Shown here piece after piece: positions 1-56,652 of a stretch of DNA of 56,652 bases; positions within the stretch are counted from its first letter, which is position 1, and every line of letters begins with the position of its first letter. A program made the translations under genes and the position numbers. The notes beneath the pieces were generated by a model. That model was not told the origin of the DNA. It did not search any database and worked only from the letters and a program-made list of their open reading frames with translations. The DNA comes from an uncultured Candidatus Bathyarchaeia archaeon. GTDB taxonomy: Archaea > Thermoproteota > Bathyarchaeia > Bathyarchaeales > Bathycorpusculaceae. The DNA is taken from contig CAZWPI010000001.1 in NCBI GenBank assembly GCA_964636055.1, positions 1 through 56,652 of the forward strand, written 5' to 3'.

Positions 1-243
1 TCAAGTACTTCAGAGAACTCAGACAAGCGCTTCCTATAGTGGAAGAAGCCAGAAACGGTATACTTGCTCCTTATTAACTTCTGCCTAAGTTAGGCACGCA
101 AAACACGCTCTAAATTCTTTGACCAAGACGGGTTCATATCCGTAGCGGATCTTGTCATGTGTTTTTTCAAAAGATAGAACGCTTAATGGATTTGGATATG
201 CTTTAATCTCAGAGAAAGGTAAATCATGGTCTATGGTGAGTAG

Positions 244-435
244 ATGTATTTTAAATGCAGAGATGTTGAAACTTCGGAAGACATTTTTATTGATACAGAT
301 TCCGACTTAGAAGTGGGAAACACTTTTCGCTTTAATGCAAGAAATTATGTCGTGCTAAAGGAAATTGACCCGATGTCGAAAGAAGCGGAAAGAATTTCAT
401 GCAGTGAATTGAAACGAATACCTCGTGTAAGATAG
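244..435 (+). CDS. hypothetical small protein (63 aa)
   Basis: ATG ORF from track; no recognisable motif. Confidence 0.25.
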   Translation: MYFKCRDVETSEDIFIDTDSDLEVGNTFRFNARNYVVLKEIDPMSKEAERISCSELKRIPRVR

Positions 436-457
436 AACTCATTAGCGCGCACATACT

Positions 458-1420
458 CTATTTACCCATCATGAAAAGAGCCATTTCCACATCTGCAATA
501 CTGAAGGGATAACCTTGTTCATTCAGGAAATCTCTCATAACTTCCATCACCCAGATGAGCGTTTGATAATTGGATGCCCATTGTTCGTAAGTGCAAGCGT
601 CTCCAGGACGACTTCTGCCGGGTGGACATTTAATGGCTCTATTCCCCGTTAGCTTCAATGTCTTAATGGCTGTCCCAACCCGGCTGTCATATATCGCAAG
701 ATGATTCTGGTCAAAAAGCCCAATAATTTTTGAAGCTGAGGATATCCCAACACCTCTTATTGACATGAGGCGAAGAACCGCTTTAGATAAATCTTCTTCA
801 TCCAAGAAACGAAACGCTTCCCTCGTAATAGCCAGGACTCCAGTTTCATCTCTAAGCGGAAAAGGAGGAAAACCGCCCCAAGCCATCACCCTGTCCAGAG
901 TCTCAATATCAAGACCACACCCATTCCTGATTCTCGACAAGACGATTTCCCTCGAAACAAGGTTCCTTTCTGCAACTGATGAATTCAAGGCTTTACCGTT
1001 CCAAGAATAGTTCTTTCTGCCAGAAATTATAGCAGTCTGGTTATCTCTTACCCACAATTCTATAATTCCAGAATTGCTCTCAAGAAAAGCAGACCTTTGG
1101 CTCCCTTGCAACTCTTTTGAAACCTTAAACTGTTCAATTGGGGTGGACCGTCTCTGAGTCTGCTCACGTAGCTTGTACTTTCCATCACCAAGATAAACAA
1201 GATGACCATGTTTTCTGCGGGTAGACGGATAATGAACACTTGACGGGTGTTCTGGAGCCATCGCCACCACAAATGTTCTAATCGTAATTGTGGGAATCGC
1301 GGGATTCTTTCGATGAACTCTCTCAACAATTTCTGCTGCGGTAAAAGGCTTTTCTCCAATTTCCTGAGTTGCATGTAAAACCCATTTCCAAATCGGTTGC
1401 CCATACTTCAAATTTACCAC
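458..1420 (-). CDS. hypothetical protein, N-terminal winged-helix-like part plus C-terminal helix-hairpin-helix / Ogg-fold-like part
   Basis: 320-aa ORF; C-terminal MSIRGVGISSASKIIGLF...IYDSRVG resembles the HhH GxG loop of DNA-glycosylase-fold proteins; by eye only. Confidence 0.5.
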   Translation of the reverse strand: MVNLKYGQPIWKWVLHATQEIGEKPFTAAEIVERVHRKNPAIPTITIRTFVVAMAPEHPSSVHYPSTRRKHGHLVYLGDGKYKLREQTQRRSTPIEQFKVSKELQGSQRSAFLESNSGIIELWVRDNQTAIISGRKNYSWNGKALNSSVAERNLVSREIVLSRIRNGCGLDIETLDRVMAWGGFPPFPLRDETGVLAITREAFRFLDEEDLSKAVLRLMSIRGVGISSASKIIGLFDQNHLAIYDSRVGTAIKTLKLTGNRAIKCPPGRSRPGDACTYEQWASNYQTLIWVMEVMRDFLNEQGYPFSIADVEMALFMMGK

Positions 1421-1636
1421 CCTATGATAATGTGATTTCCAAAAATAAGATTTTTATTTTTTTAGCGCACGCTACGCTTATACAAAGCACATCTTTGCCA
1501 AGAACAAATGGAAGCCAAATACGTTAAAGTTTTTAATAGTCGGTTCTGCTTGAGAAAGATGTTTAAAATTTACTTGATATATTTCAACGGGCTTCTTTCC
1601 AAATACGCGCAATTTGGGAAAAAAGGTGAGATGTAG

Positions 1637-2610
1637 ATGGATGTGACAGTTGGGACATTCAACCTGAGAAACCTTTTCTCGCAGTACAATTTCAAGGCCA
1701 AGATTGACGAAATCATTAGTTCTGACGGAGGAACATTGAATGGCGAGCTGAAGTACGAATTCGGCTACGCTGACATATGGACGATACGCAAATATCAGGG
1801 CAGCCTGGTGAAGGGAAAGCAACAGGCGGAAACAGAGAAGATCGCACAGCGCATCAAGGATATGAACGTCGACGTACTGGCAGTTCAAGAGGTTGAAGAC
1901 CTTGACACCCTGCATCAGTTTAATCGCGACTATTTAGGCAGCTTGTACCGATATTGTGTGTTGGTCGAGGGCAACGACCCTCGTCTCATCGACGTTGGGA
2001 TCCTTTCCACGCTCCCAGTCGGCGGAGTTACTTCGTGGAAACACGCGGTGCATCCCAGTGATCCAACGCGCTCTGTCTTTGGCCGTGATCTTCTTGAGGT
2101 CGAAATTCTAAACCCATCGCGATCAAAAACGCTCTTCAGGATCTTTAACAATCACCTCAAGAGCCATTTCGTCGGTGCTGGCATGGAGACAGCCGCTGGC
2201 AGGCAATCGAACGACGAGCGTCGCACCCGCCAGGCTGAGATGGTAGCGGAAATCGTGAAGGCGAGAACCCGACCTGGCAGTTCGTTCATTGTGTTGGGTG
2301 ACATGAATGATCCCCGGACTCGCAGTGCCTTCGGCCTTTTGTGGCGGATCAAGAATTGCGACTGAACAACGCGTTATCGGATCCGAGGGAAACGCGACCC
2401 CCAAAGGCTGACACGCCACCACCAGCCTCTACGGCTTGGACGCATCGATACAAGCCAAGCGGTCAACCTGCAGAGTACGAGCTGTACGACCAGATTTGGT
2501 TAAGCCCTGCACTGGCGGCCAAGCAGACTGAAGCTTGGATCGACCGCCGAAAACTGCATAAAGGCGAAGGCAGCGATCATGATCCGGCATGGATCAAACT
2601 ACGCCTTTAG
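1637..2610 (+). pseudogene. endonuclease/exonuclease/phosphatase (EEP) family gene split by a frameshift
   Basis: 1637..2365 carries VGTFNLRNL, DVLAVQEVED, NNHLKSH, IVLGDMND; 2341..2610 in another frame ends GSDHDPAWI (EEP C-terminal signature); frames join if CCCC at 2312..2315 were CCCCC. Confidence 0.75.
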
Positions 2611-2783
2611 GAAAAAGAGTCGCGCTCGTTCATGTCTCTCCTTTTAGGATTTTTATATTAAATCATTAAATAAATTCACAAAGTTAAGTAAGCGTTATGA
2701 GGCGGGGTTCCGGAGAAGGTCGGCGCCCGCTCGAGCTGTTCATAGATACTTGCTAGTTTGGGAACTGTAACTCTTCTGAAAGT

Positions 2784-3365
2784 CTACGTAGGATACACTC
2801 GGTTCCAATCTGCGTCATAGGCATTTAATGCGCCCCCTACTTCATTCTTCCATTCGTCAATTGGAACCTTAATTGACACGACCTCAGTCTGTGGCAGTGC
2901 GAAACCTTGAACATATATAGTCAGCGTTACATAAATCCAGAATGTTGCTTCCATCTTATCGCTTAAGCGTCGAAGCATGTCAACTTGTGGATAGAAAATA
3001 ATTAAGATTTTAGAATCACCTGATATTTGGCGATATTCCAAAGACTGGTCCACGAAGGCTCCCGCCAATTTGCCTCTTCCATACTCTTTGTCAAATTCAA
3101 CCTTGAACAATATTCTATCGATAACAAGTTCAGAATTCAACTTATTCATCGCTTTAAGGGATAGAGACATTGATGGTCTCTTTAAATCATGCTCATAGCG
3201 GATGTGTACTTCCTTCATTTCAAATTCTAATGGAGGAAAGGGGTTTTTTCTGTTCTGTATATACATTTGGATGCTTTTTCGGGTCAATTCGGACCAGTTT
3301 ACATCAGGAAACTTTTCCATCTCAGCCTTAAGGTCTTCGGGTATAGATACTGTGAAGTTTACCAT
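2784..3365 (-). CDS. hypothetical protein with ribbon-helix-helix-like N-terminus
   Basis: 193-aa ORF; N-terminus VSIPEDLKAEMEKF...WSELTRKSIQMYI looks CopG/RHH-like; rest unassigned. Confidence 0.5.
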   Translation of the reverse strand: MVNFTVSIPEDLKAEMEKFPDVNWSELTRKSIQMYIQNRKNPFPPLEFEMKEVHIRYEHDLKRPSMSLSLKAMNKLNSELVIDRILFKVEFDKEYGRGKLAGAFVDQSLEYRQISGDSKILIIFYPQVDMLRRLSDKMEATFWIYVTLTIYVQGFALPQTEVVSIKVPIDEWKNEVGGALNAYDADWNRVYPT

Positions 3366-3492
3366 AATAACTCACCCGTATCACATTTCTGGAACACATG
3401 TTAATATGTGTGTAACACGTATCTATTTAAAGTTTAGCTTTGATGGTTTTGTCTGGAGAATCGTCAGTTAGGATTACTACCGCATAAATGTA

Positions 3493-3525
3493 CAAAAAGA
3501 GAGAGGGGTGTGCGGAGATTTCTCC
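3493..3525 (+). repeat. oligoA / G-run / GCGGAGA-hairpin block, copy A
   Basis: CAAAAAGAGAGAGGGGTGTGCGGAGATTTCTCC; aligns with copies at 3569, 3746, 7211. Confidence 0.6.
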
Positions 3526-3568
3526 AAAAGCGCTATGTTGAGGCTGGACTCCAATCAAAGCGCTTATT

Positions 3569-3607
3569 GAAAAAGAAAAAAAGAGGGATTGTGCGGGAGA
3601 CGTCTCC
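3569..3607 (+). repeat. oligoA / G-run / GCGGGAGAC-hairpin block, copy B
   Basis: GAAAAAGAAAAAAAGAGGGATTGTGCGGGAGACGTCTCC. Confidence 0.6.
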
Positions 3608-3745
3608 ACTTGCCGTTTGTTCCGCCGAACTTGTATCCGCTTAGGTTTCTTCCGTTTTCGACTACTTAGAGCTGGCCCCTGGGCTGACATGATCCATTCA
3701 ATATAATGATGGCTGCGTCAGGAAGATAAAAGCATGTGCATGATA

Positions 3746-3778
3746 GAAAAAAGGGGGGGTTGCGCGGGAGACATCGCC
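3746..3778 (+). repeat. oligoA / G-run / GCGGGAGAC block, copy C
   Basis: GAAAAAAGGGGGGGTTGCGCGGGAGACATCGCC. Confidence 0.6.
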
Positions 3779-4391
3779 ACCTGCTGCGGAATAAGAAGTA
3801 AAACCTAACAAACCCAAATGGAATAAAAAACTGTTTGAATCCCAGCGGACCCGCTCCCATTTAGGGTAAAGTCCCATAGAGACCCAAAACACTTCAGGCT
3901 CGAATCCGATTAATTCCGCTGAGGTTCCAACTCAACTTTGTCTGTTTGAGGTCCTAAAAAACGACGACTGAAGGGATTCGAACCTCAATTTACCGGTAAA
4001 AGTACGCGCGTGCTTTTTCTAAAACAGAAAAAAATAGAGCAATCTTTTTTTCCTTTAGTTTAGAAATTAGAAATTTAGAAAATGACCAAAAGCGCGAGCT
4101 ACTACCTGTTACTCCTCTTCCAGACATTGTAGGGACACTTGTTCCAACAATAACTGTTTCCTTGATAGATGCAATCTCTGCACTCAGGATTGCTAAAAAT
4201 CCTACTCTTACTCACAAAGACGCCAATAAACCAATATACTCGTCATTAGCATATCAAGTTTGCCCAAGAAACAAAAACGCATGCTATTCTTAGTCTGTAA
4301 CTAAGTCTTACCCTATAATAACGCCTATGAAACATACGGCCTTTTATAAAGGGTATTTAAGCATCCGCTGTACTATAAGAAGCGGTGTTTA

Positions 4392-4952
4392 ATGCCGAAG
4401 ACTGAAGCCATAATAACCATTCAAAATGTTGTTGCTACTGGAACTATGAACCAGAAAGTTGATTTAAACGCTGTTGTTAAGGTTTATCCAGGCGTAGAGT
4501 ATCGTCCGGAACGGTTTCCGGGGTTAGTATTTAGGCTTAAGAGACCGAAGACGGCTACGTTGATTTTTAGCACTGGTAAAATGGTTTGTACTGGAGCAAG
4601 ATCGGGAAAGGAATCCCGCAGTGCAATCATGAAGGTTGTTAAAGAACTGAAAAAGGTCGGAATAATCATCCTCAGCAAGCCAGACTTTAGGGTTGTGAAC
4701 ATTGTTGCCTCTGCAAGTCTAGGCGGAAAGGTAGATTTGGAGAAGATAGCTGTTACGCTTAGAAAAACGATGTATGAGCCGGAGCAGTTTCCAGGCTTGA
4801 TCTACAGGATGGACGAGCCTAAGGTGGTTATACTGATATTCGCAACCGGTAACCTTGTTGTGACAGGAGCGAAGGTAGAACAGGATGTTTATGACGCGGT
4901 GCATAAGCTTCACGGAAGCTTGGAGGAACAAAACCTCATATTCTACGAATAA
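4392..4952 (+). CDS. tbp: TATA-box binding protein
   Basis: 186 aa with the two TBP repeats (RPERFPGLVFRLKRPKTATLIFSTGKMVCTGA / EPEQFPGLIYRMDEPKVVILIFATGNLVVTGA). Confidence 0.97.
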   Translation: MPKTEAIITIQNVVATGTMNQKVDLNAVVKVYPGVEYRPERFPGLVFRLKRPKTATLIFSTGKMVCTGARSGKESRSAIMKVVKELKKVGIIILSKPDFRVVNIVASASLGGKVDLEKIAVTLRKTMYEPEQFPGLIYRMDEPKVVILIFATGNLVVTGAKVEQDVYDAVHKLHGSLEEQNLIFYE

Positions 4953-5128
4953 ACCTCCATACGTTAATAATTAAATTTTAATCCAACTGCACATTTTTTG
5001 TTGAATGTTGAATGTTAAAGCGCGCGCTTGTTGCGTTTATTAGTTTGTTTGTTAATGTTTAACCCTAATGTTCAGTGTCTACTTAGACGCGGAATATTGC
5101 ATGTACTCAAATCAACAACAAAAAAGGA

Positions 5129-5560
5129 GTGAAAAAAATGACGGAAGAAACAACCCCGAAACCTGTAGCTGAAAAGGCAGAAGAATCGACTTCCAAACAA
5201 GCAGTTGAGGACTCAGAAAAATCCACCCCTAAAACAGTCGCTGAAGAAACAAAGAGAACGACCAAGAAACCCGTAGAGAAAAAACCAGACGTTATTTTCA
5301 TCGGAAACAAACCACCCATGAGCTATGTGATGGCAGTCATGACTGCGCTATCTTCAGGTGCTATCACTGAAGTTACGCTTAAGGCCAGAGGCAGAGCAAT
5401 AACCACTGCTGTGGACGTGGCTGAAATAACCAGCAACCGCTTCATAAAAGATTTAGCAGTCACATCGGTAGGTATCGGAACGGAAGAGATGCCTGCAAGA
5501 GAAGGCGATAACAGGTCAAGAAACGTTTCAATAATAGAGATAAAACTTGCGAAGATATAG
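5129..5560 (+). CDS. albA: Alba (Sso10b-type) DNA/RNA-binding protein with ~50-aa charged N-terminal extension
   Basis: C-terminal ~90 aa: [16 protein letters not shown]...[17 protein letters not shown]...VSIIEIKL; N-terminal E/K/T-rich low-complexity part. Confidence 0.85.
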
Positions 5561-5904
5561 AATCAGTGCTGAACTCGAGAATAATTATTCTCCAATTTTT
5601 TGTACGGGGAGACCACAACAAAACTAATCCTAAAACCACACTTTTTTGTAACGCGCGTATGGGAATGAAGAAAGAAAATGAATAGTTAAAAGTTAAAGAT
5701 CCTGTGAATGGTAATATGTCCGTGAGTTTTGTCACTACTTCGGCTTTTTTCCGTATGCAGGATATTTCTTAAGTTTTGCATTATTACAGATTACGCAAAG
5801 CCCCCAAGGTTATAGAGGGCGCGCGCCAAGTTTTCAGCCAAAAGACCTAAATCAAGCGCATGCTATTTTTTACGGCATCAAAATAATGGGAATTAAGAAA
5901 TCAC

Positions 5905-6771
5905 TTGCGGAATCAAAGAATACTGCTTTTTGTTTGCCTCTTATTTTTAGCAAGCTTCTTGCTCGTAGCTCAGTTAAAAAACAGTTTCGTCATGATAGAC
6001 TTGCAAACGGATTCTTGGGCAGCGTCGATCCAGACAGATTCGTTTACTGCAATAGCTGTTGTAATTGCCTACATTTTTGATACAACTTCCCTGGCTGCGG
6101 TTTCTTTGGTGTTGGCTGTGTACTTATTCTACAGAAATTACAGAAAATACAGCGTGTTGCTGTTGACAGCTATGGGTGGAGACGCTCTCATAGTCTTGAT
6201 AGCAAAAACTTTGGTTCATTCACCCAGACCGCTAAACGGTTTAGTCTATGACGCAGGTTTTTCCTTTCCCAGCGGGCATACTACGGCAAGCATAGTTTTT
6301 TGCGGTTTGCTGACTTATCTCGCTTGGCAACATTGGAAATCTCCCAAAGCGAAAACAGTATCTAGCGCGCTTTCTATTACAATAATCTCAATCGTAGCCT
6401 TTGACAGAATATACCTCAATGTCCACTGGTTCAGTGATGTTGTTGGAGGCTGCCTTTTGGGGTTATTTTGGCTCACATTCTCATTATGGGTTTTCAGATA
6501 CGTAGAAAAAACCAAGGTATTTCAAAGGTCCAAATTCTGGACTAAACCCGCATCCGTATCAGCTCAACTCGTGCTAATCAAAACGCGAGCCAAAATCCAA
6601 CAGAACATGGAGCAAAGCCTTTTTTCCCCAGCTGGAAAAAGGGGCATCTGCTGTTACCAGTCGTCTCCTTCTTCGTCCCAACCTTCGTCGTCCTCAACGT
6701 CCTCTTCCTCAAACAATCGTGAGCACCTCCCAAAAAATGGTAAAGCGCCAGCTACACTAAACCTTTTCTGA
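5905..6771 (+). CDS. PAP2-family membrane phosphatase
   Basis: KTLVHSPRP, PSGH, FDRIYLNVHWFSDV motifs and several TM helices; Ser-rich last ~60 aa may be read-through, 3' end uncertain. Confidence 0.8.
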   Translation: MRNQRILLFVCLLFLASFLLVAQLKNSFVMIDLQTDSWAASIQTDSFTAIAVVIAYIFDTTSLAAVSLVLAVYLFYRNYRKYSVLLLTAMGGDALIVLIAKTLVHSPRPLNGLVYDAGFSFPSGHTTASIVFCGLLTYLAWQHWKSPKAKTVSSALSITIISIVAFDRIYLNVHWFSDVVGGCLLGLFWLTFSLWVFRYVEKTKVFQRSKFWTKPASVSAQLVLIKTRAKIQQNMEQSLFSPAGKRGICCYQSSPSSSQPSSSSTSSSSNNREHLPKNGKAPATLNLF

Positions 6772-6900
6772 ATTTTGGGTATTGAGCCGCGAATGAGGCT
6801 CACACAGGAAACGAATCCTTGTGGAGACAAATAACTGGGTATTACAAAGAATTTGTTATTTGTCTCAAAAAAGAGTTGCAAGAAACGCCTTCCGATGTAT

Positions 6901-7134
6901 CTATTCTTCAGTTAGCATTAGTGTTAGTGTCGACCTTACGTTCTTGATTTTTCTAAGGTGATGCGTCACAAGTTCCTTTAACCTTTCCATGGAATCAGCT
7001 TTAACTTTAACGACTAAGTCGTACACGCCGTAAGAAACGTAGGCTTCCTGTACCCCTCCAATACTCCTTACGTCCTTCAGCACTTGGTCTTCGGAACCTG
7101 CCCCAACATTGAACAGGACGTATGCTCGCGGCAT
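6901..7134 (-). CDS. stand-alone Lrp/AsnC-type ligand-binding (RAM) domain protein
   Basis: 77 aa, AYVLFNV...IGGVQEAYVSYGVYDLVVKV pattern. Confidence 0.8.
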   Translation of the reverse strand: MPRAYVLFNVGAGSEDQVLKDVRSIGGVQEAYVSYGVYDLVVKVKADSMERLKELVTHHLRKIKNVRSTLTLMLTEE

Positions 7135-7210
7135 TTCAAATCTCCTCTAGACTTCCACTCTTTCATCATAATTAAATCGTTCTACCCTTCCAGTTGGAAG
7201 GGATGTTATC

Positions 7211-7242
7211 AAAAGAAAAAAAGGAAATTGCGGGATATTTCC
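7211..7242 (+). repeat. oligoA / GCGGGA block, copy D
   Basis: AAAAGAAAAAAAGGAAATTGCGGGATATTTCC; related to 3493/3569/3746. Confidence 0.5.
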
Positions 7243-7285
7243 ACTTTTGTTGGGGGCTCGAATCCTTACCAGCGCCATCTTTTTG

Positions 7286-7312
7286 AAAACAGAAGAAAAA
7301 GCCTTCTGTTTT
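7286..7312. other. perfect 10-bp stem hairpin (AAAACAGAAG / CTTCTGTTTT), T/A-run flanked on both strands
   Basis: read directly; lies between divergent genes where no terminator is expected. Confidence 0.7.
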
Positions 7313-7320
7313 AGTGAGGT

Positions 7321-7342
7321 TCTGAACCCAATTGGGTTCAGA
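7321..7342. repeat. perfect 22-nt palindrome TCTGAACCCAATTGGGTTCAGA
   Basis: read directly; a diverged copy with flanks at 21483..21515 (core hairpin 21489..21506). Confidence 0.8.
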
Positions 7343-7568
7343 GACGAGCAGCCTTATCCATTGCTATTTGTTTGCATGTGAATGTGCATAGTTGAGGGCT
7401 AAGAACACGACTTATTGAAAATCGAAACTCAAAAGTCTCGTAAAAACTTATCAGATTTATGGACTTGACCCCGTTTGGGGGCTAGTCCAGCAGACCCGCG
7501 ATTTTCAACTGTAAACGAAATGTAAAAAAGGGCTTTTTTCACATTCTATAGAGAATAGAATCATTTGG

Positions 7569-8603
7569 ATGGTGGTTTTGATGAAACGGAAGGATTACCT
7601 GCAGAGTCCAGTGAAGCACATAAAAATAAACGGCACGCTGACAGTGAACCAGCTGATCCAACAGTTTCAGGGTTCAGGCTCTTTCGGGGCTGGAAGGCTC
7701 GCTCGGGCGTGCAACATTTACGAGAAAATGCTGCGAGACAAAGACTGCACCGTGTTTCTAGCTCTTTCTGGCGCCCTGGTTCCAGCGGGAATGCGCGCGC
7801 TCGTCACCGACCTCATTCGTGCAAGACTCGTCGATGTTATAGTCAGCACTGGAGCCAGCATGGTCCACGACACCATTGAAGCTTTGAATGGGCATCACTA
7901 TAAGGGAAGTTGGACCGCGGATGACCGTGAGCTTTACAGGTACCACATTTTCCGCATTTACGATGTTTTCGTTCCGGAAGAAGACTATGTGAAACTTGAT
8001 TACCAGATTTCTGAAATGTACCGGGAGATCGCGGGTGAGAGAAACGGAGAAAGCCTCTCTTCAAACGAGTTTGCGTGGGAACTGGGCAAGAGGCTCAAGG
8101 ACCCAAACTCTATTCTGCGCGCTGCGTATGAAGAAAACGTGCCCATCTTCATTCCCGCGGTCCGCGACTCGGAATTCGGCTACGTCCATCTGCTTCACGC
8201 TTCACAGGAAAACCAAAAAAACATACTAGCGGTTGACGCCTTCAAGGATGTGCCGCTTATATGCGATATCTGTGGGAAATCGCCTAAAAACGGGATGGTG
8301 GTGATTGGCGGGGGAGTGCCCAGAAACACGGTGCAATCTGCCGCCATAGCAGCCAATAAGGGCATGGACTACGCCGTGGTAATAACCATGGATCGGCCTG
8401 AAACTGGAGGCTTATCAGGTTCTACGCTTAGAGAAAGCATGAGTTGGGGAAAAGTGAGGGGAGACGCCGACAAGATCATGGTTATCGGCGATGCTTTAGT
8501 GATGTTCCCCCTGATTGTGGCTTCTGTGGTTGAGAGGCTGGGTAGCGAGTTCACGCGTACGCCGTATCTTAAACGCAGGCTTGGCACTCGGAGGAGAATG
8601 TGA
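7569..8603 (+). CDS. dys: deoxyhypusine synthase
   Basis: 344 aa; GAGRLARACNIYEKML, FLALSGALVPAGMR, VSTGASMVHD, GGGVPRN pattern of DHS. Confidence 0.92.
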   Translation: MVVLMKRKDYLQSPVKHIKINGTLTVNQLIQQFQGSGSFGAGRLARACNIYEKMLRDKDCTVFLALSGALVPAGMRALVTDLIRARLVDVIVSTGASMVHDTIEALNGHHYKGSWTADDRELYRYHIFRIYDVFVPEEDYVKLDYQISEMYREIAGERNGESLSSNEFAWELGKRLKDPNSILRAAYEENVPIFIPAVRDSEFGYVHLLHASQENQKNILAVDAFKDVPLICDICGKSPKNGMVVIGGGVPRNTVQSAAIAANKGMDYAVVITMDRPETGGLSGSTLRESMSWGKVRGDADKIMVIGDALVMFPLIVASVVERLGSEFTRTPYLKRRLGTRRRM

Positions 8604-8812
8604 TGGAAGGTGTAGAGAAAGAGAAAAGGTTCTGCGGCAACTGTGGCAGCCATAACCCGTACGAGTACCCCACGAGGATGTTCTGTTTAAAGCGCTACGC
8701 CCAAAACAAAGATCCACTAGTAGATACGCTATGGTGCTGTGGCGACTGGAATCCAGTTGTCCAAGCCTGTCACTGCGTCCGAGACGCGCTGAAGGAAAAG
8801 AACGGCGAATAA
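8603..8812 (+). CDS. small Cys-rich (zinc-ribbon-like) hypothetical protein
   Basis: CGNCGS ... WCCGDW ... CHC; start overlaps dys stop. Confidence 0.4.
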   Translation: MEGVEKEKRFCGNCGSHNPYEYPTRMFCLKRYAQNKDPLVDTLWCCGDWNPVVQACHCVRDALKEKNGE

Positions 8813-8863
8813 TGCAACGCTAAAGTTATTACGTAGAATCCGTGTTTTGATGGCATAGGCTGG

Positions 8864-8936
8864 AGCCCGGTGGTGTAGCGGTCAAGCATAGGGGCCTCTG
8901 GAGCCCTCGACGAGAGTTCGAATCTCTCCCGGGCTA
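8864..8936 (+). tRNA. tRNA-Gln (anticodon CUG)
   Basis: 73 nt folded by hand: acceptor AGCCCGG/CCGGGCT, D arm GTGT-AGCGGTCAA-GCAT, anticodon arm GGGGC-CTCTGGA-GCCCT, T arm GAGAG-TTCGAAT-CTCTC, discriminator A; no encoded CCA. Confidence 0.9.
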
Positions 8937-9724
8937 CTTTGTCCCGAGCTTGTGTTTATCATGTTTTGCTGGTTGTTTTCGCGGATTTCTTTTATCATTT
9001 GTTCCCGCAGAGCTGTTGTAAGCTGGGAGAGCTGATGGTTTTCGATTTGGCTTTGGTTGATTATGGTCATGTTTGGTCTGGTTAGGGCGTCGCGGGTTAA
9101 GATTTCTTCGGGGTTGAGTCCCCATGCGCGCATGATTTCTTTGAGGGCGTCGATTTTGGTTATTCTGGTTTTTGGTTGGATGCTTAGTCCTGATGATAGG
9201 TATATGCCTCTTAGGAATTCGGTGCCTTTCATTTTGATGTCGTGGTAGGTGCTTATGGTGTGTCCCATCATGTATTCGATGTAGTCGCGGTCTACGCCTA
9301 GTGCTGCCATTTGTGTGCGGAAGAATTTGCGTATGCTGTGGGCGCGTAGGTCGTAGCGTCTGCCTATGGGATTGGGGGTTAGGATTCCTGCTTCTATGTA
9401 GAGGTTGTGTATTATGCCGTGGAGTCGGACTGTGGTTATGGTTCTTACGTGTTTGTTGTGTCCGTCGCGGATTAGTGGGGAGTCGTCGCGGATGTTTTCT
9501 GGGGGTGTTCTGCCTCTGTAGCTGCCTTTTCTTCTGCTTTCCACGTATGCTTTGAGGTAGTCTGCGGCTTCTTGGCCTATGAATGTGTCGTAGTCGTGGT
9601 ATTTTCCTTTGGTGATTTCTGCTTCTACGTGGATGTGGATTGGGGTTATGCCTTTTTCGAGGTCGCGTTTGACGTGGCGGTATTGGAGTTTGACGAGTGT
9701 GCCTATGTGAAAGCCTCCTAGCGC
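8882..9724 (-). pseudogene. tyrosine recombinase / integrase, 5'-truncated
   Basis: LRAHSIRKFF...MGHTISTYHD (HxxR, H, Y); frame open only to 9724 with no start codon (track M at 9544 is an internal GTG); 3' end runs antisense into tRNA-Gln. Confidence 0.8.
8923..8937 (+). repeat. att core copy 1 (3' end of tRNA-Gln) TCTCTCCCGGGCTAC
   Basis: direct repeats at 21116, 21272, 22321. Confidence 0.8.
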
Positions 9725-9977
9725 TCACTGTAAGTATACCTCTTCGCGCAGGCAAAATCGCCTCACTTATGTTTTGTCAAAAAAATTACGCGAACTACTT
9801 TGAATAGATTGGGATAAAGTCTTAAAGATATATGCTGTATATGCTGTATACTGTTCTTTAAGGAACCCAAGTTGACGAATCCTATATGTACAAAGCTGAA
9901 AAACGAAATTGATGGAATAATCACCCGCAGCACAACAAAGCTTATTTCGCCACTCTTAATGCTGTTTTATCTTGAAT

Positions 9978-10997
9978 ATGTTGAAAAAAAACAAGAACCC
10001 AGTGGTTGAAAATGACTCTGTTAAGATAGGTTACGAAGCAACAATCTGCAATTTCATCAGGAACTACTTGCACCATAACTTCAACATAGGTGGAACGTTT
10101 AATGATACTTATATCAGCAGATTAAGTTCCCGACATCGTTTTTTGCGTCAAATTTCGCAAAGAAAATACGCAGTTCAAGAAGACTATTTCTCAAATGCTA
10201 AAGAATTAATTAACTATACGCAAGAGAAAATCGAAGAGCATCTGAACATGAAACTGGGCAACCTTGTCACTTTGAAAAAGCTCATCGAAAAAGACCATGA
10301 TAACAATAAAGAAATAGAAGCCCGAAGAAAATACTTGGAAAAAATACTACATGAGGACAACAGCCAGAAATTTCGAGAATTCTTGGAGGTTGGTTTCGAC
10401 AGAAAGGCTCGAGGGTTCTTAGCCATGTCATATGGCTTCGAAATATGCATGTTTTCCATATTGAAGGTTTTCTTGTTGAAGTTCGGATGTAGACTCGACC
10501 GCGACAGTAAAACATACGCTGTTGACAAAGGAGGTGACATTTCCACCAATTTCGGTGTTGTTTACCAAATTAAAAATTACTGTTTGACAAGTGAAGAGAA
10601 ATTTACGGAACTCCTGAATGAACTTTTTCTCAATTTTTCAGACGGCAGAATACAACAGGGAAACGTTTTCTTGATAGTTAAAGATGCATCCGATGGAATG
10701 ATGGCTCAACTAAAAAAGCAGAGTATTAATTGTATCACTGAAAAAAGCGTCATAGACTTGCTAGACAAACTAAATTCTGAAGAAAAACGCGAGGTCTTAA
10801 TGTCTATAGTTCGAGAATTTAACAGAGAACTACTAAGTGATGTGTGCAGAATATGCAAGAAAGCCGAAAAAGCAGAGTGCCCATACTCAGTCGGCGCTGT
10901 TTATTTTAGCCAATGCCCGTCTCCTCAGAAAAACGAGAAGCCAGCTCAAGTTTCCGACGGATTTTCTGAGAACGGAGCCATAAACAAGAAGTATTAG
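9978..10997 (+). CDS. hypothetical protein with Mrr-like PD-(D/E)xK nuclease core
   Basis: GFEICMFSILKVF...VDKGGDIS...VVYQIKNY...ELLNEL...VFLIV follows the Mrr catalytic-domain order (E, D, QxK); ATG at 9978 preferred over TTG 9972. Confidence 0.55.
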   Translation: MLKKNKNPVVENDSVKIGYEATICNFIRNYLHHNFNIGGTFNDTYISRLSSRHRFLRQISQRKYAVQEDYFSNAKELINYTQEKIEEHLNMKLGNLVTLKKLIEKDHDNNKEIEARRKYLEKILHEDNSQKFREFLEVGFDRKARGFLAMSYGFEICMFSILKVFLLKFGCRLDRDSKTYAVDKGGDISTNFGVVYQIKNYCLTSEEKFTELLNELFLNFSDGRIQQGNVFLIVKDASDGMMAQLKKQSINCITEKSVIDLLDKLNSEEKREVLMSIVREFNRELLSDVCRICKKAEKAECPYSVGAVYFSQCPSPQKNEKPAQVSDGFSENGAINKKY

Positions 10998-11026
10998 TCG
11001 TGTAGCGCTTAGAAACGACTACTATT
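10990..11026. repeat. AGAAGTAGT-family hairpin H1
   Basis: AGTATTAGTCGT-gtagcgcttagaa-ACGACTACTATT; overlaps stop of 9978..10997. Confidence 0.65.
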
Positions 11027-11181
11027 ACATTAACTCAAGTCAGCAACCAACCAAATGCACCCTGCTCAGAAAACACAACCGACAAAATTGAATTCTTATA
11101 CGCGTTGAAGCTAGCAACAATATTGATGATTCGATTTGCACGCTATTTTATAGCTCAAACGCAAAACATCTGAACTGTTTT

Positions 11182-12621
11182 TCACTTTTCTTTGTTAACA
11201 GTTGTAGTTTGAGTGTGTTTGGAGAGAATCAACGCGATTTTTTCATTATTATCCTTTAATCTACCTATTATTGATGCGACATGCTTGTGAATGTCCCTCT
11301 GTGATTTATCTATGCAATCGTTAATTTTCTTGCAATCATCTAAGCACTTCAGATTATCGTCTATGTGGCAGACTATGTCCTTGTCGTCCATTATGGCCTG
11401 CAAGTTAATTGTTTGCCTTCCAAATCGATAATTTGTCAGGTACAAATCATAAAACATCGCTAACGTGGAAGCAGCCATCTCAGGCGTTGTAATAATGACT
11501 ATGCCCAACGAATCATCAATTGTATAACCTTTAACCTTTGCTGATCTCGGCGGTTTCTTAACCGACAATATTGCCGTGGCAATCCCGTACCGGTTCATAT
11601 CCCTTTTCGTCTGCTCAAGATAATCGTTACTCCATGTATCGCTGGCTTTACTTTCAATCAATACACGGCCGATTTCTAAGTCCTGATACGAAAACTTGAC
11701 TATTATGTCCGTGGCATCTGGACCACCCAAAGGCTCAATGGCAACATTTTTGTTTGTCAAGAAAGTCTCGTTAATCAAATCGAGAAGTTCCAGCTCTGCT
11801 TTCTCACCTTTAACCGGCGCAATCTTTAGGCTCTGCAAAACAGTGTTAAGTCCGCCAGTAGCTCCTTCTATTCCACTTAAGACGTTCTTGATTTCAGCCT
11901 TAATCTCATCAATGCTCTTGCCTTGCTTAAGCAGAAGCTCGACCTTTTCCACAAGCGCCTTCATCTGCTCTTCAACAATCTCTCTCACAAACTTCTTGGT
12001 ATCTTCCTTCATTTCCGTCTGGAGCTGCTCAAGGCTCTTCTCGTGTTTCAGAAGAGTTTCAATCTTATCGACAACAATACACATTTGGCTCGATATCAGG
12101 TCCTTCACGAACTTTTCCGTATCTTCTTTTAGCGCCTTCTGAATTTCTTCAATACCTTTGCCCTGCTTGATCAAAATATCAACTTTTTCTACCAAGTAAG
12201 CCGTTTGCTCTTCAATGTTTTTCTTAACAAACTTCTCAGTTTCTTCCTTCCTCTTTTCAGTCTGCTCAACCATATCCTTCAGATAATCCTTAACAGACTT
12301 ACCCATAGATTCTTTAACGTCATCTACTGCCGAACTCATACCATCCTTGACATTCCCAAAATCACTTCGAATTTCCTTAAGCACCTGACTTACTATCTCA
12401 CGGACATCTGCACCTATCTTCATCTGTTGATCAATTGCCTTGAAAGCTTTGAGCGCAACACTCAATCGGTCATCATCTTGTAACTCAAACAACCAATCTC
12501 TGACTTCAGCGTCAATTTCAGCAAAAAAGCATGTCCGGTCAATTACTTCACAATACTTACGGCGAATTTTACGCGCCTTCCTGCTAGGAGAAACTGCAGC
12601 AGAAACCTCCAGCTTTGCCAT
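11182..12621 (-). CDS. coiled-coil protein with C-terminal PD-(D/E)xK domain (DUF2130-like)
   Basis: 479 aa; three 39-aa tandem repeats; C-terminal GGPDATDIIVKF...GRVLIESKASDTWSNDYLEQTKRDM pattern. Confidence 0.6.
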   Translation of the reverse strand: MAKLEVSAAVSPSRKARKIRRKYCEVIDRTCFFAEIDAEVRDWLFELQDDDRLSVALKAFKAIDQQMKIGADVREIVSQVLKEIRSDFGNVKDGMSSAVDDVKESMGKSVKDYLKDMVEQTEKRKEETEKFVKKNIEEQTAYLVEKVDILIKQGKGIEEIQKALKEDTEKFVKDLISSQMCIVVDKIETLLKHEKSLEQLQTEMKEDTKKFVREIVEEQMKALVEKVELLLKQGKSIDEIKAEIKNVLSGIEGATGGLNTVLQSLKIAPVKGEKAELELLDLINETFLTNKNVAIEPLGGPDATDIIVKFSYQDLEIGRVLIESKASDTWSNDYLEQTKRDMNRYGIATAILSVKKPPRSAKVKGYTIDDSLGIVIITTPEMAASTLAMFYDLYLTNYRFGRQTINLQAIMDDKDIVCHIDDNLKCLDDCKKINDCIDKSQRDIHKHVASIIGRLKDNNEKIALILSKHTQTTTVNKEK

Positions 12622-12810
12622 ACAATTTCCCTAATTAGTAAATCAAAGGTTTAAACTATAATCTTTATGAAATTATAGTATTAATAGCAAATAATGAGGC
12701 TAAATCATCAATCCTATGTTAAAAATTTGTTGAGTGTAACGCTAACAAAACCATAGAACCCCAGTTATTGCAAACATAACATGCGAAAAGCTCTCAATAA
12801 TATCCGCTTA

Positions 12811-15347
12811 TTAACTAAAACTAAGTGGCCTTGTGTAGGCAGCTATTTCTGCAAGAAACTCTGAGTTTTCGTTTTGACGAGTGTAGATAAATAGGTCTTC
12901 TTTTGCTCTGGTAACGGCAACATAGAAAAGTCTGCGTTCTTCTTCCTTTTGATCTTTTATTCCATTGTCTTCTCTTGCCACCTCAAAAATCGCTGGGTCT
13001 TCAATTTCGCTAGGAAAACCAAACTCACCTTTTACCACGTTCAAAATAAAAACAACCTTAGCCTCCAATCCTTTACATTTATGCACCGTGAGCAACCTAA
13101 CAGCGTTAGGCTCTTTGGCGTGGTCAACAGCTACTTTAAAACTGGAGGATTTCGAAGCCTCTATAAATTTTTGAACAATCTGAAAGAATCTGATTCTACC
13201 TTTAATCTTAGTTCGCATATACCGCGTAAGGATAAGAATCTCGTCTGCAGCATACCCCTTTCCTAAGTATTCGCCAATTCGCCTCAAACAATCTTGAACC
13301 GTCTCCTCAAAATACGCCTCATCCCATTTTTCCGCAGAACTGTAAACGGCGATTGGCTTAATCTCTTCAATATTTGACAGTGAGGGTTTCTGTACTTGAC
13401 TCGCGCCATTGTTTCTTATCAAATCTGCGCCAGCATCAACAATTGACTTAACGCTTCTGTAATTAGTACAGATTTTGCTTATCGCTGGATTTGCAAAGTA
13501 GTTACCAAAATTAACGAAGAAATTCAGGTTCGACCCAGAAAACCCCATTATGCTCTGCCAATCATCGCCAACGCAAAAAAGCTTGCAATCGGGATTCCGC
13601 TCAAGCAGCTTTTTAAGAAGTTTTAGCCTTTGAGCACTCATATCTTGATACTCATCTATCAGAATGTGGTCATACACATCTGCATACAAACTGCTGTCCT
13701 TCTCTAAAGCCTCAACAGCTTCGTTAATCATATCCTCAAAATCAGTCTTTTCAAATCTCTTCAACTGCATTTGATACGCCCGAAAAACCTCCAGCGCAAG
13801 CCTCCCAAACGCCAATTGCTTGCCGCTCCATCTTCCTCTCCTAAGTTTTCCTTCAATTTGCTCAGGACTTAAGCCATAAGTCTTCGCAATAGTAATAAAG
13901 TTCTGAATATCCTCGATAGGTGTCTTTTGAGAATCCCAAACCAATTCAAAATTTCTTCGTAATTCAAACGCGAAAACTCAAAACTTCGGTCTGGAAACTT
14001 TTTTTGAAGTGTCTCAAGGAGACGTTTTTTCAACAATTCATCGAACTCTTCAGGTTCTTCTGAATTATATTCGTAAGCAAAGGTTTCCATTAGAAGTCGA
14101 TTGTTTTCAGCAAACCACTTCTTTTTCTTCTCCATCGACTCGCGATATTCGTCGGTAGATTGACTGAACCATTCTGGCACTTCACCATCTTTACGAAGCC
14201 CCCAATGCTCAATGAAAACATCAAATTGAGGAAGATAAAAATCAGGTCTAAAACCACCAACGTCAGGCTCATAACCAACAAAAATCGGTTTTCCATTGAT
14301 TTTATGAGTCAGCAGGCAATCCATAATCTCTTTTTCAGCCCTGCTATTGACCTTCGTACCATTAATTGAAACGTAACTACGTTCTATTGCGTGAGCAACA
14401 ACCTCTCCCTTGTCCGCTTCAGTCGGCTCATCGTCGTTGTCATGAACAGTTTTTATGTAACGAATAAATAATCGATAAAAATCGCGATTAGTGACAATCT
14501 CTTCCTCAAAAAAACTCTTCACAAAACCAAACTTTCTGTTTTCATCAACAATGTCTGTTCTCTCTATTATCCTGCCAGAACGTTCAAGAATGTCTTTCCC
14601 AAGTTTGTGAAACGTTCTGACCCACACGTCATCGATTCCGTATCGGTCCCTTAGGCGCTGTTCGATTTGTTCCATTGCCTTTCTCTGATATGCTATTGCC
14701 AAAATCCGATTAGGCTCGACACCATCAGGTTCACGCTTAATCAAGTAGGCAATTCTAGTTATGAGCACTTCAGTTTTGCCTGAGCCTGCAGCTGCAACCA
14801 CAAGATTATGCTTGTCATCCGTAACAATCGCCGTCTGTTGCTCATCATCAAGAGAAATCAAGCCTTTCGACCATAGATGCTTATACTCATTTTTCCTCTG
14901 CTTCACAAACTCATCGTTATAGTTCATAACGGATAGTTTGCTTTTGTTGAGCGTTTTCCTAATTTCTGCAATGAATTCGGGACTAAGCACATTGTTTTCT
15001 TCGCATGCTACTATCTCCGATTCAGCTAACTCTATTCTCGAAAGACATCTTGCCTTTTTTGGATGAATTAAGTAGGTCCCACTTTCTTCTATTTCATGAG
15101 CAAACCTGCTGACTTCAGAAACATCCCCGCTTACTCTATTCCGAATTTTGTCAGTTAGTTGAGCAATTCGCCACCCATAATCTCCGCCAAACAGAAAACC
15201 AATCAGCAAAAACCTAAGAAACTTGATCCGTCTGCTTTTTTTGTAGTTTGATTTTAACTCATGTATTTCTTTCTCAAGTTCCGATAAATTCCTGGTTTCA
15301 GGTAAATTCCGCTTAGGTCCCAGTTTCTGCAAGCACATTTTCAGCAT
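12811..15347 (-). pseudogene. SF1 helicase of UvrD / helicase-IV type with embedded nuclease-like module, split by one frameshift
   Basis: AAAGSGKTEVL (Walker A), GGFRPDFYLPQFDVFIEHWG, ILIDEYQDMS, CVGDDWQSI, TNYRS, TVHKCKGLEAKVVF, FYVAVTRAKEDL; ORFs 13869..15347 and 12811..13944 overlap; frames join if the A4 run 13948..13951 were A5. Confidence 0.85.
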
Positions 15348-15573
15348 TCCAGTTTTCTATATAGTTTCACACATGGTAGAGCGATAAAGCACCCTTGGAA
15401 GTGACATAGCTTTTGCTATATCGACATAAGCATATAAAATTCGTTAAATGTAACTCATGATTGCAAATAACAGAACTAATGAAAAAGCTAATTGTCGCAA
15501 TTTGAAACGCTGTTCTCAGAGGAAATTTTTTCTTAAAACCATGCTGAAACTGGTTGAAGGAGCATTCAACTAT

Positions 15574-15609
15574 AAGTAGTAGTCGTATAGCGCTTCGCGC
15601 CGAGTACTT
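15574..15609. repeat. AGAAGTAGT-family element H2 (imperfect hairpin)
   Basis: AAGTAGTAGTCGTATAGCGCTT is 20/22 identical to H1; right arm CGAGTACTT. Confidence 0.55.
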
Positions 15610-15781
15610 CTAATTAATGCAATTTTAGAAATAGCTGACTGTAAAATATAGATCAGTATGTGCTTTCACCCAGCACCACAAACCTTGTGGATGACGAATA
15701 GAAAAACAAAGCTCTTATAGCGCGCTATAACTAACAAGCAGATCCCAGATTCTTCTAAAGCAAGCCTCCGCTGTCTTAAAC

Positions 15782-16496
15782 ATGGGGGAATTACGGTTGA
15801 AAATGAAAAAGGCGTCTAAGAAGAGGAGAAAGAAAAGTGGGAAACAGCTGACCAAAATCACTGTAAGTTCAAGATCCAAAACTTCAAAAACTTATGAAGA
15901 ATTTGCTTACATACTGGACGTTTACGACAAGAAGGATACAAGTTATGCACATGCTATCGGAGACAGATACTTCAAGCTTTTAGTTCTAAAGTTGAAGCCT
16001 TTGGATGAGAAACAATCATTGATCTTGAACCGAGTATTTATAGGCTCCTCAACGGAGCGCGACATCGTCGAAAGAGTTCAAGATAGAATAGTCTCAGCCA
16101 GAAAACTCAAAACAGGCTGGACACAATTTAAAACAGGTTGTTTATGAAATGGTTCGTGACAGATTGTTTGAGACTGAAAACAGTGGCAACGCAATTTTAC
16201 TCTTCTTTAACTTTGCCTCCCCAAGAGGTTTAAGGCAAATTGGCTTACCTAACTCAAACATTTACTCTCTAATTAAAGTTCGAGACGCGATGCTTCCAAA
16301 GAGATTCTCGAATATGCTTGAAGTAGCCCGGGCACTAAGTAAAACCGGATCAAAAGTTGACTCATATGACATAACTAAAATGATTAGGGCGAGAGTCCTC
16401 TATGAACTGGAACATGGCCAAAGTGAAGCTTTCTCTTTTCTTAGCTTTCTGGCCAATCCTGTTGACTATATTGAGAAGAATGCGGCACATATCTAA
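15782..16496 (+). pseudogene. DUF655 (COG1491)-like OB-fold / HhH protein paralog, frameshifted or split
   Basis: YEEFAYILDVYD...AIGDRYFKLLVLKLK...RVFIGS...DRI then, in the next frame, LKQVVYEMV...ILLFFNFASP follow the DUF655 order; frames join if A4 at 16109..16112 were A3. Confidence 0.5.
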
Positions 16497-16602
16497 TGCC
16501 AAACTCGGTGCGGCTTGCATCTGACGTACTTGCTTGAGATGTAAGTAATTGCGGAGAGAGGAGGTAGCTTGACGTTTTCTTTATGTTAGTAATCTTTCAA
16601 AC

Positions 16603-17262
16603 CTAAGATTCGACTTCTTTTCCTTTGTCGTGCATTTTCCACTTTCCAGTAAGTTCAGGTAAACTGCGAACTGCCTTGCGAAAAGCAGCAACAGGGCGCA
16701 TTTGACCTAGGAGAAGGTATGTATAGAAAAAGGTTGAGAACAAAGCAGCATGCTCCCAGTTTGTTGGAAGTACCGGTGCAATACAGTATCTGCACCCATT
16801 TTCTGAAACGGCTTGTATCAGATCTTTGTGACCTGCGCAACAAGCAGATAAAATGAGCAACAAAGGTCTTTCATCCTCCTTAAACTCCTTCCAAATGCCT
16901 CTTAAGTCATCAGCGTAAAGCTCTCCTCGACTCAAATCTAAATAAGTATCACCATCATCATCGACATCCCCGTGAGATGAAACATGGATTGTGTATTGAT
17001 AAGCATACTTTAAAGAGTCCACAAGGACTTTGGGACCGTATACTCTCTGCGACTGAATTTCAACTTCCTTCTTATTTTCAGCTCTTAATTGACGATTAAT
17101 AATCTCAAGATACCTCTCCAAAAAATCTATCTCAGAACACTTCTCTCTAGTTCTAACTGTGCAGTCAAGCAACAAAATAGAATTGCGAATTAATCTATAC
17201 TTTTTCTTTCGTGTTTTATGGGCTTTTTCGGCTGGACTAAGTGCTTTTCTACGTCTCCCCAA
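16603..17262 (-). CDS. minimal CHAT / caspase-fold-like peptidase
   Basis: 219 aa; His motif IHVSSHGD and Cys motif LLILSACCAGH in caspase/CHAT order; TTG start 6 nt after upstream stop. Confidence 0.55.
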   Translation of the reverse strand: MGRRRKALSPAEKAHKTRKKKYRLIRNSILLLDCTVRTREKCSEIDFLERYLEIINRQLRAENKKEVEIQSQRVYGPKVLVDSLKYAYQYTIHVSSHGDVDDDGDTYLDLSRGELYADDLRGIWKEFKEDERPLLLILSACCAGHKDLIQAVSENGCRYCIAPVLPTNWEHAALFSTFFYTYLLLGQMRPVAAFRKAVRSLPELTGKWKMHDKGKEVES

Positions 17263-17268
17263 GATTAA

Positions 17269-17748
17269 TCAACTTCCATAGGCTTTCTTAATTTTTCGAT
17301 GAATGAATTCTCGATACCAAAGTAAAGGATTTTCATTTCTCGAACTATCCATACTGAGTTTGATTAAAGGAAAAACATGTCGATATCTTGTTTCATAAAC
17401 CTTTGAGACCTCTGTGGCACGAAAGGATAGTTCAGCCAAATCGTTTTTATATTTTTCAAAAAGTTCTATTGGCGATTTTTCCTCGGTTCTAATGCGTCCG
17501 ATAAGCTCCCTACTTAGTTGTGCAAAGTCTCTCATCATTATCTGATCGCGAATATGCTCTTTGCCGAGAGAATAAGCTATTCCATAAATTATGGCTAAAT
17601 CGTTGTAACGCTGAAATCGTAGCTGACAATCACTGCAGAGGTCAAACGTCACCTTTATTGGCTTTTCAGAACTTGCGCAACGGACTATCTCGCTTCGAAG
17701 ATGTTTGCAGCAGTATTCGCACAAAACTCTTGCCTTGCTGGTGCTCAC
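17269..17748 (-). CDS. zinc-ribbon protein with helical C-terminal part
   Basis: CEYCC...CSDC at N-terminus; GTG start; co-oriented and abutting the CHAT-like gene. Confidence 0.5.
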   Translation of the reverse strand: MSTSKARVLCEYCCKHLRSEIVRCASSEKPIKVTFDLCSDCQLRFQRYNDLAIIYGIAYSLGKEHIRDQIMMRDFAQLSRELIGRIRTEEKSPIELFEKYKNDLAELSFRATEVSKVYETRYRHVFPLIKLSMDSSRNENPLLWYREFIHRKIKKAYGS

Positions 17749-17899
17749 TTTAACTCTCTTCTACAATGCTAAGTTTTTCTATAAAACGTTTAATGTATTG
17801 CCTGATCATCAGACTGAAAAGTAGGAACAAGAAATCAAGGAAATTCCGATGGTTGGGTGCTTTTAAGCATGAGCCTTAGAACGCGCCCGTAACATGCCA

Positions 17900-17942
17900 A
17901 GAAGTAGTAGTGCGCTGTGATTTTGGCTAGACTACTACTTCT
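17900..17942. repeat. AGAAGTAGT-family hairpin H3 (perfect 12-bp stem)
   Basis: AGAAGTAGTAGT-19 nt-ACTACTACTTCT between AbiEii 3' end and Zn-ribbon gene start. Confidence 0.8.
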
Positions 17943-18015
17943 AGTTTATTTTACTTAGCTTTCCTGAGAAATCACGAGAAATAAGGTATCCTTCGATCTC
18001 CAGCTTTTAAAAGCA

Positions 18016-18899
18016 TTAAACCGACTTTTTATAACTCGCCACAAATGATGCTTCTTTATGTGATTTGGAGTCTTTAATTATTCTAAGCAGGTCGCTGTCC
18101 AAGTCGCTGAGAAATGAGTATTCTGCTATAACCTTTTTAACTACTGTTGCCTCCGAGGGCAGACCTTTCCTTCTAACCAAGCGCTGAAGGTCTTCCCAGT
18201 CGTATTCGCCTCCAGAGATTTTCTCAAACAGTACATCAGGCTTGAAAGGTTCACGCACATTCCAGCACTTAAGTACTGCTAGCTTCTTCAATCTGACTTT
18301 GTCCATTGGTCTTCCTGAAAACAAATAAAGGTCGTACAAATCCCTGCTTCTAAGCCGTTGAAAGGCAGCCCTTAATTTCTCAGCCAACAGCTCTTCTTTC
18401 TGCAAACATTTTATAGAAAAACTCGGGAATTCCAGATACTTGAAATACATCTCTTCAAACTGAGGCATTTCAACAGGCGCCAATATTGGGCTCTCTCTAT
18501 AACTCACTTCCAAACTGAACTCTGAAGAATTCCATCCATGAACATAATTAATTTGAGCTAGGTAAGATTCATCATTAGCACCAAACCCACGTCTAATGTT
18601 CTCTTCCGCGATTTTGAATTTTATGCCATAATGCTGCTTATCATTCAGCAAATTAGAGAGCGCTTTCTTGAGTTCTTCCACTGAAACACCAACACTGGTA
18701 AAGTCCAAATCCATCGAAAACCGGCCACTTCCGCCGAAGAACAACTTCTTCAAGCAGGTTCCACCTTTGAAAACCAAATTTGCTAGTACATCTTAGAAAG
18801 AATTTTCAAGACGTAAGTGAGAACGACATCTCTCTCAGCCACATCTAAAGGAACGTTTGAAGATCTTGCGTAGAAATCAACAAATTTTCTCTCCAACAA
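18016..18899 (-). pseudogene. AbiEii/AbiGii-family nucleotidyltransferase toxin, one frameshift near the 5' end
   Basis: VFKGGTCLKKLFFGGSGRFSMDLDF in main ORF; upstream frame 18899..18783 encodes LLERKFVDFYARSSNVPLDVAERDVVLTYVLKILSK (typical AbiEii N-terminus); joined by adding one base at ~18793. Confidence 0.75.
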
Positions 18900-18905
18900 A
18901 CAGTC

Positions 18906-20135
18906 TCACCTTACCTCAATTTCGCTTAACAATTGCTCTTCAGAAACGTTGTTCATTACTCTCCAATCTCTAGAAAACGCCCCCCTTTTTGGTCTCCTCC
19001 TATCAAGATAAACGGTAGCATTCCCCACATAGCTTTTCAACATGATCTTCAGATGCGGAGACAATGGCTCCAGTATATCATCTTTCTCCAGAAAATCAAT
19101 AATAAAACCTAGACGCTGGACCAAAGAATGTGATTTCATTCTTAATGCGTAATCCACCAGCTTCTCTAGATTAATCTGAGGAAAACCCCTCCAAACGATT
19201 CTAGCGAGCTGCTCTATTCCCCCTGCATAATGCGGCTTGTCGAATGAGTCAATAATGGCTTTTTCAGGTTCAGCCATGCAGACCTCTGCGTCAAACACTT
19301 TTGCAGTTCGATAGCCAAAAAACTTCCTTTTTGAAAGCGTAACAAACTTGAAATTGACACTCTGCCATTCAACATCGGCCTTCTTCTTAGTCGTAGCAAT
19401 GAAATAAGTGAACGGCATCTGAGTGGTAAAGCCATAATGACTATTCGCCGTATAATAACTGAAGTAATATGGGTCAACAAAGGCAGCGCCCACAGCAAAT
19501 GCGTTTGACGGAGGAATTTTGTTTGGATAAAGACCATACGCAGATGGAACAAACTGATAAGTTCCAGTTTCGATCCTTTCAAGCCACCGTTTCTTCTCTA
19601 GACTGTGTAGGAGAACGTATGCATAGTCAAGTGTACAATTTAAAACGCTTTTAATATCGGAGGCTCGAATTATCGTCTTCTTTTCAGTTTCCCACTTAGT
19701 CACTAATCTTGCCTCGTCAGGAGACAATTTACGGATTCGCATTTGTCTCTGGCTTTCGGGAATACGTCTCAGTTTCCTTTGAGTTATTCCTAGTTCCTTA
19801 AAAGTGACAAGCCTGATAGAAAGCTGCTCTAGCTCATTCCTTATAGGCAGCGTCACACTTGAACCAACTATAACCAGTTCAAATTTCTTGAGAGTTGGAT
19901 AGATGTTGGAAATAGATGAGTATAGATTAAGAATTTTGCTTAACATAGAACGATCTATCCTATGTGAAATTACATCTACGAAAACATCCTTACCCTTGTT
20001 ATCCTTGAAATGAAAATCAATTTCGATATTCCCTGGAAGCTTTTCGTTTGTGGCAACTAGAGTGTAGTCCTTAAAGATATTCACTAACTCTCTAGAAATA
20101 TACGCTTCTAACTCATTCTTCACATCTATCACCAT
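18906..20135 (-). CDS. AbiEi-like antitoxin / transcriptional regulator with extra ~130-aa N-terminal domain
   Basis: LSPDEARLVTKWETEKKTIIRASDI...RWLERIETGTYQFVP and AIIDSFDKPHYAGGIEQLARIV match the AbiEi pattern; immediately upstream of AbiEii. Confidence 0.7.
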   Translation of the reverse strand: MVIDVKNELEAYISRELVNIFKDYTLVATNEKLPGNIEIDFHFKDNKGKDVFVDVISHRIDRSMLSKILNLYSSISNIYPTLKKFELVIVGSSVTLPIRNELEQLSIRLVTFKELGITQRKLRRIPESQRQMRIRKLSPDEARLVTKWETEKKTIIRASDIKSVLNCTLDYAYVLLHSLEKKRWLERIETGTYQFVPSAYGLYPNKIPPSNAFAVGAAFVDPYYFSYYTANSHYGFTTQMPFTYFIATTKKKADVEWQSVNFKFVTLSKRKFFGYRTAKVFDAEVCMAEPEKAIIDSFDKPHYAGGIEQLARIVWRGFPQINLEKLVDYALRMKSHSLVQRLGFIIDFLEKDDILEPLSPHLKIMLKSYVGNATVYLDRRRPKRGAFSRDWRVMNNVSEEQLLSEIEVR

Positions 20136-20472
20136 CTATCGAATAACTACTTACTAGCAACACCATTATATTTTTTTCGTATTTCCTTAGTAGATTCTAC
20201 ACATTATACTAAGATTATCAGAAATAAAAATAATAACAGACAATCCCCTTGAAACCCCTAGAAAAATAGACTCTAGTACAAATCTAATCTACGCCCCCCT
20301 TCTTTAATACCAAAGATTCTAGCATTTCAGACTACCAACAAATCAAACAACAAAAACACATAATGGAATACCAGATACGAAAATGATAAGTTATGGTGGA
20401 AAACTCACCACTCAATCGACTAGAATAGAAACTACCTCCGATTTTATGCTAGTGCTTCTGTAAACAAATGTT

Positions 20473-21015
20473 TTACTGTGTTGTTCTCCCATCACGAGTG
20501 TACTCACTGATTCGTTCAGCCAAGAAGTAAAATCTTGGCACGGTACGTTGAGGATTAGCCACAATTTTGCCTTTACGCCTCAAACGCAATATGATCCTGC
20601 GAAAAGCGTCGTGTTTTAACTCTAGAAAGTCTCGATAACTGAATTCCCGCGTTAAATCTCTCGCCTTGTTAAGAACATACGCTTCAAAAAGAGCACTATT
20701 AATTGTTTTCTGGAACTCTTTTCTTACACAACTTAAGTTGTAGGGCTCTCGGCGAGGCTTGGAAACCTGATACTGAAAAACGTTATTCTGCTGAATATTC
20801 ACAACCTGCTGCCCATTGCGAACTTGGGCTGCGCCTTCAATGCCTTTCATAAAGGAATCAGTCAAGCTAAGCGTCAGGTGGCACACGTCCATGCCGTTGT
20901 CTTTAGCCCACTGAACATAAGCCTTCCACCGCTGAAACTGCTTCAGGTTAGGAGCACGAAAATTGCAGATAAGATTCTTAGGCTGAACAACTGAAACTGC
21001 ATGGTCCCTAACCAT
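20473..21015 (-). CDS. hypothetical protein (possible wHTH at C-terminus)
   Basis: 180-aa ATG ORF at the right end of the element. Confidence 0.45.
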   Translation of the reverse strand: MVRDHAVSVVQPKNLICNFRAPNLKQFQRWKAYVQWAKDNGMDVCHLTLSLTDSFMKGIEGAAQVRNGQQVVNIQQNNVFQYQVSKPRREPYNLSCVRKEFQKTINSALFEAYVLNKARDLTREFSYRDFLELKHDAFRRIILRLRRKGKIVANPQRTVPRFYFLAERISEYTRDGRTTQ

Positions 21016-21115
21016 AAAAACTCAGCCTCACAAATTCGCAAAAAATAGAAAAAAGAGGCAGATGCTTTGTTTTCCCGAGGCTCAAATCGTATGAATTCAT
21101 GCCTAGGCGCCCGTA

Positions 21116-21130
21116 TCTCCCGGGCTACCA
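21116..21130 (+). repeat. att core copy 2 (TCTCCCGGGCTAC + CA)
   Basis: 13/13 match to the tRNA-Gln 3' end; discriminator A followed by CCA. Confidence 0.7.
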
Positions 21131-21159
21131 TTGTCTTCTGTTAGTTGGGTTTTTTGTTT

Positions 21160-21198
21160 AGAAGTAGTTGTGAGGGGTTGCTTAGCACAACATCTTCT
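21160..21198. repeat. AGAAGTAGT-family hairpin H4
   Basis: AGAAGTAGTTGTG-13 nt-CACAACATCTTCT (11 of 13 pairs) inside the 145-bp scar. Confidence 0.6.
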
Positions 21199-21271
21199 TA
21201 GGGATTGAGCTGTTTTTTGTGTTTTGGTTTTTGAATTGATTTGGGTTTGTGTTTCAGAAGTGGAAGTTGTC

Positions 21272-21286
21272 TCTCTCCCGGGCTAC
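21272..21286 (+). repeat. att core copy 3 TCTCTCCCGGGCTAC
   Basis: 15/15 identical to 8923..8937. Confidence 0.8.
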
Positions 21287-21566
21287 ATCAACCCTAGTCA
21301 GGACGACTTTCAAAAAACATTCCTGTTAGTGTTTGCGTTGAGTCGATTATATATCGAGAGGGTTCTAGTTTCCGTCAGACTACTTGGATATTAACGCATA
21401 TTAATCTAATAGGTAAATGAATTTCCAGCTTTTCTTGAGCGGCGACCGACTAAACCGCAAGCTCTAAGCGTTTGGGTTGAGTGTGTTCTGAACCCAAATT
21501 GGTTCAAGGACGGGCAAACGCGCTCCTAAAAAAATTTGCTACGTTAGTTGGCTAGATTTGAATTTT

Positions 21567-21815
21567 TTATTTTATTTGTACGATTTTCTGGTTTTCAATT
21601 ATGACTGATAGTATTTCTGATTGCTTCACGGCTTCTGTTAGTTGTGGTTCTAGGGTTTTTTCGTATTTAAAGGAGTATCGCTGTGGTTCGTCAGTAGCTG
21701 GGTCCGCTTCAAAGATGGGGAAGTCTCTTTTCCAAAAAGTTATTCTGCGGCATATCAATTGTTTCTTGTCGGTGTTTATTGCTTCTATGTTTATTGTCCA
21801 GTTGCTTAATTGCAT
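21567..21815 (-). CDS. hypothetical protein (82 aa)
   Basis: ORF only; lies in the ~1-kb scar between att copies 3 and 4. Confidence 0.3.
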   Translation of the reverse strand: MQLSNWTINIEAINTDKKQLICRRITFWKRDFPIFEADPATDEPQRYSFKYEKTLEPQLTEAVKQSEILSVIIENQKIVQIK

Positions 21816-22320
21816 TCATTCTCCCTCGGCGTATTGAATCTTACGAGATAGTTTTATTTAAACTTCTCGTTACAAATGCAGTGAAAGTTGGAGGTACAAC
21901 AATTTAACATTAGAACAATGGAACAGTAGAACAAAACAACACTTTGAGGTTTCGATGTCAAACTTGCTTACAATCTGAAGATACTTGGAGTGAGTTGAAT
22001 GTGAGACGATAAATTCTAAGCAAAAATGGAAACTTGGGCAATATTTGCTGAGAATAAAATAGCAGCTAATTTGTTTTTTTGGGGGTAATCGCGAAAAGAT
22101 TGACATTTGAGAGGGTCATGATTTTTTTACGAATCCATTTTGGTTCGGGGCCGTCATTCTTGTGCAGATTATTTAGAAATCATATCAGGAGAATAACGTG
22201 TTGGCCAAAATTCTCGAACTCTCGCCTGAATAGCGAAAATGCGAGTAAAATCTATTCGTTTCGATCGCAATCAAGCTAGTTCTTGCTCGCACATTGATAG
22301 GATGCGAAAAAGTTTGAAGC

Positions 22321-22348
22321 GAGTGTTTGAAGCTATCCCGGGCTACCA
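22321..22348 (+). repeat. att copy 4: diverged T-arm + acceptor 3' strand of tRNA-Gln plus CCA
   Basis: GAGTGTTTGAAGCTATCCCGGGCTA matches tRNA 8912..8936 at 21 of 25 positions; followed by CCA and a T-rich tract. Confidence 0.7.
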
Positions 22349-22573
22349 ACAATACGCTTTTGTTTAGATACCGCGTGCAACTTAAACCGCTTCAGTTTCG
22401 GCGTGAAAAGAGTGTGATTATAGTGAAGCATAGTAGTCTTGAGCGTAATGCTTTTGAATCGAATTCTGAATATGCATGATTAGCTCTAATTACTCCGTCT
22501 TCACAGGAGTTAAATATGATAATCACAGAACCGTTTTTCAGCGCAAATACGATACAGAAATGGCTGAATAAAC

Positions 22574-22903
22574 ATGTTGCTGGAGTTGCTGATAGGGGGT
22601 TTTTGGGTTGCTTTAGCAGTTTATTGCTTTTGGTACTTCTTCTTAGCGAAAACGTTTCAGCCGTTAACCTTGGAGGACCTAGCCTTGATGTGGCGGCTGC
22701 ATAAACTGCATTCAGGATGTACCGCGTCACGCATTCACAGCTTAATTGAAAGGAACAGCGAGGTTGTAGGGTTCAGATGCGAATGCGGTTTCGAGTTCCA
22801 GCAAAAACGTTTGATAACGCAAAGGGTTCGCAAAGCGCGTATTTCTCGCGAGGTCGCGCGTTCTTCAAAAAGCTCCGCGGGGAAGGTGGAGGAAAAACTG
22901 TGA
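22574..22903 (+). CDS. hypothetical protein, N-terminal TM helix and CxC motif
   Basis: 109-aa ORF; stop overlaps GTG start of the next gene (GTGA). Confidence 0.4.
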   Translation: MLLELLIGGFWVALAVYCFWYFFLAKTFQPLTLEDLALMWRLHKLHSGCTASRIHSLIERNSEVVGFRCECGFEFQQKRLITQRVRKARISREVARSSKSSAGKVEEKL

Positions 22904-23745
22904 TCATTGCCTTGCACTCCTATAAGGGTGGAACAGGAAAGACGTTGCTCTCGGTGAATCTGGCAACCCTGTTTGCCAAAATGGGTAAAAAAGTCTGTCT
23001 ACTAGATTTGGATCTTCGTGCGCCGAGTATTCACTCGATTTTTAAGAACACAGCGGAGTATTGGGTGAACGATTATCTAAGCAAAGCGTGCAAAATAGAA
23101 AAAGTTCTATCAGACTGCACCAGCGAGGACATGGCGAAGGGAAAACTGCTTGTTGGGTTAGCCAACCCGTCAACCGAAGCCATTCGTGAGATGGAATCCA
23201 AAGATAGAAAATGGGAAATGGAGGCGTTGGGTCGGCTTTTTTCGCTTAAGACGTCTCTTCTTAACGATATGCATTTCGATTACGTGTTCTTTGACACCAG
23301 TCCAGGTCTTCAATATTCCGCCATAAACGCCATCGTTAGCGCCGACATCGTGTTGGTGGTGATGTCACCCGACAAATCTGACGTTGAAGGCACTCAGCGG
23401 ATGGTGCGTGACCTCTATGAACTTTTTGAGAAGAAAACAGGTATCATAATCAACAAAATACCCTTTGAACATTTTTCTGCAGAAACCCACAAAAATAATT
23501 TAATACAGCTTGCAACTCACCAGCTTCCTATAGTCGGAGCCGTACCTTGTTCTTGCGACATACTTGCCGCCAGAGGAAAATGTCTATTTGCCTCCGAAAA
23601 ACCAAACCATCCGTTCACAAAAACTCTGCGGGAAATAGCTGCAAACTTGGCGGTTATGACGGGCTGCTCTGCGCGCGCTACGCCAAAGCCTTTGAAGCTT
23701 GAGAGATGCCCCAGTGACTATGTTTCCCAGCTTTTCTGTGATTGA
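22900..23745 (+). CDS. MinD/ParA/Mrp-family P-loop ATPase
   Basis: SYKGGTGKTLLSVNLA deviant Walker A, FDYVFFDTSPG Walker B; GTG 22900 preferred to the track start 22777. Confidence 0.85.
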   Translation: MIIALHSYKGGTGKTLLSVNLATLFAKMGKKVCLLDLDLRAPSIHSIFKNTAEYWVNDYLSKACKIEKVLSDCTSEDMAKGKLLVGLANPSTEAIREMESKDRKWEMEALGRLFSLKTSLLNDMHFDYVFFDTSPGLQYSAINAIVSADIVLVVMSPDKSDVEGTQRMVRDLYELFEKKTGIIINKIPFEHFSAETHKNNLIQLATHQLPIVGAVPCSCDILAARGKCLFASEKPNHPFTKTLREIAANLAVMTGCSARATPKPLKLERCPSDYVSQLFCD

Positions 23746-23816
23746 TGTGGAAAATGCGGTGGTTTCAGCCTGAAAATGCGCCGTTCCTTGTTTGTAAGCC
23801 TATAACAGCTGCGAGA

Positions 23817-24044
23817 TTATGCTTCAGGTAACGTTTCTGTGCTTCTTATTCCTTCGATACCGTTTATTTTGGTCGTGACCGCTCTTAACTCCCTGTAGTC
23901 CGCTACTTCAACGAAAACTGCTATGTCAAATCTTCCGTACGTGAAGTATGCTTTTCTTACGCCGCCAATCGCCTTGACCGCGGATAGAATAGCCTGAGCC
24001 TTGGTGGGCACGACTTTCAGCAGTATGCAAGCGTTCAACATCAT
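23817..24044 (-). CDS. stand-alone Lrp/AsnC-type RAM domain protein
   Basis: 75 aa; ACILLKV...IGGVRKAYFTYGRFDIAVFVE. Confidence 0.8.
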   Translation of the reverse strand: MMLNACILLKVVPTKAQAILSAVKAIGGVRKAYFTYGRFDIAVFVEVADYRELRAVTTKINGIEGIRSTETLPEA

Positions 24045-24283
24045 TCTTCCACCCTGCCTTTTATCTCCACGAGGGTTTCGGTGAAGACTACACCAGCAAA
24101 CTTGCCCATTTTTAATACTGCGGCGTCTAAAGCCTCAAGGTCGGAAGCTTCGACGTCTACGACAACGTCGTATCTTCCAAGGGTGGGAAAGATCCGTTTC
24201 ACGCCTTCTAGTTGACTTAAAAATTGGGCAACGTCTTCAAATCTGCCATGCGTGGTTCTTATTAAAACACATGCGGAAAGCAA
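24041..24283 (-). CDS. stand-alone Lrp/AsnC-type RAM domain protein
   Basis: 80 aa; ACVLIRT...LEGVKRIFPTLGRYDVVVDVE; overlaps the next gene by 4 nt. Confidence 0.8.
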   Translation of the reverse strand: MLSACVLIRTTHGRFEDVAQFLSQLEGVKRIFPTLGRYDVVVDVEASDLEALDAAVLKMGKFAGVVFTETLVEIKGRVEE

Positions 24284-24367
24284 AGAATCAACCTCAAATA
24301 TAGAAGGCAGTATTGAGATATTAAATTATTTGTGAGTGTTATGTAGGGTCTGCAATGTCCCAGATGT

Positions 24368-25024
24368 TCAGCTAGCGCGTGTCTTTTCTCCGTTCTGGAA
24401 CAAGTAAACGTCGCCCATGAATGAGAGGCAGCCCTCGTCGTAGACAAGTGCGGAACGTTCGGGTATGGCGTAGATTTTCTCTTCCTTTGAAAGCCTTTTC
24501 AGCGCGTTGTCTTTGGAAGGCTTGTAGTGTGCTTTGACGCTGAAGTCCACAAGCCCGATGCCGCTGATCATTTCGGATGTTGGGGTGCGCCTGTTTTTTG
24601 TAACTACGCACTTTTTGCCCAGCGCTAAGGCACCCGCGCTTCTTCCGACGACAACCCCATCATACTTGCGCAGCAGTCTGTCTACGCTCTTGTTTTTCAG
24701 CCGCTCAACCAAAACGCTTGCAAGCCCACCTGGCAGGTATATCAGGTCGGAGCACTCGACTTTTCGGGTGATTTCTTCAAATGTGTCGGAGTAGCCTGCG
24801 AAGTCGACAGTGCACGCGCCGAGGCTTCTGAAGTAGTCTAACAGCCTTTTCCTGCGTTTATACGCTTGGTCGAACGATGCGCGAGCCCAAGGAAAGACCA
24901 CAACGGCTGGTGCTCCTCCTCCATCATCGAAGGCGGCTTCGTTGATTTCTCTGGAGTCGCGCTTTGCTATGTTTTCTCCGCCCAAAAAGTACAGTTTCGG
25001 CATACAAGTAATAACGTTGTTCAC
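24368..25024 (-). CDS. peptidase S51 (peptidase E-like) family protein
   Basis: IYLPGGLASVL and VVGRSAGALALG (Ser nucleophile context). Confidence 0.7.
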   Translation of the reverse strand: MNNVITCMPKLYFLGGENIAKRDSREINEAAFDDGGGAPAVVVFPWARASFDQAYKRRKRLLDYFRSLGACTVDFAGYSDTFEEITRKVECSDLIYLPGGLASVLVERLKNKSVDRLLRKYDGVVVGRSAGALALGKKCVVTKNRRTPTSEMISGIGLVDFSVKAHYKPSKDNALKRLSKEEKIYAIPERSALVYDEGCLSFMGDVYLFQNGEKTRAS

Positions 25025-25058
25025 TTACTTTAAGGCACTGTATGAGGTTCTAACTGTT

Positions 25059-25772
25059 TTACAGTTTTTCTTCTACAAGCGCCAAACATTGCATCAGCGT
25101 CGGCGTTGAATTCTCGTCCAGCGAGTAAATTGTTCTTAAGCCCTCGCTTGTTTGTAGAACGAATTCCGTTTTTTCTAAGCGTTTCATGTGCCACGTCAAC
25201 GCCTGAGACGTTATCGAGACCTCACATGCCAGTTCGCCGTGCGACAGCTGTTTCTTGTGCAACAGTGCTTCTAAGATGAGCTTGGCAGTCTTGTGCCGTA
25301 GCAGGGAAATCGTCAGCATCTCCTTCTTTGAGAATTTCTTGGACTGGAAGAACCTTTTGTACCGTCCGTCCCGAAAGAATGATACAAGCCCTGCTTTGAT
25401 GAGGACGCCTAAGTGGTATTGCGCCAAGCCTACGGGAAGGCTCAGAGCGGCGCATATTCCCCTGAACTGGACGCCGGGGTTGCCCTTGATGTAATTGTAG
25501 ATTTGCGTGCGCGTGCTGTTGTTGAAAGGTGCTTGGCTGTTCGCATTGACGTCGGCGCTGAAAGAAGTGGGCAAGGCCAGCAGGCAATACGGGTCGGTTG
25601 TTACAGACCTGAGATTGGGAATTCCCGAGTGAACTTGAACCAAGCGAGGCGACATTGGTGAAATGCTGAACGTGAAGCTTTTCTGCAGGTGTAACAGCGC
25701 CGCGAAAGAACAGAGGATAATTGAGGCTAAGACGAATGCGATTATCGCTTTCTTCAGCGCTGGCTGCATCAT
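25059..25772 (-). CDS. membrane-anchored double winged-helix (ArsR-like) regulator
   Basis: N-terminal TM helix; two wHTH-like segments (IYNYIKGNPGVQFRGICAALSLPVGLAQYHL; LSHGELACEVSITSQALTWHMKRLE). Confidence 0.65.
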   Translation of the reverse strand: MMQPALKKAIIAFVLASIILCSFAALLHLQKSFTFSISPMSPRLVQVHSGIPNLRSVTTDPYCLLALPTSFSADVNANSQAPFNNSTRTQIYNYIKGNPGVQFRGICAALSLPVGLAQYHLGVLIKAGLVSFFRDGRYKRFFQSKKFSKKEMLTISLLRHKTAKLILEALLHKKQLSHGELACEVSITSQALTWHMKRLEKTEFVLQTSEGLRTIYSLDENSTPTLMQCLALVEEKL

Positions 25773-25901
25773 TCTCGCCTGTGGACAGCCTTTGGCGCTT
25801 CTAGTTTTTAACAGTATTCGTAAACGAATGTACTAACCGCAACGCCGACTCTCCCTCACGAAACTCGGATTCGGCGCAGCCAGAAAAGCCCAGTTGGCGT
25901 G

Positions 25902-26321
25902 TTATTTTGCGATGGTTCTCGCAGCGAAAGCCAAGATTACACCTATCCAGCCAATGCTACTATGCTGCGCTATGACGGAGGCTACCTGCCCCGAGGTGAT
26001 TAAGCTTATCGCCAGCATGATTAGCCAAGGGATGCCTACGCCTGCGCCTAAACCGATTAACAGCTTGCCAGTGCCAACGTGGTTCTTGTAGATTAGGAAG
26101 GCGCCTGCGAGGACGCTTAAGCCGCCTGCCAGCGATATGGCCATGAGGACTATCGCTACGGTGTTGACGACTTGCAGGACCTGCTGGTTCTGGATGAACA
26201 TTGGTAGCTGCTCGCGCACCACCTCGTAGGTTCCTACAGGACCGCGGATCCCCGAGACCAGAAGGAGCACGCCAGCAACAGCGGAGAGCACAATCGCAAC
26301 CCAACGCCTGCCATCAGACAT
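25902..26321 (-). CDS. integral membrane protein (4 TM)
   Basis: 139-aa hydrophobic ORF. Confidence 0.6.
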   Translation of the reverse strand: MSDGRRWVAIVLSAVAGVLLLVSGIRGPVGTYEVVREQLPMFIQNQQVLQVVNTVAIVLMAISLAGGLSVLAGAFLIYKNHVGTGKLLIGLGAGVGIPWLIMLAISLITSGQVASVIAQHSSIGWIGVILAFAARTIAK

Positions 26322-26501
26322 TAACCTGAACCCACCTGACTATCTGCTACGCGGAACACAAACATTAACATTTAGCTTCCGCAACTCCTTTTCGTCTAAG
26401 GGGCGGGGGCTATTGGTCGATAGATGACAGGCAAGTTTATGATTCAATTAAGGATGACTTTAAAGGGGTTGACAAGTTCATAGGTAGTGTGAGAGAGAAG
26501 T

Positions 26502-26846
26502 ATGCAGTCAGCCTATGACAAGATTCAATACTACGAGTTTAGCCGAAAAGAAAAAGCTAGGATAACCGCTAAACTCAAAGCATTTTTGGCTGAGGAAAAA
26601 AGAATCAAACTTGCAATACTTTTTGGCAGCGTGACCCGTCGAAATTACGGCAGAGATATAGACCTTTGCGTACATGCCGCTCCAGAACTTAGCTTCAAAG
26701 AACTGCTGAACCTGAACGCCCAGATAGAGCTTGAGTTGGGCATGCCTGTGGACCTAGTCGAGTTAACAAACCTTCCAGACTCGCTTAAGACTAACATTCT
26801 CAAAAACGGCACACTAATAAAAGGAACGATGCACAGACAGCATTAA
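26502..26846 (+). CDS. minimal nucleotidyltransferase (MNT-type)
   Basis: ILFGSVTRRNYGRDIDLCV (GS...DxD); no HEPN partner adjacent. Confidence 0.75.
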   Translation: MQSAYDKIQYYEFSRKEKARITAKLKAFLAEEKRIKLAILFGSVTRRNYGRDIDLCVHAAPELSFKELLNLNAQIELELGMPVDLVELTNLPDSLKTNILKNGTLIKGTMHRQH

Positions 26847-26908
26847 ACTGCCGAGAGCACGACCGCAACTCAGCTTCTCCGTCAAACATGAAAAAACATG
26901 TTGTTTAG

Positions 26909-27017
26909 TTTATATAAGGGGGCTATAGTCTTTTCCGAGCCGATAGCCAGCGGTAGTCTAAGTAGCAGTTTTATCTATTTATAGGGGGGTATAGACAAAA
27001 AATCGCACAACAGTTCA
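26909..27017 (+). repeat. twin-box element copy 1 (two TATA-like + G-run + CTATAG boxes 68 nt apart)
   Basis: TTTATATAAGGGGGCTATAGTC ... ATTTATAGGGGGGTATAGAC AAAAAATCGCA; near-identical ends to 51518..51628; upstream of rpl22. Confidence 0.8.
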
Positions 27018-27228
27018 GCGCACAACCAACTGCAACAGGCAACAACCAAGCGTTTTTCGGAAAAACTATAAAAGACAAAGACGGAACCTATAAACCGTAC
27101 ACCTCACGTTCCGAACAGTCCCGCACACGGGACTACACACACTTCAGCGTAACCCAAACTAGTTTTGATACGGAAAGCCATATAAATCGCCATTACGCTG
27201 TTGAAATGCGCAGTCGGAGAAATGTAAA

Positions 27229-27717
27229 ATGCCAAAATGGGGATACTCCATAATCGAAGAAGAACTCGACCTAGAAAAAACAGCGAAAGCCAGCGGCAGA
27301 GAAATCAGAGTATCCCACAAGGCAGCCCGAGAAGTCTGCCGAACAATCAAAGGCAAAACCCTAAACAACGCAAAAGCATACCTAAGAGATGTTATAGACA
27401 AGAAAAAACCTGTTCCCTTCCGAAGATACAAAAAGAAACTCGGACACCGCCACGGCATAGAAAAAGCCTTCGCAGGAAGATACCCAATAAAAACAGCACA
27501 ACAAATCCTACACGTGGTCGAAGCCGCAGAAGCCAACGCAGAAAACAAAGGACTAGACGTAGACAGACTTCGCATACTCCACGCAGCCGCCTACCCAGGA
27601 ACAAAACTTAAACAGTACACACCAAGAGCCCACGGAAGATCCTCACCAAAATACGAAACCACAACCCACATCGAAATCTTCCTAGAAGAAAAACCAGGAC
27701 AAGGAGAAACACTCTAA
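27229..27717 (+). CDS. rpl22: 50S ribosomal protein uL22
   Basis: 162 aa; ASGREIRVSHKAAREVCRTIKGK...KKPVPFRRY pattern; operon position. Confidence 0.93.
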   Translation: MPKWGYSIIEEELDLEKTAKASGREIRVSHKAAREVCRTIKGKTLNNAKAYLRDVIDKKKPVPFRRYKKKLGHRHGIEKAFAGRYPIKTAQQILHVVEAAEANAENKGLDVDRLRILHAAAYPGTKLKQYTPRAHGRSSPKYETTTHIEIFLEEKPGQGETL

Positions 27718-28574
27718 TGTCCATCGTAAAACGATTCATAACCGAATCCATCAAAAAAACAGAAATCGACGAATTTCTGCAAAAAAAACTTGAACGCGCT
27801 GGCTATGGTGGAGTTGACATCTCCAAGACGCCCTTGGGAACGCACGTGGTAATTTACGCCATGCGACCTGGCATAGTTATAGGACGTGGCGGAGAAACAA
27901 TAAAAGACCTCGCCACCACTTTAGAAGAAAACTTTAAGGTTTCAAACCCCCAAATTTCTGTTTCAGAAATCGAGGTCCCTGAATTTAACGCTTTTGTTGT
28001 TGCATCCCGCATCGCTTCTGCCCTACAAAGAGGCGTTCACTTCAGACGCGCTGGTTTTTGGGCTCTGAACCAAGTTATGGATGCAGGAGCGTTAGGCGCA
28101 GAAATCGTGATAAGCGGCAAGCTGCGAACCGAAAGGGCACGTTTCGAAAAGTTCCGAGCAGGCTACTTCCCAAGATGTGGCGATGCCGCATTGAGGTATA
28201 TGAAAAAAGCCGAAGCTCACGTTCAACTCAAACCAGGCATAATCGGTGTGAGAGTTAAGATAATGCCTCCAGATGCACAGTTTCCAGACAAAATCCAAAT
28301 CACCGAGGAACTGCCGCCTGAGGAAATTGAGGAAAAAGTAGCAGAAAAAGAGGAAAAAATAGAGGAAACTTCAAAGCAAAAAGTGAAGGTGGCAGAACTG
28401 CCTGAAGAGCCAACTGAAGCAACTGAAGAAAAGACAGAAGCAGCGGAAGAAGAAGCTGAAACCTCAGAGTCATTAGAAGAGGAAATAGCTGAAGAGACAA
28501 CCGACGAACAGGCTGAAGAAACACTGGCAGAAAACGTGAAAGAACCAGCCGAAGAAAAGGAGGTAAAAGAGTAA
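27717..28574 (+). CDS. rps3: 30S ribosomal protein uS3 with ~85-aa acidic C-terminal tail
   Basis: KH-domain region IVIGRGGETIKDL; GAEIVISGKL; E-rich tail. Confidence 0.93.
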   Translation: MSIVKRFITESIKKTEIDEFLQKKLERAGYGGVDISKTPLGTHVVIYAMRPGIVIGRGGETIKDLATTLEENFKVSNPQISVSEIEVPEFNAFVVASRIASALQRGVHFRRAGFWALNQVMDAGALGAEIVISGKLRTERARFEKFRAGYFPRCGDAALRYMKKAEAHVQLKPGIIGVRVKIMPPDAQFPDKIQITEELPPEEIEEKVAEKEEKIEETSKQKVKVAELPEEPTEATEEKTEAAEEEAETSESLEEEIAEETTDEQAEETLAENVKEPAEEKEVKE

Positions 28575-28838
28575 GTGCCAATCCTTCGACTGAAAGACAT
28601 CAAAGCCATGTCTGCTGAAGAACGCACTAAGCAGCTCTCTGACCTCAGGGTTGAGATGGCTAGGCTGAAAACCATGGTCCGAGCAGGTGGTGCCGTTGAA
28701 AACCCTGCCCGAATAAGAGAACTGCGCAAGACAATCGCCCAGATTCTTACAATAGAGCATGAAGACAAACTGGGGCTTAGAAAAACGGAAGAAAAACCCG
28801 CAAAAAGAAGAGCCAAAAAGGAGAAGAAAACCAAGTGA
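28575..28838 (+). CDS. rpl29: 50S ribosomal protein uL29
   Basis: GTG start; LRLKDIKAMSAEERTKQLSDLRVEMARLK. Confidence 0.9.
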   Translation: MPILRLKDIKAMSAEERTKQLSDLRVEMARLKTMVRAGGAVENPARIRELRKTIAQILTIEHEDKLGLRKTEEKPAKRRAKKEKKTK

Positions 28839-29116
28839 AAGTAACCTCAGACATCATACGTCACGAATTCATCGGAACCGAAGGAAAAATCGCCAAAAGC
28901 CCGCATCCAAGTTACGTTGGAATACACGGCGAAGTAATTGACGAAACAAAAAACACTTTCACAATCCTGCACAAAGGGAAGGCGAAAAGTGTGATAAAAA
29001 ACTCGGCAGTTTTCAACTTCAAGTTTCCCGACGGAACCATCATCGAAATAGACGGCAAACTCTTAGTTGGAAGACCTGAAGACCGTCTCAAAAAAACCGT
29101 GAAGAGGTTATGGTAA
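28835..29116 (+). CDS. rnp1: RNase P protein component 1 (Rpp29/Pop4)
   Basis: EFIGTEGKIAKSPHPSYVGIHGEVIDETKNTF...GRPEDRL; canonical position between L29 and S17. Confidence 0.85.
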   Translation: MKVTSDIIRHEFIGTEGKIAKSPHPSYVGIHGEVIDETKNTFTILHKGKAKSVIKNSAVFNFKFPDGTIIEIDGKLLVGRPEDRLKKTVKRLW

Positions 29117-29433
29117 TGTCTCTAACTTTTAAGAAACCCAAGAAATCCTGCGACGACAGGAACTGCCCGTTCCATGGAACGCTGTCTGTTAGAGGTCGCG
29201 TTTTAGACGGCGTCGTTGTCACCGCGAAAATGGACAAAACAGTTGTTGTGGAACGTGAGTACCTTCAGTTCTCACCTAAATTCGTGAGGTATGAACGAAG
29301 GCGAGGTCACATTCCATCCCACAATCCGCCGTGCATCGACGCAAAAGAAGGCGATCGAGTAAGAATCGCGGAATGCCGTCCTATAAGCAAGACAGTAGCT
29401 TTCGTTGTTGTGGAGAAACTGGAGGCGAAGTAA
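29110..29433 (+). CDS. rps17: 30S ribosomal protein uS17
   Basis: [30 protein letters not shown]. Confidence 0.92.
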
Positions 29434-29434
29434 C

Positions 29435-29875
29435 GTGGCGGCGAAAGCAAAACAACGTGCACTCATCGCAAAAGGCATGCTTTCTCACGGACAAAAAGTT
29501 ACGAGAGGACTTTTAGCTGGCTCGGCTCTAAGATGTACTGACAACACTGGAGCGCGTGTACTGCGCTTAATCCAAGTCATGGGCTATAAAGGCCGATTAA
29601 GGCGCTATCCTTCTGCTACAGTGGGCGACAAGGTGACTGTTTCGGTTAGGCAGGGGTCACCAGACATGCGAAAGAAGATTTTCCAAGCGGTTATTGTAAG
29701 ACAGAGGAAGCCTTACAAGAGGATTGATGGCGTTTGGGTTCAGTTTGAAGATAACGCCGCGGTGATAATCACTCCTGATGGTGAAATGAAAGGCTCGGAA
29801 ATTCGCGGTCCTGTGGCAAGGGAGGCTGCTGAAAGATGGCCAAGAATAGCAAGTGCCTCAAGCATAATAGTGTAG
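29435..29875 (+). CDS. rpl14: 50S ribosomal protein uL14
   Basis: [16 protein letters not shown]...FEDNAAVI; GTG 29435 follows the S17 stop; ATG 29477 is an alternative start. Confidence 0.9.
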
Positions 29876-29885
29876 GTGAAATTGT

Positions 29886-30596
29886 ATGCAAGCAACAAAA
29901 CCCGTAAAAGACCCGCGAAAACAGCGCAAACGGCTCTTTAATGCGCCTGCTCACTTGCGCCACAAGTTTATGGCGGCTCCTCTCGCGCCAGAACTGATCT
30001 CGTCAAGAGGTGTTAAGACTCTTCCAGTCCGGAAAGGCGACACCGTTCGTGTAATACGTGGAGACCACACGGGCTTCGAAGGAAAAGTCAGCCGGGTAGA
30101 CTTGAAGAGGTACCGCATATTCCTTGAGGGCTTAACACGTGAGAAGGTTGACGGAACAAACATATTCGTTTCAGTGCATCCGTCGAAGGTCTTGATAAAG
30201 AACCTGAAGCTTGACGACAAGTGGCGAAAAGCAGTTGTTGAAAGCAAGAAGGAACTGGCGGCACCCAAGAAAGAACCGGAAGCGGTGAAAGTAGCGGCGA
30301 AGCCCGCGAAGAAAGTGAAAGCTGTGAAAGCGAAAGAAGAAAAACCTGTTAAAAAACCGAAAGCCGCAGCCGTAGCAGAAGAGAAACTTCCAGAAAAGAA
30401 GGAGGTAGCTAAACCTAAAACAGTTAAGAAGAAGCCTGCTGCAAAAAAGAAAAAAGAAGAGAAACCAGTTGCGAAAAAGAAAGTGACACCTGTGGCTAAA
30501 AAGACGCCTCTTGAAAAAGAAAAGAAATCTAAGGCAGTGAAGAAAGCACCGACCAAGCGAAAGACCGCAGCTTCGAAAAAGGAAGGAGGAACGTAG
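29886..30596 (+). CDS. rpl24: 50S ribosomal protein uL24 with ~120-aa Lys/Ala/Pro-rich C-terminal tail
   Basis: KOW region LPVRKGDTVRVIRGDHTGFEGKV; tail of AKPAKKVKAVKAK type. Confidence 0.9.
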   Translation: MQATKPVKDPRKQRKRLFNAPAHLRHKFMAAPLAPELISSRGVKTLPVRKGDTVRVIRGDHTGFEGKVSRVDLKRYRIFLEGLTREKVDGTNIFVSVHPSKVLIKNLKLDDKWRKAVVESKKELAAPKKEPEAVKVAAKPAKKVKAVKAKEEKPVKKPKAAAVAEEKLPEKKEVAKPKTVKKKPAAKKKKEEKPVAKKKVTPVAKKTPLEKEKKSKAVKKAPTKRKTAASKKEGGT

Positions 30597-30598
30597 AT

Positions 30599-31366
30599 TT
30601 GGGCAAGAAAGGAAAAGTAGGAAGGTTGAAACGTAAGCCCGCTCCGAGGTTCTGGCCGATTCACAGAAAAGAAGCCGTTTGGATAGTTAGACCTTCATCT
30701 GGACCTCACTCCCTAGAGAAGTGTTTACCTCTTGCGCTTGTTCTCCGGGACATTCTCGAAGTGGCTGAGACGAGAAAAGAAGCCAAAAAGATAATTTCGC
30801 AGGGTAAAGTTTACGTTGACGGAAAAGTCAGGCGCAAAGACGATTTCCCTGTAGGCTTGATGGATGTTATTTCGATGCCTGAATTGAACAGGTTTTACAG
30901 GATACTGCCTTCACATAAAGGTCTATTTCTTAATCCAATCAGCAAAGAAGAAGCCAGTTTCAAACTGCTCAGAGTTGAAGGCAAAACCGTAGTCAAGAAC
31001 GGGACCTCGCAGATTGCTCTCCACGACGGATCAAACATGCTTGTGAAAGCGGAAGGCTCCGAAAGCCCGCCGGAAGTTGTTTACGAAACTTTTGACACGT
31101 TGAAACTTGGGCTTCCTGAAAAACAGGTGCTTGATCAACTGAAAACTAAGAAAGGCAACATCGCCGTTATAACTGGCGGCAAGAACATTGGAAAGCAGGG
31201 CAAGATAGTTGAGATTGAGAAAACTGAGGCGAAGAAACGTAGACACGCCCTGGTTGTTATCGAGGATGAAAAAGGTAATCGTTATCAAACAATTTTAGAC
31301 TTTGTCTTTTCAATAGGTGGAGCCAAATCCCTCATATCTTTGCCGGAGGCGACTGCTGTTGTCTGA
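30599..31366 (+). CDS. rps4e: 30S ribosomal protein eS4
   Basis: LKRKPAPRFWPIHRKE...CLPLALVLRD pattern. Confidence 0.92.
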   Translation: MGKKGKVGRLKRKPAPRFWPIHRKEAVWIVRPSSGPHSLEKCLPLALVLRDILEVAETRKEAKKIISQGKVYVDGKVRRKDDFPVGLMDVISMPELNRFYRILPSHKGLFLNPISKEEASFKLLRVEGKTVVKNGTSQIALHDGSNMLVKAEGSESPPEVVYETFDTLKLGLPEKQVLDQLKTKKGNIAVITGGKNIGKQGKIVEIEKTEAKKRRHALVVIEDEKGNRYQTILDFVFSIGGAKSLISLPEATAVV

Positions 31367-31373
31367 GGATGAG

Positions 31374-31898
31374 ATGGTTAAGAGGTGGGAGGAGCAGCCG
31401 ATGCTTAAGCCTAGAATTGAGAAGGTTGTCGTCAACCTTAACGTTGGGAAATCAGGTGAACCGCTGGAGAAAGCCTCTAAAGTGTTGAAAGAGTTGACAA
31501 ATCAGACGCCCGTTAAGAAGAAAGCCAAGAAAACAATAAGGGATTTTGGTCTAAGGAAAGGTGAGTCAATCGCGTGTGTGGTGACGCTGAGAAAACAGGC
31601 TGCGATTGATTTCCTTAAGAAGGTTCTGCCCGTGGTCGATAACCAAATTTCTCGCTCGTCTTTTGACAGACAAGGTAACTTTGCTTTCGGCATAAAAGAA
31701 CATATTGAAATAGCTGGTGTAAAGTACGACCCTGATGTGGGCATCTTCGGCATGGATGTCTGTGTCTCAGTTAATCGACCGGGTCACCGAGTGAAAACCA
31801 GAAGGAAACAGAAGACGCACATCGGTCATAAACACTTGTTAACGCCTGAAGAGTCGATTATTTTCGTTAAGCAAACTTTGGGAGTTGAAATCGTATAA
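31374..31898 (+). CDS. rpl5: 50S ribosomal protein uL5
   Basis: PRIEKVVVNLNVG...FAFGIKEHIEI; ATG 31374 preferred over track start. Confidence 0.9.
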   Translation: MVKRWEEQPMLKPRIEKVVVNLNVGKSGEPLEKASKVLKELTNQTPVKKKAKKTIRDFGLRKGESIACVVTLRKQAAIDFLKKVLPVVDNQISRSSFDRQGNFAFGIKEHIEIAGVKYDPDVGIFGMDVCVSVNRPGHRVKTRRKQKTHIGHKHLLTPEESIIFVKQTLGVEIV

Positions 31899-31914
31899 GG
31901 CAGGAGACGGATGA

Positions 31915-32079
31915 ATGGCTAAGCAGAAAATGAAGAAAGAAAGGAAGTATGGTAAAGGAGCAAGACCTTGCGTCAGATGCGGTTCTTATGGGCCCATTAT
32001 CCGACGTTACAATTTATATTTGTGCAGGCACTGTTTTAGGGAGGCAGCGCCAAAGCTTGGATTTAAAAAATATGAGTGA
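31915..32079 (+). CDS. rps14: 30S ribosomal protein uS14 (zinc type, 54 aa)
   Basis: hand translation [54 protein letters not shown]; below the track length cut-off. Confidence 0.9.
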
Positions 32080-32091
32080 TGAGGCAGCAAG

Positions 32092-32475
32092 ATGGATACA
32101 TTGACGAATGGGTTGATAACGGTCATAAATAACGAGATGCGCAACAAGCGTGAGTGCATAATTAGTCCTGCCTCTAAGCTTTTAGGTCGCGTGTTAAGAA
32201 TAATGCAGTTGAACGGTTACATCGGGGAGTTCGAATTTATTGATGATGGGCGCTCAGGCAAGTTTAAAGTGCAGCTTCTGGGCAGAATAAACAAGTGCGG
32301 CGCTATTAAACCTCGCTTCGCCGTAAAAGTCGGCGAGTTCGAGAACTGGGAGAAAAAGTTCCTGCCATCAAGAGACGTTGGATTAATGGTTGTCTCAACC
32401 TCGAAAGGCGTGATAGCCCACAGAGAAGCTGAAGAAAAGAACATGGGAGGAAGGCTGTTAGCTTTCGTTTACTAG
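32092..32475 (+). CDS. rps8: 30S ribosomal protein uS8
   Basis: DTLTNGLITVINNEMRNKRE...GYIGEFEFIDDGR. Confidence 0.92.
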   Translation: MDTLTNGLITVINNEMRNKRECIISPASKLLGRVLRIMQLNGYIGEFEFIDDGRSGKFKVQLLGRINKCGAIKPRFAVKVGEFENWEKKFLPSRDVGLMVVSTSKGVIAHREAEEKNMGGRLLAFVY

Positions 32476-32487
32476 CGAGGTGTTTTG

Positions 32488-33036
32488 ATGCGGCTGCCAG
32501 AAATCTCCAAGATCATTCAAGTTCCAGACGGCGTGGAAGTAAACGTAGAAAGACGAAAGGTCACAGTTAAAGGCGCCAAAGGAACTTTGACGCGTGACTT
32601 TTCTTATGTTCCAATATCAATTAACGCTAACGACGATAAAACAGTTCGAGTTTGGGCTGAGTGGCCTCGCAAGAAGGAAGCCTCTCTTGTAGGCACTATA
32701 CACTCACACATTCAAAACATGATTACTGGAGTTGAAAAGGGCTTTTCATACAAGCTTAAAATCGTGTTCTCGCACTTTCCGATTTCAGTCAAGGTTCAGG
32801 GCAAAACGGTTTTGATTGAAAACTTCACTGGCGAAAGGCGAGCGCGAAGAGTGAAGATAATCGGTGACGTTAAGGTTAAGGTTCAAAGTGAAGACATAAT
32901 TGTTGAAGGCATAAACTTGGAGGATGTAAGCCAAACCGCCGCGAACATCGAGCAAGGCACGAAAGTGAAGAAGAAGGACCCGCGCGTTTTCTTGGACGGC
33001 ATATACGTGTATGAAAGACAGGAAGGAATGGCGTGA
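32488..33036 (+). CDS. rpl6: 50S ribosomal protein uL6
   Basis: VKGAKGTLTRDF...HIQNMITGVEKGFSYKLKIV. Confidence 0.92.
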   Translation: MRLPEISKIIQVPDGVEVNVERRKVTVKGAKGTLTRDFSYVPISINANDDKTVRVWAEWPRKKEASLVGTIHSHIQNMITGVEKGFSYKLKIVFSHFPISVKVQGKTVLIENFTGERRARRVKIIGDVKVKVQSEDIIVEGINLEDVSQTAANIEQGTKVKKKDPRVFLDGIYVYERQEGMA

Positions 33037-33662
33037 TGTCAGAAAAAAAAGTATCCCTATCGCAAAAGGCGCTGAAAGCGAGAAAACGCGTCAAAAAGAA
33101 AAAACCAGCCTTCGTTAGGCCAGAAAGCTGGCGATACGTTAAATTGAAAGAAAGCTGGCGTAGACCCCGTGGATTAGACAACAAGATGCGTCGGAAGATT
33201 AAGGGGTGGCCGCCATCGGTCAGTGTTGGCTATAAGGGACCAAAAGGAGCTAGGGGGCTTCACCCGTCTGGATACAGAGAAGTTTTGGTGCATAACGCAA
33301 AAGAGGTATCTAGTGTTGATCCGAAATCTGAGGCTGCGCGAATAGCCCACACGGTTGGTAAGAGAAAGCGGGCGCAGATTATAGCTGAAGCTAAAAAACG
33401 CGAGGTCTTCGTTTTGAATTTTACACCAGTTCAAGAATTGGTCGAAAAAGAAGAGGAGAAACCAGCGGAAGAAGAGGAAAAACCTGAAAAGCCAGCCAAG
33501 GAAGAGAAGAAACCTGTCAAAGAAAAGGAGAAGCCGAAACGCAGATCTGCAGGTAAAACGAAGGCTTCCCAAAAGGAGCAAAAGGCACCAGCTAAAAAGA
33601 CTGAGAAGCCAAAAAGGGCACGCAAGAAAGCTAAGGCTGAGAAAGGAGCTGAAAAACAATGA
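33036..33662 (+). CDS. rpl32e: 50S ribosomal protein eL32 with ~75-aa K/E/P-rich tail
   Basis: SWRRPRGLDNKMRRKIKGWP...GLHPSGYREVLVHN. Confidence 0.9.
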   Translation: MSEKKVSLSQKALKARKRVKKKKPAFVRPESWRYVKLKESWRRPRGLDNKMRRKIKGWPPSVSVGYKGPKGARGLHPSGYREVLVHNAKEVSSVDPKSEAARIAHTVGKRKRAQIIAEAKKREVFVLNFTPVQELVEKEEEKPAEEEEKPEKPAKEEKKPVKEKEKPKRRSAGKTKASQKEQKAPAKKTEKPKRARKKAKAEKGAEKQ

Positions 33663-34114
33663 CCAATCTTAGTAGTCAAAGGCGTTTGGCGGCGCAAATA
33701 TTGAAAGTCGGTCAAAATCGGGTTTGGATTGATCCTGAAAGAATGGATGATGTTGAATCGGCTATAACCCGAGAAGAAGTTAAAAAGTTGATTCATGAAA
33801 AGGTCATTGCCTCTTTGCCTGAAAAAGGCGTAAGCAGGTCTCGAGCGAAGGTGGTTCGGAGAAAGAAGCGGGTGGGTCGGCGTAAAGGTGCTGGTAGCAG
33901 AACTGGGTCTGGATATGCGAAGATTTCTAAGAAAGAGGCGTGGATGAGCAAGATTCGTTCCTTGAGAAAAAGGCTTCGTGAGTTGAAGGCAAGCAGAATT
34001 GTTACGGAAACTACTTACAGAAAACTATATGCGATTGCTGGAAGCGGAAAATTCGAGTCAGTCGCAGAGTTGGAGCGTTACTTGAAAGCTCATGATCTTT
34101 GGAGGAAACGTTGA
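33659..34114 (+). CDS. rpl19e: 50S ribosomal protein eL19
   Basis: LSSQRRLAAQILKVGQNRVWIDPE. Confidence 0.92.
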   Translation: MTNLSSQRRLAAQILKVGQNRVWIDPERMDDVESAITREEVKKLIHEKVIASLPEKGVSRSRAKVVRRKKRVGRRKGAGSRTGSGYAKISKKEAWMSKIRSLRKRLRELKASRIVTETTYRKLYAIAGSGKFESVAELERYLKAHDLWRKR

Positions 34115-34719
34115 TGGCGCGGGGTTCCACTTATCGGGTTCCGCTTAGGCGGAGAAGAGAAGGAAAAACTGATTATCAAGCGCGGAAAGCTTTGGTGCTG
34201 TCTGGAACGCCGCGGCTTGTTACTCGTAGCACGGTTAAGAATGTTGTTGCCCAAATAATTGTTGCTAAGCCGCACGGTGACGAGGTTTTGGCTGCGGCGC
34301 ATAGCAGGGAGTTGAAGAAGTATGGGTGGAAGGCACCTACGGGGAATGTTCCAGCGGCATATCTTACGGGGCTGCTCTGTGGGTTGAAAGCCCAAACCAA
34401 GGGAGTTAAGGAGGCTATTTTGGATATAGGGTTGATTGCACCGACGAAAGGTGCTAAGGCTTTTGCCGCGTTGAGCGGGGTTTTAGATGCTGGAGTGGTT
34501 GTTCCTCATGATGAAGAGAAAATGGTTAAGGAACGCATAGAAGGGGCGCACATTGCCGAGTATGGGAAGAGTTTGGGAGTTGACTCTGAAATTTACTCTG
34601 CCAAGTTCTCAAAGTATTTGGAGCAGAAACTTTCTCCTGAGAAGCTTCCTGAACATTTTGCGAAGGTTAAGGCTGAAATTATTAAATCATTCGAGAAGAA
34701 GGGTGGAAAGAAAGCATGA
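34114..34719 (+). CDS. rpl18: 50S ribosomal protein uL18
   Basis: YRVPLRRRREGKTDYQARKALV; ATG 34114 overlaps the L19e stop. Confidence 0.9.
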   Translation: MARGSTYRVPLRRRREGKTDYQARKALVLSGTPRLVTRSTVKNVVAQIIVAKPHGDEVLAAAHSRELKKYGWKAPTGNVPAAYLTGLLCGLKAQTKGVKEAILDIGLIAPTKGAKAFAALSGVLDAGVVVPHDEEKMVKERIEGAHIAEYGKSLGVDSEIYSAKFSKYLEQKLSPEKLPEHFAKVKAEIIKSFEKKGGKKA

Positions 34720-35357
34720 GTCGTAATGACAGAGGAGCAGAACGTTTAGAGGAATGGGTTCCTAAAACGCGTCTAGGTAAAATGATTCAGGAAGGTAAGG
34801 TAACGTCTATTGAAGAAGTTTTCTTAAGCGGCTTGAAAATCTCTGAGCCTCAGATCGTTGACGCTTTGCTTCCCGACCTTCAGGAGGAGGTTATAAACGT
34901 GAATTTGGTTCAGAAGCAGACTGACGCGGGTGAAAAGTCACGGTTTAAGGCAATTGTGGCTGTGGGGAACAGGGACGGTTACATAGGCTTGGGTTCTGGA
35001 AAAGCCAGTCAGGTGCGAACTGCTATAGAGAAAGCGGCTGCAGCAGCGCGTTTGAACATTGTTCCTGTTAAGCGCGGATGCGGAAGTTGGGAGTGCGGTT
35101 GCGGAAAGCCCCACTCGGTGCCCTTCCAAGTTGAGGGAAAATGCGGCGGCGTGCGAGTGATTATTGTTCCGGGTCCAAGGGGCTTGGGGCTTGTGGCGAG
35201 TGAAGTGGCGAAGGTGATTTTGGGATTGGCTGGCGTGAAGGACTTGTGGGTTAGAAGCCGTGGTTCTACAAGAACCGTGCCGTCGTATGCGTACGCCATT
35301 TTTGATGGGTTAAAGAAGACTTATGGCTTAGTTACTCAAGCGGACTGGGTGAGGTAG
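34716..35357 (+). CDS. rps5: 30S ribosomal protein uS5
   Basis: FKAIVAVGNRDGYIGLGSGKA...VKRGCGSWECGCG. Confidence 0.92.
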   Translation: MSRNDRGAERLEEWVPKTRLGKMIQEGKVTSIEEVFLSGLKISEPQIVDALLPDLQEEVINVNLVQKQTDAGEKSRFKAIVAVGNRDGYIGLGSGKASQVRTAIEKAAAAARLNIVPVKRGCGSWECGCGKPHSVPFQVEGKCGGVRVIIVPGPRGLGLVASEVAKVILGLAGVKDLWVRSRGSTRTVPSYAYAIFDGLKKTYGLVTQADWVR

Positions 35358-35846
35358 TTGACTGGAAAAGCTGACGAACGCAAGTGTTTTGCCGTGGTTA
35401 AGGTTCGAGGGACAATCAGCGCTCAGCGTGAAGCCAGAGAAACCCTCGAAATGCTCCGCTTAGCCAGAACTAACAATGCGGTGATCGTTGACAATCGTCC
35501 CTCGTTCATAGGTATGCTGTACCGCGTGCAGAACTACGTCACATGGGGCGAAGTCTCAAAAGAGACCGTGGCATTGCTCCTGAAAGAACGGGGAAGGCTT
35601 GCCGGCGGCAAAAAATTGACGGACGAATCCGCGGAGAAACTGGGTTACAAGTCGCTAGACGCGCTCGCCGACGCGATAGCAAGCTGCAAGGTGGAGTACC
35701 AGAAACTGCCGAACGTGCAGCCTATTTTCAAGTTGCACCCTCCAAGCAAGGGCTTCAAGGGAAAAACCAAGAAGAGCTATGCTGCAGGGGGCGAAGCAGG
35801 CTATCGAGGCGAAGCCATAAACGACCTCATAAAACGCATGGCTTAG
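35358..35846 (+). CDS. rpl30: 50S ribosomal protein uL30
   Basis: FAVVKVRGTISAQREARETLEMLRL; TTG start directly after the S5 stop. Confidence 0.88.
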   Translation: MTGKADERKCFAVVKVRGTISAQREARETLEMLRLARTNNAVIVDNRPSFIGMLYRVQNYVTWGEVSKETVALLLKERGRLAGGKKLTDESAEKLGYKSLDALADAIASCKVEYQKLPNVQPIFKLHPPSKGFKGKTKKSYAAGGEAGYRGEAINDLIKRMA

Positions 35847-36066
35847 CCTTCTTGCCGTTTGCAGCGGTGCTTTCGGCGCCCAAGAGTCATTGGTTGCATC
35901 AGCAGGTGATACTTTACTCATACTTATCCCAAATGTGCTAGGCTGTTTCTGCTGTAAAAGGGTTTTTGTCAAGGTTTCTTGGCAAACCGCCTATTTGGAG
36001 CCTAATAACAATTCTATGCAGAAACGATAGAGGGGAAAGGGTCTATCCGCGCTTGATGTTGCCACC

Positions 36067-36098
36067 TTTATAAAAGGGAGGGGGTCTAGTCTCCGAGC
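36067..36098 (+). repeat. partial twin-box element (box 1 + CCGAGC) upstream of acs
   Basis: CTTTATAAAAGGGAGGGGGTCTAGTCTCCGAGC resembles 26909..26940; weaker G-run box at 36026..36047. Confidence 0.6.
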
Positions 36099-36284
36099 AC
36101 ATCAGAGCCGTAAAGCCAAACAAACAACCTATGCAACATCCACGCCGAAAAAAGATGCTGCCCCTTTGTCCCCTAAGCTAAAAAACGGCTCTTTTCCTTT
36201 TTTATTCTCTGGTAAATGGCTGAAAAACTTTATATTGTCTGGATTAAATTCTTCCCCCGAACAAGAATTATGGAATGAAAAGAA

Positions 36285-38243
36285 ATGTCTGAAACAAATT
36301 TACCGTTCAACGAGAAAATCTGTCCAAATAACACGCAACCCTCTTCCGGAGAAAAACGCCGCCAAGAATGGGAAAAATCAATAAATAACCCCCATGAGTT
36401 CTGGGCTGAAAAAGCAAAAGCTATCGACTGGTTCAAACCATGGGACAAAGTGCTTGACGACTCAAACCCGCCATTCTACAAATGGTTCCAAGGCGGAATC
36501 CTCAACATATCACACAACGCTCTGGATAGGCACGTGAAGACCCCCAAGAAAAACAAGCTCGCCTACATCTGGGAAGGAGAAATGGGCGAAGTCAAAACCT
36601 ACACTTACAACCAGCTTTACAGCGAGGTCAACAAACTCGCCAAGGTCTTCAAAGACTTCGGTCTCAAAAAAGGTGACCGCGTAGCCGTTTACCTGCCTGT
36701 AATTCCTGAACTGCCGATAACTCTTCTTGCAACGGCACGTATAGGCGGAATCCACACTGTCGTCTTCTCAGGCTTCAGCGCCGAAGCCTTGGCAGATAGA
36801 ATACGCGACTGCGAAGCAAAAATCCTCGTAACCGCAGATGGATCATACAGACGCGGAAAGATCATCGCAATAAAAGACAACGCAGACCGCGCACTGCAGA
36901 ACACGCCAACCGTGGAAAAAGTCATAGTCGTAAAACGAACATGCCAGGACATCCAGATGAAGGATGGCAGAGATGTCTGGTACCACGACGCACTCGAACA
37001 AGCAGGAGCAAACGCTTACGTTCCACCCGAACCCATGCAAGCCACAGACCCACTGTTCATACTCTACACTTCAGGCACCACAGGCAAACCAAAAGGTGTC
37101 CTACATGGAACAGGCGGCTACACCGTCTGGGCATACTGGACCCTCAGATGGGCTTTCAACCCGAACGACGACGACATTTGGTGGTGCACCGCAGACATCG
37201 GCTGGATCACCGGGCACACCTACAACGTTTACGCGCCACTATCACTCGGCATAACATCGCTGCTTTTCGAGGGCACACCTGACTACCCAGCGCAAGACCG
37301 CTGGTGGGACATCATCGAAAGACACGGCGTAACCATACTCTACTCAACGCCTACAGCGGTCAGAATGTTCATGAAATTCGGCGAAGAATGGATAAACAAA
37401 CACGACCTCAGCACCCTACGCATACTGGGCACAGTCGGCGAACCCATAAACCCCGAAGCCTGGAAATGGTACTACCGCGTAATCGGAAAAGAAAAACTCC
37501 CCATAATCGACACTTGGTGGCAGACAGAAACAGGCGGCTACATGATCGCACCGCTAGCAGGAATAGACTTGGTTCCGCTTAAACCCGGCTCAGCAACATA
37601 CCCGCTGCCAAGCGTCCAAGCAGAAGTCTACGATGAGAAGGGTCAACCCGCACAAGCAGGAAACAAAGGCTTTCTCGTAATCAAAACAACATGGCCAGGA
37701 ATGCTGCAAACCCTTTGGAAAGACCCTGAACGGTTCAAGCAGACATACTTCGGAAGATGGCCCAACGTCTACTACACCGGAGACTACGCAGTCAAAGACT
37801 CAGAAGGCTACTTCTGGCTCCTTGGAAGGGCTGATGAAGTCCTCAAAGTAGCAGGACACCGCATAGGCACAGTTGAGCTTGAAAGCGCTTTGGTTTCGCA
37901 CCCAGCAGTTTCAGAGGCAGCAGTCATGGGAAAAGAGGACGCAGTGAAAGGCGAAGTGCCAGTAGCGTTCGTAGTATTGCGAAGCGGCTTCTCCCCCTCA
38001 GAGGAACTGCGCAAGGAACTCGTAAAACACATAAGAACAACAATAGGTCCGATAGCTACACCAGACGCCATCGTGATGGTCAATAAGCTGCCGAAAACAC
38101 GCAGCGGAAAGATCATGCGCAGAATACTCAAAGCTGTAATAGTTGGAGCACCTTTAGGCGACATATCCACGATAGAAGACGAAGCCTCTGTGGAAGACAT
38201 AAAGGCGACGTACGAAGAGTTGCGAAAGCAACTATCACAATAG
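36285..38243 (+). CDS. acs: acetyl-CoA synthetase (AMP-forming)
   Basis: 652 aa; YTSGTTGKPKGV, WWQTETGG, YTGDYA, LPKTRSGKIMRR motifs. Confidence 0.95.
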   Translation: MSETNLPFNEKICPNNTQPSSGEKRRQEWEKSINNPHEFWAEKAKAIDWFKPWDKVLDDSNPPFYKWFQGGILNISHNALDRHVKTPKKNKLAYIWEGEMGEVKTYTYNQLYSEVNKLAKVFKDFGLKKGDRVAVYLPVIPELPITLLATARIGGIHTVVFSGFSAEALADRIRDCEAKILVTADGSYRRGKIIAIKDNADRALQNTPTVEKVIVVKRTCQDIQMKDGRDVWYHDALEQAGANAYVPPEPMQATDPLFILYTSGTTGKPKGVLHGTGGYTVWAYWTLRWAFNPNDDDIWWCTADIGWITGHTYNVYAPLSLGITSLLFEGTPDYPAQDRWWDIIERHGVTILYSTPTAVRMFMKFGEEWINKHDLSTLRILGTVGEPINPEAWKWYYRVIGKEKLPIIDTWWQTETGGYMIAPLAGIDLVPLKPGSATYPLPSVQAEVYDEKGQPAQAGNKGFLVIKTTWPGMLQTLWKDPERFKQTYFGRWPNVYYTGDYAVKDSEGYFWLLGRADEVLKVAGHRIGTVELESALVSHPAVSEAAVMGKEDAVKGEVPVAFVVLRSGFSPSEELRKELVKHIRTTIGPIATPDAIVMVNKLPKTRSGKIMRRILKAVIVGAPLGDISTIEDEASVEDIKATYEELRKQLSQ

Positions 38244-38340
38244 TCCCTCCTTTTCTTATTCCTGCCTTTAGCTTTGCGATTGCGTTCCACTACAAGTTAT
38301 AAAGCCGAGGGCAAGCCAATGAATTACGATGAGGAATGCT

Positions 38341-38615
38341 ATGAGGAAATCGCTCCTGATTGCATTTTTGATAGCCATAATTGTTGGCGGATTGACTTTA
38401 GTTAACATTGTACGGTGTAAGCTTCCATTGAGGTCAATGGAACAATCATTTCAAACACCACTTGGACTAAGGCAAATGGGCCGTATTCCCTTACTGGACC
38501 AGTGCTAATAGAAAATGGCGTGACATTGAAGATTGAAGCTGGAGCAACTGTGAACTCTGGTCGCTACATTCCCGTGGTCAAGTTCCAGTTTCCTTTATGT
38601 AGTTTCTATTCATGA
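38341..38615 (+). pseudogene. remnant of a secreted parallel-beta-helix protein gene
   Basis: signal-peptide-like MRKSLLIAFLIAIIVGGLTLVNIV in one frame; ASIEVNGTIISNTTWTKANGPYSLTGPVLIENGVTLKIEAGATVN in another after an in-frame TAA; no body follows. Confidence 0.5.
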
Positions 38616-38953
38616 GGGAGCTAGTTTTTCCATGCACCAGTGTTCTGCGTCTCAATGTGCATTTATGTTGTGCATGTCTACAACAGTGATTTGGGATGCA
38701 GAATATTTAGTTTTATTTCATCCTTCAGTATCGAAGCATGAACTATTGTTGGGCAAGAAAACAAAACGTGCCTTCAAGAACTTACTACTCATCCATGGAT
38801 ATTCTGAGAAGGTTGCGGAGGAGCTTTGGAAATGGCGATTTTTCAGAAAAGAAGGGGGTTGCCAGCGTCTAACAGCACTCGTTATCTAGCGTAAGCCGCC
38901 TATCTGGACTAAAGTTATATACCACAACGCAAAGTAAACATGATGGAAGGCAT

Positions 38954-41275
38954 ATGCACTCCCGTTCAGCACGCACCAAACTAAAAGCAGTTCTCGTAAT
39001 TGACGTTTTAATAGTGGCTGTAGCGGCTGGGGTCTATTTTTATCTCCAAGCCGAAGGCTTAATCGTCGGCCCAACTAAGCAAGCCGCGTTTACAGTAACG
39101 GACCTCACGATCAACCCGCTTAAAGCAGAAGTGTTTGAACCCGTTCTAATAACAGTCAACGTAACCAACATAGGAGGCGAACAAGGAGAATATGTTGCAA
39201 ACCTCACCATCAACGATGTATTAGAGCAAAATCAAACAATTCTGGTTCCAGCTGGGGGATCCACCTTAGCCGAGTTCACAGTAATGGAAAAAGTTGAGGG
39301 AACCTACACCGTTGAAATAGGAGGTTTGTCTGGTTCATTAACCTTCACCGCTCCATCGCCGACATCAAGCAAAATAGGCTTATCTAATCTGGTTGTCAAC
39401 CCATACGAAGCCTGGCCCAACGAAACAATAACGGCTACAGTCGCTGCCACCAACATCGGAGAAGAACCGGACAACCTTACCGTGAGACTTATGGTTGATG
39501 ATTCACTGGTAGACTATAAAAAAATCGAGTTAGATGCAAAAGGAACAACAACGGTAGACTTCGCATTTAACTCAACAACCGAGGGAAAACACACTGTCAA
39601 AGTGAATTCCCTATCTGGAACCTTCACAGTCGTTCCCACAGGCTACCATACGCTCATAGTCAGTAGATCCGGTGGTGGCTCCATACCCTTAACATTCACC
39701 CTCGACGGAGTAAGCCACGACACAACCTACACCGCCCTCTTACCCGTAGGAAAATACACAATTACTGTGCCAAACATCGTCGACGTCGGAACCGGTGTAC
39801 TACAATTTTCATATTGGAGCAATGGAGAAAAAAGCACATCAATAACTTTCACGTTAAATAGCCGTTTTATAATAGTTGCAACCTACACGGTAATCAGCGG
39901 ATACGCATCCTGTCCCTCGCTGTACTATTGGAACGGAACCAATTACGTTTACGTCACTGAAGTCTCAAACGCAGGCTGGCTGGGATACATGAACTACATG
40001 GATGAAAACGGCAACATCGTATTCGGCGGAGGTAACCCATGGGACACCATCAAACTGAATGCAAACCAGTTAACGCCGCGAGACGGCAATTACGATGTGA
40101 TACTTCAGCAAAGATGGGATGAAATCTTTTACCTCGACTCAGCCTTCATGATGGTAGTTGATCACCCAGCTAATGTGGATGCCTACTCAACCATGGTCAA
40201 CTACGTCAATCAAGCTTTTCCAAGCGAGATTTACACCGTAAGCAAAAACAACCTAAAAACTCCAGTTTCAGCTTACAATGAAAAGGGAGAAAATGTCCTA
40301 CCTGAAATCGCCAAGCTGGACGGAATTTTCACACCCGGCAGCAACGGACTCCTTAGTCCATCATGGGACAACATCACCTTAAACCAGTTAACGCTAGACT
40401 TGGGCAATCTATCTGGTGCACAACAAATTAAGCTCGTCATCAACGGAATGGTTGATTGGGGTCCAGCGCAACCCTATTACGATTGGATAGACGGCTTTAA
40501 GACAGCATATGCCGAAGGTTTGGTGCCAAATGGCACGCAGATTTACCCAGCGCCCTACATGGAGGTTATGGATGGAAATGGGAATTGGGTGCGCGTGCCA
40601 ACGGATAGGCAGATGCCAACGCCCTCAGACTACACCGCCAGAAGCTTCGTCGTTGACCTGACTGGGCTTTTCCCCAAAGACGTGAGCGACTACAAGATCA
40701 GAATCACCAATTTCTGGAACGTGACGTATGATTACATCGGGATAGACACAACCCCGCAGGCAAACATCACGGTTCAGAGAATCAACCCCACCGCCACTCT
40801 TGAGCAAGTAGCTACCAGCCATTCGTCCGTTACAGGGAACTTCACAAGGTACGGCGACGTAACACAACTACTTTCGAATGCAGACGACATGTTTGTGATC
40901 GGAATGCAAGGCGACCAAGTCTCCCTCCAATTCCCCACAGCCAATCTCGCACCTCTCAAAGACGGCATGGAACGAGACTACTTCTTATTCGTAGCTTGCT
41001 GGTTCAAAGACCCGCCTGGAAATTGGGGCTACGGATTTAATTTCACAGTAGACCCCCTGCCATTCCAAAATATGAGCGGCTTCCCATATCCCTCTACGGA
41101 AAGCTACCCATACAACGCCGCACACCTGCAATATCTCCGCGAATACAACACTAGAGTAAGAGTGGCTCCAAACCCGCCCCTGTCTTCCTTGGCGACGTGG
41201 GCGACTGCTGTCGTAATACTGATAGCTGTTGTTGACTTGGGCGTTCTGGTCTACTTCAAGAAACGTCGTCGATAA
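38954..41275 (+). CDS. cell-surface protein with CARDB-like Ig repeats, N- and C-terminal TM segments
   Basis: repeated FTVTDLTINP...VTNIGGEQGEY / VATNIGEEPDNLTV modules, many N-x-S/T sequons, C-terminal hydrophobic helix + KKRRR. Confidence 0.8.
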   Translation: MHSRSARTKLKAVLVIDVLIVAVAAGVYFYLQAEGLIVGPTKQAAFTVTDLTINPLKAEVFEPVLITVNVTNIGGEQGEYVANLTINDVLEQNQTILVPAGGSTLAEFTVMEKVEGTYTVEIGGLSGSLTFTAPSPTSSKIGLSNLVVNPYEAWPNETITATVAATNIGEEPDNLTVRLMVDDSLVDYKKIELDAKGTTTVDFAFNSTTEGKHTVKVNSLSGTFTVVPTGYHTLIVSRSGGGSIPLTFTLDGVSHDTTYTALLPVGKYTITVPNIVDVGTGVLQFSYWSNGEKSTSITFTLNSRFIIVATYTVISGYASCPSLYYWNGTNYVYVTEVSNAGWLGYMNYMDENGNIVFGGGNPWDTIKLNANQLTPRDGNYDVILQQRWDEIFYLDSAFMMVVDHPANVDAYSTMVNYVNQAFPSEIYTVSKNNLKTPVSAYNEKGENVLPEIAKLDGIFTPGSNGLLSPSWDNITLNQLTLDLGNLSGAQQIKLVINGMVDWGPAQPYYDWIDGFKTAYAEGLVPNGTQIYPAPYMEVMDGNGNWVRVPTDRQMPTPSDYTARSFVVDLTGLFPKDVSDYKIRITNFWNVTYDYIGIDTTPQANITVQRINPTATLEQVATSHSSVTGNFTRYGDVTQLLSNADDMFVIGMQGDQVSLQFPTANLAPLKDGMERDYFLFVACWFKDPPGNWGYGFNFTVDPLPFQNMSGFPYPSTESYPYNAAHLQYLREYNTRVRVAPNPPLSSLATWATAVVILIAVVDLGVLVYFKKRRR

Positions 41276-41527
41276 CGTTCGTTGTGCACCATTTCGGGTA
41301 AGAATGTTTCTTCAGGTTTGAAACAGTTTGTTCACGTCAAGACTGTTCCTTGTGTAAACTTTAAATGCTTCAGCCTCTATTTTCATCTAAAAACCTTGAG
41401 ATTTCAACTATGCCATTGGTGCTTGAGATTACAAACCAGTATCTTGACGCGTTTGCTGGCGGCATCTCATACGGTTCAGTGTTTTTCACCTATGGCGTCT
41501 TCCATACCTTGCTAAGGCGAAACAAAC

Positions 41528-42520
41528 ATGATCATACAACTGTTAGGTGAAATACTGAAGTTAACGGTTCTTGCGGGGTTAGCTTTAGCAGGAATACTGG
41601 TTATCCTCATATGGAAAAAAGGTCTGGCTACAAAAGTAACCTACCTTAGATTCGTTATTCAGGTAGTAGCCATGGTTGCGGTTTTCTATTTATTTACCTA
41701 TCCTGTATGGCAACTTATCGTGTTAATCGTGATTCTGGTCATGCCTCTTGTTCTGGGCAGATTCTTCTGCGGTTGGCTTTGCCCGTTCGGCTTATACATG
41801 GATGCGATCACCCTGATCCGAAAAGCCTCCAAAATACGCTACCGAAACCTTCCCGATAAACTCAACAAGGTCCTGCATAACCTCAGATATGTGTTGTTAC
41901 TCTTCTTTTTAATCGTGCCTTTTATCCTGAGCCTAATAGAGCCTCCCTCGTCGTTGGACGCTGCCACTCTTTTGGCATTACTTTTCGCTGGTCCTTTCAG
42001 ACCCTGGGCGGTCTTGCTTGGTCCCTTGATCCCTCTGATCGTTCCATGGGTTGGGCCACTGGAAATTGGCGCATTATATTTTAGCTATCCCTACGTTCAA
42101 GAAGTAATACTATACTCTAACATGGCTTTTAGCGAGATTTTTGTTACAATTACAGCGTTAATTTTTGTGGCGTTAACAGTTGTCGGTTCATTCTTTGTGA
42201 GACGCGTTTGGTGCAGGTTCTGCCCAACAGGCGCCTCTATCGCTGTCGTGAACAGGTTTAAGGGTTTCAAGTGGGCTCCTTTGCTTCATATCGACAAGGA
42301 CGAAGAAAAATGCACTAAATGCGGGATTTGCAAAAGAGTGTGTCCAGTTCAAGTCACCGAAGTGTACGAACAGAAGGGAGGAAAAATAACCACTTCAATG
42401 TGCATGCTTTGCATGCGATGCGTTGAAATGTGTCCCTACGAAGACTGCTTGAAAGTGAAAATGGGCGGAAAAACCGTTTTCAAGTCTCGAAACTGGTTGG
42501 AACCATCAACAATTGAGTGA
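41528..42520 (+). CDS. NapH/MauN-type polytopic 4Fe-4S protein
   Basis: CGWLCPFG motif, several TM helices, two CxxCxxCxxxCP clusters (CTKCGICKRVCP, CMLCMRCVEMCP). Confidence 0.75.
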   Translation: MIIQLLGEILKLTVLAGLALAGILVILIWKKGLATKVTYLRFVIQVVAMVAVFYLFTYPVWQLIVLIVILVMPLVLGRFFCGWLCPFGLYMDAITLIRKASKIRYRNLPDKLNKVLHNLRYVLLLFFLIVPFILSLIEPPSSLDAATLLALLFAGPFRPWAVLLGPLIPLIVPWVGPLEIGALYFSYPYVQEVILYSNMAFSEIFVTITALIFVALTVVGSFFVRRVWCRFCPTGASIAVVNRFKGFKWAPLLHIDKDEEKCTKCGICKRVCPVQVTEVYEQKGGKITTSMCMLCMRCVEMCPYEDCLKVKMGGKTVFKSRNWLEPSTIE

Positions 42521-42527
42521 GAAAAGA

Positions 42528-43856
42528 ATGAAAAGCCAAAGTGAAGAAAAAAAGTACATGCCTGAAATCTCTCAAAAAGAAATTGAGGAACTGAGAAACG
42601 CTATCAAAGCCACTTCCCAAAAAGTAATTGCTGAAAACATCGAAAGAATGAAGCAGACTGACCCAAACCGACCTGAGGCAATGCAGTACTTCGATGAGAT
42701 AGCAAACTTCGCTACGCGGGAAAAAGAGATTCGCGCAGCAAAAAAAGAGGGCAAAAGGGTCATCGGTTACACGTGCTTGTTTGCACCTATCGAACTCGTT
42801 TTGGCTTCTGGTGCTATCCCAGTTCGGGTTAACTCTGGTTGGTATGATGCTGCGAAGCTTGGTGACAGAATTGTGCCCGTTGAAGTCTGCCCCGTGGTGC
42901 GGTCAACCATAGGCGCAAAAATGATTGCTTTATCTCCATACCTTGAGTTGAGTGACGCTCTGATAAGCGTGTTAACATGCGATGGGATGACAAAGCTCAG
43001 CGAAATCTTAAGCGATTACACGCCTGTTTGGACGATGACTCTTCCAAGGGTTAAAGATACCGAACAATCAAAGCGTTTGTGGAGAGAGGAAATTAAGGCT
43101 GTGAAGGGACAAATTGAAGCGTTGACTGGCAACAAAATTAAGCAAAAGCAATTGAAATCCGCCATAGAGCAGACGCAGAAGGCAACAAAAGCTTTCCGCA
43201 GGCTGCAGGAACTGAGAAAAGGTCCTCCGGTCATCATGGGCAGAGATGCCATGTTGGTTAATCAAACGTACATGTGGGATAACATAGAGCGGTGGACGGA
43301 GAAGACCGAAGCGTTGTGTGACGAACTTGAAAAAAGAGCGCGCGAGAAAATGTGGGCTTGTCCTCCAGGCACTCCGAGAGTTATGGTTACTGGTACGCCG
43401 ATGATTTGGCCTGACAACTGGAAGCTTCCTACGCTGGTTGAGGAAGGTAACCCTAGAGGTGTCCTCGTGGCTGATGAGCTGTGTTCAAGTGAGCGGCTTC
43501 TGTATGACCCTGTGGGCGTGGATGAATGGTCGGTGAGCGACATGCTTAACGCCATAAGTGAAAGGTACTTAATGGCTTCCACGTGTCCCTGCCTCACTTC
43601 TAAAGACGGAAACGAAGACAGAATCAACTGGTTATTAACCAAGATTAAAGAATGGGATATCCAGGGCGTAATCTACTATGTGGTTCGTGGCTGCATGCTC
43701 TACGCCATGGAGTACACGCGGGTCAAAAAAGTTTTAGATCGCCTGAGCGTTCCTGTATACTACTTGGATACGGAGTACACACGGGAGGATGTGGGTCAAA
43801 TGAAGACGAGAGTTGAAGCCTTCTTGGAGATGCTTACGGCGAGGATTGACATATAG
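42528..43856 (+). CDS. 2-hydroxyacyl-CoA dehydratase / BcrC / HgdB-family protein (possible double-cubane-cluster type)
   Basis: GKRVIGYTCLFAPIELVLASGAIPVRV and conserved Cys spread over the protein; single large subunit only. Confidence 0.7.
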   Translation: MKSQSEEKKYMPEISQKEIEELRNAIKATSQKVIAENIERMKQTDPNRPEAMQYFDEIANFATREKEIRAAKKEGKRVIGYTCLFAPIELVLASGAIPVRVNSGWYDAAKLGDRIVPVEVCPVVRSTIGAKMIALSPYLELSDALISVLTCDGMTKLSEILSDYTPVWTMTLPRVKDTEQSKRLWREEIKAVKGQIEALTGNKIKQKQLKSAIEQTQKATKAFRRLQELRKGPPVIMGRDAMLVNQTYMWDNIERWTEKTEALCDELEKRAREKMWACPPGTPRVMVTGTPMIWPDNWKLPTLVEEGNPRGVLVADELCSSERLLYDPVGVDEWSVSDMLNAISERYLMASTCPCLTSKDGNEDRINWLLTKIKEWDIQGVIYYVVRGCMLYAMEYTRVKKVLDRLSVPVYYLDTEYTREDVGQMKTRVEAFLEMLTARIDI

Positions 43857-43858
43857 AG

Positions 43859-44647
43859 GTGAAGTTGATGATTACGGCTGGAATAGACTTGGGCACTCAA
43901 AGCGTGAAAGCAGTGATCTTGAAGGACGGCGAGGTGGTTTCTCGCGGTAAAGCTTTTTCTGGTTTTGACCCGGCGGAAGCTGCGGAGAAAGCTTTTGGGG
44001 AAGCGTTAAAAGACGCCAAATTATCATTATCTGATGTGAATCATATTACTGCTACTGGTTCAGGTATGGACTTGGCGCCTAATTCCAACAGCACCATAAG
44101 CATGATGGGTGCCGACGCACAGGCAGGAGTCTATCTATTTCCCAAAGCCCGAACAATAATTGATGTCGGCGCGGAAGAAGCGAGAGCGGTGAAGTGTGAC
44201 GAGAAGGGGATTATGATGGACTTCGTGGTTAACGAGCGATGCGCGGCTGGGGCTGGCGCGTTCATTGAAGCCATGGCAAGAGCCTTAGAGGTGAAGCTGG
44301 AAGATATGGGTCCGCTTTCGCTTAAGGCGGAACGCGCAAGCTCGATAAACGCCAGCTGTGTTATCTTCGGCGAGTCGGATGTGGTTACTTTGATTCACCG
44401 TCAAGAATCGAAACCTGAGATTGCAAGGGCCATATTTGACGCCATGGCTGACCGTATCTCATCAATGGTGTATAGGCTGGGAGTAAACCCTGATGTCGTG
44501 TTGCTGGGCGGCGTCGCCAGAGATGTTGGTTTTGTCGCATCCTTAAAAAGGAAGCTTGGCGTTGACGTGTTGATACCTGAGTATCCGGAGTATGCCGGCG
44601 CTTTGGGCGCGGCTCTCGTTGCTGTCCGCCGCGTTAAAAAGGTGTAA
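43859..44647 (+). CDS. BcrA/BcrD/HgdC-type activator ATPase
   Basis: GIDLGTQSVKAVIL, NERCAAGAGAFIE, VLLGGVARD. Confidence 0.85.
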   Translation: MKLMITAGIDLGTQSVKAVILKDGEVVSRGKAFSGFDPAEAAEKAFGEALKDAKLSLSDVNHITATGSGMDLAPNSNSTISMMGADAQAGVYLFPKARTIIDVGAEEARAVKCDEKGIMMDFVVNERCAAGAGAFIEAMARALEVKLEDMGPLSLKAERASSINASCVIFGESDVVTLIHRQESKPEIARAIFDAMADRISSMVYRLGVNPDVVLLGGVARDVGFVASLKRKLGVDVLIPEYPEYAGALGAALVAVRRVKKV

Positions 44648-44650
44648 AAA

Positions 44651-45559
44651 GTGAAGGAAACCCCGAAGAAAGAAGATGTGGAATATTGGAGATGGCAAGA
44701 GTACCACAGGGTCTTTTCTGAAAAGAAGTGGAAGAACAAAGACATAATCACCGCGGGCGTTGACGTTGGCTCGGTCGGCTCTAAAGCTACCATAATGATT
44801 GACGGTGAAGTCTACTCTTGGGGTGTAATGCGGACTGGGTCAAACAGTCCTGACAGCGCTAAAAAAGCACTGAATTGGGCGATGGAAGGAACCGGGCTTA
44901 GGCTTGATGACCTTAAGTACATAGTTGGAACAGGCTACGGACGCGTGAATGTTCCCATGGCTAATAAGGCTATTACGGAAATTGCTTGCCACGCAAAAGG
45001 CGCAAACTACATTTGGGGACCCAGCGTCAGAACCGTGCTGGATGTTGGCGGTCAAGACATAAAAGCGATTCACTGCGATGAAACGGGCAGAGTTACCTCG
45101 TTTTTGATGAATGACAAGTGCGCAGCCGGCACGGGCAGGGGCATGGAAGTTTTCGCTGACCTGTTGAAAATCCCGATTGAGAAAATCGGTGAAGTCTCGC
45201 TTCACGTTGACGAGGAGCCGCCGCCGGTGAGTTGCACTTGCGTGGCTTTTGCGAAAACCGAGGCTATGGGGCTGCTGCGGAAGGGATGGTCTAAAGAAAA
45301 AGTTTTGGCTGCTTACACGCATGCGATGGCTATCAGAATGGGCAACCTCATCAAACGAGTAGGTCTCGAAAAGGAGTTTGTCATCACTGGCGGACAGTCA
45401 AAAAACATCGGCATAGTCACGAGGATAGAAAAGGCGCTTGGCGTCAAATGCCTTCCAATGCCGAATTGGCGGGAAAACGAGTTAGACCCCATGATAGCTG
45501 GAGCCATAGGCGCCGCGCTGTTCGCTAAAGCGCTATACGAGAAAGCGCAGAAAAGCTGA
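44651..45559 (+). CDS. BcrA/BcrD/HgdC-type activator ATPase, second copy
   Basis: GVDVGSVGSKATIM, NDKCAAGTGRGMEV, VITGGQSKN. Confidence 0.85.
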   Translation: MKETPKKEDVEYWRWQEYHRVFSEKKWKNKDIITAGVDVGSVGSKATIMIDGEVYSWGVMRTGSNSPDSAKKALNWAMEGTGLRLDDLKYIVGTGYGRVNVPMANKAITEIACHAKGANYIWGPSVRTVLDVGGQDIKAIHCDETGRVTSFLMNDKCAAGTGRGMEVFADLLKIPIEKIGEVSLHVDEEPPPVSCTCVAFAKTEAMGLLRKGWSKEKVLAAYTHAMAIRMGNLIKRVGLEKEFVITGGQSKNIGIVTRIEKALGVKCLPMPNWRENELDPMIAGAIGAALFAKALYEKAQKS

Positions 45560-45582
45560 GAGAGGGGTGATTGACTATTATA

Positions 45583-45864
45583 ATGCATTATGGCTACACC
45601 GACGGGTCAGGGGAGTACTACATCGTTATCGACGCTGAAAAATGCATTGGTTGCGCCAAATGCATAGTGCAGTGTCCTCAGTCAGCTCTTGAACTGGTGG
45701 ACATGCTGATTGATTTGGAAGACAAGACGGTGGCGGCGGTGACAGAGCAGCAACGCAGAAACATCAAGTACGCATGTTCCCCGTGCAAGCCTGAAAGCGG
45801 CAAAGCCCCATGCGTCTTAGCTTGCGCTGAAAAAGCTATCTGGTGCGTCTGGAACCCACGCTGA
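45583..45864 (+). CDS. ferredoxin-like 4Fe-4S protein
   Basis: CIGCAKCIVQCP plus CSPC...CVLAC. Confidence 0.7.
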   Translation: MHYGYTDGSGEYYIVIDAEKCIGCAKCIVQCPQSALELVDMLIDLEDKTVAAVTEQQRRNIKYACSPCKPESGKAPCVLACAEKAIWCVWNPR

Positions 45865-45901
45865 AAACTGCGCTTTTGCTTTCATGTTAACTAAATTCTG
45901 A

Positions 45902-46192
45902 AAAAGTCCACTTTATTTTCAATATGGGTGGGGTGGTACTTGGACCTCTAAGTTCTTTCGGACTCATGGTTCCGCTGTTGAGAAGCAGATTTACACGCGG
46001 AGAAGTGTTGTTGAGCGGGTGAATTCGCGGCAGAAGGAGCTGCTCTGTCTTGAAAGGCATAGAGCCAGAGGCCTAGAACGCGTAGCCTTTCATGCTTTGC
46101 TTTGCATGATCGCTATGCTGCTCAATGCGGTAGCGGCGTTACGGCTGAACAGGTCTGAAAAAGCCAGATGCATCACCATGCTAGCCAGATAG
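45902..46192 (+). mobile_element. C-terminal remnant of an IS4/IS5-type DDE transposase gene
   Basis: startless open frame ...IYTRRSVVERVNSRQKELLCLERHRARGLERVAFHALLCMIAMLLNAV... resembles the conserved transposase C-terminus. Confidence 0.55.
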
Positions 46193-46259
46193 TAGAAATT
46201 AACACAAACCAATAGAGTTAGCAACCGAGCTGGCACGCTCAAATCGTTTTTTCAAAGCT

Positions 46260-47594
46260 CTAGTCACATTGAATTTTTCTGGTTCTTCTCTTCCTTACAA
46301 TTATAACCGCAAACAAGACTACGACCATAGAGGCAACCAACGCAATTATTAGCAATTGGTCAGAAAACTCTGGAACCGTGGAAGACGAGGAACTAGCAGG
46401 AGTTGGACTAGGCGAAGACGACGTAGGTGAAACATTCAAGGCTTTAACGGTGCCACCCTCGGAACCTACGTAGACGACGTCTCCAATAACAGCAGGAGTT
46501 GAATCAATCCCACCGCCAGCGTTATAACTCCAAAGTAAATCGCCGTTAGCAGCATCCAGAGCATAAACGTTGAAATCCATGGAGCCAAAGTAGACCACGC
46601 CGGCGACGACAACAGGAGATGACAACGCGTCTTCGCCGACATACGATTTATATTCAACATAGTCTCCTAAGGTGTAATTCCAGATTTCCTCGCCGTTTGC
46701 TGCATTTAAGGCATAAACATTGCCGTTGTCTCCGCCTATGTATACCACGCCATCTACGACAGCTGGAGACTCTGAGCCTAAAGGCGCTGTAGTACAGTTC
46801 CAGATTAGGGCGCTGGTTGCAGCATCCGCAGCGTAGACAATTCCAACTCCAGGATTCCCCTCACTGATGGCTACGTAGACTACGCCGCCTTCAACAGTTG
46901 GAGACGAATAAACACACCCGTCTGTGCTGTTAACACTCCAGAGTTTGTGGCCATTAGAAGCATCCAAAGCATAAGTCAGGCCGTCCTCTGACCCGAAGTA
47001 GACTACACCGTTGACAACTGTAGGAGGAGAACTAACCCCAGAGTGGGGAGCAATCCATTGAGGCACCCCCCAGTCGAGAGCAGTAGAATTCCATAGTTGG
47101 ACGCCGTTGGAAGCGTTCAAAGCATAAACGATACCGTAGTTCCATGTGCCCACATAGACTACGCCGTCGACGACAGTTGGAGAAGTAGTGTACGCATAAG
47201 TGGAGTAATTCCAGAGTTGAACGCCGTTAGCAGCATCCAAAGCATAGACGCACCCGCCCGCGGCTTCTGAGCTTACGTATACTACGTTGTTGACAACAGT
47301 AGGAGACGAAGCATACGAATTAATCCCGCCACCGCCTGGAATGCAATTCCAGAGCTGGACGCCGTTAGTTGCGTTCAATGCATAAACGGTGCCGTTATAG
47401 GTGCCGATGTATAATACTCCGTTAACAACCGCAGGAGACGATCCAACCGTGTCGCCAGTAGGATACCACCAGAGTAGCGTGGGAACAAGCGTCGAACTGC
47501 CTTTTTCCGCGTTCACAAACGGAATCAAAACTGAGCTGGAAACAAAAATCATGCAAAATACTGCTGCTACCATATGAAACTTGTTCATGTGCAT
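46260..47594 (-). CDS. secreted PQQ-like beta-propeller repeat protein with PEF-CTERM-like anchor
   Basis: signal peptide; ~8 repeats NGVQLWN...SSPTVVNGVVYVG...VYALNA; C-terminus S/P linker, VPEF, TM helix, RKRRTRK. Confidence 0.85.
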   Translation of the reverse strand: MHMNKFHMVAAVFCMIFVSSSVLIPFVNAEKGSSTLVPTLLWWYPTGDTVGSSPAVVNGVLYIGTYNGTVYALNATNGVQLWNCIPGGGGINSYASSPTVVNNVVYVSSEAAGGCVYALDAANGVQLWNYSTYAYTTSPTVVDGVVYVGTWNYGIVYALNASNGVQLWNSTALDWGVPQWIAPHSGVSSPPTVVNGVVYFGSEDGLTYALDASNGHKLWSVNSTDGCVYSSPTVEGGVVYVAISEGNPGVGIVYAADAATSALIWNCTTAPLGSESPAVVDGVVYIGGDNGNVYALNAANGEEIWNYTLGDYVEYKSYVGEDALSSPVVVAGVVYFGSMDFNVYALDAANGDLLWSYNAGGGIDSTPAVIGDVVYVGSEGGTVKALNVSPTSSSPSPTPASSSSSTVPEFSDQLLIIALVASMVVVLFAVIIVRKRRTRKIQCD

Positions 47595-48425
47595 AAAGCG
47601 CCGTCTAGTACTTTAGACGCTAAGGAATCTAAAGAATCTTCCCATCAATTCTATAACATACCATTAATCAAAGCTTCAAAAGTGGAAAATAAAGGGAGAT
47701 ATTAATGGGATTTTGCCGAAGATAACTCTAGTTGCAGGATTAGCAGAAATTTACATTAAGAAATTGATTTAGTTAACGGGTATTTATGAATTCTCTTAAA
47801 CCTTGATTATAAACCAAGGAGCGCCAACCCTAACAGCCAAACACAGAATACTCAGCGTAATAGCCTTCATCCAACAACCTTTTGCATGTTCACAGTCGCT
47901 TTCTTCCAAGTCAAGCTGTGAATCTGGCTTCTAGCCTTTAAATAAAGTGGCTACATTTTTTGGGCAGCTATTCAAGGAGCTTAAAATTGGGTGTCGTTGC
48001 TGCTTCTTTTCAGGCTATTTATAGTATATATAAAAACGCTGATTTAATCGTTGTTTCATGGTCTTTCTGTAAGGCGTCATTTTCATCGTTTCTCTATATG
48101 TATTCTAATCGTTACTTTTTGTAAGGTCTGTGAAGTAGTAAAAGTGAGCTGAGCTATAAATAGTTATTGAATCTTCAGTTTACCTCGACGTTGGCGCGCG
48201 CTTATGGTTGCTGTTGTTAAGTAAAGCAAATAGAAACTTTTGAGTGAGAAAGCTAGCAGCCGCAGCTTTCACTTATCTCTTCAACATACATAAGCCTTCC
48301 AAATCGAAGCGCGCGTGAGGTGAGTGTTGCTGTGCGTATACAGTCACAAACTCTTAAGAAAACTTTGAATAAATATGCTATAGTTGCGCAGTTATGCGCA
48401 TAAAATTTAAGGAGAATAAAGAAAA

Positions 48426-51152
48426 ATGTCTAAGAACAAAACTGCTACTTTGTTTGCTTTGTTTCTGATGTTTGTTATGGCTTTCTCGCTTGTCGCTTTG
48501 CCAGCAGCTAACGCGCATACACCTCCTGTAACTTGGCCTACATTCGCTTATATAGCGCTTTCAGCCAACCCCGTAGGCGTCGGTCAGCACATGGACGTTG
48601 TAATGTGGATCGCGCCTAACCCGCCGACAGCAGAGGGCCTAAGCGGTGATAGATGGCGCAGCATAACAGTAGAAGTTACGAAACCTAACGGAGACACCGA
48701 GACGCTTGGCCCTTACAATTCTGACCCCACTGGATCAACATTTGCTTCCTACGTGCCTGACCAAGTTGGCCAGTACAAATTCGAGGTCAAATATCCCGGG
48801 CAAGTCCTGTCCCTGTACAGCCCAGATGGAATACCCACCGACTTAGATGCGTTGGCAATAATTGCTGCCAGAACAGGTCAACCGAACAAAGCTTTGTACA
48901 TCAACGACACTTTTCTACCCAGCAACTCAACAACGTACCTTACAGTGCAGGAGGAACCAATACCCAGAATCCCGAACACACCCCTTCCAACTGAGTACTG
49001 GACACGCCCGATATACGGTCAGAACTCCAATTGGGAATCCATAGCATCAAACTGGCTTGGCGGAAGCCAAATTGGCGGAATTGGCAACCTTTGGCAGACA
49101 GGCACTGGTCCCAGCAGTCCCCACGTAATGTGGACAAAGCAGATTGAGACCGGAGGCATCGTCGGAGGGACCACTGGAGTTTCCGGCTACCAAATCCCTG
49201 ATGTTGGCTTCTACTCAGGCGGTTCATACGAGGGTAGATTCGCTAATGCGTTAATTATTGACGGAAAACTGTACTACGCGGACCCGCTAGGGCACTCCGC
49301 CACTGGCGGCGGATACACATGCGTTGACCTGACTACTGGCAAAGTCTTATGGCACAGTGACCAAATCGCAGTTACTGTCGGAAGCACAACTGCAGGCGGA
49401 CCAACAACGGTTCTAGTCCCGTCATTTGGGCAACTCTTTGATTACGAGTCGCAAAATCAACACGGCGTGGTCGGCGGCTTGCTGTGGGCGGTTTCTGGCA
49501 GCACATGGAGCGCCTACGACGCTTTCACTGGAAAATGGTGCTACAACTTAACCAACGTTCCCGCGGGCACACAAGTATATACCGATACGGGAGCGATAGT
49601 GCGATACGTATTCAACTACAACACAGCCGCGAAATCTGGGTGGCTCGCCTTGTGGAACAACACTCAGCACAACGCTGGACTTGAGCTAACACCTGCTGGC
49701 AGCAACGCTAGCGTAGCTGCAACCACGGAGGCTTACCAATGGAGGCCAAACGGAAGGTCAATTGACATGGGTCAGCCATATGCGTATTCGTGGAACGTAA
49801 CGATATCGGCAGATTTGTCAGGCTTGGGGCAACCCACCATCGTTACAGTTATACCTGGTGATATAATACTTGGGACAAGCACCCCCGGAAGCACCCCCGG
49901 AATAGCCGGCTTCTTCTCAGTCGGAGTAGGGGGCACTGAAAATCCTTACACGATATGGGCGCTAAGCGACAAACCAGAGACTAGAGGAAAACTACTGTGG
50001 ATCCAAAACTATACGGCGCCTGCAGGCATCAGCCGCACTTTTGGTGCAATGGGATCAGCTGTTGTGGACACGGTTAACCGAGTGTTCTTCATGCAGCAGA
50101 CAGAAGACTTTGCATGGTTAGGCTATGATTTGGACACCGGCAAACTTTTATGGGGTCCAACAATTGGAGCAACGCGCGCCTACTCATACTTCGGCAGTGG
50201 ACTGGGCGGTGGTCAGGCGGGCTTTGCCGCTTACGGCAAACTCTTCACACAGGGCTTCGGCGGAGAAATCTGCTGCTTCGATGGAGCAAACGGAACATTG
50301 CTGTGGAAATTCAACAACACCAACAGTGGCATAGAAACAGCTTGGGGCCAGTATCCAATCTTCATATGTGCAATTTGCGACGGTAAGGTGTACGCTTTCA
50401 ACAACGAGCACTCTCCCAATTACCCGTTGTACAAGGGAGAAAAGATATACTGCATAAACGCCACAACCGGAGAGGAAATATATAGTATGCTCAGCTGGGC
50501 TGGTCAAAGCGGAGGCCCAGGAACCGAAACATCTATTCTTGCAGACGGCTACCTATTGTACTATAACTACTACGACAATCAGATTTACTGCGTTGGCAAA
50601 GGACCAAGCGCCACTTCAGTTACAGCATCACCAAAGATTTCAGTGCACGGTGACAGCGTTCTGGTGGAAGGCACGGTGACTGACATTTCTGCGGGTTCGC
50701 AGCAAGAAGCTGTGGCGGCGAATTTCCCCAATGGTCTTCCATGTGTTTCTGATGAGAGCCAGAGTCAGTGGATGGAGTACGTGTACATGCAGCAACCATG
50801 CCCAACAAACGCGACTGGCGTCAAGGTCACCGTCAGCGTGCTTGACCCGAACAACAACTGCTATGACGTCGCCACAACCACCAGCGACGCAGACGGGTTC
50901 TTCAGTACCACGTTTGTTCCGCAGGTTCCAGGCAAATACACCGTCTACGCGACGTTCACAGGGTCAGAATCCTACTATGGCTCATATGCATTAACCGCCA
51001 TAAACGTTGAAGAAGCGCCTGCAGCTACTCCTGCGCCTACACCGTCACCGGCATCTCTTGCTGACATATACTTCCTGCCAATGTCCATAGTCATCCTCAT
51101 CGCAATCATCGTAGCCACAATCGTAATGGTACTAATGTTCAGGAAACGGTAA
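48426..51152 (+). CDS. large secreted PQQ-like beta-propeller protein with C-terminal Ig-like region and TM anchor
   Basis: signal peptide; TGKVLWH, GKLLWG, GTLLWKF, DGKVYAF repeats; C-terminal hydrophobic helix + FRKR. Confidence 0.85.
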   Translation: MSKNKTATLFALFLMFVMAFSLVALPAANAHTPPVTWPTFAYIALSANPVGVGQHMDVVMWIAPNPPTAEGLSGDRWRSITVEVTKPNGDTETLGPYNSDPTGSTFASYVPDQVGQYKFEVKYPGQVLSLYSPDGIPTDLDALAIIAARTGQPNKALYINDTFLPSNSTTYLTVQEEPIPRIPNTPLPTEYWTRPIYGQNSNWESIASNWLGGSQIGGIGNLWQTGTGPSSPHVMWTKQIETGGIVGGTTGVSGYQIPDVGFYSGGSYEGRFANALIIDGKLYYADPLGHSATGGGYTCVDLTTGKVLWHSDQIAVTVGSTTAGGPTTVLVPSFGQLFDYESQNQHGVVGGLLWAVSGSTWSAYDAFTGKWCYNLTNVPAGTQVYTDTGAIVRYVFNYNTAAKSGWLALWNNTQHNAGLELTPAGSNASVAATTEAYQWRPNGRSIDMGQPYAYSWNVTISADLSGLGQPTIVTVIPGDIILGTSTPGSTPGIAGFFSVGVGGTENPYTIWALSDKPETRGKLLWIQNYTAPAGISRTFGAMGSAVVDTVNRVFFMQQTEDFAWLGYDLDTGKLLWGPTIGATRAYSYFGSGLGGGQAGFAAYGKLFTQGFGGEICCFDGANGTLLWKFNNTNSGIETAWGQYPIFICAICDGKVYAFNNEHSPNYPLYKGEKIYCINATTGEEIYSMLSWAGQSGGPGTETSILADGYLLYYNYYDNQIYCVGKGPSATSVTASPKISVHGDSVLVEGTVTDISAGSQQEAVAANFPNGLPCVSDESQSQWMEYVYMQQPCPTNATGVKVTVSVLDPNNNCYDVATTTSDADGFFSTTFVPQVPGKYTVYATFTGSESYYGSYALTAINVEEAPAATPAPTPSPASLADIYFLPMSIVILIAIIVATIVMVLMFRKR

Positions 51153-51517
51153 ATATGCAACAAAACCGCACACATCACTCTCCCTTTTTTTATAGCTATT
51201 CATCTATCCAAGCAAAATGGGACTAAGAGGGCTTTGCACAGAGATGCGCTAACAGCAATAGTCGTTAGCAACTCGAAAATGTCATCTTTTCTCCTACATT
51301 TCGCGTGCAAAGCCCCAGCAAACCCTTCATTTCTAACTGCATTGTTATTTTTTTCTCAGCTACTTACTTTCGTTCTGCCGTTTGCAGTACTTGGCATCAA
51401 TAGACAATGCCAAATTAGCATACTTATCACAGAAAAGCGTTAGTCACTGATTCTGTTCGGGGACATTTCTTCACAACCAAAACTACAGAAAAAATAGCAG
51501 TTCAGAACAAACCCTAC

Positions 51518-51628
51518 TATATATAAGGGGGCTATAGTCTTTTTCGAGCAGCTAGCCAGCGCTGGTCCAAGCTTCAGTTTAATCTATTTATAGAGGGGGT
51601 ATAGACAAAAAATCGCATAACAGTCCAG
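51518..51628 (+). repeat. twin-box element copy 2
   Basis: CTATATATAAGGGGGCTATAGTC ... CTATTTATAGAGGGGGTATAGAC AAAAAATCGCA; lies between two convergent genes. Confidence 0.8.
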
Positions 51629-51705
51629 TAAGAGCACATCTTGTAACTTGTCGTGATTTTTGGTTTTCAATTTGTTTTTTGGCGGGTCTGTGGTTTTTTG
51701 TGGGT

Positions 51706-52275
51706 TTATGGGATTGGGATTTCCCAGTAGCTGATTATGTCGCCTTTTACCCATCTGCCTCCTAGGCTTTTGACGACGTTGTTGATTTCGTTCCATTCTG
51801 CTTTCAGGTATTCGATGGGTTTTACCACCACGAAGTCTCCGTCCACCGTGAAACTTAACAGCTCACGTTGCTCTGGGCTGAATTCCTCTTCCACATCTCT
51901 TACGTCCTGGTTTGCTTGAACACGCGGTTTTTCCGCAGGCTTAGCAGCTGTTGCAGGCTTAGGTTGCAGAACTGTGCTTTTTGCAGGCTGAGCTTCCGCC
52001 TTGACGCTTTTCGTGCTTTTCGCGTATGCCAACTTGAACTCTGGAATCGGATAAGCGTCCGCAACATCCTCAAAACCGTCGCTCCTCACGACCGCAGACA
52101 CCTGCCCAGAAAACAGGTCGTACTTGATGCCTAAAAGTTCCACGTCGCTTGGCAGGTTAGACGCGCAAGTTTCCGCTTTCCCCTGCAGCGCTTGCATGAG
52201 GAATTCAGGGTTTAACGTTATTATTCTCGTTTTCATGGTTTCCACGCTCAGAATCGCTTTCTTAACTGACGACAA
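51706..52275 (-). CDS. hypothetical protein (189 aa)
   Basis: ATG ORF with central A/P/K-rich linker; its 3' part has a strongly A+C-rich sense strand. Confidence 0.55.
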   Translation of the reverse strand: MSSVKKAILSVETMKTRIITLNPEFLMQALQGKAETCASNLPSDVELLGIKYDLFSGQVSAVVRSDGFEDVADAYPIPEFKLAYAKSTKSVKAEAQPAKSTVLQPKPATAAKPAEKPRVQANQDVRDVEEEFSPEQRELLSFTVDGDFVVVKPIEYLKAEWNEINNVVKSLGGRWVKGDIISYWEIPIP

Positions 52276-52537
52276 ACAACTTAAAAGTATCGTTCACAGA
52301 ACCCTGAACCGCGCTAACCCACAACATTTACAATCGAGCGCATCTGTTTTTGTGTTGAACAAAAAGGCAGAAAACGGCGGAAATCGAAAAAGAAAAAAGA
52401 AAACAGTTTATGCGGGCAAAATCTCCATTTAAAGACACTATTCTTAATAAGTATGGTTATGTCTTCACAGGGATATGTTTTGAGGATTCGCTACGTTTAT
52501 TTATAGTAAGCTGTATTGAATAACCTGAAAACCAGGG

Positions 52538-53092
52538 ATGGAACCGATGTCGAAGAGGCCACAGTCAAAAGACGAAGCACTAGAAGCATTAGACTTCATA
52601 GTAAACGTTCTCAAAGAACACGAGAAAGACTTAGACAGGCTGATAAACGAGCTGGGCACAGTCACCGCGGCACTGGGCGAAACAGGCGAATTAAGCTGCA
52701 AAGTGGAAAAAGTGGAAGAAAGAATAAGCGGCTTACAAAACGAAATAAACAGCCTGGTAAACTTCCTGTCCGCTTCGCCGCGAGAAGCTCCCGTTTTAAC
52801 CTCAGAGCAGAAAGCTGAAGTCGTGCAGACCACCGTCATGCATGGTCCACCAGTAATCTTGCGATGCAAGCAGTGGGATGATTTTCAGACTCTGGCTTTT
52901 CAGGCTCAGACGCTGTCTTTCATGTACAAAGAAGCCGAGAAAACTTTCCAGGCTGATGCGCTTAAGGGCAATCAGATCATTACGTACAGCGGCGAACTTC
53001 CCAAGTTTACGGCGCTTTTGAAGATATGGTTGTCTAAGCAGCTGGAGATTCCTGAGAAGAAGATTTTGGAAGGCGTTTTGGCTATAGGCTAA
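52538..53092 (+). CDS. hypothetical coiled-coil protein
   Basis: 184-aa ORF; no recognised motif. Confidence 0.5.
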   Translation: MEPMSKRPQSKDEALEALDFIVNVLKEHEKDLDRLINELGTVTAALGETGELSCKVEKVEERISGLQNEINSLVNFLSASPREAPVLTSEQKAEVVQTTVMHGPPVILRCKQWDDFQTLAFQAQTLSFMYKEAEKTFQADALKGNQIITYSGELPKFTALLKIWLSKQLEIPEKKILEGVLAIG

Positions 53093-53326
53093 GCCTTGAC
53101 TTTTTGTTAGTGAAAATTCATAACCCTTATAAGTGTATAGTATCGTAAGTCTTATGACGCTGTTAGGAGGGCAAATTGAGGTTGAAGGCTACACCCAACA
53201 AGCCAACAGAATTTTTCCGTTCTCGAAGCCTTCTCCTTTCTCCTCGATGACGGATTGGCCGTTGGAAGCCAACAAACAATGACAAACGCCCTCCAACACA
53301 CAATTACACAAAAAAGCTGAAAAACC

Positions 53327-53473
53327 ATGACCCAAGAAAACACACTACACCACCAAGCCAACAAAGAAATGACCAAATTCAAAAAAACAATGGAAGAACT
53401 ACACCTCCTCAAACGCGTCTCAAAAGACCTAAAAAACTACAGAAAAATGATCAAACTCAAAAAATACGACTAA
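53327..53473 (+). CDS. possible small basic protein (48 aa)
   Basis: hand translation MTQENTLHHQANKEMTKFKKTMEELHLLKRVSKDLKNYRKMIKLKKYD inside an A+C-rich patch; alternative minus ORF 53152..53412 looks compositional. Confidence 0.25.
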   Translation: MTQENTLHHQANKEMTKFKKTMEELHLLKRVSKDLKNYRKMIKLKKYD

Positions 53474-53490
53474 ACGCTAGCGCCCTCACA

Positions 53491-53515
53491 GACGCTACCC
53501 CCTCCCCTTTATATA
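53491..53515 (-). repeat. single box of the twin-box family, reverse orientation
   Basis: reverse complement reads TATATAAAGGGGAGGGGGTAGCGTC. Confidence 0.5.
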
Positions 53516-53614
53516 CTCAGACTTTATTCCTTCCGTATCGGCAAATTAAATACAACTGTTTACGGTGCCGTTTTTATTCCAGTACCGCTTGGAACATGTA
53601 GGATTGGTTTTATC

Positions 53615-54568
53615 TTGAACTTGAAGGAAACATACTCAGTTGAGGCTGAGGCAGTTCCACCGTACAGTTTTGACCTTACCATGCACAAGCCTGCAGGTTG
53701 GTGGTGGTCCACACCCGACGAAGTCTTCGAGGATGCCACCTGCTGGACTGCAACGCGATTCAGGAACACGCTTTTAGGGTTAAAACTGAAGTCCACGGGA
53801 ACGCTGCAAAAGCCCAGAATACAATGCACAATATTCTCAAAAGCGGAACTCAGTCACATAGAGAAGCAGCAGATAACGCTTATGCTCAAAAGAGCCTTAA
53901 GAACAGAAGAAGACATAACCGAATTCTATAAACTCGCTAAAAAAGACAGCATTCTAAGCGCGGTGATTAAGGACTTATATGGCATGCACACTGTTGCGTG
54001 GCCAGAAATATTTCCCACGTTAATTCTGGCTGTCACGCTACAGATGGCACCCATGAAAAGAAGCAACCAAATGATGGACCTGCTCATAGCGAATTTCGGA
54101 GACCAAGCCCACTTCGACGGAAAAACCATGCATTACTGGCCATCTGCCGAAACAATTGCAACCTCAACGGTTAAAGAGTTGAAAACGAAGGCTAAACTCG
54201 GCTACAGAGCCGCTAACCTAATCGCCATCGCCAAGGCTTTGCAAAACGGTTTTCCCACCATGGATGAGCTTTGGGCTATGGCGCCTGAAGAAGCAAAGAA
54301 AAAACTTCTGACATTGCGAGGAATCGGCGACTACTCCGCTGAGCTCGTGATGCCGCGGATGGGCTTTCCGCTTGACGTTTGGAGCGCCAAAATCTTCTAC
54401 GTTCTCTTTTTCGGCAAAGAGCCTGAAAACCCACGCAAAGCAATTCCTGTTCTAAAGCAAACAGCGGAAGAGCGTTGGGGAAAATGGAGAGGTTACGCCT
54501 TCGTCTACGTTCTAAACGATCTGCCCCAATTGTCAAAAAGAGTAGGCTTTGACCTGACTCAATTCTGA
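53615..54568 (+). CDS. HhH-GPD superfamily DNA glycosylase (AlkA/Ogg-like)
   Basis: LLTLRGIGDYSAELVMPRMGFPLDVWSAKIF (HhH, GxG loop, catalytic Asp context); TTG start. Confidence 0.8.
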   Translation: MNLKETYSVEAEAVPPYSFDLTMHKPAGWWWSTPDEVFEDATCWTATRFRNTLLGLKLKSTGTLQKPRIQCTIFSKAELSHIEKQQITLMLKRALRTEEDITEFYKLAKKDSILSAVIKDLYGMHTVAWPEIFPTLILAVTLQMAPMKRSNQMMDLLIANFGDQAHFDGKTMHYWPSAETIATSTVKELKTKAKLGYRAANLIAIAKALQNGFPTMDELWAMAPEEAKKKLLTLRGIGDYSAELVMPRMGFPLDVWSAKIFYVLFFGKEPENPRKAIPVLKQTAEERWGKWRGYAFVYVLNDLPQLSKRVGFDLTQF

Positions 54569-54693
54569 TTTTCCCAACTAACCAAAGTTTCATTAATCAA
54601 AAGTTGCCGCCGATATTCTTAATAGAACATAAAAGGTATAAACATACTCGATGATTCACAGTAGAGACAAGGCTCTCTGGAAGGTAGGAGTAA

Positions 54694-55266
54694 ATGGCGG
54701 GTTTGCCACTTCCGATATTTCTTTACGGCGTTGCCTTTTTCGGTCTAATGATAATAGTCGGTGTTGTGCAGGCTCACCGCAAAAAGGAAAAAATCTACTA
54801 CTTAGCCGCTATTGTAAGCTGTGTTATGCTTTCTGCATTTACTTTCGGTTTTCTTAACCAACCTCTTCTGGCGTTGGCTACAATAGTTGCCGCAGGGTTA
54901 TTTAGCTTAATAGCTATGCCGCAGGTGCTGAAAGTATTTGAACGAGAACAGAGCAAACGGCTACAAGAGACAGATTTCTCTAAACCATTAAAGAAAAGAT
55001 ACATCTTCACGGATGTATGGTGGTTTAGACTTGCAACTAAATGGGGCTTAAAGATGACAATGTGCTTAGCTTATTTATGGTGCTTGTCTCTCGTTGGGGG
55101 AATCCTGTTAGTTTTCAGCGTGTTTTTCAGTTTCATAAGCTTAGGTTTCGTCGCAGGTTTTTCAATAAGCACTTCTTTCCTATTCACTTTTATTCTCTAC
55201 AAGCAACTCAAAAAAAGCTTGAAGAGAACTGCCGAAGCAAAACTTGATGGAGAGATTAAGACTTGA
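54694..55266 (+). CDS. integral membrane protein
   Basis: 190-aa ORF with ~5 hydrophobic helices; abuts the ABC ATPase gene. Confidence 0.55.
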   Translation: MAGLPLPIFLYGVAFFGLMIIVGVVQAHRKKEKIYYLAAIVSCVMLSAFTFGFLNQPLLALATIVAAGLFSLIAMPQVLKVFEREQSKRLQETDFSKPLKKRYIFTDVWWFRLATKWGLKMTMCLAYLWCLSLVGGILLVFSVFFSFISLGFVAGFSISTSFLFTFILYKQLKKSLKRTAEAKLDGEIKT

Positions 55267-56036
55267 CCTATTCGTTAGCTGTAAAGCTGGCTGGTGTTTC
55301 GAAACGGTATAGCGATGTGACAGCCGTAGACTATCTTGACTTAGACGTGAAAAAGGGGGAAATCTTGGGTCTTCTAGGCCCAAATGGATCAGGCAAGACG
55401 ACAACTCTCAAAATGATTTTGGGCTTAGTTAAAGCTGACAGTGGTTCGATAAATGTTCTAGGCGTCGATGTGGCAGACAACCCGTTAGCAGTAAAAAGGC
55501 AGCTGGGATATGTTCCTGAGTCACCGCGTATCTATGAGTTCCTAACAGGAATTGAGTTCCTCGACTTCGCTGGTGACATTTACGGCATGAAACTGGACGA
55601 GAAGAAAAAGAGAATCGACGAATTTCTCAAGGCTCTCGGTTTGGAAGGCAGAGAAGGCGACATGATAAGTTCCTATTCTGAAGGAATGAAACAGAAAATC
55701 ATCATAATATCGGCGATTATGCATAAGCCAGAACTCTTGGTTATGGATGAACCAATCACTAGTTTAGACCCGAAGTCGGCGAAAATAGTTAAAGACTTGC
55801 TGCGCCAGTTAACCTCACAAGGCGTGACCACCATCATGTCCACACACGTTTTAGAAATTGCTCAAGCTATGTGCGACCGAATAGCCATCATGCACGAAGG
55901 AAGACTATTGGCTTTAGGCACCATGAATGAGCTGAGACGGATGGCGAAGATGCCTGAATCGGGCTTGGAAGATATTTTCTTAAAGCTCACAGGAACAGGA
56001 GATGTTAAGCCCATCGTTGAGGCATTGCTGAAATGA
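55263..56036 (+). CDS. ABC transporter ATP-binding protein
   Basis: GLLGPNGSGKTT, SYSEGMKQK, LLVMDEP, H-loop STH. Confidence 0.92.
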   Translation: MTYSLAVKLAGVSKRYSDVTAVDYLDLDVKKGEILGLLGPNGSGKTTTLKMILGLVKADSGSINVLGVDVADNPLAVKRQLGYVPESPRIYEFLTGIEFLDFAGDIYGMKLDEKKKRIDEFLKALGLEGREGDMISSYSEGMKQKIIIISAIMHKPELLVMDEPITSLDPKSAKIVKDLLRQLTSQGVTTIMSTHVLEIAQAMCDRIAIMHEGRLLALGTMNELRRMAKMPESGLEDIFLKLTGTGDVKPIVEALLK

Positions 56037-56652
56037 ACTGGAAGAATGTCCTTCGACTGGTAAACGTCAATGTAAAGTCTTACAGAATGATCAGAGGCTC
56101 TCGACTCCGAAAGTTCCGAGAGAATAGGCTGGTCACATATATCCTATACATAGGCGCCTGCGTGATCGGCGTATTCGCAGGCTGGGTCGTGGGGAATTTT
56201 TACATTGGAATATCCGATTTGGCGTTGCAAGACGCCATTGTTGAGGGCGCTAAATCTCTATTCATCTCACTCCCAACCATATCGCTTCTATACGGTCTAG
56301 TTTTAACCCAGATGAGTCAATTCCAACGGGTTGGCGCAAAAGTATCAATCCAGCCCGTTTACTGGTTTCCTATTTCTTGGCAAGAGCACACCTTGGCGTC
56401 AATACTATCTAACATTCTTGGCACACCATTGATAGTCACTGCGTTCATCTGTTCTGGTGTATTAGTAGCTTCCATTTTTTTGGGACTTGTTCCTCTAGCA
56501 GCGCTCACCATACTCGCTCTGTTCATAAGCGTCCTCTTGGCTAGCGTGACCACTGAAGTTTTCAAGACTTTGAATGTTAGGCTTTCTGGTGCCATGACAA
56601 AAGTTGCCGGTCGCGCAACCATGTGGATTAGGCTTTTAGGGTCTGTCGGGTC
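56033..56652 (+). CDS. ABC-2-type permease, 5' part (runs off the window)
   Basis: ATG overlaps the ATPase stop (ATGA); hand translation is open to the window end and hydrophobic. Confidence 0.6.
   Translation, partial: MNWKNVLRLVNVNVKSYRMIRGSRLRKFRENRLVTYILYIGACVIGVFAGWVVGNFYIGISDLALQDAIVEGAKSLFISLPTISLLYGLVLTQMSQFQRVGAKVSIQPVYWFPISWQEHTLASILSNILGTPLIVTAFICSGVLVASIFLGLVPLAALTILALFISVLLASVTTEVFKTLNVRLSGAMTKVAGRATMWIRLLGSVG

Follow-up and report, generated by a model that had tools for sequence, protein, structure and literature searches.

The 3' end of a tRNA-Gln(CUG) gene in an uncultured Candidatus Bathyarchaeia archaeon has very probably been re-used as a landing site for tyrosine-recombinase elements, with three units (E3, E2 and E1) stacked behind the one tRNA. 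The locus lies in a 56,652-nt stretch of contig CAZWPI010000001.1 (assembly GCA_964636055.1, 2.03 Mb), which is referred to as the window. Bathyarchaeia rank with the most abundant archaea of sediments; they have not been cultured, and little of their mobile DNA has been described. Serial integration at a single tRNA was also the original prediction for this DNA; the stacking that it proposed stands, its ancestral T arm and its scars do not, and the tyrosine recombinase that it named is a pseudogene.

The tRNA-Gln gene and the repeats of its 3' end

The locus consists of an intact tRNA gene and four copies of the end of that gene, arranged as follows.

8864..8937, + strand: tRNA-Gln(CUG), intact (ARAGORN; Rfam tRNA, 59.6 bits)
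8923-8937, + strand: att copy 1, the final 15 nt of the tRNA and attL of E3 (repeat search)
21114-21128, + strand: att copy 2, the attR core of E3 (repeat search)
21272..21286, + strand: att copy 3, 15/15 the same as the tRNA end (repeat search)
22332..22346, + strand: att copy 4, the outermost attR (repeat search); the apparent ancestral host flank starts at 22347

The 15-mer TCTCTCCCGGGCTAC, which is the 3' terminus of tRNA-Gln(CUG), has four + strand matches in the window at no more than two mismatches (none at 8923, one at 21114, none at 21272 and two at 22332). Chance would give 0.10 matches, and four were reached in 0 of 100 shuffles. The copy at 21114 is exact for 13/13 positions from 21116, positions 22321-22345 are identical to tRNA positions 8912-8936 at 21/25, and CCA lies directly 3' of copies 2 and 4. 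The tRNA gene, called by both programs, the extent of each repeat and the CCA triplets are all as originally described. The rarity of the repeat likewise holds genome-wide: in the 2.03-Mb assembly the 15-mer at two or fewer mismatches is found elsewhere only in the tRNA-Gln(TTG) gene on contig C51 and in one pseudo-copy on C256. The two tRNA-Gln genes (CUG and UUG) are identical over their last 29 nt. An inverted exact 10-mer, CCCGGGCTAC (16323-16332), is taken as a chance match because it is inside an ORF and has no extended tRNA similarity. Several relatives have homology that starts near 23,750-23,820, but no further att copy was seen there.

Copies 1 and 2 enclose AT-richer DNA, as had been noted: its GC content is 40.1%, against 46.0 ± 2.2% in 168 genome windows of 12 kb (z = -2.7), and by tetranucleotide distance it ranks among the top 1.2%. 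As in tRNA-anchored integrative elements or genomic islands, the locus has an intact tRNA at one end, direct repeats of the 3' part of that tRNA at the other, an integrase homologue (though a pseudogene) adjoining and overlapping the tRNA, atypical composition, and a unit, E3, that is missing from close strains and from the relative G009. The island itself is of a known kind.

The DNA to the right of copy 4 (CCAACAAT...), and only that, is evidently the ancestral flank. This right flank (CCAACAATACGC...) is conserved in G009, a genome of the same genus, behind a degenerate core TCTCGGGCTACCAACAAAAC; there, 2.3 kb of other DNA with Pit and DUF47 genes separates it from the tRNA, and a Pit/DUF47 pair is likewise found at the tRNA in G001. 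An empty site had been suggested as a check; a truly empty one, with the tRNA joined directly to 22347 onward, was not found in the 41 relatives searched.

Unit E3, its integrase and its cargo

E3 is the largest of the three units and adjoins the tRNA. It contains the following features.

8938-21128: unit E3, 12.2 kb, bounded by att copies 1 and 2
8882..9751, - strand: tyrosine integrase pseudogene, running antisense through att into the tRNA gene
9972..10997, + strand: HaeII / type II restriction endonuclease-like gene, a weak match (Pfam PF09554 E = 0.002, below the cut-off; PADLOC REase_II 4e-4)
11182..12621, - strand: 479-aa protein, probably coiled-coil (sub-threshold matches to helical families only)
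12811..15347, - strand: UvrD/GajB-like superfamily-1 helicase with an extra N-terminal region (Pfam, PADLOC)
16603..17262, - strand: small CHAT-domain protease (Pfam CHAT 7e-6, above the cut-off)
17269..17748, - strand: Cys-rich 159-aa protein preceding the CHAT protease (faint zinc-finger matches only)
18016..18777, - strand: AbiEii (PADLOC 2e-52; Pfam AbiEii 9e-29)
18906..20135, - strand: AbiEi (PADLOC 7e-63)
20473..21015, - strand: P0003, a conserved 180-aa backbone gene by the attR arm, with a C-terminal winged-helix domain
21085..21128, + strand: P arm CGTATGAATTCATGCCTAGGCGCCC with att copy 2, together the attR of E3; the arm matches that of the attR in G156

The integrase belongs to a family of 1,447 matches, typically of 476 aa, for which no published description was found. 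Its distribution is patchy (41/200 genomes of the order) and includes many 5'-truncated remnants; the genomic contexts of homologues were taken from GTDB genomes. The E3 copy corresponds to residues 187-483 of the 485-aa homologue P0007 (79% identity, tblastn) and is without about 186 N-terminal residues, full-length relatives having about 476 aa (476-485). The first start codon in its open frame (8882..9724) is a GTG at 9544. The motif GGFRIGT, invariant in the seven full-length homologues aligned, is replaced by GGFHIGT, which changes a catalytic Arg to His, while HSIR and the Tyr region (GHTISTY) are kept. Matches to Pfam PF00589 and PF16795 are both under the cut-off. With the first Arg, the N-terminal part and the start codon missing, the gene falls outside the active tyrosine recombinases (PF00589) and is by all these signs a pseudogene; the original identification of a tyrosine recombinase was right, but the gene is broken. 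As its N-terminal 186 residues and first catalytic arginine are lost, E3 would now be an immobile cargo island.

The att core overlaps the codons SPGE, 13 codons before the stop of the window integrase, and the catalytic domain lies entirely on one side of it. The C-terminal tail SPGEIRTLV.. results from reading the tRNA-Gln T-arm in antisense. What distinguishes tRNA-joined from arm-joined forms among homologues is the tail after SPG(E/D) alone. P0049 ends in GSPGDTNA, reading into a copy-2-type arm (an attP-type tail), and homologues with a CUG-type tail (..EGSRGPYA) exist. The integrated state keeps a full-length ORF, as in G156, and so departs from the SSV type (type I); with homologues of 476-485 aa called beside tRNA-Gln, the family agrees with the pNOB8 type (type II) by gene intactness alone.

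At the other end of E3 copy 2 is evidently its true attR. A reference is given by an intact 21-kb element in G156, which has tRNA-Gln(TTG) and a full-length integrase of the E3 family at one end and its attR 21 kb away. The E3 arm at copy 2 is identical at 20/25 positions to the arm left of this attR, and a motif from it, TCGTATAAAT, also lies upstream of a P0003 homologue in G215. P0003 is represented by 312 protein clusters of 69-94% identity, none with a Pfam match; the few with a source name are all Bathyarchaeia/Crenarchaeota, and only 8/200 genomes of the order carry the gene. In the structure model, residues about 96-173 match winged-helix domains (Z 9.2, rmsd 1.3, 59 residues aligned). 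An N-terminal ribbon-helix-helix is unsupported by the model, the pLDDT of this region being below 50.

The cargo may act in defence, as judged from the similarity of its predicted products to known families. AbiEi and AbiEii are adjacent and co-directional and form a module (18016..20135) that agrees with the AbiE abortive infection / type IV toxin-antitoxin system. Two overlapping ORFs (13869..15347 and 12811..13944) make up the split helicase, which has Pfam matches to UvrD-helicase (6e-24 and 9e-24) and UvrD_C (1e-22) and PADLOC matches to GajB and RTasHel models (up to 1e-38). Its region is identical in an independent Logan contig (X1, record 5). No GajA partner was found among the 10 island proteins scanned with PADLOC, and the helicase is not assigned to a Gabija system. 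The CHAT protease and the Cys-rich protein were treated as one cargo module (16603..17748, - strand). The cargo has nothing in common with the intact G156 element, the loci of relatives or seven metagenome contigs described below; its sole match is a paralogous AbiE pair on contig C11, with 55-57% amino-acid identity to the E3 pair.

The small units E2 and E1

Between copies 2 and 4 are two small units.

21129..21271, + strand: E2, a gene-less G/T-rich module of 143 bp with the hairpin AGAAGTAGTTGTG ... CACAAC..CTTCT
21287..22331, + strand: E1, a 1,045-bp cassette without an integrase, with conserved arms at both ends
21287-21314: conserved P' arm of E1
about 22205-22331: conserved P arm of E1

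These units had been read as scars of 145 bp and about 1 kb, but each belongs to a recurrent family and is more than a deletion scar. E2 resembles the DNA directly behind tRNA-Arg(CCT) on contig C3 and behind tRNA-Cys on C14 (z = 11-13 against shuffles), and behind each of these copies the 3' part of the respective tRNA appears again, displaced. E2 thus appears to be a member of a gene-less repeat family that recurs at several tRNAs of this genome. Its origin as a decayed integrase 3' end was considered and dismissed (z about 0 against the integrase 3' ends of the window and of G156). The hairpin motif has five matches across the window against 1.7 expected, a number reached by 3/100 shuffles, and alone is not significant. 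The codons DNGSPGD are shared between the E2 region and the integrase at the core only.

The P arm of E1, of about 135 nt, is conserved in 30/70 genera searched. Its T-arm-like end is identical at 25/25 positions in another genome, and the diverged T arm in copy 4, once taken for the displaced end of the ancestral tRNA, belongs to this element-borne E1 arm; a flank pushed rightwards survives for the DNA beyond copy 4 and fails for the T-arm-like part of that copy. Arms with differing cargo between them occur in G007, where they flank an AbiEi/AbiEii pair, in G008, in seven metagenome contigs and in 32/81 genomes of the family, and E1-type cassettes stand alone at tRNA-Gln genes of other genera. 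G008 and the same seven contigs have arm, core and arm joined in one contiguous junction. The seven contigs look chromosomal and contain no integrase of the E3 family and no called tRNA; the junction has no match in IMG/VR.

The ORFs of E1 have no Pfam match. A tblastn search of 21129-22346 (E2 and E1) with the integrase also gave no match, and recombinase and transfer genes are missing from this region; in this and in being bounded by att copies, E1 and E2 resemble CIMEs (cis-mobilizable elements). They have the att core in common with E3-type elements, but not the arms. The occurrence of E1 arms is not associated with that of the E3 integrase family, three genomes at 100% completeness having the arms and no such integrase, and no PF00589 match adjoins the E1-type arrays in G051, G059, G256 and G249 or lies in the seven metagenome contigs. 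Neither E1 nor E2 could be linked to a recombinase, and we infer that one acting in trans moved them. Both families are recombinase-less and apparently undescribed, and the integrase-less cassettes of the E1 family are widespread.

It is unlikely that E2 (as a tRNA trailer or terminator, or a promoter-leader), and perhaps the E1 arms (as a degenerate tRNA-Gln pseudogene or a small RNA), are instead host functional sequence and that the att copies beside them came from other events. E2 does start with oligo-T runs and a hairpin. In G068, a genome of another genus, E2-like repeats occur in 10 copies, away from tRNAs and 90-400 nt upstream of genes on the A/C-rich strand of the repeat. The contiguous E1 junctions lie among housekeeping genes without a tRNA, and the P arm keeps 'ATAG' at the offset of the tRNA D-arm from the 3' end. 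However, E2-like modules are found in just 2/81 genomes of the family (E below 1e-6), tRNA-Cys of G009 has none behind it, all three E2 copies of this genome are bracketed by a tRNA end and a displaced repeat of the 3' part of that tRNA, and the E1 arms are split around different cargo in several genomes. A structured RNA is poorly indicated: RNAalifold of 18 E1 arms gave a weak consensus of -3.8 kcal/mol (12 pairs, one of them covarying), and no Rfam match beyond tRNA was found in 8700-23000 or at the G068 repeat loci.

A more specific reading of the small units is put forward tentatively, as one that has somewhat less than an even chance of being right. The E1 arms would define an undescribed, family-wide gene-cassette system, its site consisting of a P arm of ~135 nt with a pseudo T-arm end, the tRNA-Gln core and a P' arm of ~30-40 nt. 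Recombinase-less cassettes of 1-5 genes would be stacked behind either tRNA-Gln or detached copies of its 3' end and moved in trans, and the gene-less E2 would make similar use of this type of site, as a second rider, at several tRNAs.

Strain variation, proposed history and known systems

Read depths of flank, E3 and E1 in Logan contigs, which are rough and sum over all organisms of a sample, are about 50/33/33-46 in X1, about 28/4-6/16 in X2 and about 26-31/0-3/21-29 in X3. An E3 depth of 0-3x against about 26x for the flanks in one sample means that close strains without E3 exist there. One X3 contig, with a depth of 27.6, spans 21116-21314, and among close strains E2 and E1 are retained where E3 is rare or missing. 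The strains that differ in E3 have flanks about 99.5% identical, yet the E3 integrase is already dead.

The 13.4 kb could in principle be one composite element that accreted in an earlier host and arrived once, and tandem arrays are known to excise and transfer as one via their outermost att sites in CIME-ICE accretions (PMC5704250). This is very improbable here, as the X2 and X3 strains keep E2 and E1 near flank depth with E3 rare or missing, and as E1-type cassettes are found alone in other genera. We give slightly less credence still to an assembly chimera, in which identical 29-nt tRNA-Gln ends and repeated arms join strains or loci and the four-copy array exists in no single cell: the two tRNA-Gln genes do share these ends, Logan contigs break at every att copy with differing segment depths, and the G007 and G008 contigs stop at these repeats, but record 5 of X1 (12,757 nt) reaches copy 4 from 9590 in E3 with zero differences, crossing copy 2, E2, copy 3 and E1, all but the 22-nt overlap at the tRNA itself is resolved, and integrase homologues with the CUG-type tail exist. 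As Logan contigs break at the identical tRNA-Gln ends, it is the MAG contig that places E3 at the CUG gene and not at the UUG gene.

Under serial integration, an incoming circle would carry attP with a core (at least TCCCGGGCTAC) that matches the tRNA end. Integration would rebuild the tRNA from element DNA and shift the earlier end rightwards, so that the newest unit would adjoin the tRNA; the insertions would then have followed in the order E1, E2, E3. E3 belongs to a large bathyarchaeal element family whose integrase gene ends within att, antisense into the tRNA, and would now be immobile, holding AbiE, the split helicase, the nuclease-like gene, the CHAT protease and the winged-helix backbone gene at attR. 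E2 is a gene-less repeat module and E1 a recombinase-less cassette with conserved arms.

The locus is an example of how defence genes come and go at a tRNA hotspot, with a gain or a loss visible among co-existing strains, and its integrase family comprises more than 1,400 protein clusters with an att site that overlaps the end of its own gene. The conserved arms could be used as probes for cassette arrays in metagenomes. If the cassettes are mobilised in trans, they may represent an archaeal route of gene capture besides integrons.

In archaea, both repeated integration in tandem at a single site and the subsequent loss of an integrase have been documented (PMC8371274, PMC6563490). The archaeal type I (SSV) and type II (pNOB8) elements (PMC8371274) and the thaumarchaeal cryptic elements (PMC6563490) similarly combine a tyrosine integrase and a tRNA 3' target with toxin-antitoxin and nuclease cargo. 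However, the integrase gene is split in type I and untouched in type II, whereas here the core overlaps its last codons and a short C-terminal tail is swapped. In the tandem accretion of integrative elements and CIMEs at the 3' ends of tRNAs or other genes, as with ICESt1/ICESt3-CIME of Streptococcus (PMC5704250), the att site that each integration re-forms is used again, the units are bounded by att, some have no recombinase and the newest lies by the target gene; the present locus differs in being archaeal and without conjugation genes, in that the arms of the small units are unlike those of the integrase-bearing neighbour, and in that mobilisation is putative. The ssrA islands of Dehalococcoides (PMC3146451) show the same stacking at a small-RNA gene, 3'-end direct repeats and strain variation, but they occur in bacteria, with tmRNA as the target and serine recombinases as the enzymes. 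Defence islands on integrated elements (PMC10201445) have the same dominance of defence-type cargo (AbiE, helicase, REase-like and CHAT genes), although here AbiE is the only complete known system recognised, the helicase is split and function is predicted. Finally, E1-type units resemble the cassettes of integrons, including those of Archaea (PMC9668308), in having one to few genes, a conserved site, an array arrangement and no internal recombinase. In contrast to integrons, no IntI lies beside the array, the anchor is a tRNA rather than attI, genes are in either orientation, and the E1 site of roughly 180 nt, folded as RNA, gave no clear attC-like conserved hairpin. If the tentative reading of E1 is true, its cassette system would be, in archaea, a functional counterpart of integrons or CIMEs with a tRNA as its anchor.

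The repeat array behind tRNA-Gln(CUG)

The MAG that holds the window (as the whole of contig C1) comprises 2.03 Mb in 278 contigs and is 87.7% complete. The window DNA is present in sediment metagenomes. A few homologues of island proteins have a named source, by annotation a Bathyarchaeota, Bathyarchaeia or Crenarchaeota archaeon. The tRNA-Gln(CUG) gene at 8864-8937, the single tRNA called by both ARAGORN and Rfam, has a deoxyhypusine synthase gene as its left neighbour. The original prediction of a tRNA followed by copies of its own 3' end was borne out: the terminal 15-mer has further same-strand copies at 21114 with 1 mismatch, at 21272 with none and at 22332 with 2, against 0.10 expected by chance. 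The 15-mer is also rare genome-wide, as beyond the array the entire assembly contains only the genuine tRNA-Gln(UUG) on contig C51 and a pseudo-copy on C256. The interval between copies 1 and 2 is AT-richer, as had been claimed (40.1% GC, the genome's 12-kb windows having 46.0 +/- 2.2%), and its tetranucleotide distance lies within the top 1.2%. The units bounded by the copies are as follows.

8938-21128: E3, the unit nearest the tRNA
8882-9751, minus strand: integrase frame of E3, which crosses att and enters the tRNA gene
21129-21271: E2, gene-less, G/T-rich and containing a hairpin
21287-22331: E1, the outermost unit

The deoxyhypusine synthase gene and tRNA-Gln(CUG) are syntenic in many relatives. 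In G009, a genome of the same genus with 88% nucleotide identity, the 2.3 kb after the tRNA encode a Pit phosphate transporter and a DUF47 protein; this insert is followed by a degenerate core, TCTCGGGCTACCAACAAAAC, and then by a right flank matching window 22336-25845. The Pit-DUF47 pair is also found at the tRNA in G001, and no such genes are present in the MAG of the window (G000). These contents indicate that the site is variable and that the DNA to the right of copy 4 is the common ancestral flank. An empty site, with the tRNA joined directly to the right flank, was absent from all genomes searched.

Several further arrangements are seen at this locus. A ParA/MinD-like ATPase gene to the right of the array (22347-23816) is present and syntenic in G009 and missing at the corresponding place in G007, G008 and G001, in which homology begins at ~23,743-23,817; no att copy was seen at this boundary. 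In a related organism, represented by the end of G007:C72 and by a contig from sequencing run X4 (on 7571-8937), the deoxyhypusine synthase gene is largely missing, window position 7708 being joined to 8812, and an E1-type P' arm (the conserved DNA right of the att core) directly follows tRNA-Gln(CUG). Another tandem array at tRNA-Gln(CUG) occurs at locus L037 (G032:C21, 3046-12952), with two further cores downstream, at 6497 and at 12944, and a CCA after each. Its full-length integrase, 61% identical to the integrase homologue P0007, adjoins the last core and shares the strand of the tRNA, an orientation opposite to that of the window's family members.

The E3 element and its absence from close strains

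A tyrosine recombinase had been predicted in E3. Its homology to the integrase family stands (a large family, with 1,447 hits and a typical length of 476 aa), but the gene is a pseudogene: only residues 187-483 are retained, the first start codon is not before 9544, and the first catalytic Arg, conserved in all seven aligned full-length homologues, is replaced by His. The sequence is identical in an independent Logan assembly. The C-terminal tail of the family, SPGEIRTLV.., is the tRNA-Gln T-arm read antisense. Since att overlaps only the last integrase codons, integration exchanges a short tail and leaves the gene unsplit. The sense strand of the remnant (8938-9760, minus) is strongly A+C-rich (plus-strand AT skew -0.30, GC skew +0.22), which gives rise to an out-of-frame ORF reading PRRPNQTKH...; the same strand bias is observed in E2.

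An intact member of the family is found in genome G156 at tRNA-Gln(UUG), with a full-length integrase reading into the tRNA and its attR 21 kb away. Copy 2 is the true attR of E3, because the 25 nt to its left are identical at 20 of 25 positions to those left of the G156 attR. The arm sequence ATGAATTCATGCCTAGGC is an inverted repeat of the codons for MNSCLG, which are located before the core in many integrase homologues, so that the core appears to lie between inverted sites. The C-terminus of a further homologue, P0049 (..GSPGDTNA), reads into a copy-2-type arm and represents an attP or tandem configuration.

A gene for a 180-aa protein adjoins the attR arm of E3. This backbone protein (P0003) has a winged-helix domain at its C-terminus and 312 highly conserved relatives, the few with a source name being from Bathyarchaeia or Crenarchaeota; its distribution is patchy (8 of 200 genomes). 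Circularisation of E3 would place the gene behind the integrase, on the far side of attP and in the same orientation. A homologue lies 36 nt past an intact tRNA-Pro(GGG) at locus L085 (G162:C18, ~1997-2609), which indicates that relatives of the E3 element family use other tRNAs too. The cargo of E3 comprises an AbiEi/AbiEii pair, a UvrD/GajB-like helicase split into two ORFs (no GajA partner was found for it), one gene with a weak restriction-nuclease match, and a Cys-rich protein with a small CHAT protease behind it, the remainder being unknowns. No cargo genes are common to E3 and the G156 element.

At 17880-17950, in the intergenic stretch separating the CHAT and AbiE modules, the 9-mer found before the core at copy 2, GCGCCCGTA, occurs again, and 8 nt later a perfect-stem hairpin, AGAAGTAGTAGTG...CTACTACTTCT, resembles that of E2. 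This stretch may be a relic junction within E3, its matches being individually not significant. The genome has one other stretch of lowest GC, C11:1-15000 (39-40%). It contains a paralogous AbiEi/AbiEii pair, with 55-57% amino-acid identity to that of the window, and may be a second island.

Four runs of one sediment study supplied Logan contigs, which were mapped on 7000-24500.

Depth of Logan contigs by run; depths are rough values, summed over every organism in a sample
X1: flank ~50; E3 33; E1 33-46
X2: flank ~28; E3 4-6; E1 16
X3: flank 26-31; E3 0-3; E1 21-29

Flank contigs of X2 and X3 have ~99.3-99.6% identity to the window. One contig from X3, of depth 27.6, spans 21116-21314, taking in the core, E2 and copy 3 and extending into the beginning of E1; it is preceded by 15 other letters. 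Together with the X2 and X3 depths, this contig indicates that close strains have E2 and E1 without E3. Such strains are as expected if E3 is the newest arrival beside the tRNA, and E3 may have been either gained or lost.

The E2 module and the E1 cassette family

Two more copies of E2 are found in G000, directly behind tRNA-Arg(CCT) (C3:22721-23050) and tRNA-Cys (C14:17880-18268), each module being ~110-130 nt. A displaced copy of the respective tRNA's own 3' part follows at 190 and 307 nt past the tRNA, with 28/28 and 20/20 exact matches; these loci are two additional miniature units bounded by att. No such module lies behind tRNA-Cys in G009. Outside G000, in the family sample, E2 is found only in G068, as 10 copies, none near tRNAs. 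Derivation of E2 from the 3' end of an integrase was rejected by sequence comparison. E2 may serve the host as a trailer or promoter; our reading is that it is a small module, mobile or mobilised, riding tRNA att sites.

The 28-50 nt to the right of copy 3 recur after tRNA-Gln(UUG) on C51 and in G007. In the latter, the P' arm and a copy of window 22267-22346 bracket a 1.97-kb AbiEi/AbiEii pair. The arms alone are common to this cassette and E1; other inserts between the same arms are found in Logan contigs. Both arms are contiguous around the core in G008 and seven metagenome contigs, which is how a circular form or a joint between two tandem cassettes looks. A back-joint (22346 -> 21290) in the Logan contigs of one run is indistinguishable from a tandem copy. 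With a 181-nt junction probe, arm matches were found in 32 of 81 family genomes (30 of 70 genera), with at most 7 per genome, as P arm (the conserved DNA left of the core) plus core, tRNA-Gln end plus P' arm, or contiguous junction. G051 has cassettes of this type, 1-4 kb long, at its tRNA-Gln(CUG), as does G011 at its tRNA-Gln(UUG). No integrase was found within or beside them, and there was no co-occurrence of E1 arms with the E3-type integrase family. The pseudo-copy at C256:299-379, ACTCTTCCGGGCTAC, is accompanied by an E1-type P' arm and lies ~230 nt downstream of tRNA-Leu(GAG).

Alignment of 18 P arms over ~135 nt gives a mean column identity of 74%, and all 18 end in CGAG(A/T)GTTTGAAGCTATCCCGGGCTAC. 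Because the arms are conserved across genomes with this common ending, copy 4 owes its T-arm-like part to the element, and the earlier view of this part as decayed host tRNA was abandoned. The consensus fold of the P arm is weak, which makes predicted protein-binding sites the more likely reason for its conservation.

Comparison with known systems

Three features had no counterpart in the literature searched: an att site overlapping the integrase-gene end in this bathyarchaeal family, widespread recombinase-less cassettes with long conserved arms, and a gene-less tRNA-tailing module. Re-use of att sites, tandem arrays and integrase loss are known in bacteria, from CIME accretion (PMC5704250) and the ssrA islands of Dehalococcoides (PMC3146451), and likewise in archaea (PMC8371274; PMC6563490). 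By itself, the island is therefore of a familiar type.

Follow-up and report, generated by a model that had tools for sequence, protein, structure and literature searches.

The Gabija system consists of GajA, an OLD-family (ATPase-TOPRIM) nuclease, and GajB, a UvrD-like helicase. The DUF2130 proteins (PF09903, COG4487) were placed in the PD-(D/E)XK superfamily in the 2012 survey by Steczkiewicz et al., where a single archaeal member was listed, in Methanocella (PMC3424549). They have had no assigned function since then. The ShdA protein of the Shield system, a membrane-bound nuclease with the RmuC domain (PF02646), is encoded in defence islands and is sufficient for defence on its own (Macdonald et al. 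2023, PMC10270631).

Here, we analysed a window of 56,652 nucleotides, the whole stretch of DNA considered, from an uncultured Bathyarchaeia archaeon. A reading of its sequence alone had proposed that a UvrD-like helicase, a 479-aa DUF2130-like nuclease and an Mrr-type nuclease encoded at 9978–15347 are a candidate three-gene defence module, with Gabija as an example of helicase-nuclease pairs in immunity. Our results indicate, with a probability of about 0.7, that this region is the left half of an integrative island of ~12.2 kb inserted at the 3' end of a tRNA-Gln gene in a Bathyarchaeia (MCG) genome, and that this decaying island holds a mosaic of single-gene cassettes, the trio not being a conserved system. 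The open reading frames were confirmed at 9972/9978–10997(+), 11182–12621(-), 12811–13944(-) and 13869–15347(-).

A Probable Integrative Island at a tRNA-Gln Gene

The features of the island and of its borders are collected in Table 1. The 13-mer TCTCCCGGGCTAC occurs in the window at positions 8925, 21116 and 21274 only, and the direct repeats of the tRNA 3' end bounding the island are 13–15 nt long. The island extends from 8938 to 21128 and is followed by the remnant reaching to 21286. Its GC content is 0.38–0.41 versus 0.45–0.52 in the flanking windows. An Rfam scan of 8000–22500 detected nothing besides the tRNA, and the host was placed by a 90% S5 cluster with Bathyarchaeota/MCG entries.

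In the source run X1, the read depth was 33 over the island versus 33–41 over the flank. The respective values were about 5 versus 16–30 in X2, about 0 versus 21–29 in X22, and 0 versus 2 in X23. In the empty-site contig of X22, the tRNA is followed directly by the sequence from 21116 onward; in that of X23, 8937 is joined to 21290. The read depths together with these contigs indicated that the island is rare or absent in the sibling samples. The features expected of a tRNA-integrated island, namely border repeats, an integrase (here a fragment) and an empty site in relatives, were all found.

The island is decaying: its integrase is a C-terminal stump, and three cargo genes, those of the HaeII-like protein, the helicase and AbiEii, are each frameshifted, while the 479-aa gene is intact. 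The integrase fragment gave weak Pfam matches to Phage_integrase and Phage_integr_3. About 170 of its N-terminal residues are missing, the three-frame translation showed an in-frame stop upstream, and in tblastn it covered only residues 173–271 and 205–321 of the integrases of L004 and L044. The three-frame translation also located the first ~35 codons of AbiEii upstream in another frame. As 9590–22346 is matched with zero differences by an independent Logan contig of X1, errors in the deposited assembly are an unlikely cause of the frameshifts. The housekeeping genes of the window, intact and exactly matching database clusters, also speak against assembly artefacts.

Table 1. Features of the island, its borders and the encoded proteins.
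Feature	Position	Strand	Basis or detail
tRNA-Gln(CTG)	8864..8937	+	ARAGORN; Rfam tRNA, 59.6 bits
Left attachment repeat (tRNA-Gln 3' end)	8923/8925-8937		TCTCTCCCGGGCTAC
Tyrosine-recombinase (integrase) C-terminal fragment	8882..9544	-	Pfam, tblastn; overlaps the tRNA 3' end
HaeII-family restriction-endonuclease homologue	9872..10997	+	5' frameshifted
Archaeal DUF2130-subfamily protein, 479 aa	11182..12621	-	intact
N-terminal Cys pair of the 479-aa protein	C24, C31		
Conserved helical domain of the 479-aa protein	about residues 38-90		
Three tandem 40-aa helical repeats of the 479-aa protein	residues 126-245; nt 11887-12246		
PD-(D/E)xK core of the 479-aa protein	about residues 270-400; nt 11422-11814		D305, E323, K325
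Conserved C-terminal helical region of the 479-aa protein			
88-nt region upstream of the 479-aa gene	12622..12709	-	AT-rich, TATA-like motifs
UvrD/helicase-IV-like SF1 helicase, 845 aa read through	12811..15347	-	Pfam, NCBIfam, PADLOC, intact homologues
Vsr/EDxHD-like nuclease domain inserted in the helicase	residues 296-463; nt 13959..14462	-	
CHAT-domain protein	16603-17262	-	Pfam CHAT, E=7e-6, above gathering score
Cys-rich 159-aa ORF preceding the CHAT gene	17269-17748	-	
AbiEii toxin	18016-18777	-	Pfam and PADLOC AbiEii, 8.6e-29 and 2e-52
AbiEi-like antitoxin	18906-20135	-	weak AbiEi matches
Island right end, two further tRNA 3'-end repeat copies	21116-21128 and 21272/21274-21286	+	
158-bp remnant between the two right-hand repeat copies	21116..21286 region	+	

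A Frameshifted SF1 Helicase with a Nuclease-Like Insert

The sequence-only reading had joined the two minus-strand pieces into one frameshifted SF1 helicase, and the domain searches agree with this. Pfam matches to UvrD-helicase and UvrD_C were obtained for both halves: PF00580 matched each of them (E 6e-24 and 9e-24), PF13361 matched at 1e-22, and the Walker A motif GSGKT lies at residue 188, a composition typical of the UvrD/Rep SF1 helicases. The homologue of L051 is intact and collinear with both halves; its length, like that of the repaired window protein, is 845 aa rather than the ~865 aa given earlier. A 1-nt deletion, located between 13944 and 13945 and seen in X1 at a depth of 33, causes the frameshift. 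The contigs of the runs X2, X3 and X7 contain the extra base at exactly this site, which rules out the T-run at 13948–13951 as the location of the frameshift. The N-terminal hydrophobic segment that had been pointed out before has neither the length nor the hydrophobicity of a membrane helix (Kyte-Doolittle 1.04), leaving membrane anchoring of the window protein unsupported; 1.6 was reached at this stretch by only 15 of 97 helicase homologues.

The E. coli DNA helicase IV (HelD; NF008276) was the best-scoring named family for both halves and covered most of the motor, and JGI likewise names the homologues 'DNA helicase IV'. However, the scores of 170.3 and 102 bits lie below the equivalog cut-off of 543, and the window helicase, unlike helicase IV, carries an insert of ~170 aa at the model gap from ~287 to 391.

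This insert contains the landmarks FRPDF at residue 366 and IEHWG at residue 379, and its residues E338, D369, E380 and H381 are invariant in 42 homologues (alignment A4). The Pfam search with the insert alone gave no match and the comparison with PDB sequences yielded nothing meaningful; only the comparison of folds was informative. The AF2 model of the insert (pLDDT 89.8) was matched best by I-Bth0305I (3r3p, probability 1.00, TMt 0.72), NGO0050 (3hrl, 0.96) and Vsr (1vsr, 0.72) in Foldseek, and the PADLOC PD-DEXK models matched it at E~1e-7. The earlier suggestion of a nuclease-like segment is thus supported by its predicted fold, that of Vsr, I-Bth0305I and the DUF559-like NGO0050, with invariant acidic and His residues; in this case the domain is embedded in an SF1 helicase and its catalysis is putative.

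Across Bathyarchaeia, 488 helicase homologues were found at E<=1e-10. No relative of the helicase or of the 479-aa protein was present among the IMG/VR viral contigs, which gives no support to a viral origin of either. This helicase family is probably a helicase-nuclease with a general part in the repair or processing of DNA in Bathyarchaeia, of which the island would hold a dispensable extra copy. With hundreds of homologues in Bathyarchaeia metagenomes, the UvrD-like helicase with an internal Vsr-like domain is an unstudied protein.

An Archaeal Subfamily of DUF2130

The 479-aa protein consists of a long helical region, read earlier as a coiled coil, and a C-terminal PD...ESK core, which in the modelled structure has a restriction-endonuclease fold. 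The AF2 topology of the core (H274-287, E293-297, E306-312, E315-324, H332-345, E349-353) is the alpha-beta-beta-beta-alpha-beta order of the PD-(D/E)xK superfamily with the D...(D/E)xK residues on strands 2 and 3, and an alignment of 39 homologues shows no variation at D305, E323 and K325. Foldseek matched the core with EcoT38I (probability 0.99) as well as with DdmD, Cap4 and Bax1. The search of PDB sequences with the subfamily profile returned nothing meaningful, and here, too, the fold comparison alone was informative.

The proposed likeness to DUF2130 was substantiated as membership by transitive homology. The protein itself gave no match to PF09903.14 at E<=1 and stays below its gathering threshold of 26.7 bits, and this model matches only 5 of 39 subfamily members; precomputed PF09903.15 matches are listed for most of the homologues. 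In tblastn, the 479-aa protein matched L076–L087 with E values of 1e-57 to 1e-70, and one homologue among these, 36–45% identical (L083:7923-9053), passes the gathering score of the DUF2130 model with 35.6 bits. All ten of the nearest representatives retrieved by the subfamily profile also score above it (31.5–63.3 bits). As in DUF2130, a helical N-terminal part precedes the core. Unlike the DUF2130 proteins of about 350–420 aa, the 479-aa protein is longer and carries in addition a conserved N-terminal domain with the Cys pair and three 40-aa repeats, the number of which varies from 1 to 3 among its homologues. The subfamily is scarce (10 loci in 185,579 species genomes) and mostly archaeal, from Bathyarchaeia, with one branch from Methanocella.

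PADLOC gave weak matches over the helical region of the protein and no other defence model. It resembles ShdA in being one protein with a PD-(D/E)xK-superfamily domain, on which analogy ShdA may serve as a model for the solitary 479-aa gene. In contrast to ShdA, it shows no hydrophobic segment on inspection, and RmuC (PF02646) did not match it at E<=1.

The gene moves together with its own upstream region. In blastn against L109–L114, 91% identity extends from 12709 to 11182 only, so that its limits are the stop codon and a point 88 nt 5' of the start. The alignment of the upstream regions showed a conserved motif ATTAATA...TTCATAAAGATTATAG, and we presume that the 88-nt region is the gene's own promoter.

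A HaeII-Like Gene

As stated earlier, a third gene converges on the 479-aa gene. Its ORF (339/341 aa) is a remnant that begins at an internal start. The counterpart of the first ~38 codons of the homologues lies at 9872–9990 in another frame, as the A8 run at 9984–9991 contains one A too many. The protein had been taken for an Mrr-type nuclease. Mrr_cat (PF04471) did not match it at E<=5, and the only nuclease match was RE_HaeII (PF09554), which was weak (E=0.002, 17.9 bits versus a gathering cut-off of 25); PADLOC REase_II also matched weakly. The identity to named HaeII-family enzymes is 31–36% (E~1e-31), and by this homology the protein is probably of the HaeII family rather than of the Mrr type. 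The window gene is frameshifted and has no adjacent methyltransferase.

Arrangement of the Three Genes

The three flagged genes are not a conserved system. Each family is found elsewhere without the other two. Altogether, 96 loci of 479-aa homologues were fetched. The helicase was adjacent in 1 of the 34 distinct upstream contexts of the close branch (L017/L051) and in none of the 9 contexts of the distant branch, and the HaeII-like gene was absent from all contexts of 479-aa homologues examined. The 91% DNA-identical copies of L109–L114 have a radical-SAM/PqqD cluster as neighbours. The proposed module therefore fails the linkage check, and a false lead, a new three-gene immune system, is removed. 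Of the sequence-only reading, the domain calls (an SF1 helicase with an insert, a DUF2130-like nuclease and a facing PD-(D/E)xK nuclease) largely stand, but the module does not. The three genes do sit in a mobile, defence-island-like setting, together with AbiE and CHAT genes.

Gabija or another named system is not indicated either. A UvrD-like helicase does adjoin a nuclease gene, as in Gabija, and the PADLOC GajB models match both helicase halves. However, these matches reflect generic UvrD similarity, the best PADLOC match being RTasHel; GajA was not matched in the 10 neighbouring proteins scanned, and the adjacency is not conserved.

An unlikely alternative is that the helicase and the 479-aa nuclease form a facultative two-gene defence module, in which the helicase-nuclease would act on foreign DNA by unwinding it or translocating along it, the nuclease with the helical arm would cut this DNA, and other nucleases, such as Cas4-like ones, may fill the slot. 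In the window, 189 nt separate the helicase stop from the 479-aa start, and the order, the orientation and the spacing of ~180 nt are the same in L017/L051 despite protein identities of 59% and 72%. By a rough estimate, roughly 0.03 such recurrences would be expected under free assortment versus 2 observed. In L098, an 86% identical helicase, with similarity confined to 15473–12809, is followed 80 nt downstream by a PDDEXK_1 (Cas4-like) gene in the same slot, which hints at a facultative partnership, and both window genes share their mobile island with further defence cargo. On the other side, the helicase is missing from the remaining 33 close-branch contexts, and the nearest relatives of each gene, those of L109–L114 and L098, lack the partner. 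The nuclease has a conserved upstream region of its own, beyond whose motif the junction DNA of the window and L051 cannot be aligned, which discounts a shared origin of the junction. Only six distinct helicase contexts were readable, and the helicase homologues are mostly solitary: among five further contexts, a Cas4-like PDDEXK_1 gene follows the helicase in one, the helicase stands alone next to ribosomal genes in two, and it is otherwise solitary in two. Furthermore, the source population has a broken helicase and an intact nuclease.

It is very improbable that these are housekeeping DNA-repair genes without a role in conflict, a helicase IV and an RmuC-like recombination nuclease. Helicase IV is the best NCBIfam match, some of the many Bathyarchaeia homologues of the helicase lie among ribosomal and tRNA-synthetase genes, and the domain make-up of both proteins is repair-like. 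However, the island that carries all three is missing from sibling populations, the helicase scores are far under the equivalog cut-off, and a core repair role of the rare 479-aa gene is argued against by its different context almost every time.

A degenerate restriction-modification system, with the HaeII-like protein as the restriction part, a lost or distant methyltransferase and the other two proteins as accessories, would fit the HaeII-family homology and the N6_N4 type II methyltransferases seen in several loci close to DUF2130 homologues and, in the distant branch, as a fixed part of the operon, but it is hardly credible, as the scans of the island ORFs revealed no methyltransferase, the two contexts of HaeII-like homologues (L102–L108) contain neither a methyltransferase nor a helicase or DUF2130 gene, and the HaeII-like gene, frameshifted in the window, never co-occurs with the other two.

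Discussion

The preferred reading is the decaying mosaic island. Its cargo would be made up of single-gene units that were acquired independently of one another and have separate upstream regions: the HaeII-like gene, the DUF2130-family gene, the helicase with its insert, the CHAT protein and the AbiEi/AbiEii pair. For uncultured Bathyarchaeia, the locus documents a small island, integrated at a tRNA gene, that varies among sibling populations and whose cargo decays gene by gene.

Within this mosaic, the archaeal DUF2130 subfamily behaves as a mobile single-gene cassette. The neighbourhoods of the 479-aa homologues are island-like, with integrases, HepT/MNT and ParE toxin-antitoxin genes, type II methyltransferases and HerA/NurA-like genes. 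By analogy with ShdA, the 479-aa protein might cut DNA in conflict or defence without a partner, and its repeat-built helical arm could provide oligomerisation or spacing. Tentatively, the subfamily may be a new stand-alone, horizontally mobile nuclease of Bathyarchaeia directed against mobile elements, working solo or facultatively docking onto the Vsr-nuclease helicase. If so, this would be the first function for DUF2130, and the distant branch would mark an undescribed four-gene restriction-like system composed of a 340-aa protein, DUF2130, a protein of ~900 aa and an N6/N4 methyltransferase.

Reading frames and domains of the three genes

The ORF scan of the window found the helicase in two overlapping pieces.

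Positions of the tRNA gene and of the open reading frames studied (ORFs from the ORF scan)
Feature	Position	Strand	Remarks
tRNA-Gln(CTG)	8864-8937
HaeII-like ORF	9972-10997	+	341 aa; 339 aa from ATG at 9978
479-aa ORF	11182-12621	-
Helicase ORF piece	12811-13944	-	377 aa; overlaps the other piece
Helicase ORF piece	13869-15347	-	492 aa; overlaps the other piece

The Pfam analysis placed the UvrD-helicase N-terminal and UvrD_C domains on these two pieces. DNA helicase IV was the top NCBIfam match of both (170 and 102 bits), far under the equivalog cut-off of 543 bits. An intact 845-aa homologue from a metagenome locus (L051) was collinear with both pieces; therefore, they represent one helicase with a frameshift. 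The contigs of public sequencing runs showed one additional base behind position 13944 in the otherwise identical sibling sample X2 and in the divergent relatives X3 and X7, which ruled out a T-run as the site of the lesion. The intact helicase has 845 aa and reads ...EEILKLVWDSQK..., while the deletion is present in the source-like run X1 at depth 33. The sequence-only reading had named Gabija as an example of helicase–nuclease pairs in immunity; PADLOC did return GajB for the helicase, but only among generic UvrD matches (e.g., GajB, RTasHel), and GajA was not found by this tool beside the helicase.

The insert of the helicase (residues 296–463, FRPDF...IEHWG) has a confident predicted fold (pLDDT 89.8). 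Among structures, the catalytic domain of I-Bth0305I, an EDxHD homing endonuclease, matched it best (prob 1.00, TMt 0.72), with NGO0050 (3hrl) and Vsr as further best matches, and the insert residues E43, D74, E85, and H86 (338, 369, 380, and 381 of the helicase) were invariant in 42 homologues. The predicted fold and the structural matches agree with the embedded nuclease-like insert proposed from the sequence, and the insert belongs to the Vsr-like branch of its superfamily. The N-terminal hydrophobic segment proposed at the same time is present but weak in the window protein (Kyte–Doolittle 1.04). A strongly hydrophobic, membrane-type N-terminal helix was convincing in 15 of the 97 full-length helicase homologues (P0130, P0131, P0133, P0134, P0138, P0139, P0144, and others); the remaining ones, including that of the window, retain a short LLIGFLFG motif alone.

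The 479-aa protein has 118 close homologues (39–97% identity), most of them unnamed. Alignments showed that D305, E323, K325, Q337, and D341 are invariant and that an N-terminal domain with two cysteines is conserved. The protein contains three tandem 40-residue helical repeats (17–22 of 40 residues identical in pairs), the number of which ranges from one to three across the homologues. The AF2 model was moderate overall (pLDDT 60) and good in the C-terminal domain (70–88), which is predicted to have the classic restriction-endonuclease topology; Foldseek matched this domain to EcoT38I, the DdmD nuclease, Cap4, and Bax1. The local Pfam model of DUF2130, a family of unknown function placed in the PD-(D/E)XK superfamily in 2012 (PMC3424549), gave no match to the window protein at E ≤ 1. 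Meanwhile, a homologue from locus L083, 36–45% identical to it, exceeds the DUF2130 gathering score. A profile of the 479-aa subfamily retrieved 241 proteins from 1.84 billion representatives, and all ten of the nearest ones scanned were above the DUF2130 threshold. This transitive evidence from sequence comparison is solid support for DUF2130 membership.

The relatives of the 341-aa protein include proteins named HaeII-family restriction endonuclease (31–36% identity, E~1e-31), although the Pfam RE_HaeII match of the protein itself is sub-threshold. The protein is not Mrr-like, contrary to the proposal from the sequence, and Mrr_cat gave no Pfam match in it. Its homologues have ~38 further N-terminal residues, which the window encodes at 9872–9990 in another frame; the A8 run at 9984–9991 contains one surplus A. 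A methyltransferase was found neither in the island nor beside HaeII-like homologues in two other contexts.

A decaying island at tRNA-Gln

The 13-mer of the tRNA-Gln 3′ end was found again in the window only at 21116 and 21274, and GC falls to 0.38–0.41 between its copies. The depth of the island against its flanks in four samples of one study was 33 vs. 33–41, ~5 vs. 16–30, ~0 vs. 21–29, and 0 vs. 2. The tRNA was joined directly to 21116 onward in one empty-site contig and 8937 to 21290 in another. Judging by its ribosomal protein S5 cluster, the host is Bathyarchaeia/MCG.

Four genes of the island are damaged: the integrase, which is a C-terminal stump, AbiEii, in which a frameshift removed the first ~35 codons, the HaeII-like gene, and the helicase. 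Because an independent Logan contig of X1 is identical to 9590–22346 with zero differences, it is improbable that mistakes in the deposited assembly account for this damage. Within 18016–18900, the AbiEii ORF starts internally, and the typical N-terminus (FVDFYARSSNVPLDVAERDVVLTYVLKIL) lies just upstream in another frame and ends in a stop, with the frameshift at about 18790; the AbiEi-like gene (18906–20135) appears intact. The 121-aa and 115-aa ORFs abutting with a 1-nt offset at 15782–16496, the first with a weak DUF655 match (E=0.025), may be another frameshift-split gene. A 219-aa CHAT-domain protein follows a 159-aa Cys-rich ORF on the same strand (16603–17748); the pair had no PADLOC match and could together form a small conflict module of two genes.

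Compared with the window, the X2 copy of the island (depth ~5) lacks 9 nt at 9829 and single bases at 10772 (in the HaeII-like gene) and 18239 (in AbiEii), and its helicase is intact at 13944. The broken island genes may therefore differ between populations, with caution due at this low depth. The region to the right of the island (21129–22307) contains a 158-bp remnant between two repeat copies, and sibling samples show further structural variants, namely the joints 21314->22307 and 8937->22193 in X2. The joints and the remnant suggest repeated integration and excision at tRNA-Gln.

Linkage of the three genes

Linkage was examined in loci that contain 479-aa homologues, 10 from genomes and 76 from metagenomes, and in contigs for individual proteins. 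The tblastn searches of these loci found the helicase near a 479-aa homologue only in L017 and L051, which represent one context, and the HaeII-like gene in none. The helicase was present in 1 of 34 distinct close-branch contexts (at least 1 kb upstream, duplicates removed) and 0 of 9 distant-branch contexts. Since these contexts and those described below show no conserved linkage, we conclude that the trio is not a conserved system.

The copies of the 479-aa gene in L109–L114, 91% identical in DNA, adjoin a radical-SAM/PqqD cluster, and their similarity to the window spans 12709 to 11182 only, i.e., the gene and 88 nt upstream. In the closest relative of the window helicase (L098, 88%), similarity likewise extends no further than 2 nt beyond the stop codon and, on the upstream side, 126 nt before the start. 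Of five other helicase contexts, two adjoin ribosomal-protein genes, two are otherwise solitary, and one has a downstream gene for a Cas4-like PDDEXK_1 nuclease. In L098, whose helicase is 86% identical to that of the window, such a nuclease lies at a distance of 80 nt downstream (L098:8441–9202), and a 1260-aa second helicase is nearby.

The gene order, strand, and ~180-nt gap of the window recur in one case, L017/L051, at protein identities of only 59% and 72%. The junction DNA of these loci does not align with that of the window, and the partner is missing beside the nearest relatives of both window genes. It is more probable that the two genes came together twice independently than that a pair was inherited. 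We consider a facultative functional pairing of the helicase with the 479-aa nuclease improbable.

Proposed roles and neighbourhoods of the homologues

These data demonstrate which domains the proteins contain, that the island is mobile, that conserved linkage is lacking, and that genes have decayed; the observations behind the proposed defence module were largely correct, but its interpretation as a module found no support. Judging from the neighbours of its homologues elsewhere (integrases, toxin–antitoxin pairs, type II methyltransferases, and HerA/NurA-like genes), the 479-aa protein would act singly in conflicts with mobile elements, as a nuclease on DNA. Shield may provide its nearest functional analogue in ShdA, an RmuC-domain nuclease that alone is enough for defence (PMC10270631), although the 479-aa protein is outside the RmuC family. 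The helicase family has hundreds of homologues (at least 488) in Bathyarchaeia metagenomes, often in housekeeping neighbourhoods, and more probably represents a helicase-nuclease for DNA processing in general. The novelty is low, as known families occur here in an element of a familiar type; attention is still due to two families that are uncharacterised.

At L002:5834–9608, a NurA-like gene (weak match) and a HerA ATPase gene immediately precede one close homologue of the 479-aa protein. The distant DUF2130 branch, 36–45% identical to the window protein, occurs in a fixed operon (L083:6894–12829; also L077, L080, L082, and L084–L087) in the order of a ~340-aa protein, DUF2130, an 820–920-aa protein, and a convergent N6_N4 type II methyltransferase. 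The ~340-aa and 820–920-aa proteins had no Pfam or PADLOC match, and the operon may be an undescribed restriction-like system. A two-gene unit absent from the window, made up of a gene for a 350-aa protein and a 170-aa DUF6036 gene with an 11-nt overlap, recurs in three loci with 57–75% identity (L004:7987–9547, L098:831–2385, and L106:2426–3980). It adjoins a 479-aa homologue in one locus, a helicase homologue in another, and a HaeII-like homologue in the third, which suggests that islands draw their cargo from a common pool.

Follow-up and report, generated by a model that had tools for sequence, protein, structure and literature searches.

A predicted minimal CHAT protease as possible accessory cargo of archaeal defence islands and integrative elements

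The window analyzed here, a stretch of 56,652 nt from a Bathyarchaeia genome, carries two closely spaced genes on its minus strand. The upstream gene (17269..17748, GTG start) encodes a protein of 159 aa with a Zn-ribbon and a helical domain, while the downstream gene (16603..17262, TTG start) encodes a CHAT-type protein of 219 aa, referred to as mini-CHAT. Both ORFs of the original prediction are real, and the gap between them is as described: the TGA stop codon of the Zn-ribbon gene is followed by 6 nt and then by the TTG start codon of the mini-CHAT gene. The motifs named at that time, CEYCC...CSDC in the first product as well as IHVSSHGD and LLILSACCAGH behind a basic N-terminus in the second, were all recovered. 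In the window the two ORFs share one frame and are separated by a single TGA. A read-through or fusion product was considered and is ruled out by the close relative L029, since a 1-nt deletion places the ORFs in different frames there, yet preserves both TGA and TTG; hence these are two genes. The dN/dS values, restricted to close relatives because synonymous sites are saturated against more distant homologues, are 0.25 for mini-CHAT and 0.22-0.62 for the Zn-ribbon gene (small counts), and point to purifying selection on both ORFs.

A TATA-like box (TTTATA, 17780..17785, minus strand) is found in the sequence ∼34 nt upstream of the GTG start codon, and a block ...GTTTTATAGAAAAACTT...GAAGAGAGTTAAA upstream of the pair is conserved in the relatives L027 and L029. 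The box may represent a putative archaeal promoter of a two-gene operon. Between this promoter and the 3′ end of AbiEii lies a hairpin with a perfect 12-bp stem and a 19-nt loop (17900..17942), for which 0 occurrences are expected by chance. Its stem is conserved in L029 with a different loop, and the homology between the window and L029 begins at this hairpin, which marks the upstream edge of the shared module. The earlier view that two hairpins of one family, H2 and H3, bracket the pair did not hold: a single hairpin is present near the pair, upstream of the Zn-ribbon gene, no sequence relatives of it were found elsewhere in the window, and no hairpin with a perfect stem of at least 8 bp was found downstream of mini-CHAT.

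As predicted, the pair is placed between a helicase and an AbiE module. The UvrD/GajB-like helicase with a PD-(D/E)xK-like insert (12811..15347, minus strand) is split by a frameshift near 13900, and the interval between helicase and mini-CHAT holds two plus-strand ORFs (15782..16496). On the other side, the AbiE module (18016..20135, minus strand) comprises AbiEi (18906-20135) and AbiEii (18016-18777), which PADLOC recognizes with E 7e-63 and E 2e-52, respectively; both members of the AbiEi antitoxin/AbiEii nucleotidyltransferase pair are present. AbiEii is frameshifted, with its N-terminus displaced into another frame. The AbiE genes constitute a separate system, and a conserved putative promoter of its own precedes the mini-CHAT pair. 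The proposed defence-island setting is correct.

The boundaries of this island are defined by a tRNA gene. The 3′ 15 nt (8923-8937) of tRNA-Gln(CTG) (8864..8937, plus strand) constitute the left attachment-site repeat, and the right repeat TCTCTCCCGGGCTAC (21272..21286, plus strand) reproduces these 15 nt without mismatch; over both strands of the window, an arithmetic estimate gives ∼1e-4 such matches by chance. The island (8938-21286, ∼12.35 kb) has a low GC content of 0.38-0.41 inside vs 0.46-0.50 outside. Synteny of locus L031 with the window stops exactly at the tRNA 3′ end, and no second att repeat of at least 11 nt was found in L031. Two overlapping frameshifted ORFs that abut the tRNA gene (8882..9755, minus strand) are probably the remnant of a tyrosine integrase, with weak, yet concordant matches to Phage_integrase (22.9 bits) and the archaeal Phage_integr_3 (22.2 bits), both below the cut-offs. 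The pair is cargo of this apparently decaying island of ∼12.3 kb, which is integrated at tRNA-Gln.

Pfam finds CHAT and nothing else in the 219 aa of mini-CHAT. The match to PF12770 (26.1 bits, gathering cut-off 24, E 7e-6) spans residues 50-201, equivalent to profile positions 108-266 of 289. A Foldseek search of the PDB with the AF2 model (pLDDT 90.2, pTM 0.88) gave the CHAT domain of SAVED-CHAT as best match (8tl0, E 7e-10, TMq 0.64, ∼199/219 residues aligned), followed by DdvA, Csx29 and then caspase-3/7; gingipain and metacaspase were retrieved as well, all with probability ∼1.0. For caspase-3/7 and the yeast metacaspase, E was ∼3e-4 and TM ∼0.5. Sequence identity between mini-CHAT and the CHAT structural matches amounts to 12-18%, and a comparison of the mini-CHAT profile with the PDB by sequence gave no meaningful match, so that the fold search alone succeeded.

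Motif alignment and invariance predict His97 (codon 16972-16974, minus strand) and Cys141 (codon 16840-16842, minus strand) as catalytic residues. Together with E44 (17131-17133), H93 (16984-16986) and Y180, they are unchanged in 35 sequences down to 24% identity, as is G98. The invariant E44 may reflect a preference for basic residues at P1. IHVSSHG and LLILSAC line up with (V/I)HLATHGQF and LLVLSAC of 15 large CHAT proteins, and in the AF2 model H97 is located within strand 91-100, while strand 135-141 terminates at C141. The basic N-terminal helix comprises residues 10-27. A structural Zn site formed by C34, C42, C157 and C160 was considered and rejected, as these cysteines are kept in the Bathyarchaeia subfamily only and not in the broader family. 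The original prediction of a caspase/CHAT protease with His preceding Cys is borne out by the profile search, with PF12770 above its cut-off, and by the predicted fold, which matches CHAT domains first and caspases thereafter. The protein is predicted to be a true minimal protease of the caspase/CHAT type (clan CD, caspase-haemoglobinase fold) in which His and Cys of the dyad follow each other in the expected order, and we infer that it is catalytically competent.

Its shortness is characteristic of the family and does not stem from truncation, since the homologues are similarly short: each of the 21 close homologues has ∼220 aa, and matches at E<1e-10 are short almost without exception (about 60-330 aa), with a large number of fragments among them. 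At E<1e-3, 453 representative clusters match mini-CHAT, and the classical CHAT proteins of 500-1500 aa appear only at E ∼1e-8 and weaker. A precomputed PF12770 hit is present in most family members. Stand-alone CHAT proteins of ∼170-260 aa form a small archaeal family, mostly from Bathyarchaeia; the carriers are Bathyarchaeia MAGs, with TBP, TFIIB, DS and Gar1 in the archaeal contexts. A viral or plasmid origin was also considered and was rejected, with no mini-CHAT relatives found in IMG/VR contigs, INPHARED phages or PLSDB plasmids. A full-text search of the literature gave no account of mini-CHAT proteins, be they stand-alone or fused to an HTH, nor of a linkage between CHAT and type I restriction-modification (R-M). 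In five of ∼19 loci the mini-CHAT copy is degraded.

The Zn-ribbon protein has its Cys knuckles at C10/C13(/C14) and C38/C41 (within 17626-17721, minus strand) and ends in an invariant basic tail, HRKIKKA. In its 49%-identity homologue (L023), none of the six Cys of the Zn-ribbon region is replaced. In residues 78-145 a weak similarity to ParB-HTH was detected (E 0.008, marginal), Pfam gave no match for the isolated C-terminal domain, and the AF2 model built from 4 sequences is unusable (pLDDT 50.9). It was also considered that this helical domain corresponds to the HTH fused to distant mini-CHATs, in the manner of a Rosetta-stone link; this was dismissed, as the hhalign probability of 4% is not significant.

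The arrangement of the two genes could suggest a dedicated two-gene immune system, with the Zn-ribbon protein as sensor or inhibitor and mini-CHAT as the effector that kills or arrests the infected cell. The 6-nt gap and the shared conserved promoter indicate an operon, and the two genes are kept together in three close relatives, where stop and start codons are preserved despite the indel. Purifying selection on both genes and the defence-island setting also fit this reading, as does an unrelated Zn-ribbon gene that precedes the distant mini-CHAT of L024. However, the Zn-ribbon protein has just 3 homologues in 5.8 billion proteins, and none of the ∼18 other distinct, more distant mini-CHAT loci encodes it. 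In L023, the sole divergent homologue, no mini-CHAT is present in the following 264 nt. Among the relatives, the two genes occur together only in L027/28 and L029. Since the co-occurrence is limited to 89-93% protein identity, it reflects shared ancestry and is not independent evidence. Furthermore, PADLOC models match neither gene, and NCBIfam likewise holds no family for mini-CHAT or for the Zn-ribbon protein. We consider a dedicated immune pair rather unlikely. The distribution of homologues suggests that the Zn-ribbon gene is a lineage-specific add-on and not the conserved, dedicated partner that had been proposed; the separation falls little short of the complete lack of co-localisation that had been named as counter-evidence to the proposal.

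Type I R-M/YgjP operons and integrative elements are a more informative association of mini-CHAT than the Zn-ribbon gene. Type I R-M genes are located within 6 kb of mini-CHAT in six loci (L001, L003, L006, L013, L021 and L024), a raw count that covers at least three architectures. In L001, L003 and L024 mini-CHAT is co-directional with hsd and forms an extra last gene of an hsdM-hsdS-hsdR operon; in L001 and L003 it overlaps the preceding gene for a YgjP-like metallopeptidase. In L006, L013 and L021 it adjoins the R-M genes in convergent orientation. These three loci share one architecture and may go back to one ancestral event; the independent R-M associations number ∼3-4 and not 6. No hsd genes were found in the 56-kb window, and its copy does not occupy such a position at the end of an R-M operon; therefore, an R-M-linked role cannot be direct here.

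Other defence functions and mobile elements also occur in the neighborhood of the family. AbiE components are present in the window and in L003, and in L009 mini-CHAT has a PDC-M34B candidate as well as an HNH endonuclease as neighbors. Genes of the cas, SAVED or TPR type were not found near mini-CHAT in the window or in ∼20 related loci, CBASS genes near mini-CHAT were not found either, and no gasdermin family is represented among the island genes of the window and the called genes of the related loci.

Integrases are found near mini-CHAT in L004/5, L007 and L015/16, immediately adjoining it in L004/5 and L015/16. An alternative is that the pair is a protease–repressor switch of a mobile element, similar to ImmA/ImmR or LexA, in which the DNA-binding partner, or the fused HTH of relatives, would repress genes of the element until its cleavage by the CHAT protein changes the state of the element. 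An HTH is fused to CHAT in P0028, P0031, P0044 and P0052, a layout that recalls the HTH-peptidase organization of self-cleaving repressors, and several loci have small DNA- or Zn-binding genes upstream of mini-CHAT: a 75-aa Zn-ribbon gene, unrelated to that of the window, overlaps the mini-CHAT start in L024, and an ArsR-type HTH gene is located upstream in L035/36. For the upstream gene of L013/14, an RHH identity was seen by eye only; Pfam and PDB gave no match, and the assignment was not retained. The position of the window's pair within an integrated element is also in line with a switch. On the other hand, the members in L001, L003 and L024 end type I R-M operons instead of adjoining integrases, some members reside in housekeeping contexts, and ∼7 kb separate the window's pair from the integrase remnant. 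In view of its poor model, the marginal ParB-HTH similarity and the hhalign result, the partner is also no more than a putative DNA-binding protein. A switch of this kind appears quite improbable.

The variable upstream gene could also point to a toxin–antitoxin-like addiction module that stabilizes the island, with mini-CHAT as toxin and an interchangeable antitoxin encoded upstream. Two small, tightly coupled genes of which the upstream one varies recall modular type II toxin–antitoxin loci, and the window, L013/14 and L024 have an operon layout compatible with such a module. The protease gene is often pseudogenised, and the neighboring AbiE is itself a toxin–antitoxin/Abi module. Yet many mini-CHATs have no plausible antitoxin upstream, where a YgjP-like peptidase, an integrase, a 388-aa protein or no same-strand gene is found instead, and the subfamily of 195 aa is solitary. 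An addiction module is, in our view, very unlikely.

Several mini-CHATs stand alone amid housekeeping genes (L002/L038, L031-34 and L035/36); in L002/L038 the neighbors are Pirin and a GHMP kinase. Such neighborhoods, and the many frameshifted genes of the island around the window's pair, would be compatible with a housekeeping or non-immune protease, or with a decaying gene devoid of function, that merely resides in a variable region. The gene in the window is nevertheless of full length, retains all invariant residues and shows the low dN/dS given above. Due to its patchy spread, the lack of matches in the phage, plasmid and viral collections searched, its recurrence beside R-M, integrases and Abi genes and its frequent pseudogenisation, the family follows the pattern of accessory and not of core genes, and we regard this explanation as quite unlikely, too.

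The best reading of these data is that mini-CHAT is a cysteine protease which archaeal defence islands carry as a portable accessory. More precisely, we tentatively favor, with somewhat less than even confidence, a minimal stand-alone CHAT cysteine protease of a small archaeal family whose members are accessory cargo both of defence islands and of integrative elements. In the window, mini-CHAT would be co-transcribed with the lineage-specific Zn-ribbon/helical protein from its own TATA promoter. Across the family, the protease alone appears to be the constant element, appended to the 3′ ends of varied operons, often with stop/start overlap, and the commonest host operon seems to be type I R-M with or without the YgjP-like metallopeptidase. 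The protease is apparently paired repeatedly with a small module that may bind nucleic acids, be it the basic helix, a fused HTH or an upstream gene of the Zn-ribbon, ArsR-type HTH or RHH-looking type. We infer that this module holds the protease at DNA or at a DNA-bound partner, and that in response to a trigger the protease cleaves a DNA-associated target.

For the R-M-linked members, the target may be a component of the restriction complex. Type I restriction is known to be controlled through degradation of HsdR by ClpXP, and PrrC is a guard embedded in the R-M locus EcoprrI (PMC12707154). Cleavage of a restriction component by mini-CHAT would be an archaeal counterpart of ClpXP-mediated restriction alleviation, while cleavage of a cellular protein, as an alternative target, would rather make it a PrrC-like guard or an abortive back-up. 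The Zn-ribbon protein of the window would most likely be a regulator or substrate of the protease. Taken further, mini-CHATs might represent an unrecognised class of portable archaeal immune accessories that plug into type I R-M and other systems, are tethered to nucleic acids by the basic helix, an HTH or a small partner, and serve either as a guard that responds to inhibition of restriction or as an archaeal substitute for the ClpXP-type proteolytic control of HsdR. This extension we hold to be rather doubtful; if true, such an accessory class would couple caspase-like proteolysis directly to restriction-modification.

In the characterised CHAT or caspase-like proteases of defence systems, among them Craspase, SAVED-CHAT and the gasdermin activators, activity is gated by large sensor domains or by dedicated partners. 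The present family, which is confined to archaea and consists essentially of the bare catalytic domain, raises the question how a caspase-fold protease is controlled without a built-in sensor. ClpXP is not known from most archaea, and the link to type I restriction suggests a testable idea, namely that archaea control or guard restriction by proteolysis. It is the protease in its R-M/YgjP context that deserves study and not the pair with the Zn-ribbon gene, which corrects the hypothesis that was put forward originally. With comparative evidence alone and a family of few members, the practical impact is moderate.

Among known systems, ImmA/ImmR and LexA/CI of mobile elements couple a protease to a small DNA-binding module, either in trans or in cis, and in this respect resemble the HTH-CHAT fusions, but they rely on a Zn-metalloprotease or an S24 serine peptidase, whereas a CHAT cysteine protease is present here. 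The guards PrrC and RloC are embedded in R-M loci, as is mini-CHAT at the end of the hsd operons in L001, L003 and L024. PrrC is, however, an anticodon nuclease and ClpXP an AAA+ serine protease, neither of them homologous to mini-CHAT, and any likeness to them would be a functional analogy of a purely speculative kind. Caspases, metacaspases and orthocaspases (C14) are of comparable size and share the single-domain caspase fold with mini-CHAT. In contrast to C14 members, mini-CHAT has no evident p20/p10 linker or prodomain, Pfam assigns it to CHAT and not to Peptidase_C14, and CHAT domains match it structurally better. Gasdermin-activating proteases are encoded next to a gasdermin gene, which was not found among the called genes of the mini-CHAT loci, and the fused TPR or SAVED domain and the cas linkage that characterize the CHAT class of type III CRISPR are absent from mini-CHAT as well. 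The CHAT proteases SAVED-CHAT (8tl0), Csx29/TPR-CHAT of type III-E (8eey, 7zoq) and the anti-sigma factor DdvA (8rot) have 470-900 aa, their SAVED, TPR or transmembrane sensor domains gate the protease, and they operate in the framework of CRISPR type III, CBASS or sigma-factor signalling. Mini-CHAT is essentially a bare catalytic domain of ∼190 aa with a 27-residue basic helix and no sensor domain. It nevertheless has the same predicted fold as these proteases and the same motif order and context (HxSxHG ... LSAC), and several known CHAT proteases are, like mini-CHAT, encoded in defence loci.

The 219-aa product of the minus-strand gene at 16603..17262 (mini-CHAT), which starts with TTG and carries IHVSSHGD and LLILSACCAGH behind a basic N-terminus, very probably belongs to the CHAT family by fold and descent. 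It matches Pfam CHAT (PF12770) with 26.1 bits, just over the gathering score of 24 bits. With 19 family members as input, AlphaFold2 gave a confident model (pLDDT 90.2, pTM 0.88) that has a core of alternating strands and helices at residues 28-212. Foldseek against the PDB placed the CHAT domain of the SAVED-CHAT filament first (8tl0; E 7e-10, TMq 0.64, ∼199 aligned columns), followed by the CHAT anti-sigma factor DdvA, Csx29/TPR-CHAT and then caspase-3/7, gingipain and metacaspases; among viral proteins, giant-virus caspases and a myovirus protein that is uncharacterised matched best. When mini-CHAT is HMM-aligned with 15 classical CHAT proteins (460-2400 aa), IHVSSHG falls on (V/I)HLATHGQF and LLILSAC on LLVLSAC, while E44, H93, H97, C141 and Y180 are invariant in 35 small relatives with identities down to 24%. 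Together, these data confirm the original prediction of a caspase/CHAT protease with its dyad (H97/C141) in the right order. Mini-CHAT passes as a CHAT/clan CD protein on each testable point, namely Pfam threshold, motif alignment and predicted fold; the fold is a minimal one, and the dyad is both intact and invariant. E44, which is invariant and follows strand 1, may point to a specificity for basic P1 residues, by analogy to Arg/Lys-specific clan CD enzymes. Four further residues, C34, C42, C157 and C160 (window 16783-17163), are conserved throughout or almost throughout the Bathyarchaeia subfamily but not in the wider small-CHAT family, and may form a metal or disulfide site specific to this subfamily.

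A search of 5.8 billion proteins identified 21 close homologues (47-93% identity), all of about 190-260 aa. Searched exhaustively with a profile, 1.84 billion cluster representatives gave 453 matches at E<1e-3; those at E<1e-10 are nearly all short (about 60-330 aa, many being fragments), and classical CHAT proteins of 500-1500 aa surface only at E ∼1e-8 and weaker. Two genome matches are Bathyarchaeia MAGs, and the other gene contexts are archaeal (TBP, TFIIB, Gar1, L40e, deoxyhypusine synthase). Some distant members possess an N-terminal HTH attached through a basic AHxTRRK linker, and this linker is what forms the N-terminal helix in the window protein; a populous 195-aa subfamily is without any extension. 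PADLOC and NCBIfam hold no model for the family, no relatives were found in IMG/VR viral contigs, INPHARED phages or PLSDB plasmids, and a full-text literature search returned no description of it. Degraded copies at 5 of ∼19 distinct loci, with a premature in-frame stop (L007), a frameshift (L019) or 5' truncations (L020-L022), indicate rapid turnover. The truncations take away the catalytic His.

The gene at 17269..17748 on the minus strand encodes a 159-aa Zn-ribbon protein with a GTG start (CEYCC...CSDC followed by a helical region) and ends 6 nt before mini-CHAT. Coordinates and motifs of both ORFs, and the basic N-terminus of mini-CHAT, are as originally described. Both ORFs share one frame with a single TGA between them. 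L029, a close relative, has lost 1 nt and with it this frame relation but retains both TGA and TTG start, so the ORFs are two tightly coupled genes rather than a recoded fusion. A TATA-like box ∼34 nt 5' of the GTG is conserved with its surrounding sequence in L027 and L029, and dN/dS relative to these loci, from small counts, is 0.25 for mini-CHAT and 0.22-0.62 for the Zn-ribbon gene. A TA module, one reading of two genes coupled in this way, is very unlikely. The pair had also been described as bracketed by family hairpins. A perfect 12-bp hairpin does exist upstream, at 17900-17942 (L029 keeps the stem with a different loop), but none was found downstream and the upstream one has no relatives elsewhere in the window.

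Only three homologues of the Zn-ribbon protein were found (92%, 89% and 49% identity), in which all six Cys and the basic C-terminal tail HRKIKKA are invariant. Both proteins occur together only in the near-identical loci L027/L028 and L029; none of ∼18 other distinct mini-CHAT loci has a Zn-ribbon homologue, and in L023, which encodes the 49% homologue, the following 264 nt are without mini-CHAT. The pair is an operon in the lineage of the window but does not constitute a conserved two-gene system; the dedicated system of these two genes that had been proposed is not supported and unlikely. The AlphaFold2 model of the Zn-ribbon protein was unusable (pLDDT 51). In a profile search of the PDB, residues 78-145 marginally matched the ParB HTH region (4umk, E 0.008), and profile-profile comparison with the N-terminal HTHs of distant mini-CHATs gave no significant similarity (probability 4%). 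The HRKIKKA tail (window 17269-17313), predicted to be disordered, is the most conserved stretch in the C-terminal half and is kept even in the 49% homologue without mini-CHAT neighbor; it might serve as a peptide for binding or targeting.

At the related loci (L numbers) the same-strand gene upstream of mini-CHAT varies. It encodes a YgjP-like metallopeptidase in L001 and L003 and a 75-aa Zn-ribbon (CPNC...CNCG) in L024, all overlapping the mini-CHAT start, a 95-aa protein in L013/14 that is RHH-like by eye without Pfam or PDB match, an ArsR-type HTH in L035/36, a tyrosine integrase in L015/16, and uncharacterised proteins in L009, L011, L012 and L022. Small CHATs are repeatedly combined with small nucleic-acid-binding modules. 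An ImmA/ImmR-like regulatory pair, formed by protease and neighbor, is improbable as a reading of the two window genes. Type I restriction-modification (R-M) recurs as the larger context, in three architectures: hsdM-hsdS-(x)-hsdR-ygjP-miniCHAT (L001, L003), hsdM-hsdS-hsdR-TBP-ZnR-miniCHAT (L024), and an EcoEI-type hsdR-hsdM-hsdS operon convergent on mini-CHAT (L006, L013, L021). As a raw count, R-M genes occur at 6 of ∼14 loci with usable flanks, and since the last three loci have one layout, the independent associations number ∼3-4. The link is suggestive; the window itself has no type I R-M genes. YgjP-like genes (PF01863, WLM/SprT-like; L001 6598-8001, L003 7432-8019, L011 1375-1779) form the end of type I R-M operons, overlapping the start of mini-CHAT, so that one restriction system has two different proteases attached. 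In L001 the YgjP-like protein has an uncharacterised C-terminal extension of ∼360 aa. In L024 (1-6675, locus of protein P0026) a 182-aa TBP paralogue and the 75-aa Zn-ribbon gene lie between hsdR and mini-CHAT; a TBP within a restriction operon is unusual. Other neighbors include integrases (L004/5, L007, L015/16), AbiE components (window, L003), a Schlafen/AlbA_2 protein (L003) and the PADLOC candidate PDC-M34B with an HNH nuclease (L009), while L002/L038 and the 195-aa subfamily lie amid housekeeping genes.

In the window, tRNA-Gln(CTG) (8864-8937) directly follows deoxyhypusine synthase, and its last 15 nt recur exactly at 21272-21286 (∼1e-4 chance matches expected). GC is 0.38-0.41 between these copies versus 0.46-0.50 outside. 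Two overlapping ORFs abutting the tRNA (8882-9755) give weak, concordant integrase matches and are probably a frameshifted tyrosine integrase. L031 (4530-7588; also L032-L034), from a different Bathyarchaeial lineage, has the orthologous deoxyhypusine synthase-tRNA-Gln junction, and synteny with the window breaks off precisely at the 3' end of the tRNA; a 195-aa small CHAT lies 1.1 kb downstream in opposite orientation. The pair is thus carried by a ∼12.35-kb island at a recurrent tRNA-Gln insertion hotspot, which received small CHATs in two lineages. This degraded island contains all defence-type genes of the window. A UvrD/GajB-like helicase (12811-15347, minus) is split near 13900, AbiEii (18016-18900, minus) has its N-terminus (FVDFYARSSNVPLDVAERDVVLTYVLKIL) in another frame, and the integrase is probably frameshifted, either by real decay or by assembly indel errors; the mini-CHAT pair is intact. 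That mini-CHAT is itself a non-immune or decaying gene, as housekeeping surroundings elsewhere and the frameshifted genes of the island might suggest, is improbable. Two abutting plus-strand ORFs at 15782-16496 with a weak DUF655 match may be one broken gene. An uncharacterised 479-aa coiled-coil protein (11182-12621, minus; weak ZorA/LeoB-like coiled-coil matches) or an uncharacterised 341-aa protein (9972-10997, plus; weak HaeII restriction-endonuclease match) may be a further defence component.

Small CHATs as a family behave as mobile accessory genes carried by archaeal defence islands, above all by type I R-M/YgjP operons. The family is small and the fold call solid, whereas any function of mini-CHAT is one we infer. 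We tentatively favor an accessory protease: the basic helix, HTH or partner would recruit it to DNA or a DNA-bound partner, and upon a trigger it would cleave a DNA-associated target. For R-M-linked members precedents are the degradation of translocating HsdR by ClpXP in restriction alleviation, and PrrC, a guard embedded in R-M (PMC12707154). In the window, the most plausible candidate for a regulator or substrate of mini-CHAT is the Zn-ribbon protein. Unlike CRISPR-associated CHAT proteases, mini-CHAT has neither a sensor domain nor cas genes, and unlike gasdermin-linked proteases it is not accompanied by a gasdermin. Compared with characterised CHAT proteases it is a bare catalytic domain, and its context is that of archaeal type I R-M/YgjP and islands.

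What the first reader, a model, noticed from the sequence alone, without database searches (positions are those of the whole stretch)
26997..27795. Sharply bounded patch of extreme A+C-rich sense strand that ends inside rps3, with similar patches elsewhere
From the end of twin-box copy 1, through the ~230-nt leader, all of rpl22 and the first ~24 codons of rps3, the plus strand is almost devoid of T-rich or G-rich runs. Codons end overwhelmingly in A or C (for example CCA AAA TGG GGA TAC TCC ATA ATC GAA GAA GAA CTC GAC CTA). At ~27790 the composition returns to normal in the middle of the gene. The same signature occurs in several other places:
- The integrase (8938..9724, coding strand), ending abruptly at 9724.
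- The 145-bp att scar (21131..21272).
- The 3' part of gene 51706..52275 (about 51640..51860).
- 53215..53470.
- More mildly, across acs.
Non-coding leader DNA is included and one boundary falls within a gene, so codon selection alone is not a sufficient explanation. Alternatives are recombination or gene-conversion tracts from a differently composed donor, strand-specific mutational processes, or assembly chimerism.
Basis: seen in the sequence. Interest (0 to 1): 0.65.

Follow-up and report, generated by a model that had tools for sequence, protein, structure and literature searches.

The report
Promoter-anchored A+C-rich strand tract
In this sediment archaeon, the DNA strand that reads like the transcript is almost stripped of G and T at freely changeable sites for about 0.8 kb after a strong promoter-like element. 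The same one-directional imprint follows this element at dozens of other places whichever strand the genes lie on, so it looks like a DNA-strand process rather than codon choice.

Summary
From 26997 to 27773 the plus strand is 68% A+C, against a window mean of 51%. In rpl22, 148 of 160 codons end in A or C; so do all 18 informative codons among the first 19 of rps3. After rps3 codon 19 the value drops to 0.55-0.63.

It is not an assembly artefact. Contigs from independent runs span the edge, and related Bathyarchaeia genomes carry the same tract with different 3' ends.

It is not ordinary expression-linked codon bias. Other ribosomal genes in the same operon are 28-60% A/C-ending.

The tract starts at a promoter-like core, GGGGGTATAGACAAAAAATC, which is a dispersed repeat. 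In 86 independent metagenome loci with this core, plus-strand A+C at third codon positions rises from about 0.50 to 0.68-0.70 at +300 to +800 and returns to baseline by about +1600. Co-oriented genes become A/C-ending (0.73). Opposite-strand genes become G/T-ending (0.38). The baseline is 0.555.

My best reading is an element-anchored, one-directional, strand-specific substitution bias, probably tied to transcription, with polarity opposite to the classical one. The mechanism is inferred, not shown.

The integrase and att patches are relics of a mobile element whose integrase family carries the same signature. The 9724 edge is a truncation breakpoint.

The parts
26906..27018 (+). Twin-box element: two TATA-like boxes, each followed by GGGGG(C/T)TATAG(T/A)C. 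It is a dispersed repeat, and the tract begins at its 3' end.
   Evidence: It is repeated at 51515-51628 with 85-94% identity. Its word depth is 20-45 times the flanks in four runs, with many different flanks.
26985..27004 (+). Promoter-like core GGGGGTATAGACAAAAAATC, just downstream of the TATA box TATTTATA. The predicted transcription start is about 27005-27007; this is inferred, not mapped.
   Evidence: The core matches exactly in more than 120 metagenome contigs, always preceded by a TATA-like box. Co-oriented genes start 40-260 nt downstream.
26997..27228 (+). Leader. A+C is 0.68-0.73 up to 27160. The block 27161-27228 is conserved, with A+C 0.51, and holds a second TATA-like box and GGAG before the ATG.
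   Evidence: Homology with relatives begins at about 26980-27050.
27229..27717 (+). rpl22 (uL22), lying wholly inside the tract; 148 of 160 codons are A/C-ending.
   Evidence: Pfam Ribosomal_L22, E = 3e-28; codon counts.
27717..27773 (+). rps3 codons 1-19, the last part of the tract; 18 of 18 informative codons are A/C-ending.
   Evidence: The change-point falls after codon 19; codon counts.
27774..28574 (+). Rest of rps3, with ordinary composition (A/C-ending 0.63 in codons 20-208).
8938..9724 (-). 5'-truncated tyrosine-integrase pseudogene corresponding to residues 197-443 of the full-length protein; 95% of its codons are A/C-ending. It abuts tRNA-Gln.
8864..8937 (+). tRNA-Gln(CTG), the integration target. 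Its 3' end is repeated at about 21.1, 21.27 and 22.3 kb.
21131..21272 (-). A+C-rich stretch (0.77 on the minus strand) between two att copies; probably the 3' end of another integrase. This is inferred.
51629..51860 (-). 3' end and 3' UTR of gene 51706-52275, A+C-rich on the minus strand. It lies just after core copy 2 (51595-51614, plus strand) with the opposite polarity to the general rule, and is unexplained.
53215..53473 (+). A+C-rich patch holding a 48-codon ORF (53327-53473) in which all 44 informative codons are A/C-ending.
   Evidence: There is a weak TATA plus TGTATAGTATC at about 53128-53150 (seen).
36066..36091 (+). Box-A-like promoter (TTTATAAAAGGGAGGGGGTCTAGTC) upstream of acs.
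36285..38243 (+). acs (acetyl-CoA synthetase), with a milder tract; 77% of its codons are A/C-ending.

Best explanation
The patch is the local example of an imprint that follows a promoter-like core element in this group of Bathyarchaeia.

A one-directional process starts at the core. Over evolutionary time it favours G-to-A and T-to-C on the strand that reads like the transcript. That is the same as C-to-T and A-to-G on the template strand. It acts over roughly the next 1-1.5 kb.

Selection on the proteins removes the changes that alter amino acids. The imprint therefore shows at synonymous sites, including the first position of leucine codons, and in unconstrained leader DNA.

Genes co-oriented with the core end up with A/C-ending codons. 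Genes lying on the other strand inside the zone end up with G/T-ending codons.

The process is most likely coupled to transcription from the core. One possibility is that the exposed non-template strand is efficiently cleared of deaminated bases while the template strand is shielded from repair. Another is that the template strand is left in single-stranded gaps.

**Shown:** the anchoring at the core, the single direction, the length scale and the independence from gene orientation.

**Inferred:** that the core is an active promoter, that the cause is mutational rather than selective, and the enzymology.

The unusually sharp 3' edge in this genome probably needs something extra, such as a short recombination patch between species.
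For: **In the window**
- The tract begins within about 10 nt of the predicted start after the core.
- It ends after rps3 codon 19.
- Leucine TTR codons are 0 of 12 in the patch against 80 of 184 elsewhere in the operon.
- Distal ribosomal genes are 28-39% A/C-ending.

**In relatives**
- The 5' anchor is the same, but the 3' ends differ: rps3 codons 18, 66, 166 and about 198; inside the RNase P p29-like gene that follows rpl29; the end of rps17; and rps4e codon 26.
- rpl22 is 0.80-0.94 A/C-ending in the five relatives with a recognisable core upstream. The mean is 0.66 in the 71 without one, p = 7e-4.

**In 120 metagenome loci with the core (86 clusters after removing near-duplicates)**
- Plus-strand A+C at third codon positions is about 0.50 upstream, 0.68-0.70 at +300 to +800, and about 0.50 again by +1600.
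- Co-oriented genes have sense A/C-ending of 0.729 against a baseline of 0.555; 21 of 24 clusters lie above baseline, p = 4e-5.
- Opposite-strand genes have 0.378; 30 of 35 clusters lie below baseline, p = 2.5e-7; paired within locus, p = 3.8e-6.
- At four-fold sites, A+C on the plus strand is 0.66 (co-oriented) and 0.72 (opposite-strand genes).
- Extreme A/C patches cover 18-23% of the sequence at 0-1000 nt downstream, against 0-2% upstream. None of G/T polarity occurs at 0-500 nt.
- Genes confirmed by Pfam on the opposite strand have long G/T-ending runs: TFB, SecY, a HAD hydrolase and ribosomal protein L1.
- Convergent cores account for G/T-ending distal genes in L104 and L105.
Against: - No RNA data could be found, so the activity of the core as a promoter and the start site are unproven.
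- About two thirds of the cores point into the 3' end of a convergent gene. That is odd for a strong promoter.
- The polarity is the reverse of the classical transcription-associated asymmetry, where the non-template strand is G+T-rich (PMC10030826). No known enzyme pathway is demonstrated for this reversal.
- The effect is uneven. The median downstream value is 0.68, but 10% of clusters are at or below 0.44.
- Several relatives have a strong rpl22 tract without a recognisable core: L005, L002, L034 and L035.
- Core copy 2 in this window (51595-51614) is followed by the opposite polarity.
- No core was found in front of the integrase genes that carry the signature.
- A smooth mutational gradient does not by itself give the sharp edge at 27773.
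- Non-coding positions in the zone are only 0.58 A+C.
Confidence: 0.55

Rival explanations
1. Selection acts on the nascent RNA. The first 1-1.5 kb of any transcript made from this core must be poor in G and U. An RNA made of A and C cannot fold on itself, has no U-tract termination signals and is less prone to G-rich R-loops. Synonymous sites are therefore selected whatever is encoded there.
For: - The bias follows the direction of the core rather than the sense strand of the gene.
- It starts at the predicted transcription start.
- Third codon positions (0.86-0.93 in strong tracts) are more biased than leaders (0.5-0.73).
Against: - Close to 100% fixation over hundreds of synonymous sites would need implausibly strong selection per site. 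Examples are 200 TFB codons with 0% A/C endings and 44 of 44 in the small ORF.
- The shift is as large for genes that the transcript would only cross in antisense, where no benefit is evident.
- Ribosomal operons of most other Bathyarchaeia lack the tract, although they are surely highly transcribed.
Confidence: 0.2
2. A DNA process anchored at the element but not transcription. For example, a strand-specific nick at the element is followed by 5'-to-3' excision of the plus strand. The minus strand is then left single-stranded and open to deamination until the gap is filled.
For: - It would give a sharp start at the element, a single direction, a kilobase scale, independence from gene orientation, and the correct polarity. 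The polarity is the same as that of the vertebrate mitochondrial L and H strands (PMC3269012).
- The element is a dispersed repeat, often placed where a promoter makes little sense.
Against: - No nuclease, transposase or terminal inverted repeats are associated with the element.
- The element has canonical archaeal promoter architecture and sits at leader distance from the start codons of co-oriented genes.
- There is a lag of 200-300 nt before the effect sets in.
Confidence: 0.1
3. The rpl22 patch was brought in by recombination or gene conversion from a donor of different composition.
For: - Third-position identity is mosaic between species: 100% with L010 at 28041-28160, and 93% with L011 at 27861-27950.
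- The 3' edge is sharp.
- The integrase and att patches are truly foreign.
Against: - The leader, rpl22 and rps3 are collinear and similarly diverged from the same relatives on both sides of the edge.
- No relative is unusually close within the patch.
- The tract sits at the same 5' anchor in many species at saturated synonymous distance, so it would have decayed unless it were maintained.
- The rule holds for dozens of unrelated genes.
- Recombination may still explain why the edge is sharp.
Confidence: 0.07
4. Ordinary translational codon bias of highly expressed genes.
For: - The signal is concentrated at third codon positions.
- Genes just after the core include plausibly abundant ones: rubrerythrin, SUI1 and rpl22.
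Against: - rpl18 is 0.28, rps5 0.39 and rpl19e 0.37-0.38 in the same operon.
- The bias switches inside genes.
- Opposite-strand genes show the inverse bias.
- A truncated integrase carries it too.
Confidence: 0.03
5. Assembly chimera or sequencing artefact.
For: None was found.
Against: - Contigs from three runs span the edge, with even depth.
- The pattern recurs in many independent assemblies.
Confidence: 0.01

Closest known systems
Transcription-associated strand asymmetry (non-template-strand deamination and transcription-coupled repair) in bacteria and mammals
   Same: It is a strand-specific compositional bias tied to the direction of a transcription unit, and it is seen at neutral sites.
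   Different: The polarity is reversed: classically the non-template strand gains G+T (PMC10030826), whereas here it gains A+C. Here the bias is confined to about the first 1.5 kb, is near saturation in some loci, and is tied to one promoter-like element in one lineage.
Strand asymmetry of vertebrate mitochondrial DNA (A+C-rich L strand, G+T-rich H strand)
   Same: The base pattern at synonymous sites is the same (A and C up, G and T down). [quoted passage not shown]
   Different: The mitochondrial case is genome-wide and caused by strand-displacement replication. Here there are many local tracts of about 1-1.5 kb on a chromosome, each anchored at a promoter-like element.
Somatic hypermutation of immunoglobulin genes by AID (from my own knowledge)
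   Same: The spatial profile is similar: it sets in a few hundred nt after the promoter and fades by 1.5-2 kb, and it is linked to transcription.
   Different: AID-driven hypermutation is somatic, targets only cytosine and hits both strands. No deaminase is implicated here, and no sequence-context preference was seen.
Codon usage bias by translational selection
   Same: The bias is concentrated at third codon positions, with C preferred over T and A over G.
   Different: It does not follow gene expression or gene sense, it switches inside genes, and it extends into non-coding leader DNA.
Compositional islands from horizontal transfer
   Same: Sharply bounded regions of atypical composition. 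This fits the integrase and att relics next to tRNA-Gln.
   Different: The rpl22 tract lies in native, vertically inherited genes.

Membership tests
Translational-selection codon bias | The bias is strongest in highly expressed genes and runs along their whole length. | tested here: not met
   Other ribosomal genes of the same operon are 0.28-0.60 A/C-ending, and the bias stops after rps3 codon 19.
Translational-selection codon bias | The bias is defined on the sense strand of each gene. | tested here: not met
   Opposite-strand genes in the zone are G/T-ending: 0.378 against 0.555, with 30 of 35 clusters below baseline, p = 2.5e-7.
Transcription-associated strand asymmetry | Anchored at a transcription start and directed along the transcript. 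| tested here: inconclusive
   The bias starts at a TATA-plus-core element and runs one way only. No RNA data were available to prove the start site.
Transcription-associated strand asymmetry | Independent of the coding orientation of the DNA that is crossed. | tested here: met
Transcription-associated strand asymmetry | The non-template strand is enriched in G and T. | tested here: not met
   The presumed non-template strand is enriched in A and C. The classical polarity is described in PMC10030826.
Horizontally acquired island | Absent from, or phylogenetically discordant with, close relatives, and bounded by mobile-element junctions. | tested here: not met
   This holds for the rpl22 patch, which is collinear with relatives from about 26980 onward at similar identity on both sides of the edge. 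The feature is met for the integrase fragment: tRNA att sites, a truncation at 9724, and relatives in viral contigs.
Assembly chimera | Reads or contigs are not continuous across the boundary. | tested here: not met
   Contigs from separate runs span 27297-27914 and 27176-28337.

The most novel reading that the evidence does not exclude
A lineage of Bathyarchaeia has a targeted, strand-specific mutational process. It could be template-strand deamination, or one-sided repair. It is launched from a dispersed promoter element and rewrites every neutral site in the first 1-1.5 kb of the transcription unit. That would be a natural, germline counterpart of promoter-anchored hypermutation, and it would mean that local codon usage in these archaea is set by promoter geometry rather than by translation.
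Probability: 0.35. Interest if true: 0.85.

Novelty: new variant of a known kind. Interest (0 to 1): 0.72.

Why it matters
- It would be a transcription-linked (or at least element-anchored) strand asymmetry of reversed polarity and near-saturating strength in an uncultured but globally abundant archaeal group.
- It would point to an undescribed imbalance in DNA damage or repair around archaeal promoters.
- It would give a sequence-only way to find active promoters and their direction in uncultured archaea.
- It warns that codon-usage measures of expression, tests for horizontal transfer and phylogenies built on synonymous sites are confounded in these genomes.
- It makes a testable prediction: polarised polymorphism spectra inside tracts should differ from those outside.

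Tried and rejected
- **RNA evidence.** I looked for RNA runs holding the window or relative L007. None was available.
- **Known RNA families.** Rfam at gathering thresholds found only the tRNA, so no known RNA family explains the leader.
- **A closer donor.** Sliding identity found no relative closer to the window inside the patch than outside it. Third-position identity is confounded by shared composition inside the tract.
- **A core before the integrases.** A relaxed search for the core in front of the integrase genes of viral contigs L081-L087 found nothing convincing. The integrase signature therefore remains unexplained by the rule.
- **An enzyme-like sequence context.** At four-fold sites G and T are depleted in every neighbouring-base context.
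- **Literature.** Five full-text searches found no description of such tracts in archaea.
- **Classical non-template deamination**, including read-through from tRNA-Gln into the integrase, was considered and rejected because the polarity is wrong.
- **A recurrent double-strand break with resection on both sides** was rejected because nothing mirrors the tract upstream of the core.
Full report
**1. What the window is**

The rps3 protein is 97% identical to that of an uncultured Bathyarchaeia genome, and the 80 best loci are almost all labelled Bathyarchaeia or Bathyarchaeota. The window holds a long ribosomal-protein operon that starts with rpl22 (27229-27717) and rps3 (27717-28574).

**2.

Composition of the main patch:
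- The plus strand is 68.4% A+C over 26997-27795. The window mean is 51.3% and the sd is 6.6% for 200-nt windows.
- The signal is concentrated at third codon positions. In rpl22 they are A 55%, C 36%, G 5%, T 4%.
- Leaving out ATG, TGG and stop codons, 148 of 160 rpl22 codons end in A or C, as do 18 of 18 in rps3 codons 1-19. In rps3 codons 20-208 the count is 115 of 184.
- A change-point analysis over nine genes of the operon puts the break after rps3 codon 19 (27771-27773): 0.93 before, 0.55 after.
- Synonymous first positions are affected too. No leucine codon in the patch is TTA or TTG (0 of 12), against 80 of 184 in the rest of the operon.
- The leader is A+C-rich from 26997 to 27160 (0.68-0.73). 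Its last 68 nt are almost invariant among relatives and are not A+C-rich (0.51).

**3. It is neither an artefact nor plain codon bias**

- Contigs assembled separately from three runs of one sediment study cover the edge without a break (27297-27914 and 27176-28337), at even depth.
- Within the same operon, rpl18 is 28% A/C-ending, rps5 39% and rpl19e 37%. A/C endings are therefore not the preferred codons of highly expressed genes in this genome.
- Among 1631 ORFs in 87 related loci, only 14 reach 82% A/C-ending: ten rpl22 or neighbouring ribosomal genes, three integrases and one small viral gene.

**4. Relatives show a polar tract**

Homology with relatives starts at about 26980-27050, that is, at the leader. 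In the closest clade the A/C-ending fraction is highest in rpl22 and falls along the operon. In L004, for example, it runs 0.93, 0.78, 0.69, 0.87, 0.77, 0.67, 0.66, 0.47, 0.34.

The 5' anchor is shared, but the 3' end differs by species:

| Relative | Where the tract ends |
|---|---|
| L010 | rps3 codon 18 |
| L016 | rps3 codon 66 |
| L006 | rps3 codon 166 |
| L014, L015, L008 | rps3 codons 180-199 |
| L007, L025, L034 | inside the RNase P p29-like gene after rpl29 |
| L005 | end of rps17 |
| L002, L004 | rps4e codon 26 |

More distant Bathyarchaeia have a flat profile. These species are about 15-25% diverged in DNA, so synonymous sites have turned over. A single past import would have decayed, which means the tract must be maintained.

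**5. The anchor is a dispersed promoter-like element**

- The patch starts at the end of a 113-nt "twin-box" that recurs at 51515-51628.
- In four runs this element has 20-45 times the depth of its flanks and many different neighbours.
- Its second box is a TATA box followed by GGGGGTATAGACAAAAAATC.
- An exact-match scan for GGGGNTATAGACAAAAAATC found more than 120 metagenome contigs. All have a TATA-like box just upstream and a short conserved stretch (gCACAACAGTTCAG) downstream.
- By the usual archaeal spacing, transcription would start about 8-10 nt after the A-run, at about 27005 in the window. This is inferred; no RNA data were available.

**6. The rule across loci**

I turned each locus so that the core is on the plus strand and called genes with a score that ignores third codon positions. 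Plus-strand A+C at third positions then behaves as follows (86 clusters after removing near-duplicates):

| Position relative to the core | Plus-strand A+C at third positions |
|---|---|
| Upstream | about 0.50 |
| +100 to +300 | 0.58-0.62 |
| +300 to +800 | 0.68-0.70 |
| +1600 onward | about 0.50 |

The shift has the same size for genes on either strand, measured at +250 to +1100 against a baseline of 0.555:
- Co-oriented genes reach 0.729 A/C-ending (21 of 24 clusters above baseline, p = 4e-5).
- Opposite-strand genes fall to 0.378 (30 of 35 clusters below baseline, p = 2.5e-7; paired within locus, p = 3.8e-6).

Further points:
- At four-fold sites the plus strand is about A .30-.36, C .36, G .15, T .13-.18 in both classes.
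- Extreme patches of A/C polarity cover 18-23% of the first kilobase downstream and 0-2% upstream. Patches of G/T polarity are absent from the first 500 nt.
- Real genes on the opposite strand carry long G/T-ending runs: TFB (200 consecutive codons with no A/C ending), SecY, a HAD hydrolase and ribosomal protein L1.
- In L104 and L105 a second, convergent core accounts for G/T-ending genes at the far end.
- Upstream of rpl22, the five relatives with a recognisable core have the strongest tracts (0.80-0.94, against a mean of 0.66; p = 7e-4). Several strong tracts lack a recognisable core, however.

**7. Interpretation**

A bias that follows the DNA strand and the direction of one element, and not the sense of the gene, argues against translational selection. 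It argues for a polar process acting on DNA or on the nascent transcript.

The base pattern is that of the vertebrate mitochondrial L strand, which is explained by deamination of C and A on the complementary strand while it is single-stranded (PMC3269012). Relative to transcription, the polarity here is the reverse of the classical one, in which the non-template strand gains G and T (PMC10030826).

I therefore favour a strand-specific substitution bias coupled to transcription from the core. Either the template strand suffers more unrepaired deamination, or the exposed non-template strand is preferentially repaired. This step is inference.

Saturation near 100% over hundreds of sites, including sites crossed only in antisense, is hard to obtain by selection on each site. 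That is why I rank RNA-level selection second. A nick-and-excision process anchored at the element would give the same picture and cannot be excluded. No neighbouring-base preference was seen.

**8. The sharp 3' edge**

The averaged profile decays smoothly, while this genome has an abrupt step. Third-position identity is mosaic: 93% with L011 at 27861-27950 and 100% with L010 at 28041-28160, against a typical 60-70%. Short recombination patches between species may therefore have reset the part beyond codon 19. L010 has its change-point at the same place. This is suggestive only.

**9. The other patches**

- **Integrase.** The fragment corresponds to residues 197-443 of 450-519-residue integrases in viral contigs. 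Homology stops exactly at 9724, so that edge is a truncation breakpoint. In five of seven related viral contigs the integrase gene itself is 79-93% A/C-ending, while most neighbouring genes are 0.45-0.76 and one small gene in L087 reaches 0.92. No core was found upstream. The signature is thus inherited from the element, and its cause there is open.
- **att scar.** It lies between two copies of the tRNA-Gln 3' end and is probably another integrase tail.
- **acs.** It follows a box-A-like promoter at 36066-36091 and is 77% A/C-ending.
- **53215-53473.** This patch follows a weak look-alike promoter.
- **51629-51860.** This patch lies right after core copy 2 with the opposite polarity. It is an exception that I cannot explain.

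**10. Novelty**

Five literature searches found nothing on such tracts in archaea. I rate it a new variant of transcription-associated strand asymmetry.

Noticed in passing
window 26906-27018 and 51515-51628; loci L088-L207: The twin-box is a dispersed repeat of about 110 nt, at 20-45 times genome depth. About two thirds of its copies point into the 3' end of a convergent gene whose stop codon lies 20-60 nt after the A-run. The complement of the A6 run is a T6 run, so the element could also serve as a terminator for that gene.
   Followed up: partly
window about 35985-36050; upstream of cores in L098, L100, L104, L125, L130, L132, L146, L152, L158: A second repeated element (tatttgg..cctaatag..aattc.ttgcagaaa..gggg..ggtctaycc) sits just upstream of many of these promoter-like cores, including the one before acs.
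   Followed up: no
window 51629-51690; L096, L104, L114, L147, L165 just after the core: A conserved leader motif, CAAGAGCACA..GTAAC..GTTAYCAATTTGYTT with a possible GTAAC/GTTAC hairpin, follows a subset of cores in front of unrelated genes.
   Followed up: no
window 27056-27228: The rpl22 leader has blocks that are invariant in 13-14 species: AAACTATAAAAG; CACCTCAC; and CTAGTTTTGATACGGAAAGCCATATAAATCGCCATTACGCTGTTGAA. These include two more TATA-like boxes. There is also a small hairpin (GTCCC.../...GGGAC) with CG-to-UA covariation in four sequences.
   Followed up: partly
window 8864-8937, 21119-21131, 21260-21286, 22320-22346: The 3' end of tRNA-Gln is repeated three more times. This suggests tandem or nested integrated elements between 8.9 and 22.3 kb, with only a truncated integrase left.
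   Followed up: partly
window 27850-27950 (rps3 codons about 45-75): Synonymous sites are almost invariant across ten species, including T-ending codons (CCT, GTT, CGT). This points to a constraint at the nucleotide level inside rps3.
   Followed up: no
window 28041-28160 and 27861-27950: Third-position identity is 100% with L010 in the first stretch and 93% with L011 in the second, against about 60-70% elsewhere. These look like short recombination patches between species.
   Followed up: partly
L126 2097-3527 (also L143): An HMGL-like synthase gene switches from 70-90% A/C-ending codons to 0% for about 260 codons within one gene. The contig ends before a possible convergent core could be seen.
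   Followed up: partly
window 46260-47594 (minus strand): The gene contains seven to eight internal repeats spaced about 120-155 nt apart, so it encodes a repeat-domain protein.
   Followed up: no
window 28300-28574, 30230-30596, 33420-33662: rps3, rpl24 and rpl32e carry long low-complexity tails rich in Glu, Lys and Ala. These raise A+C locally for reasons of amino-acid composition and are not part of the tract.
   Followed up: partly
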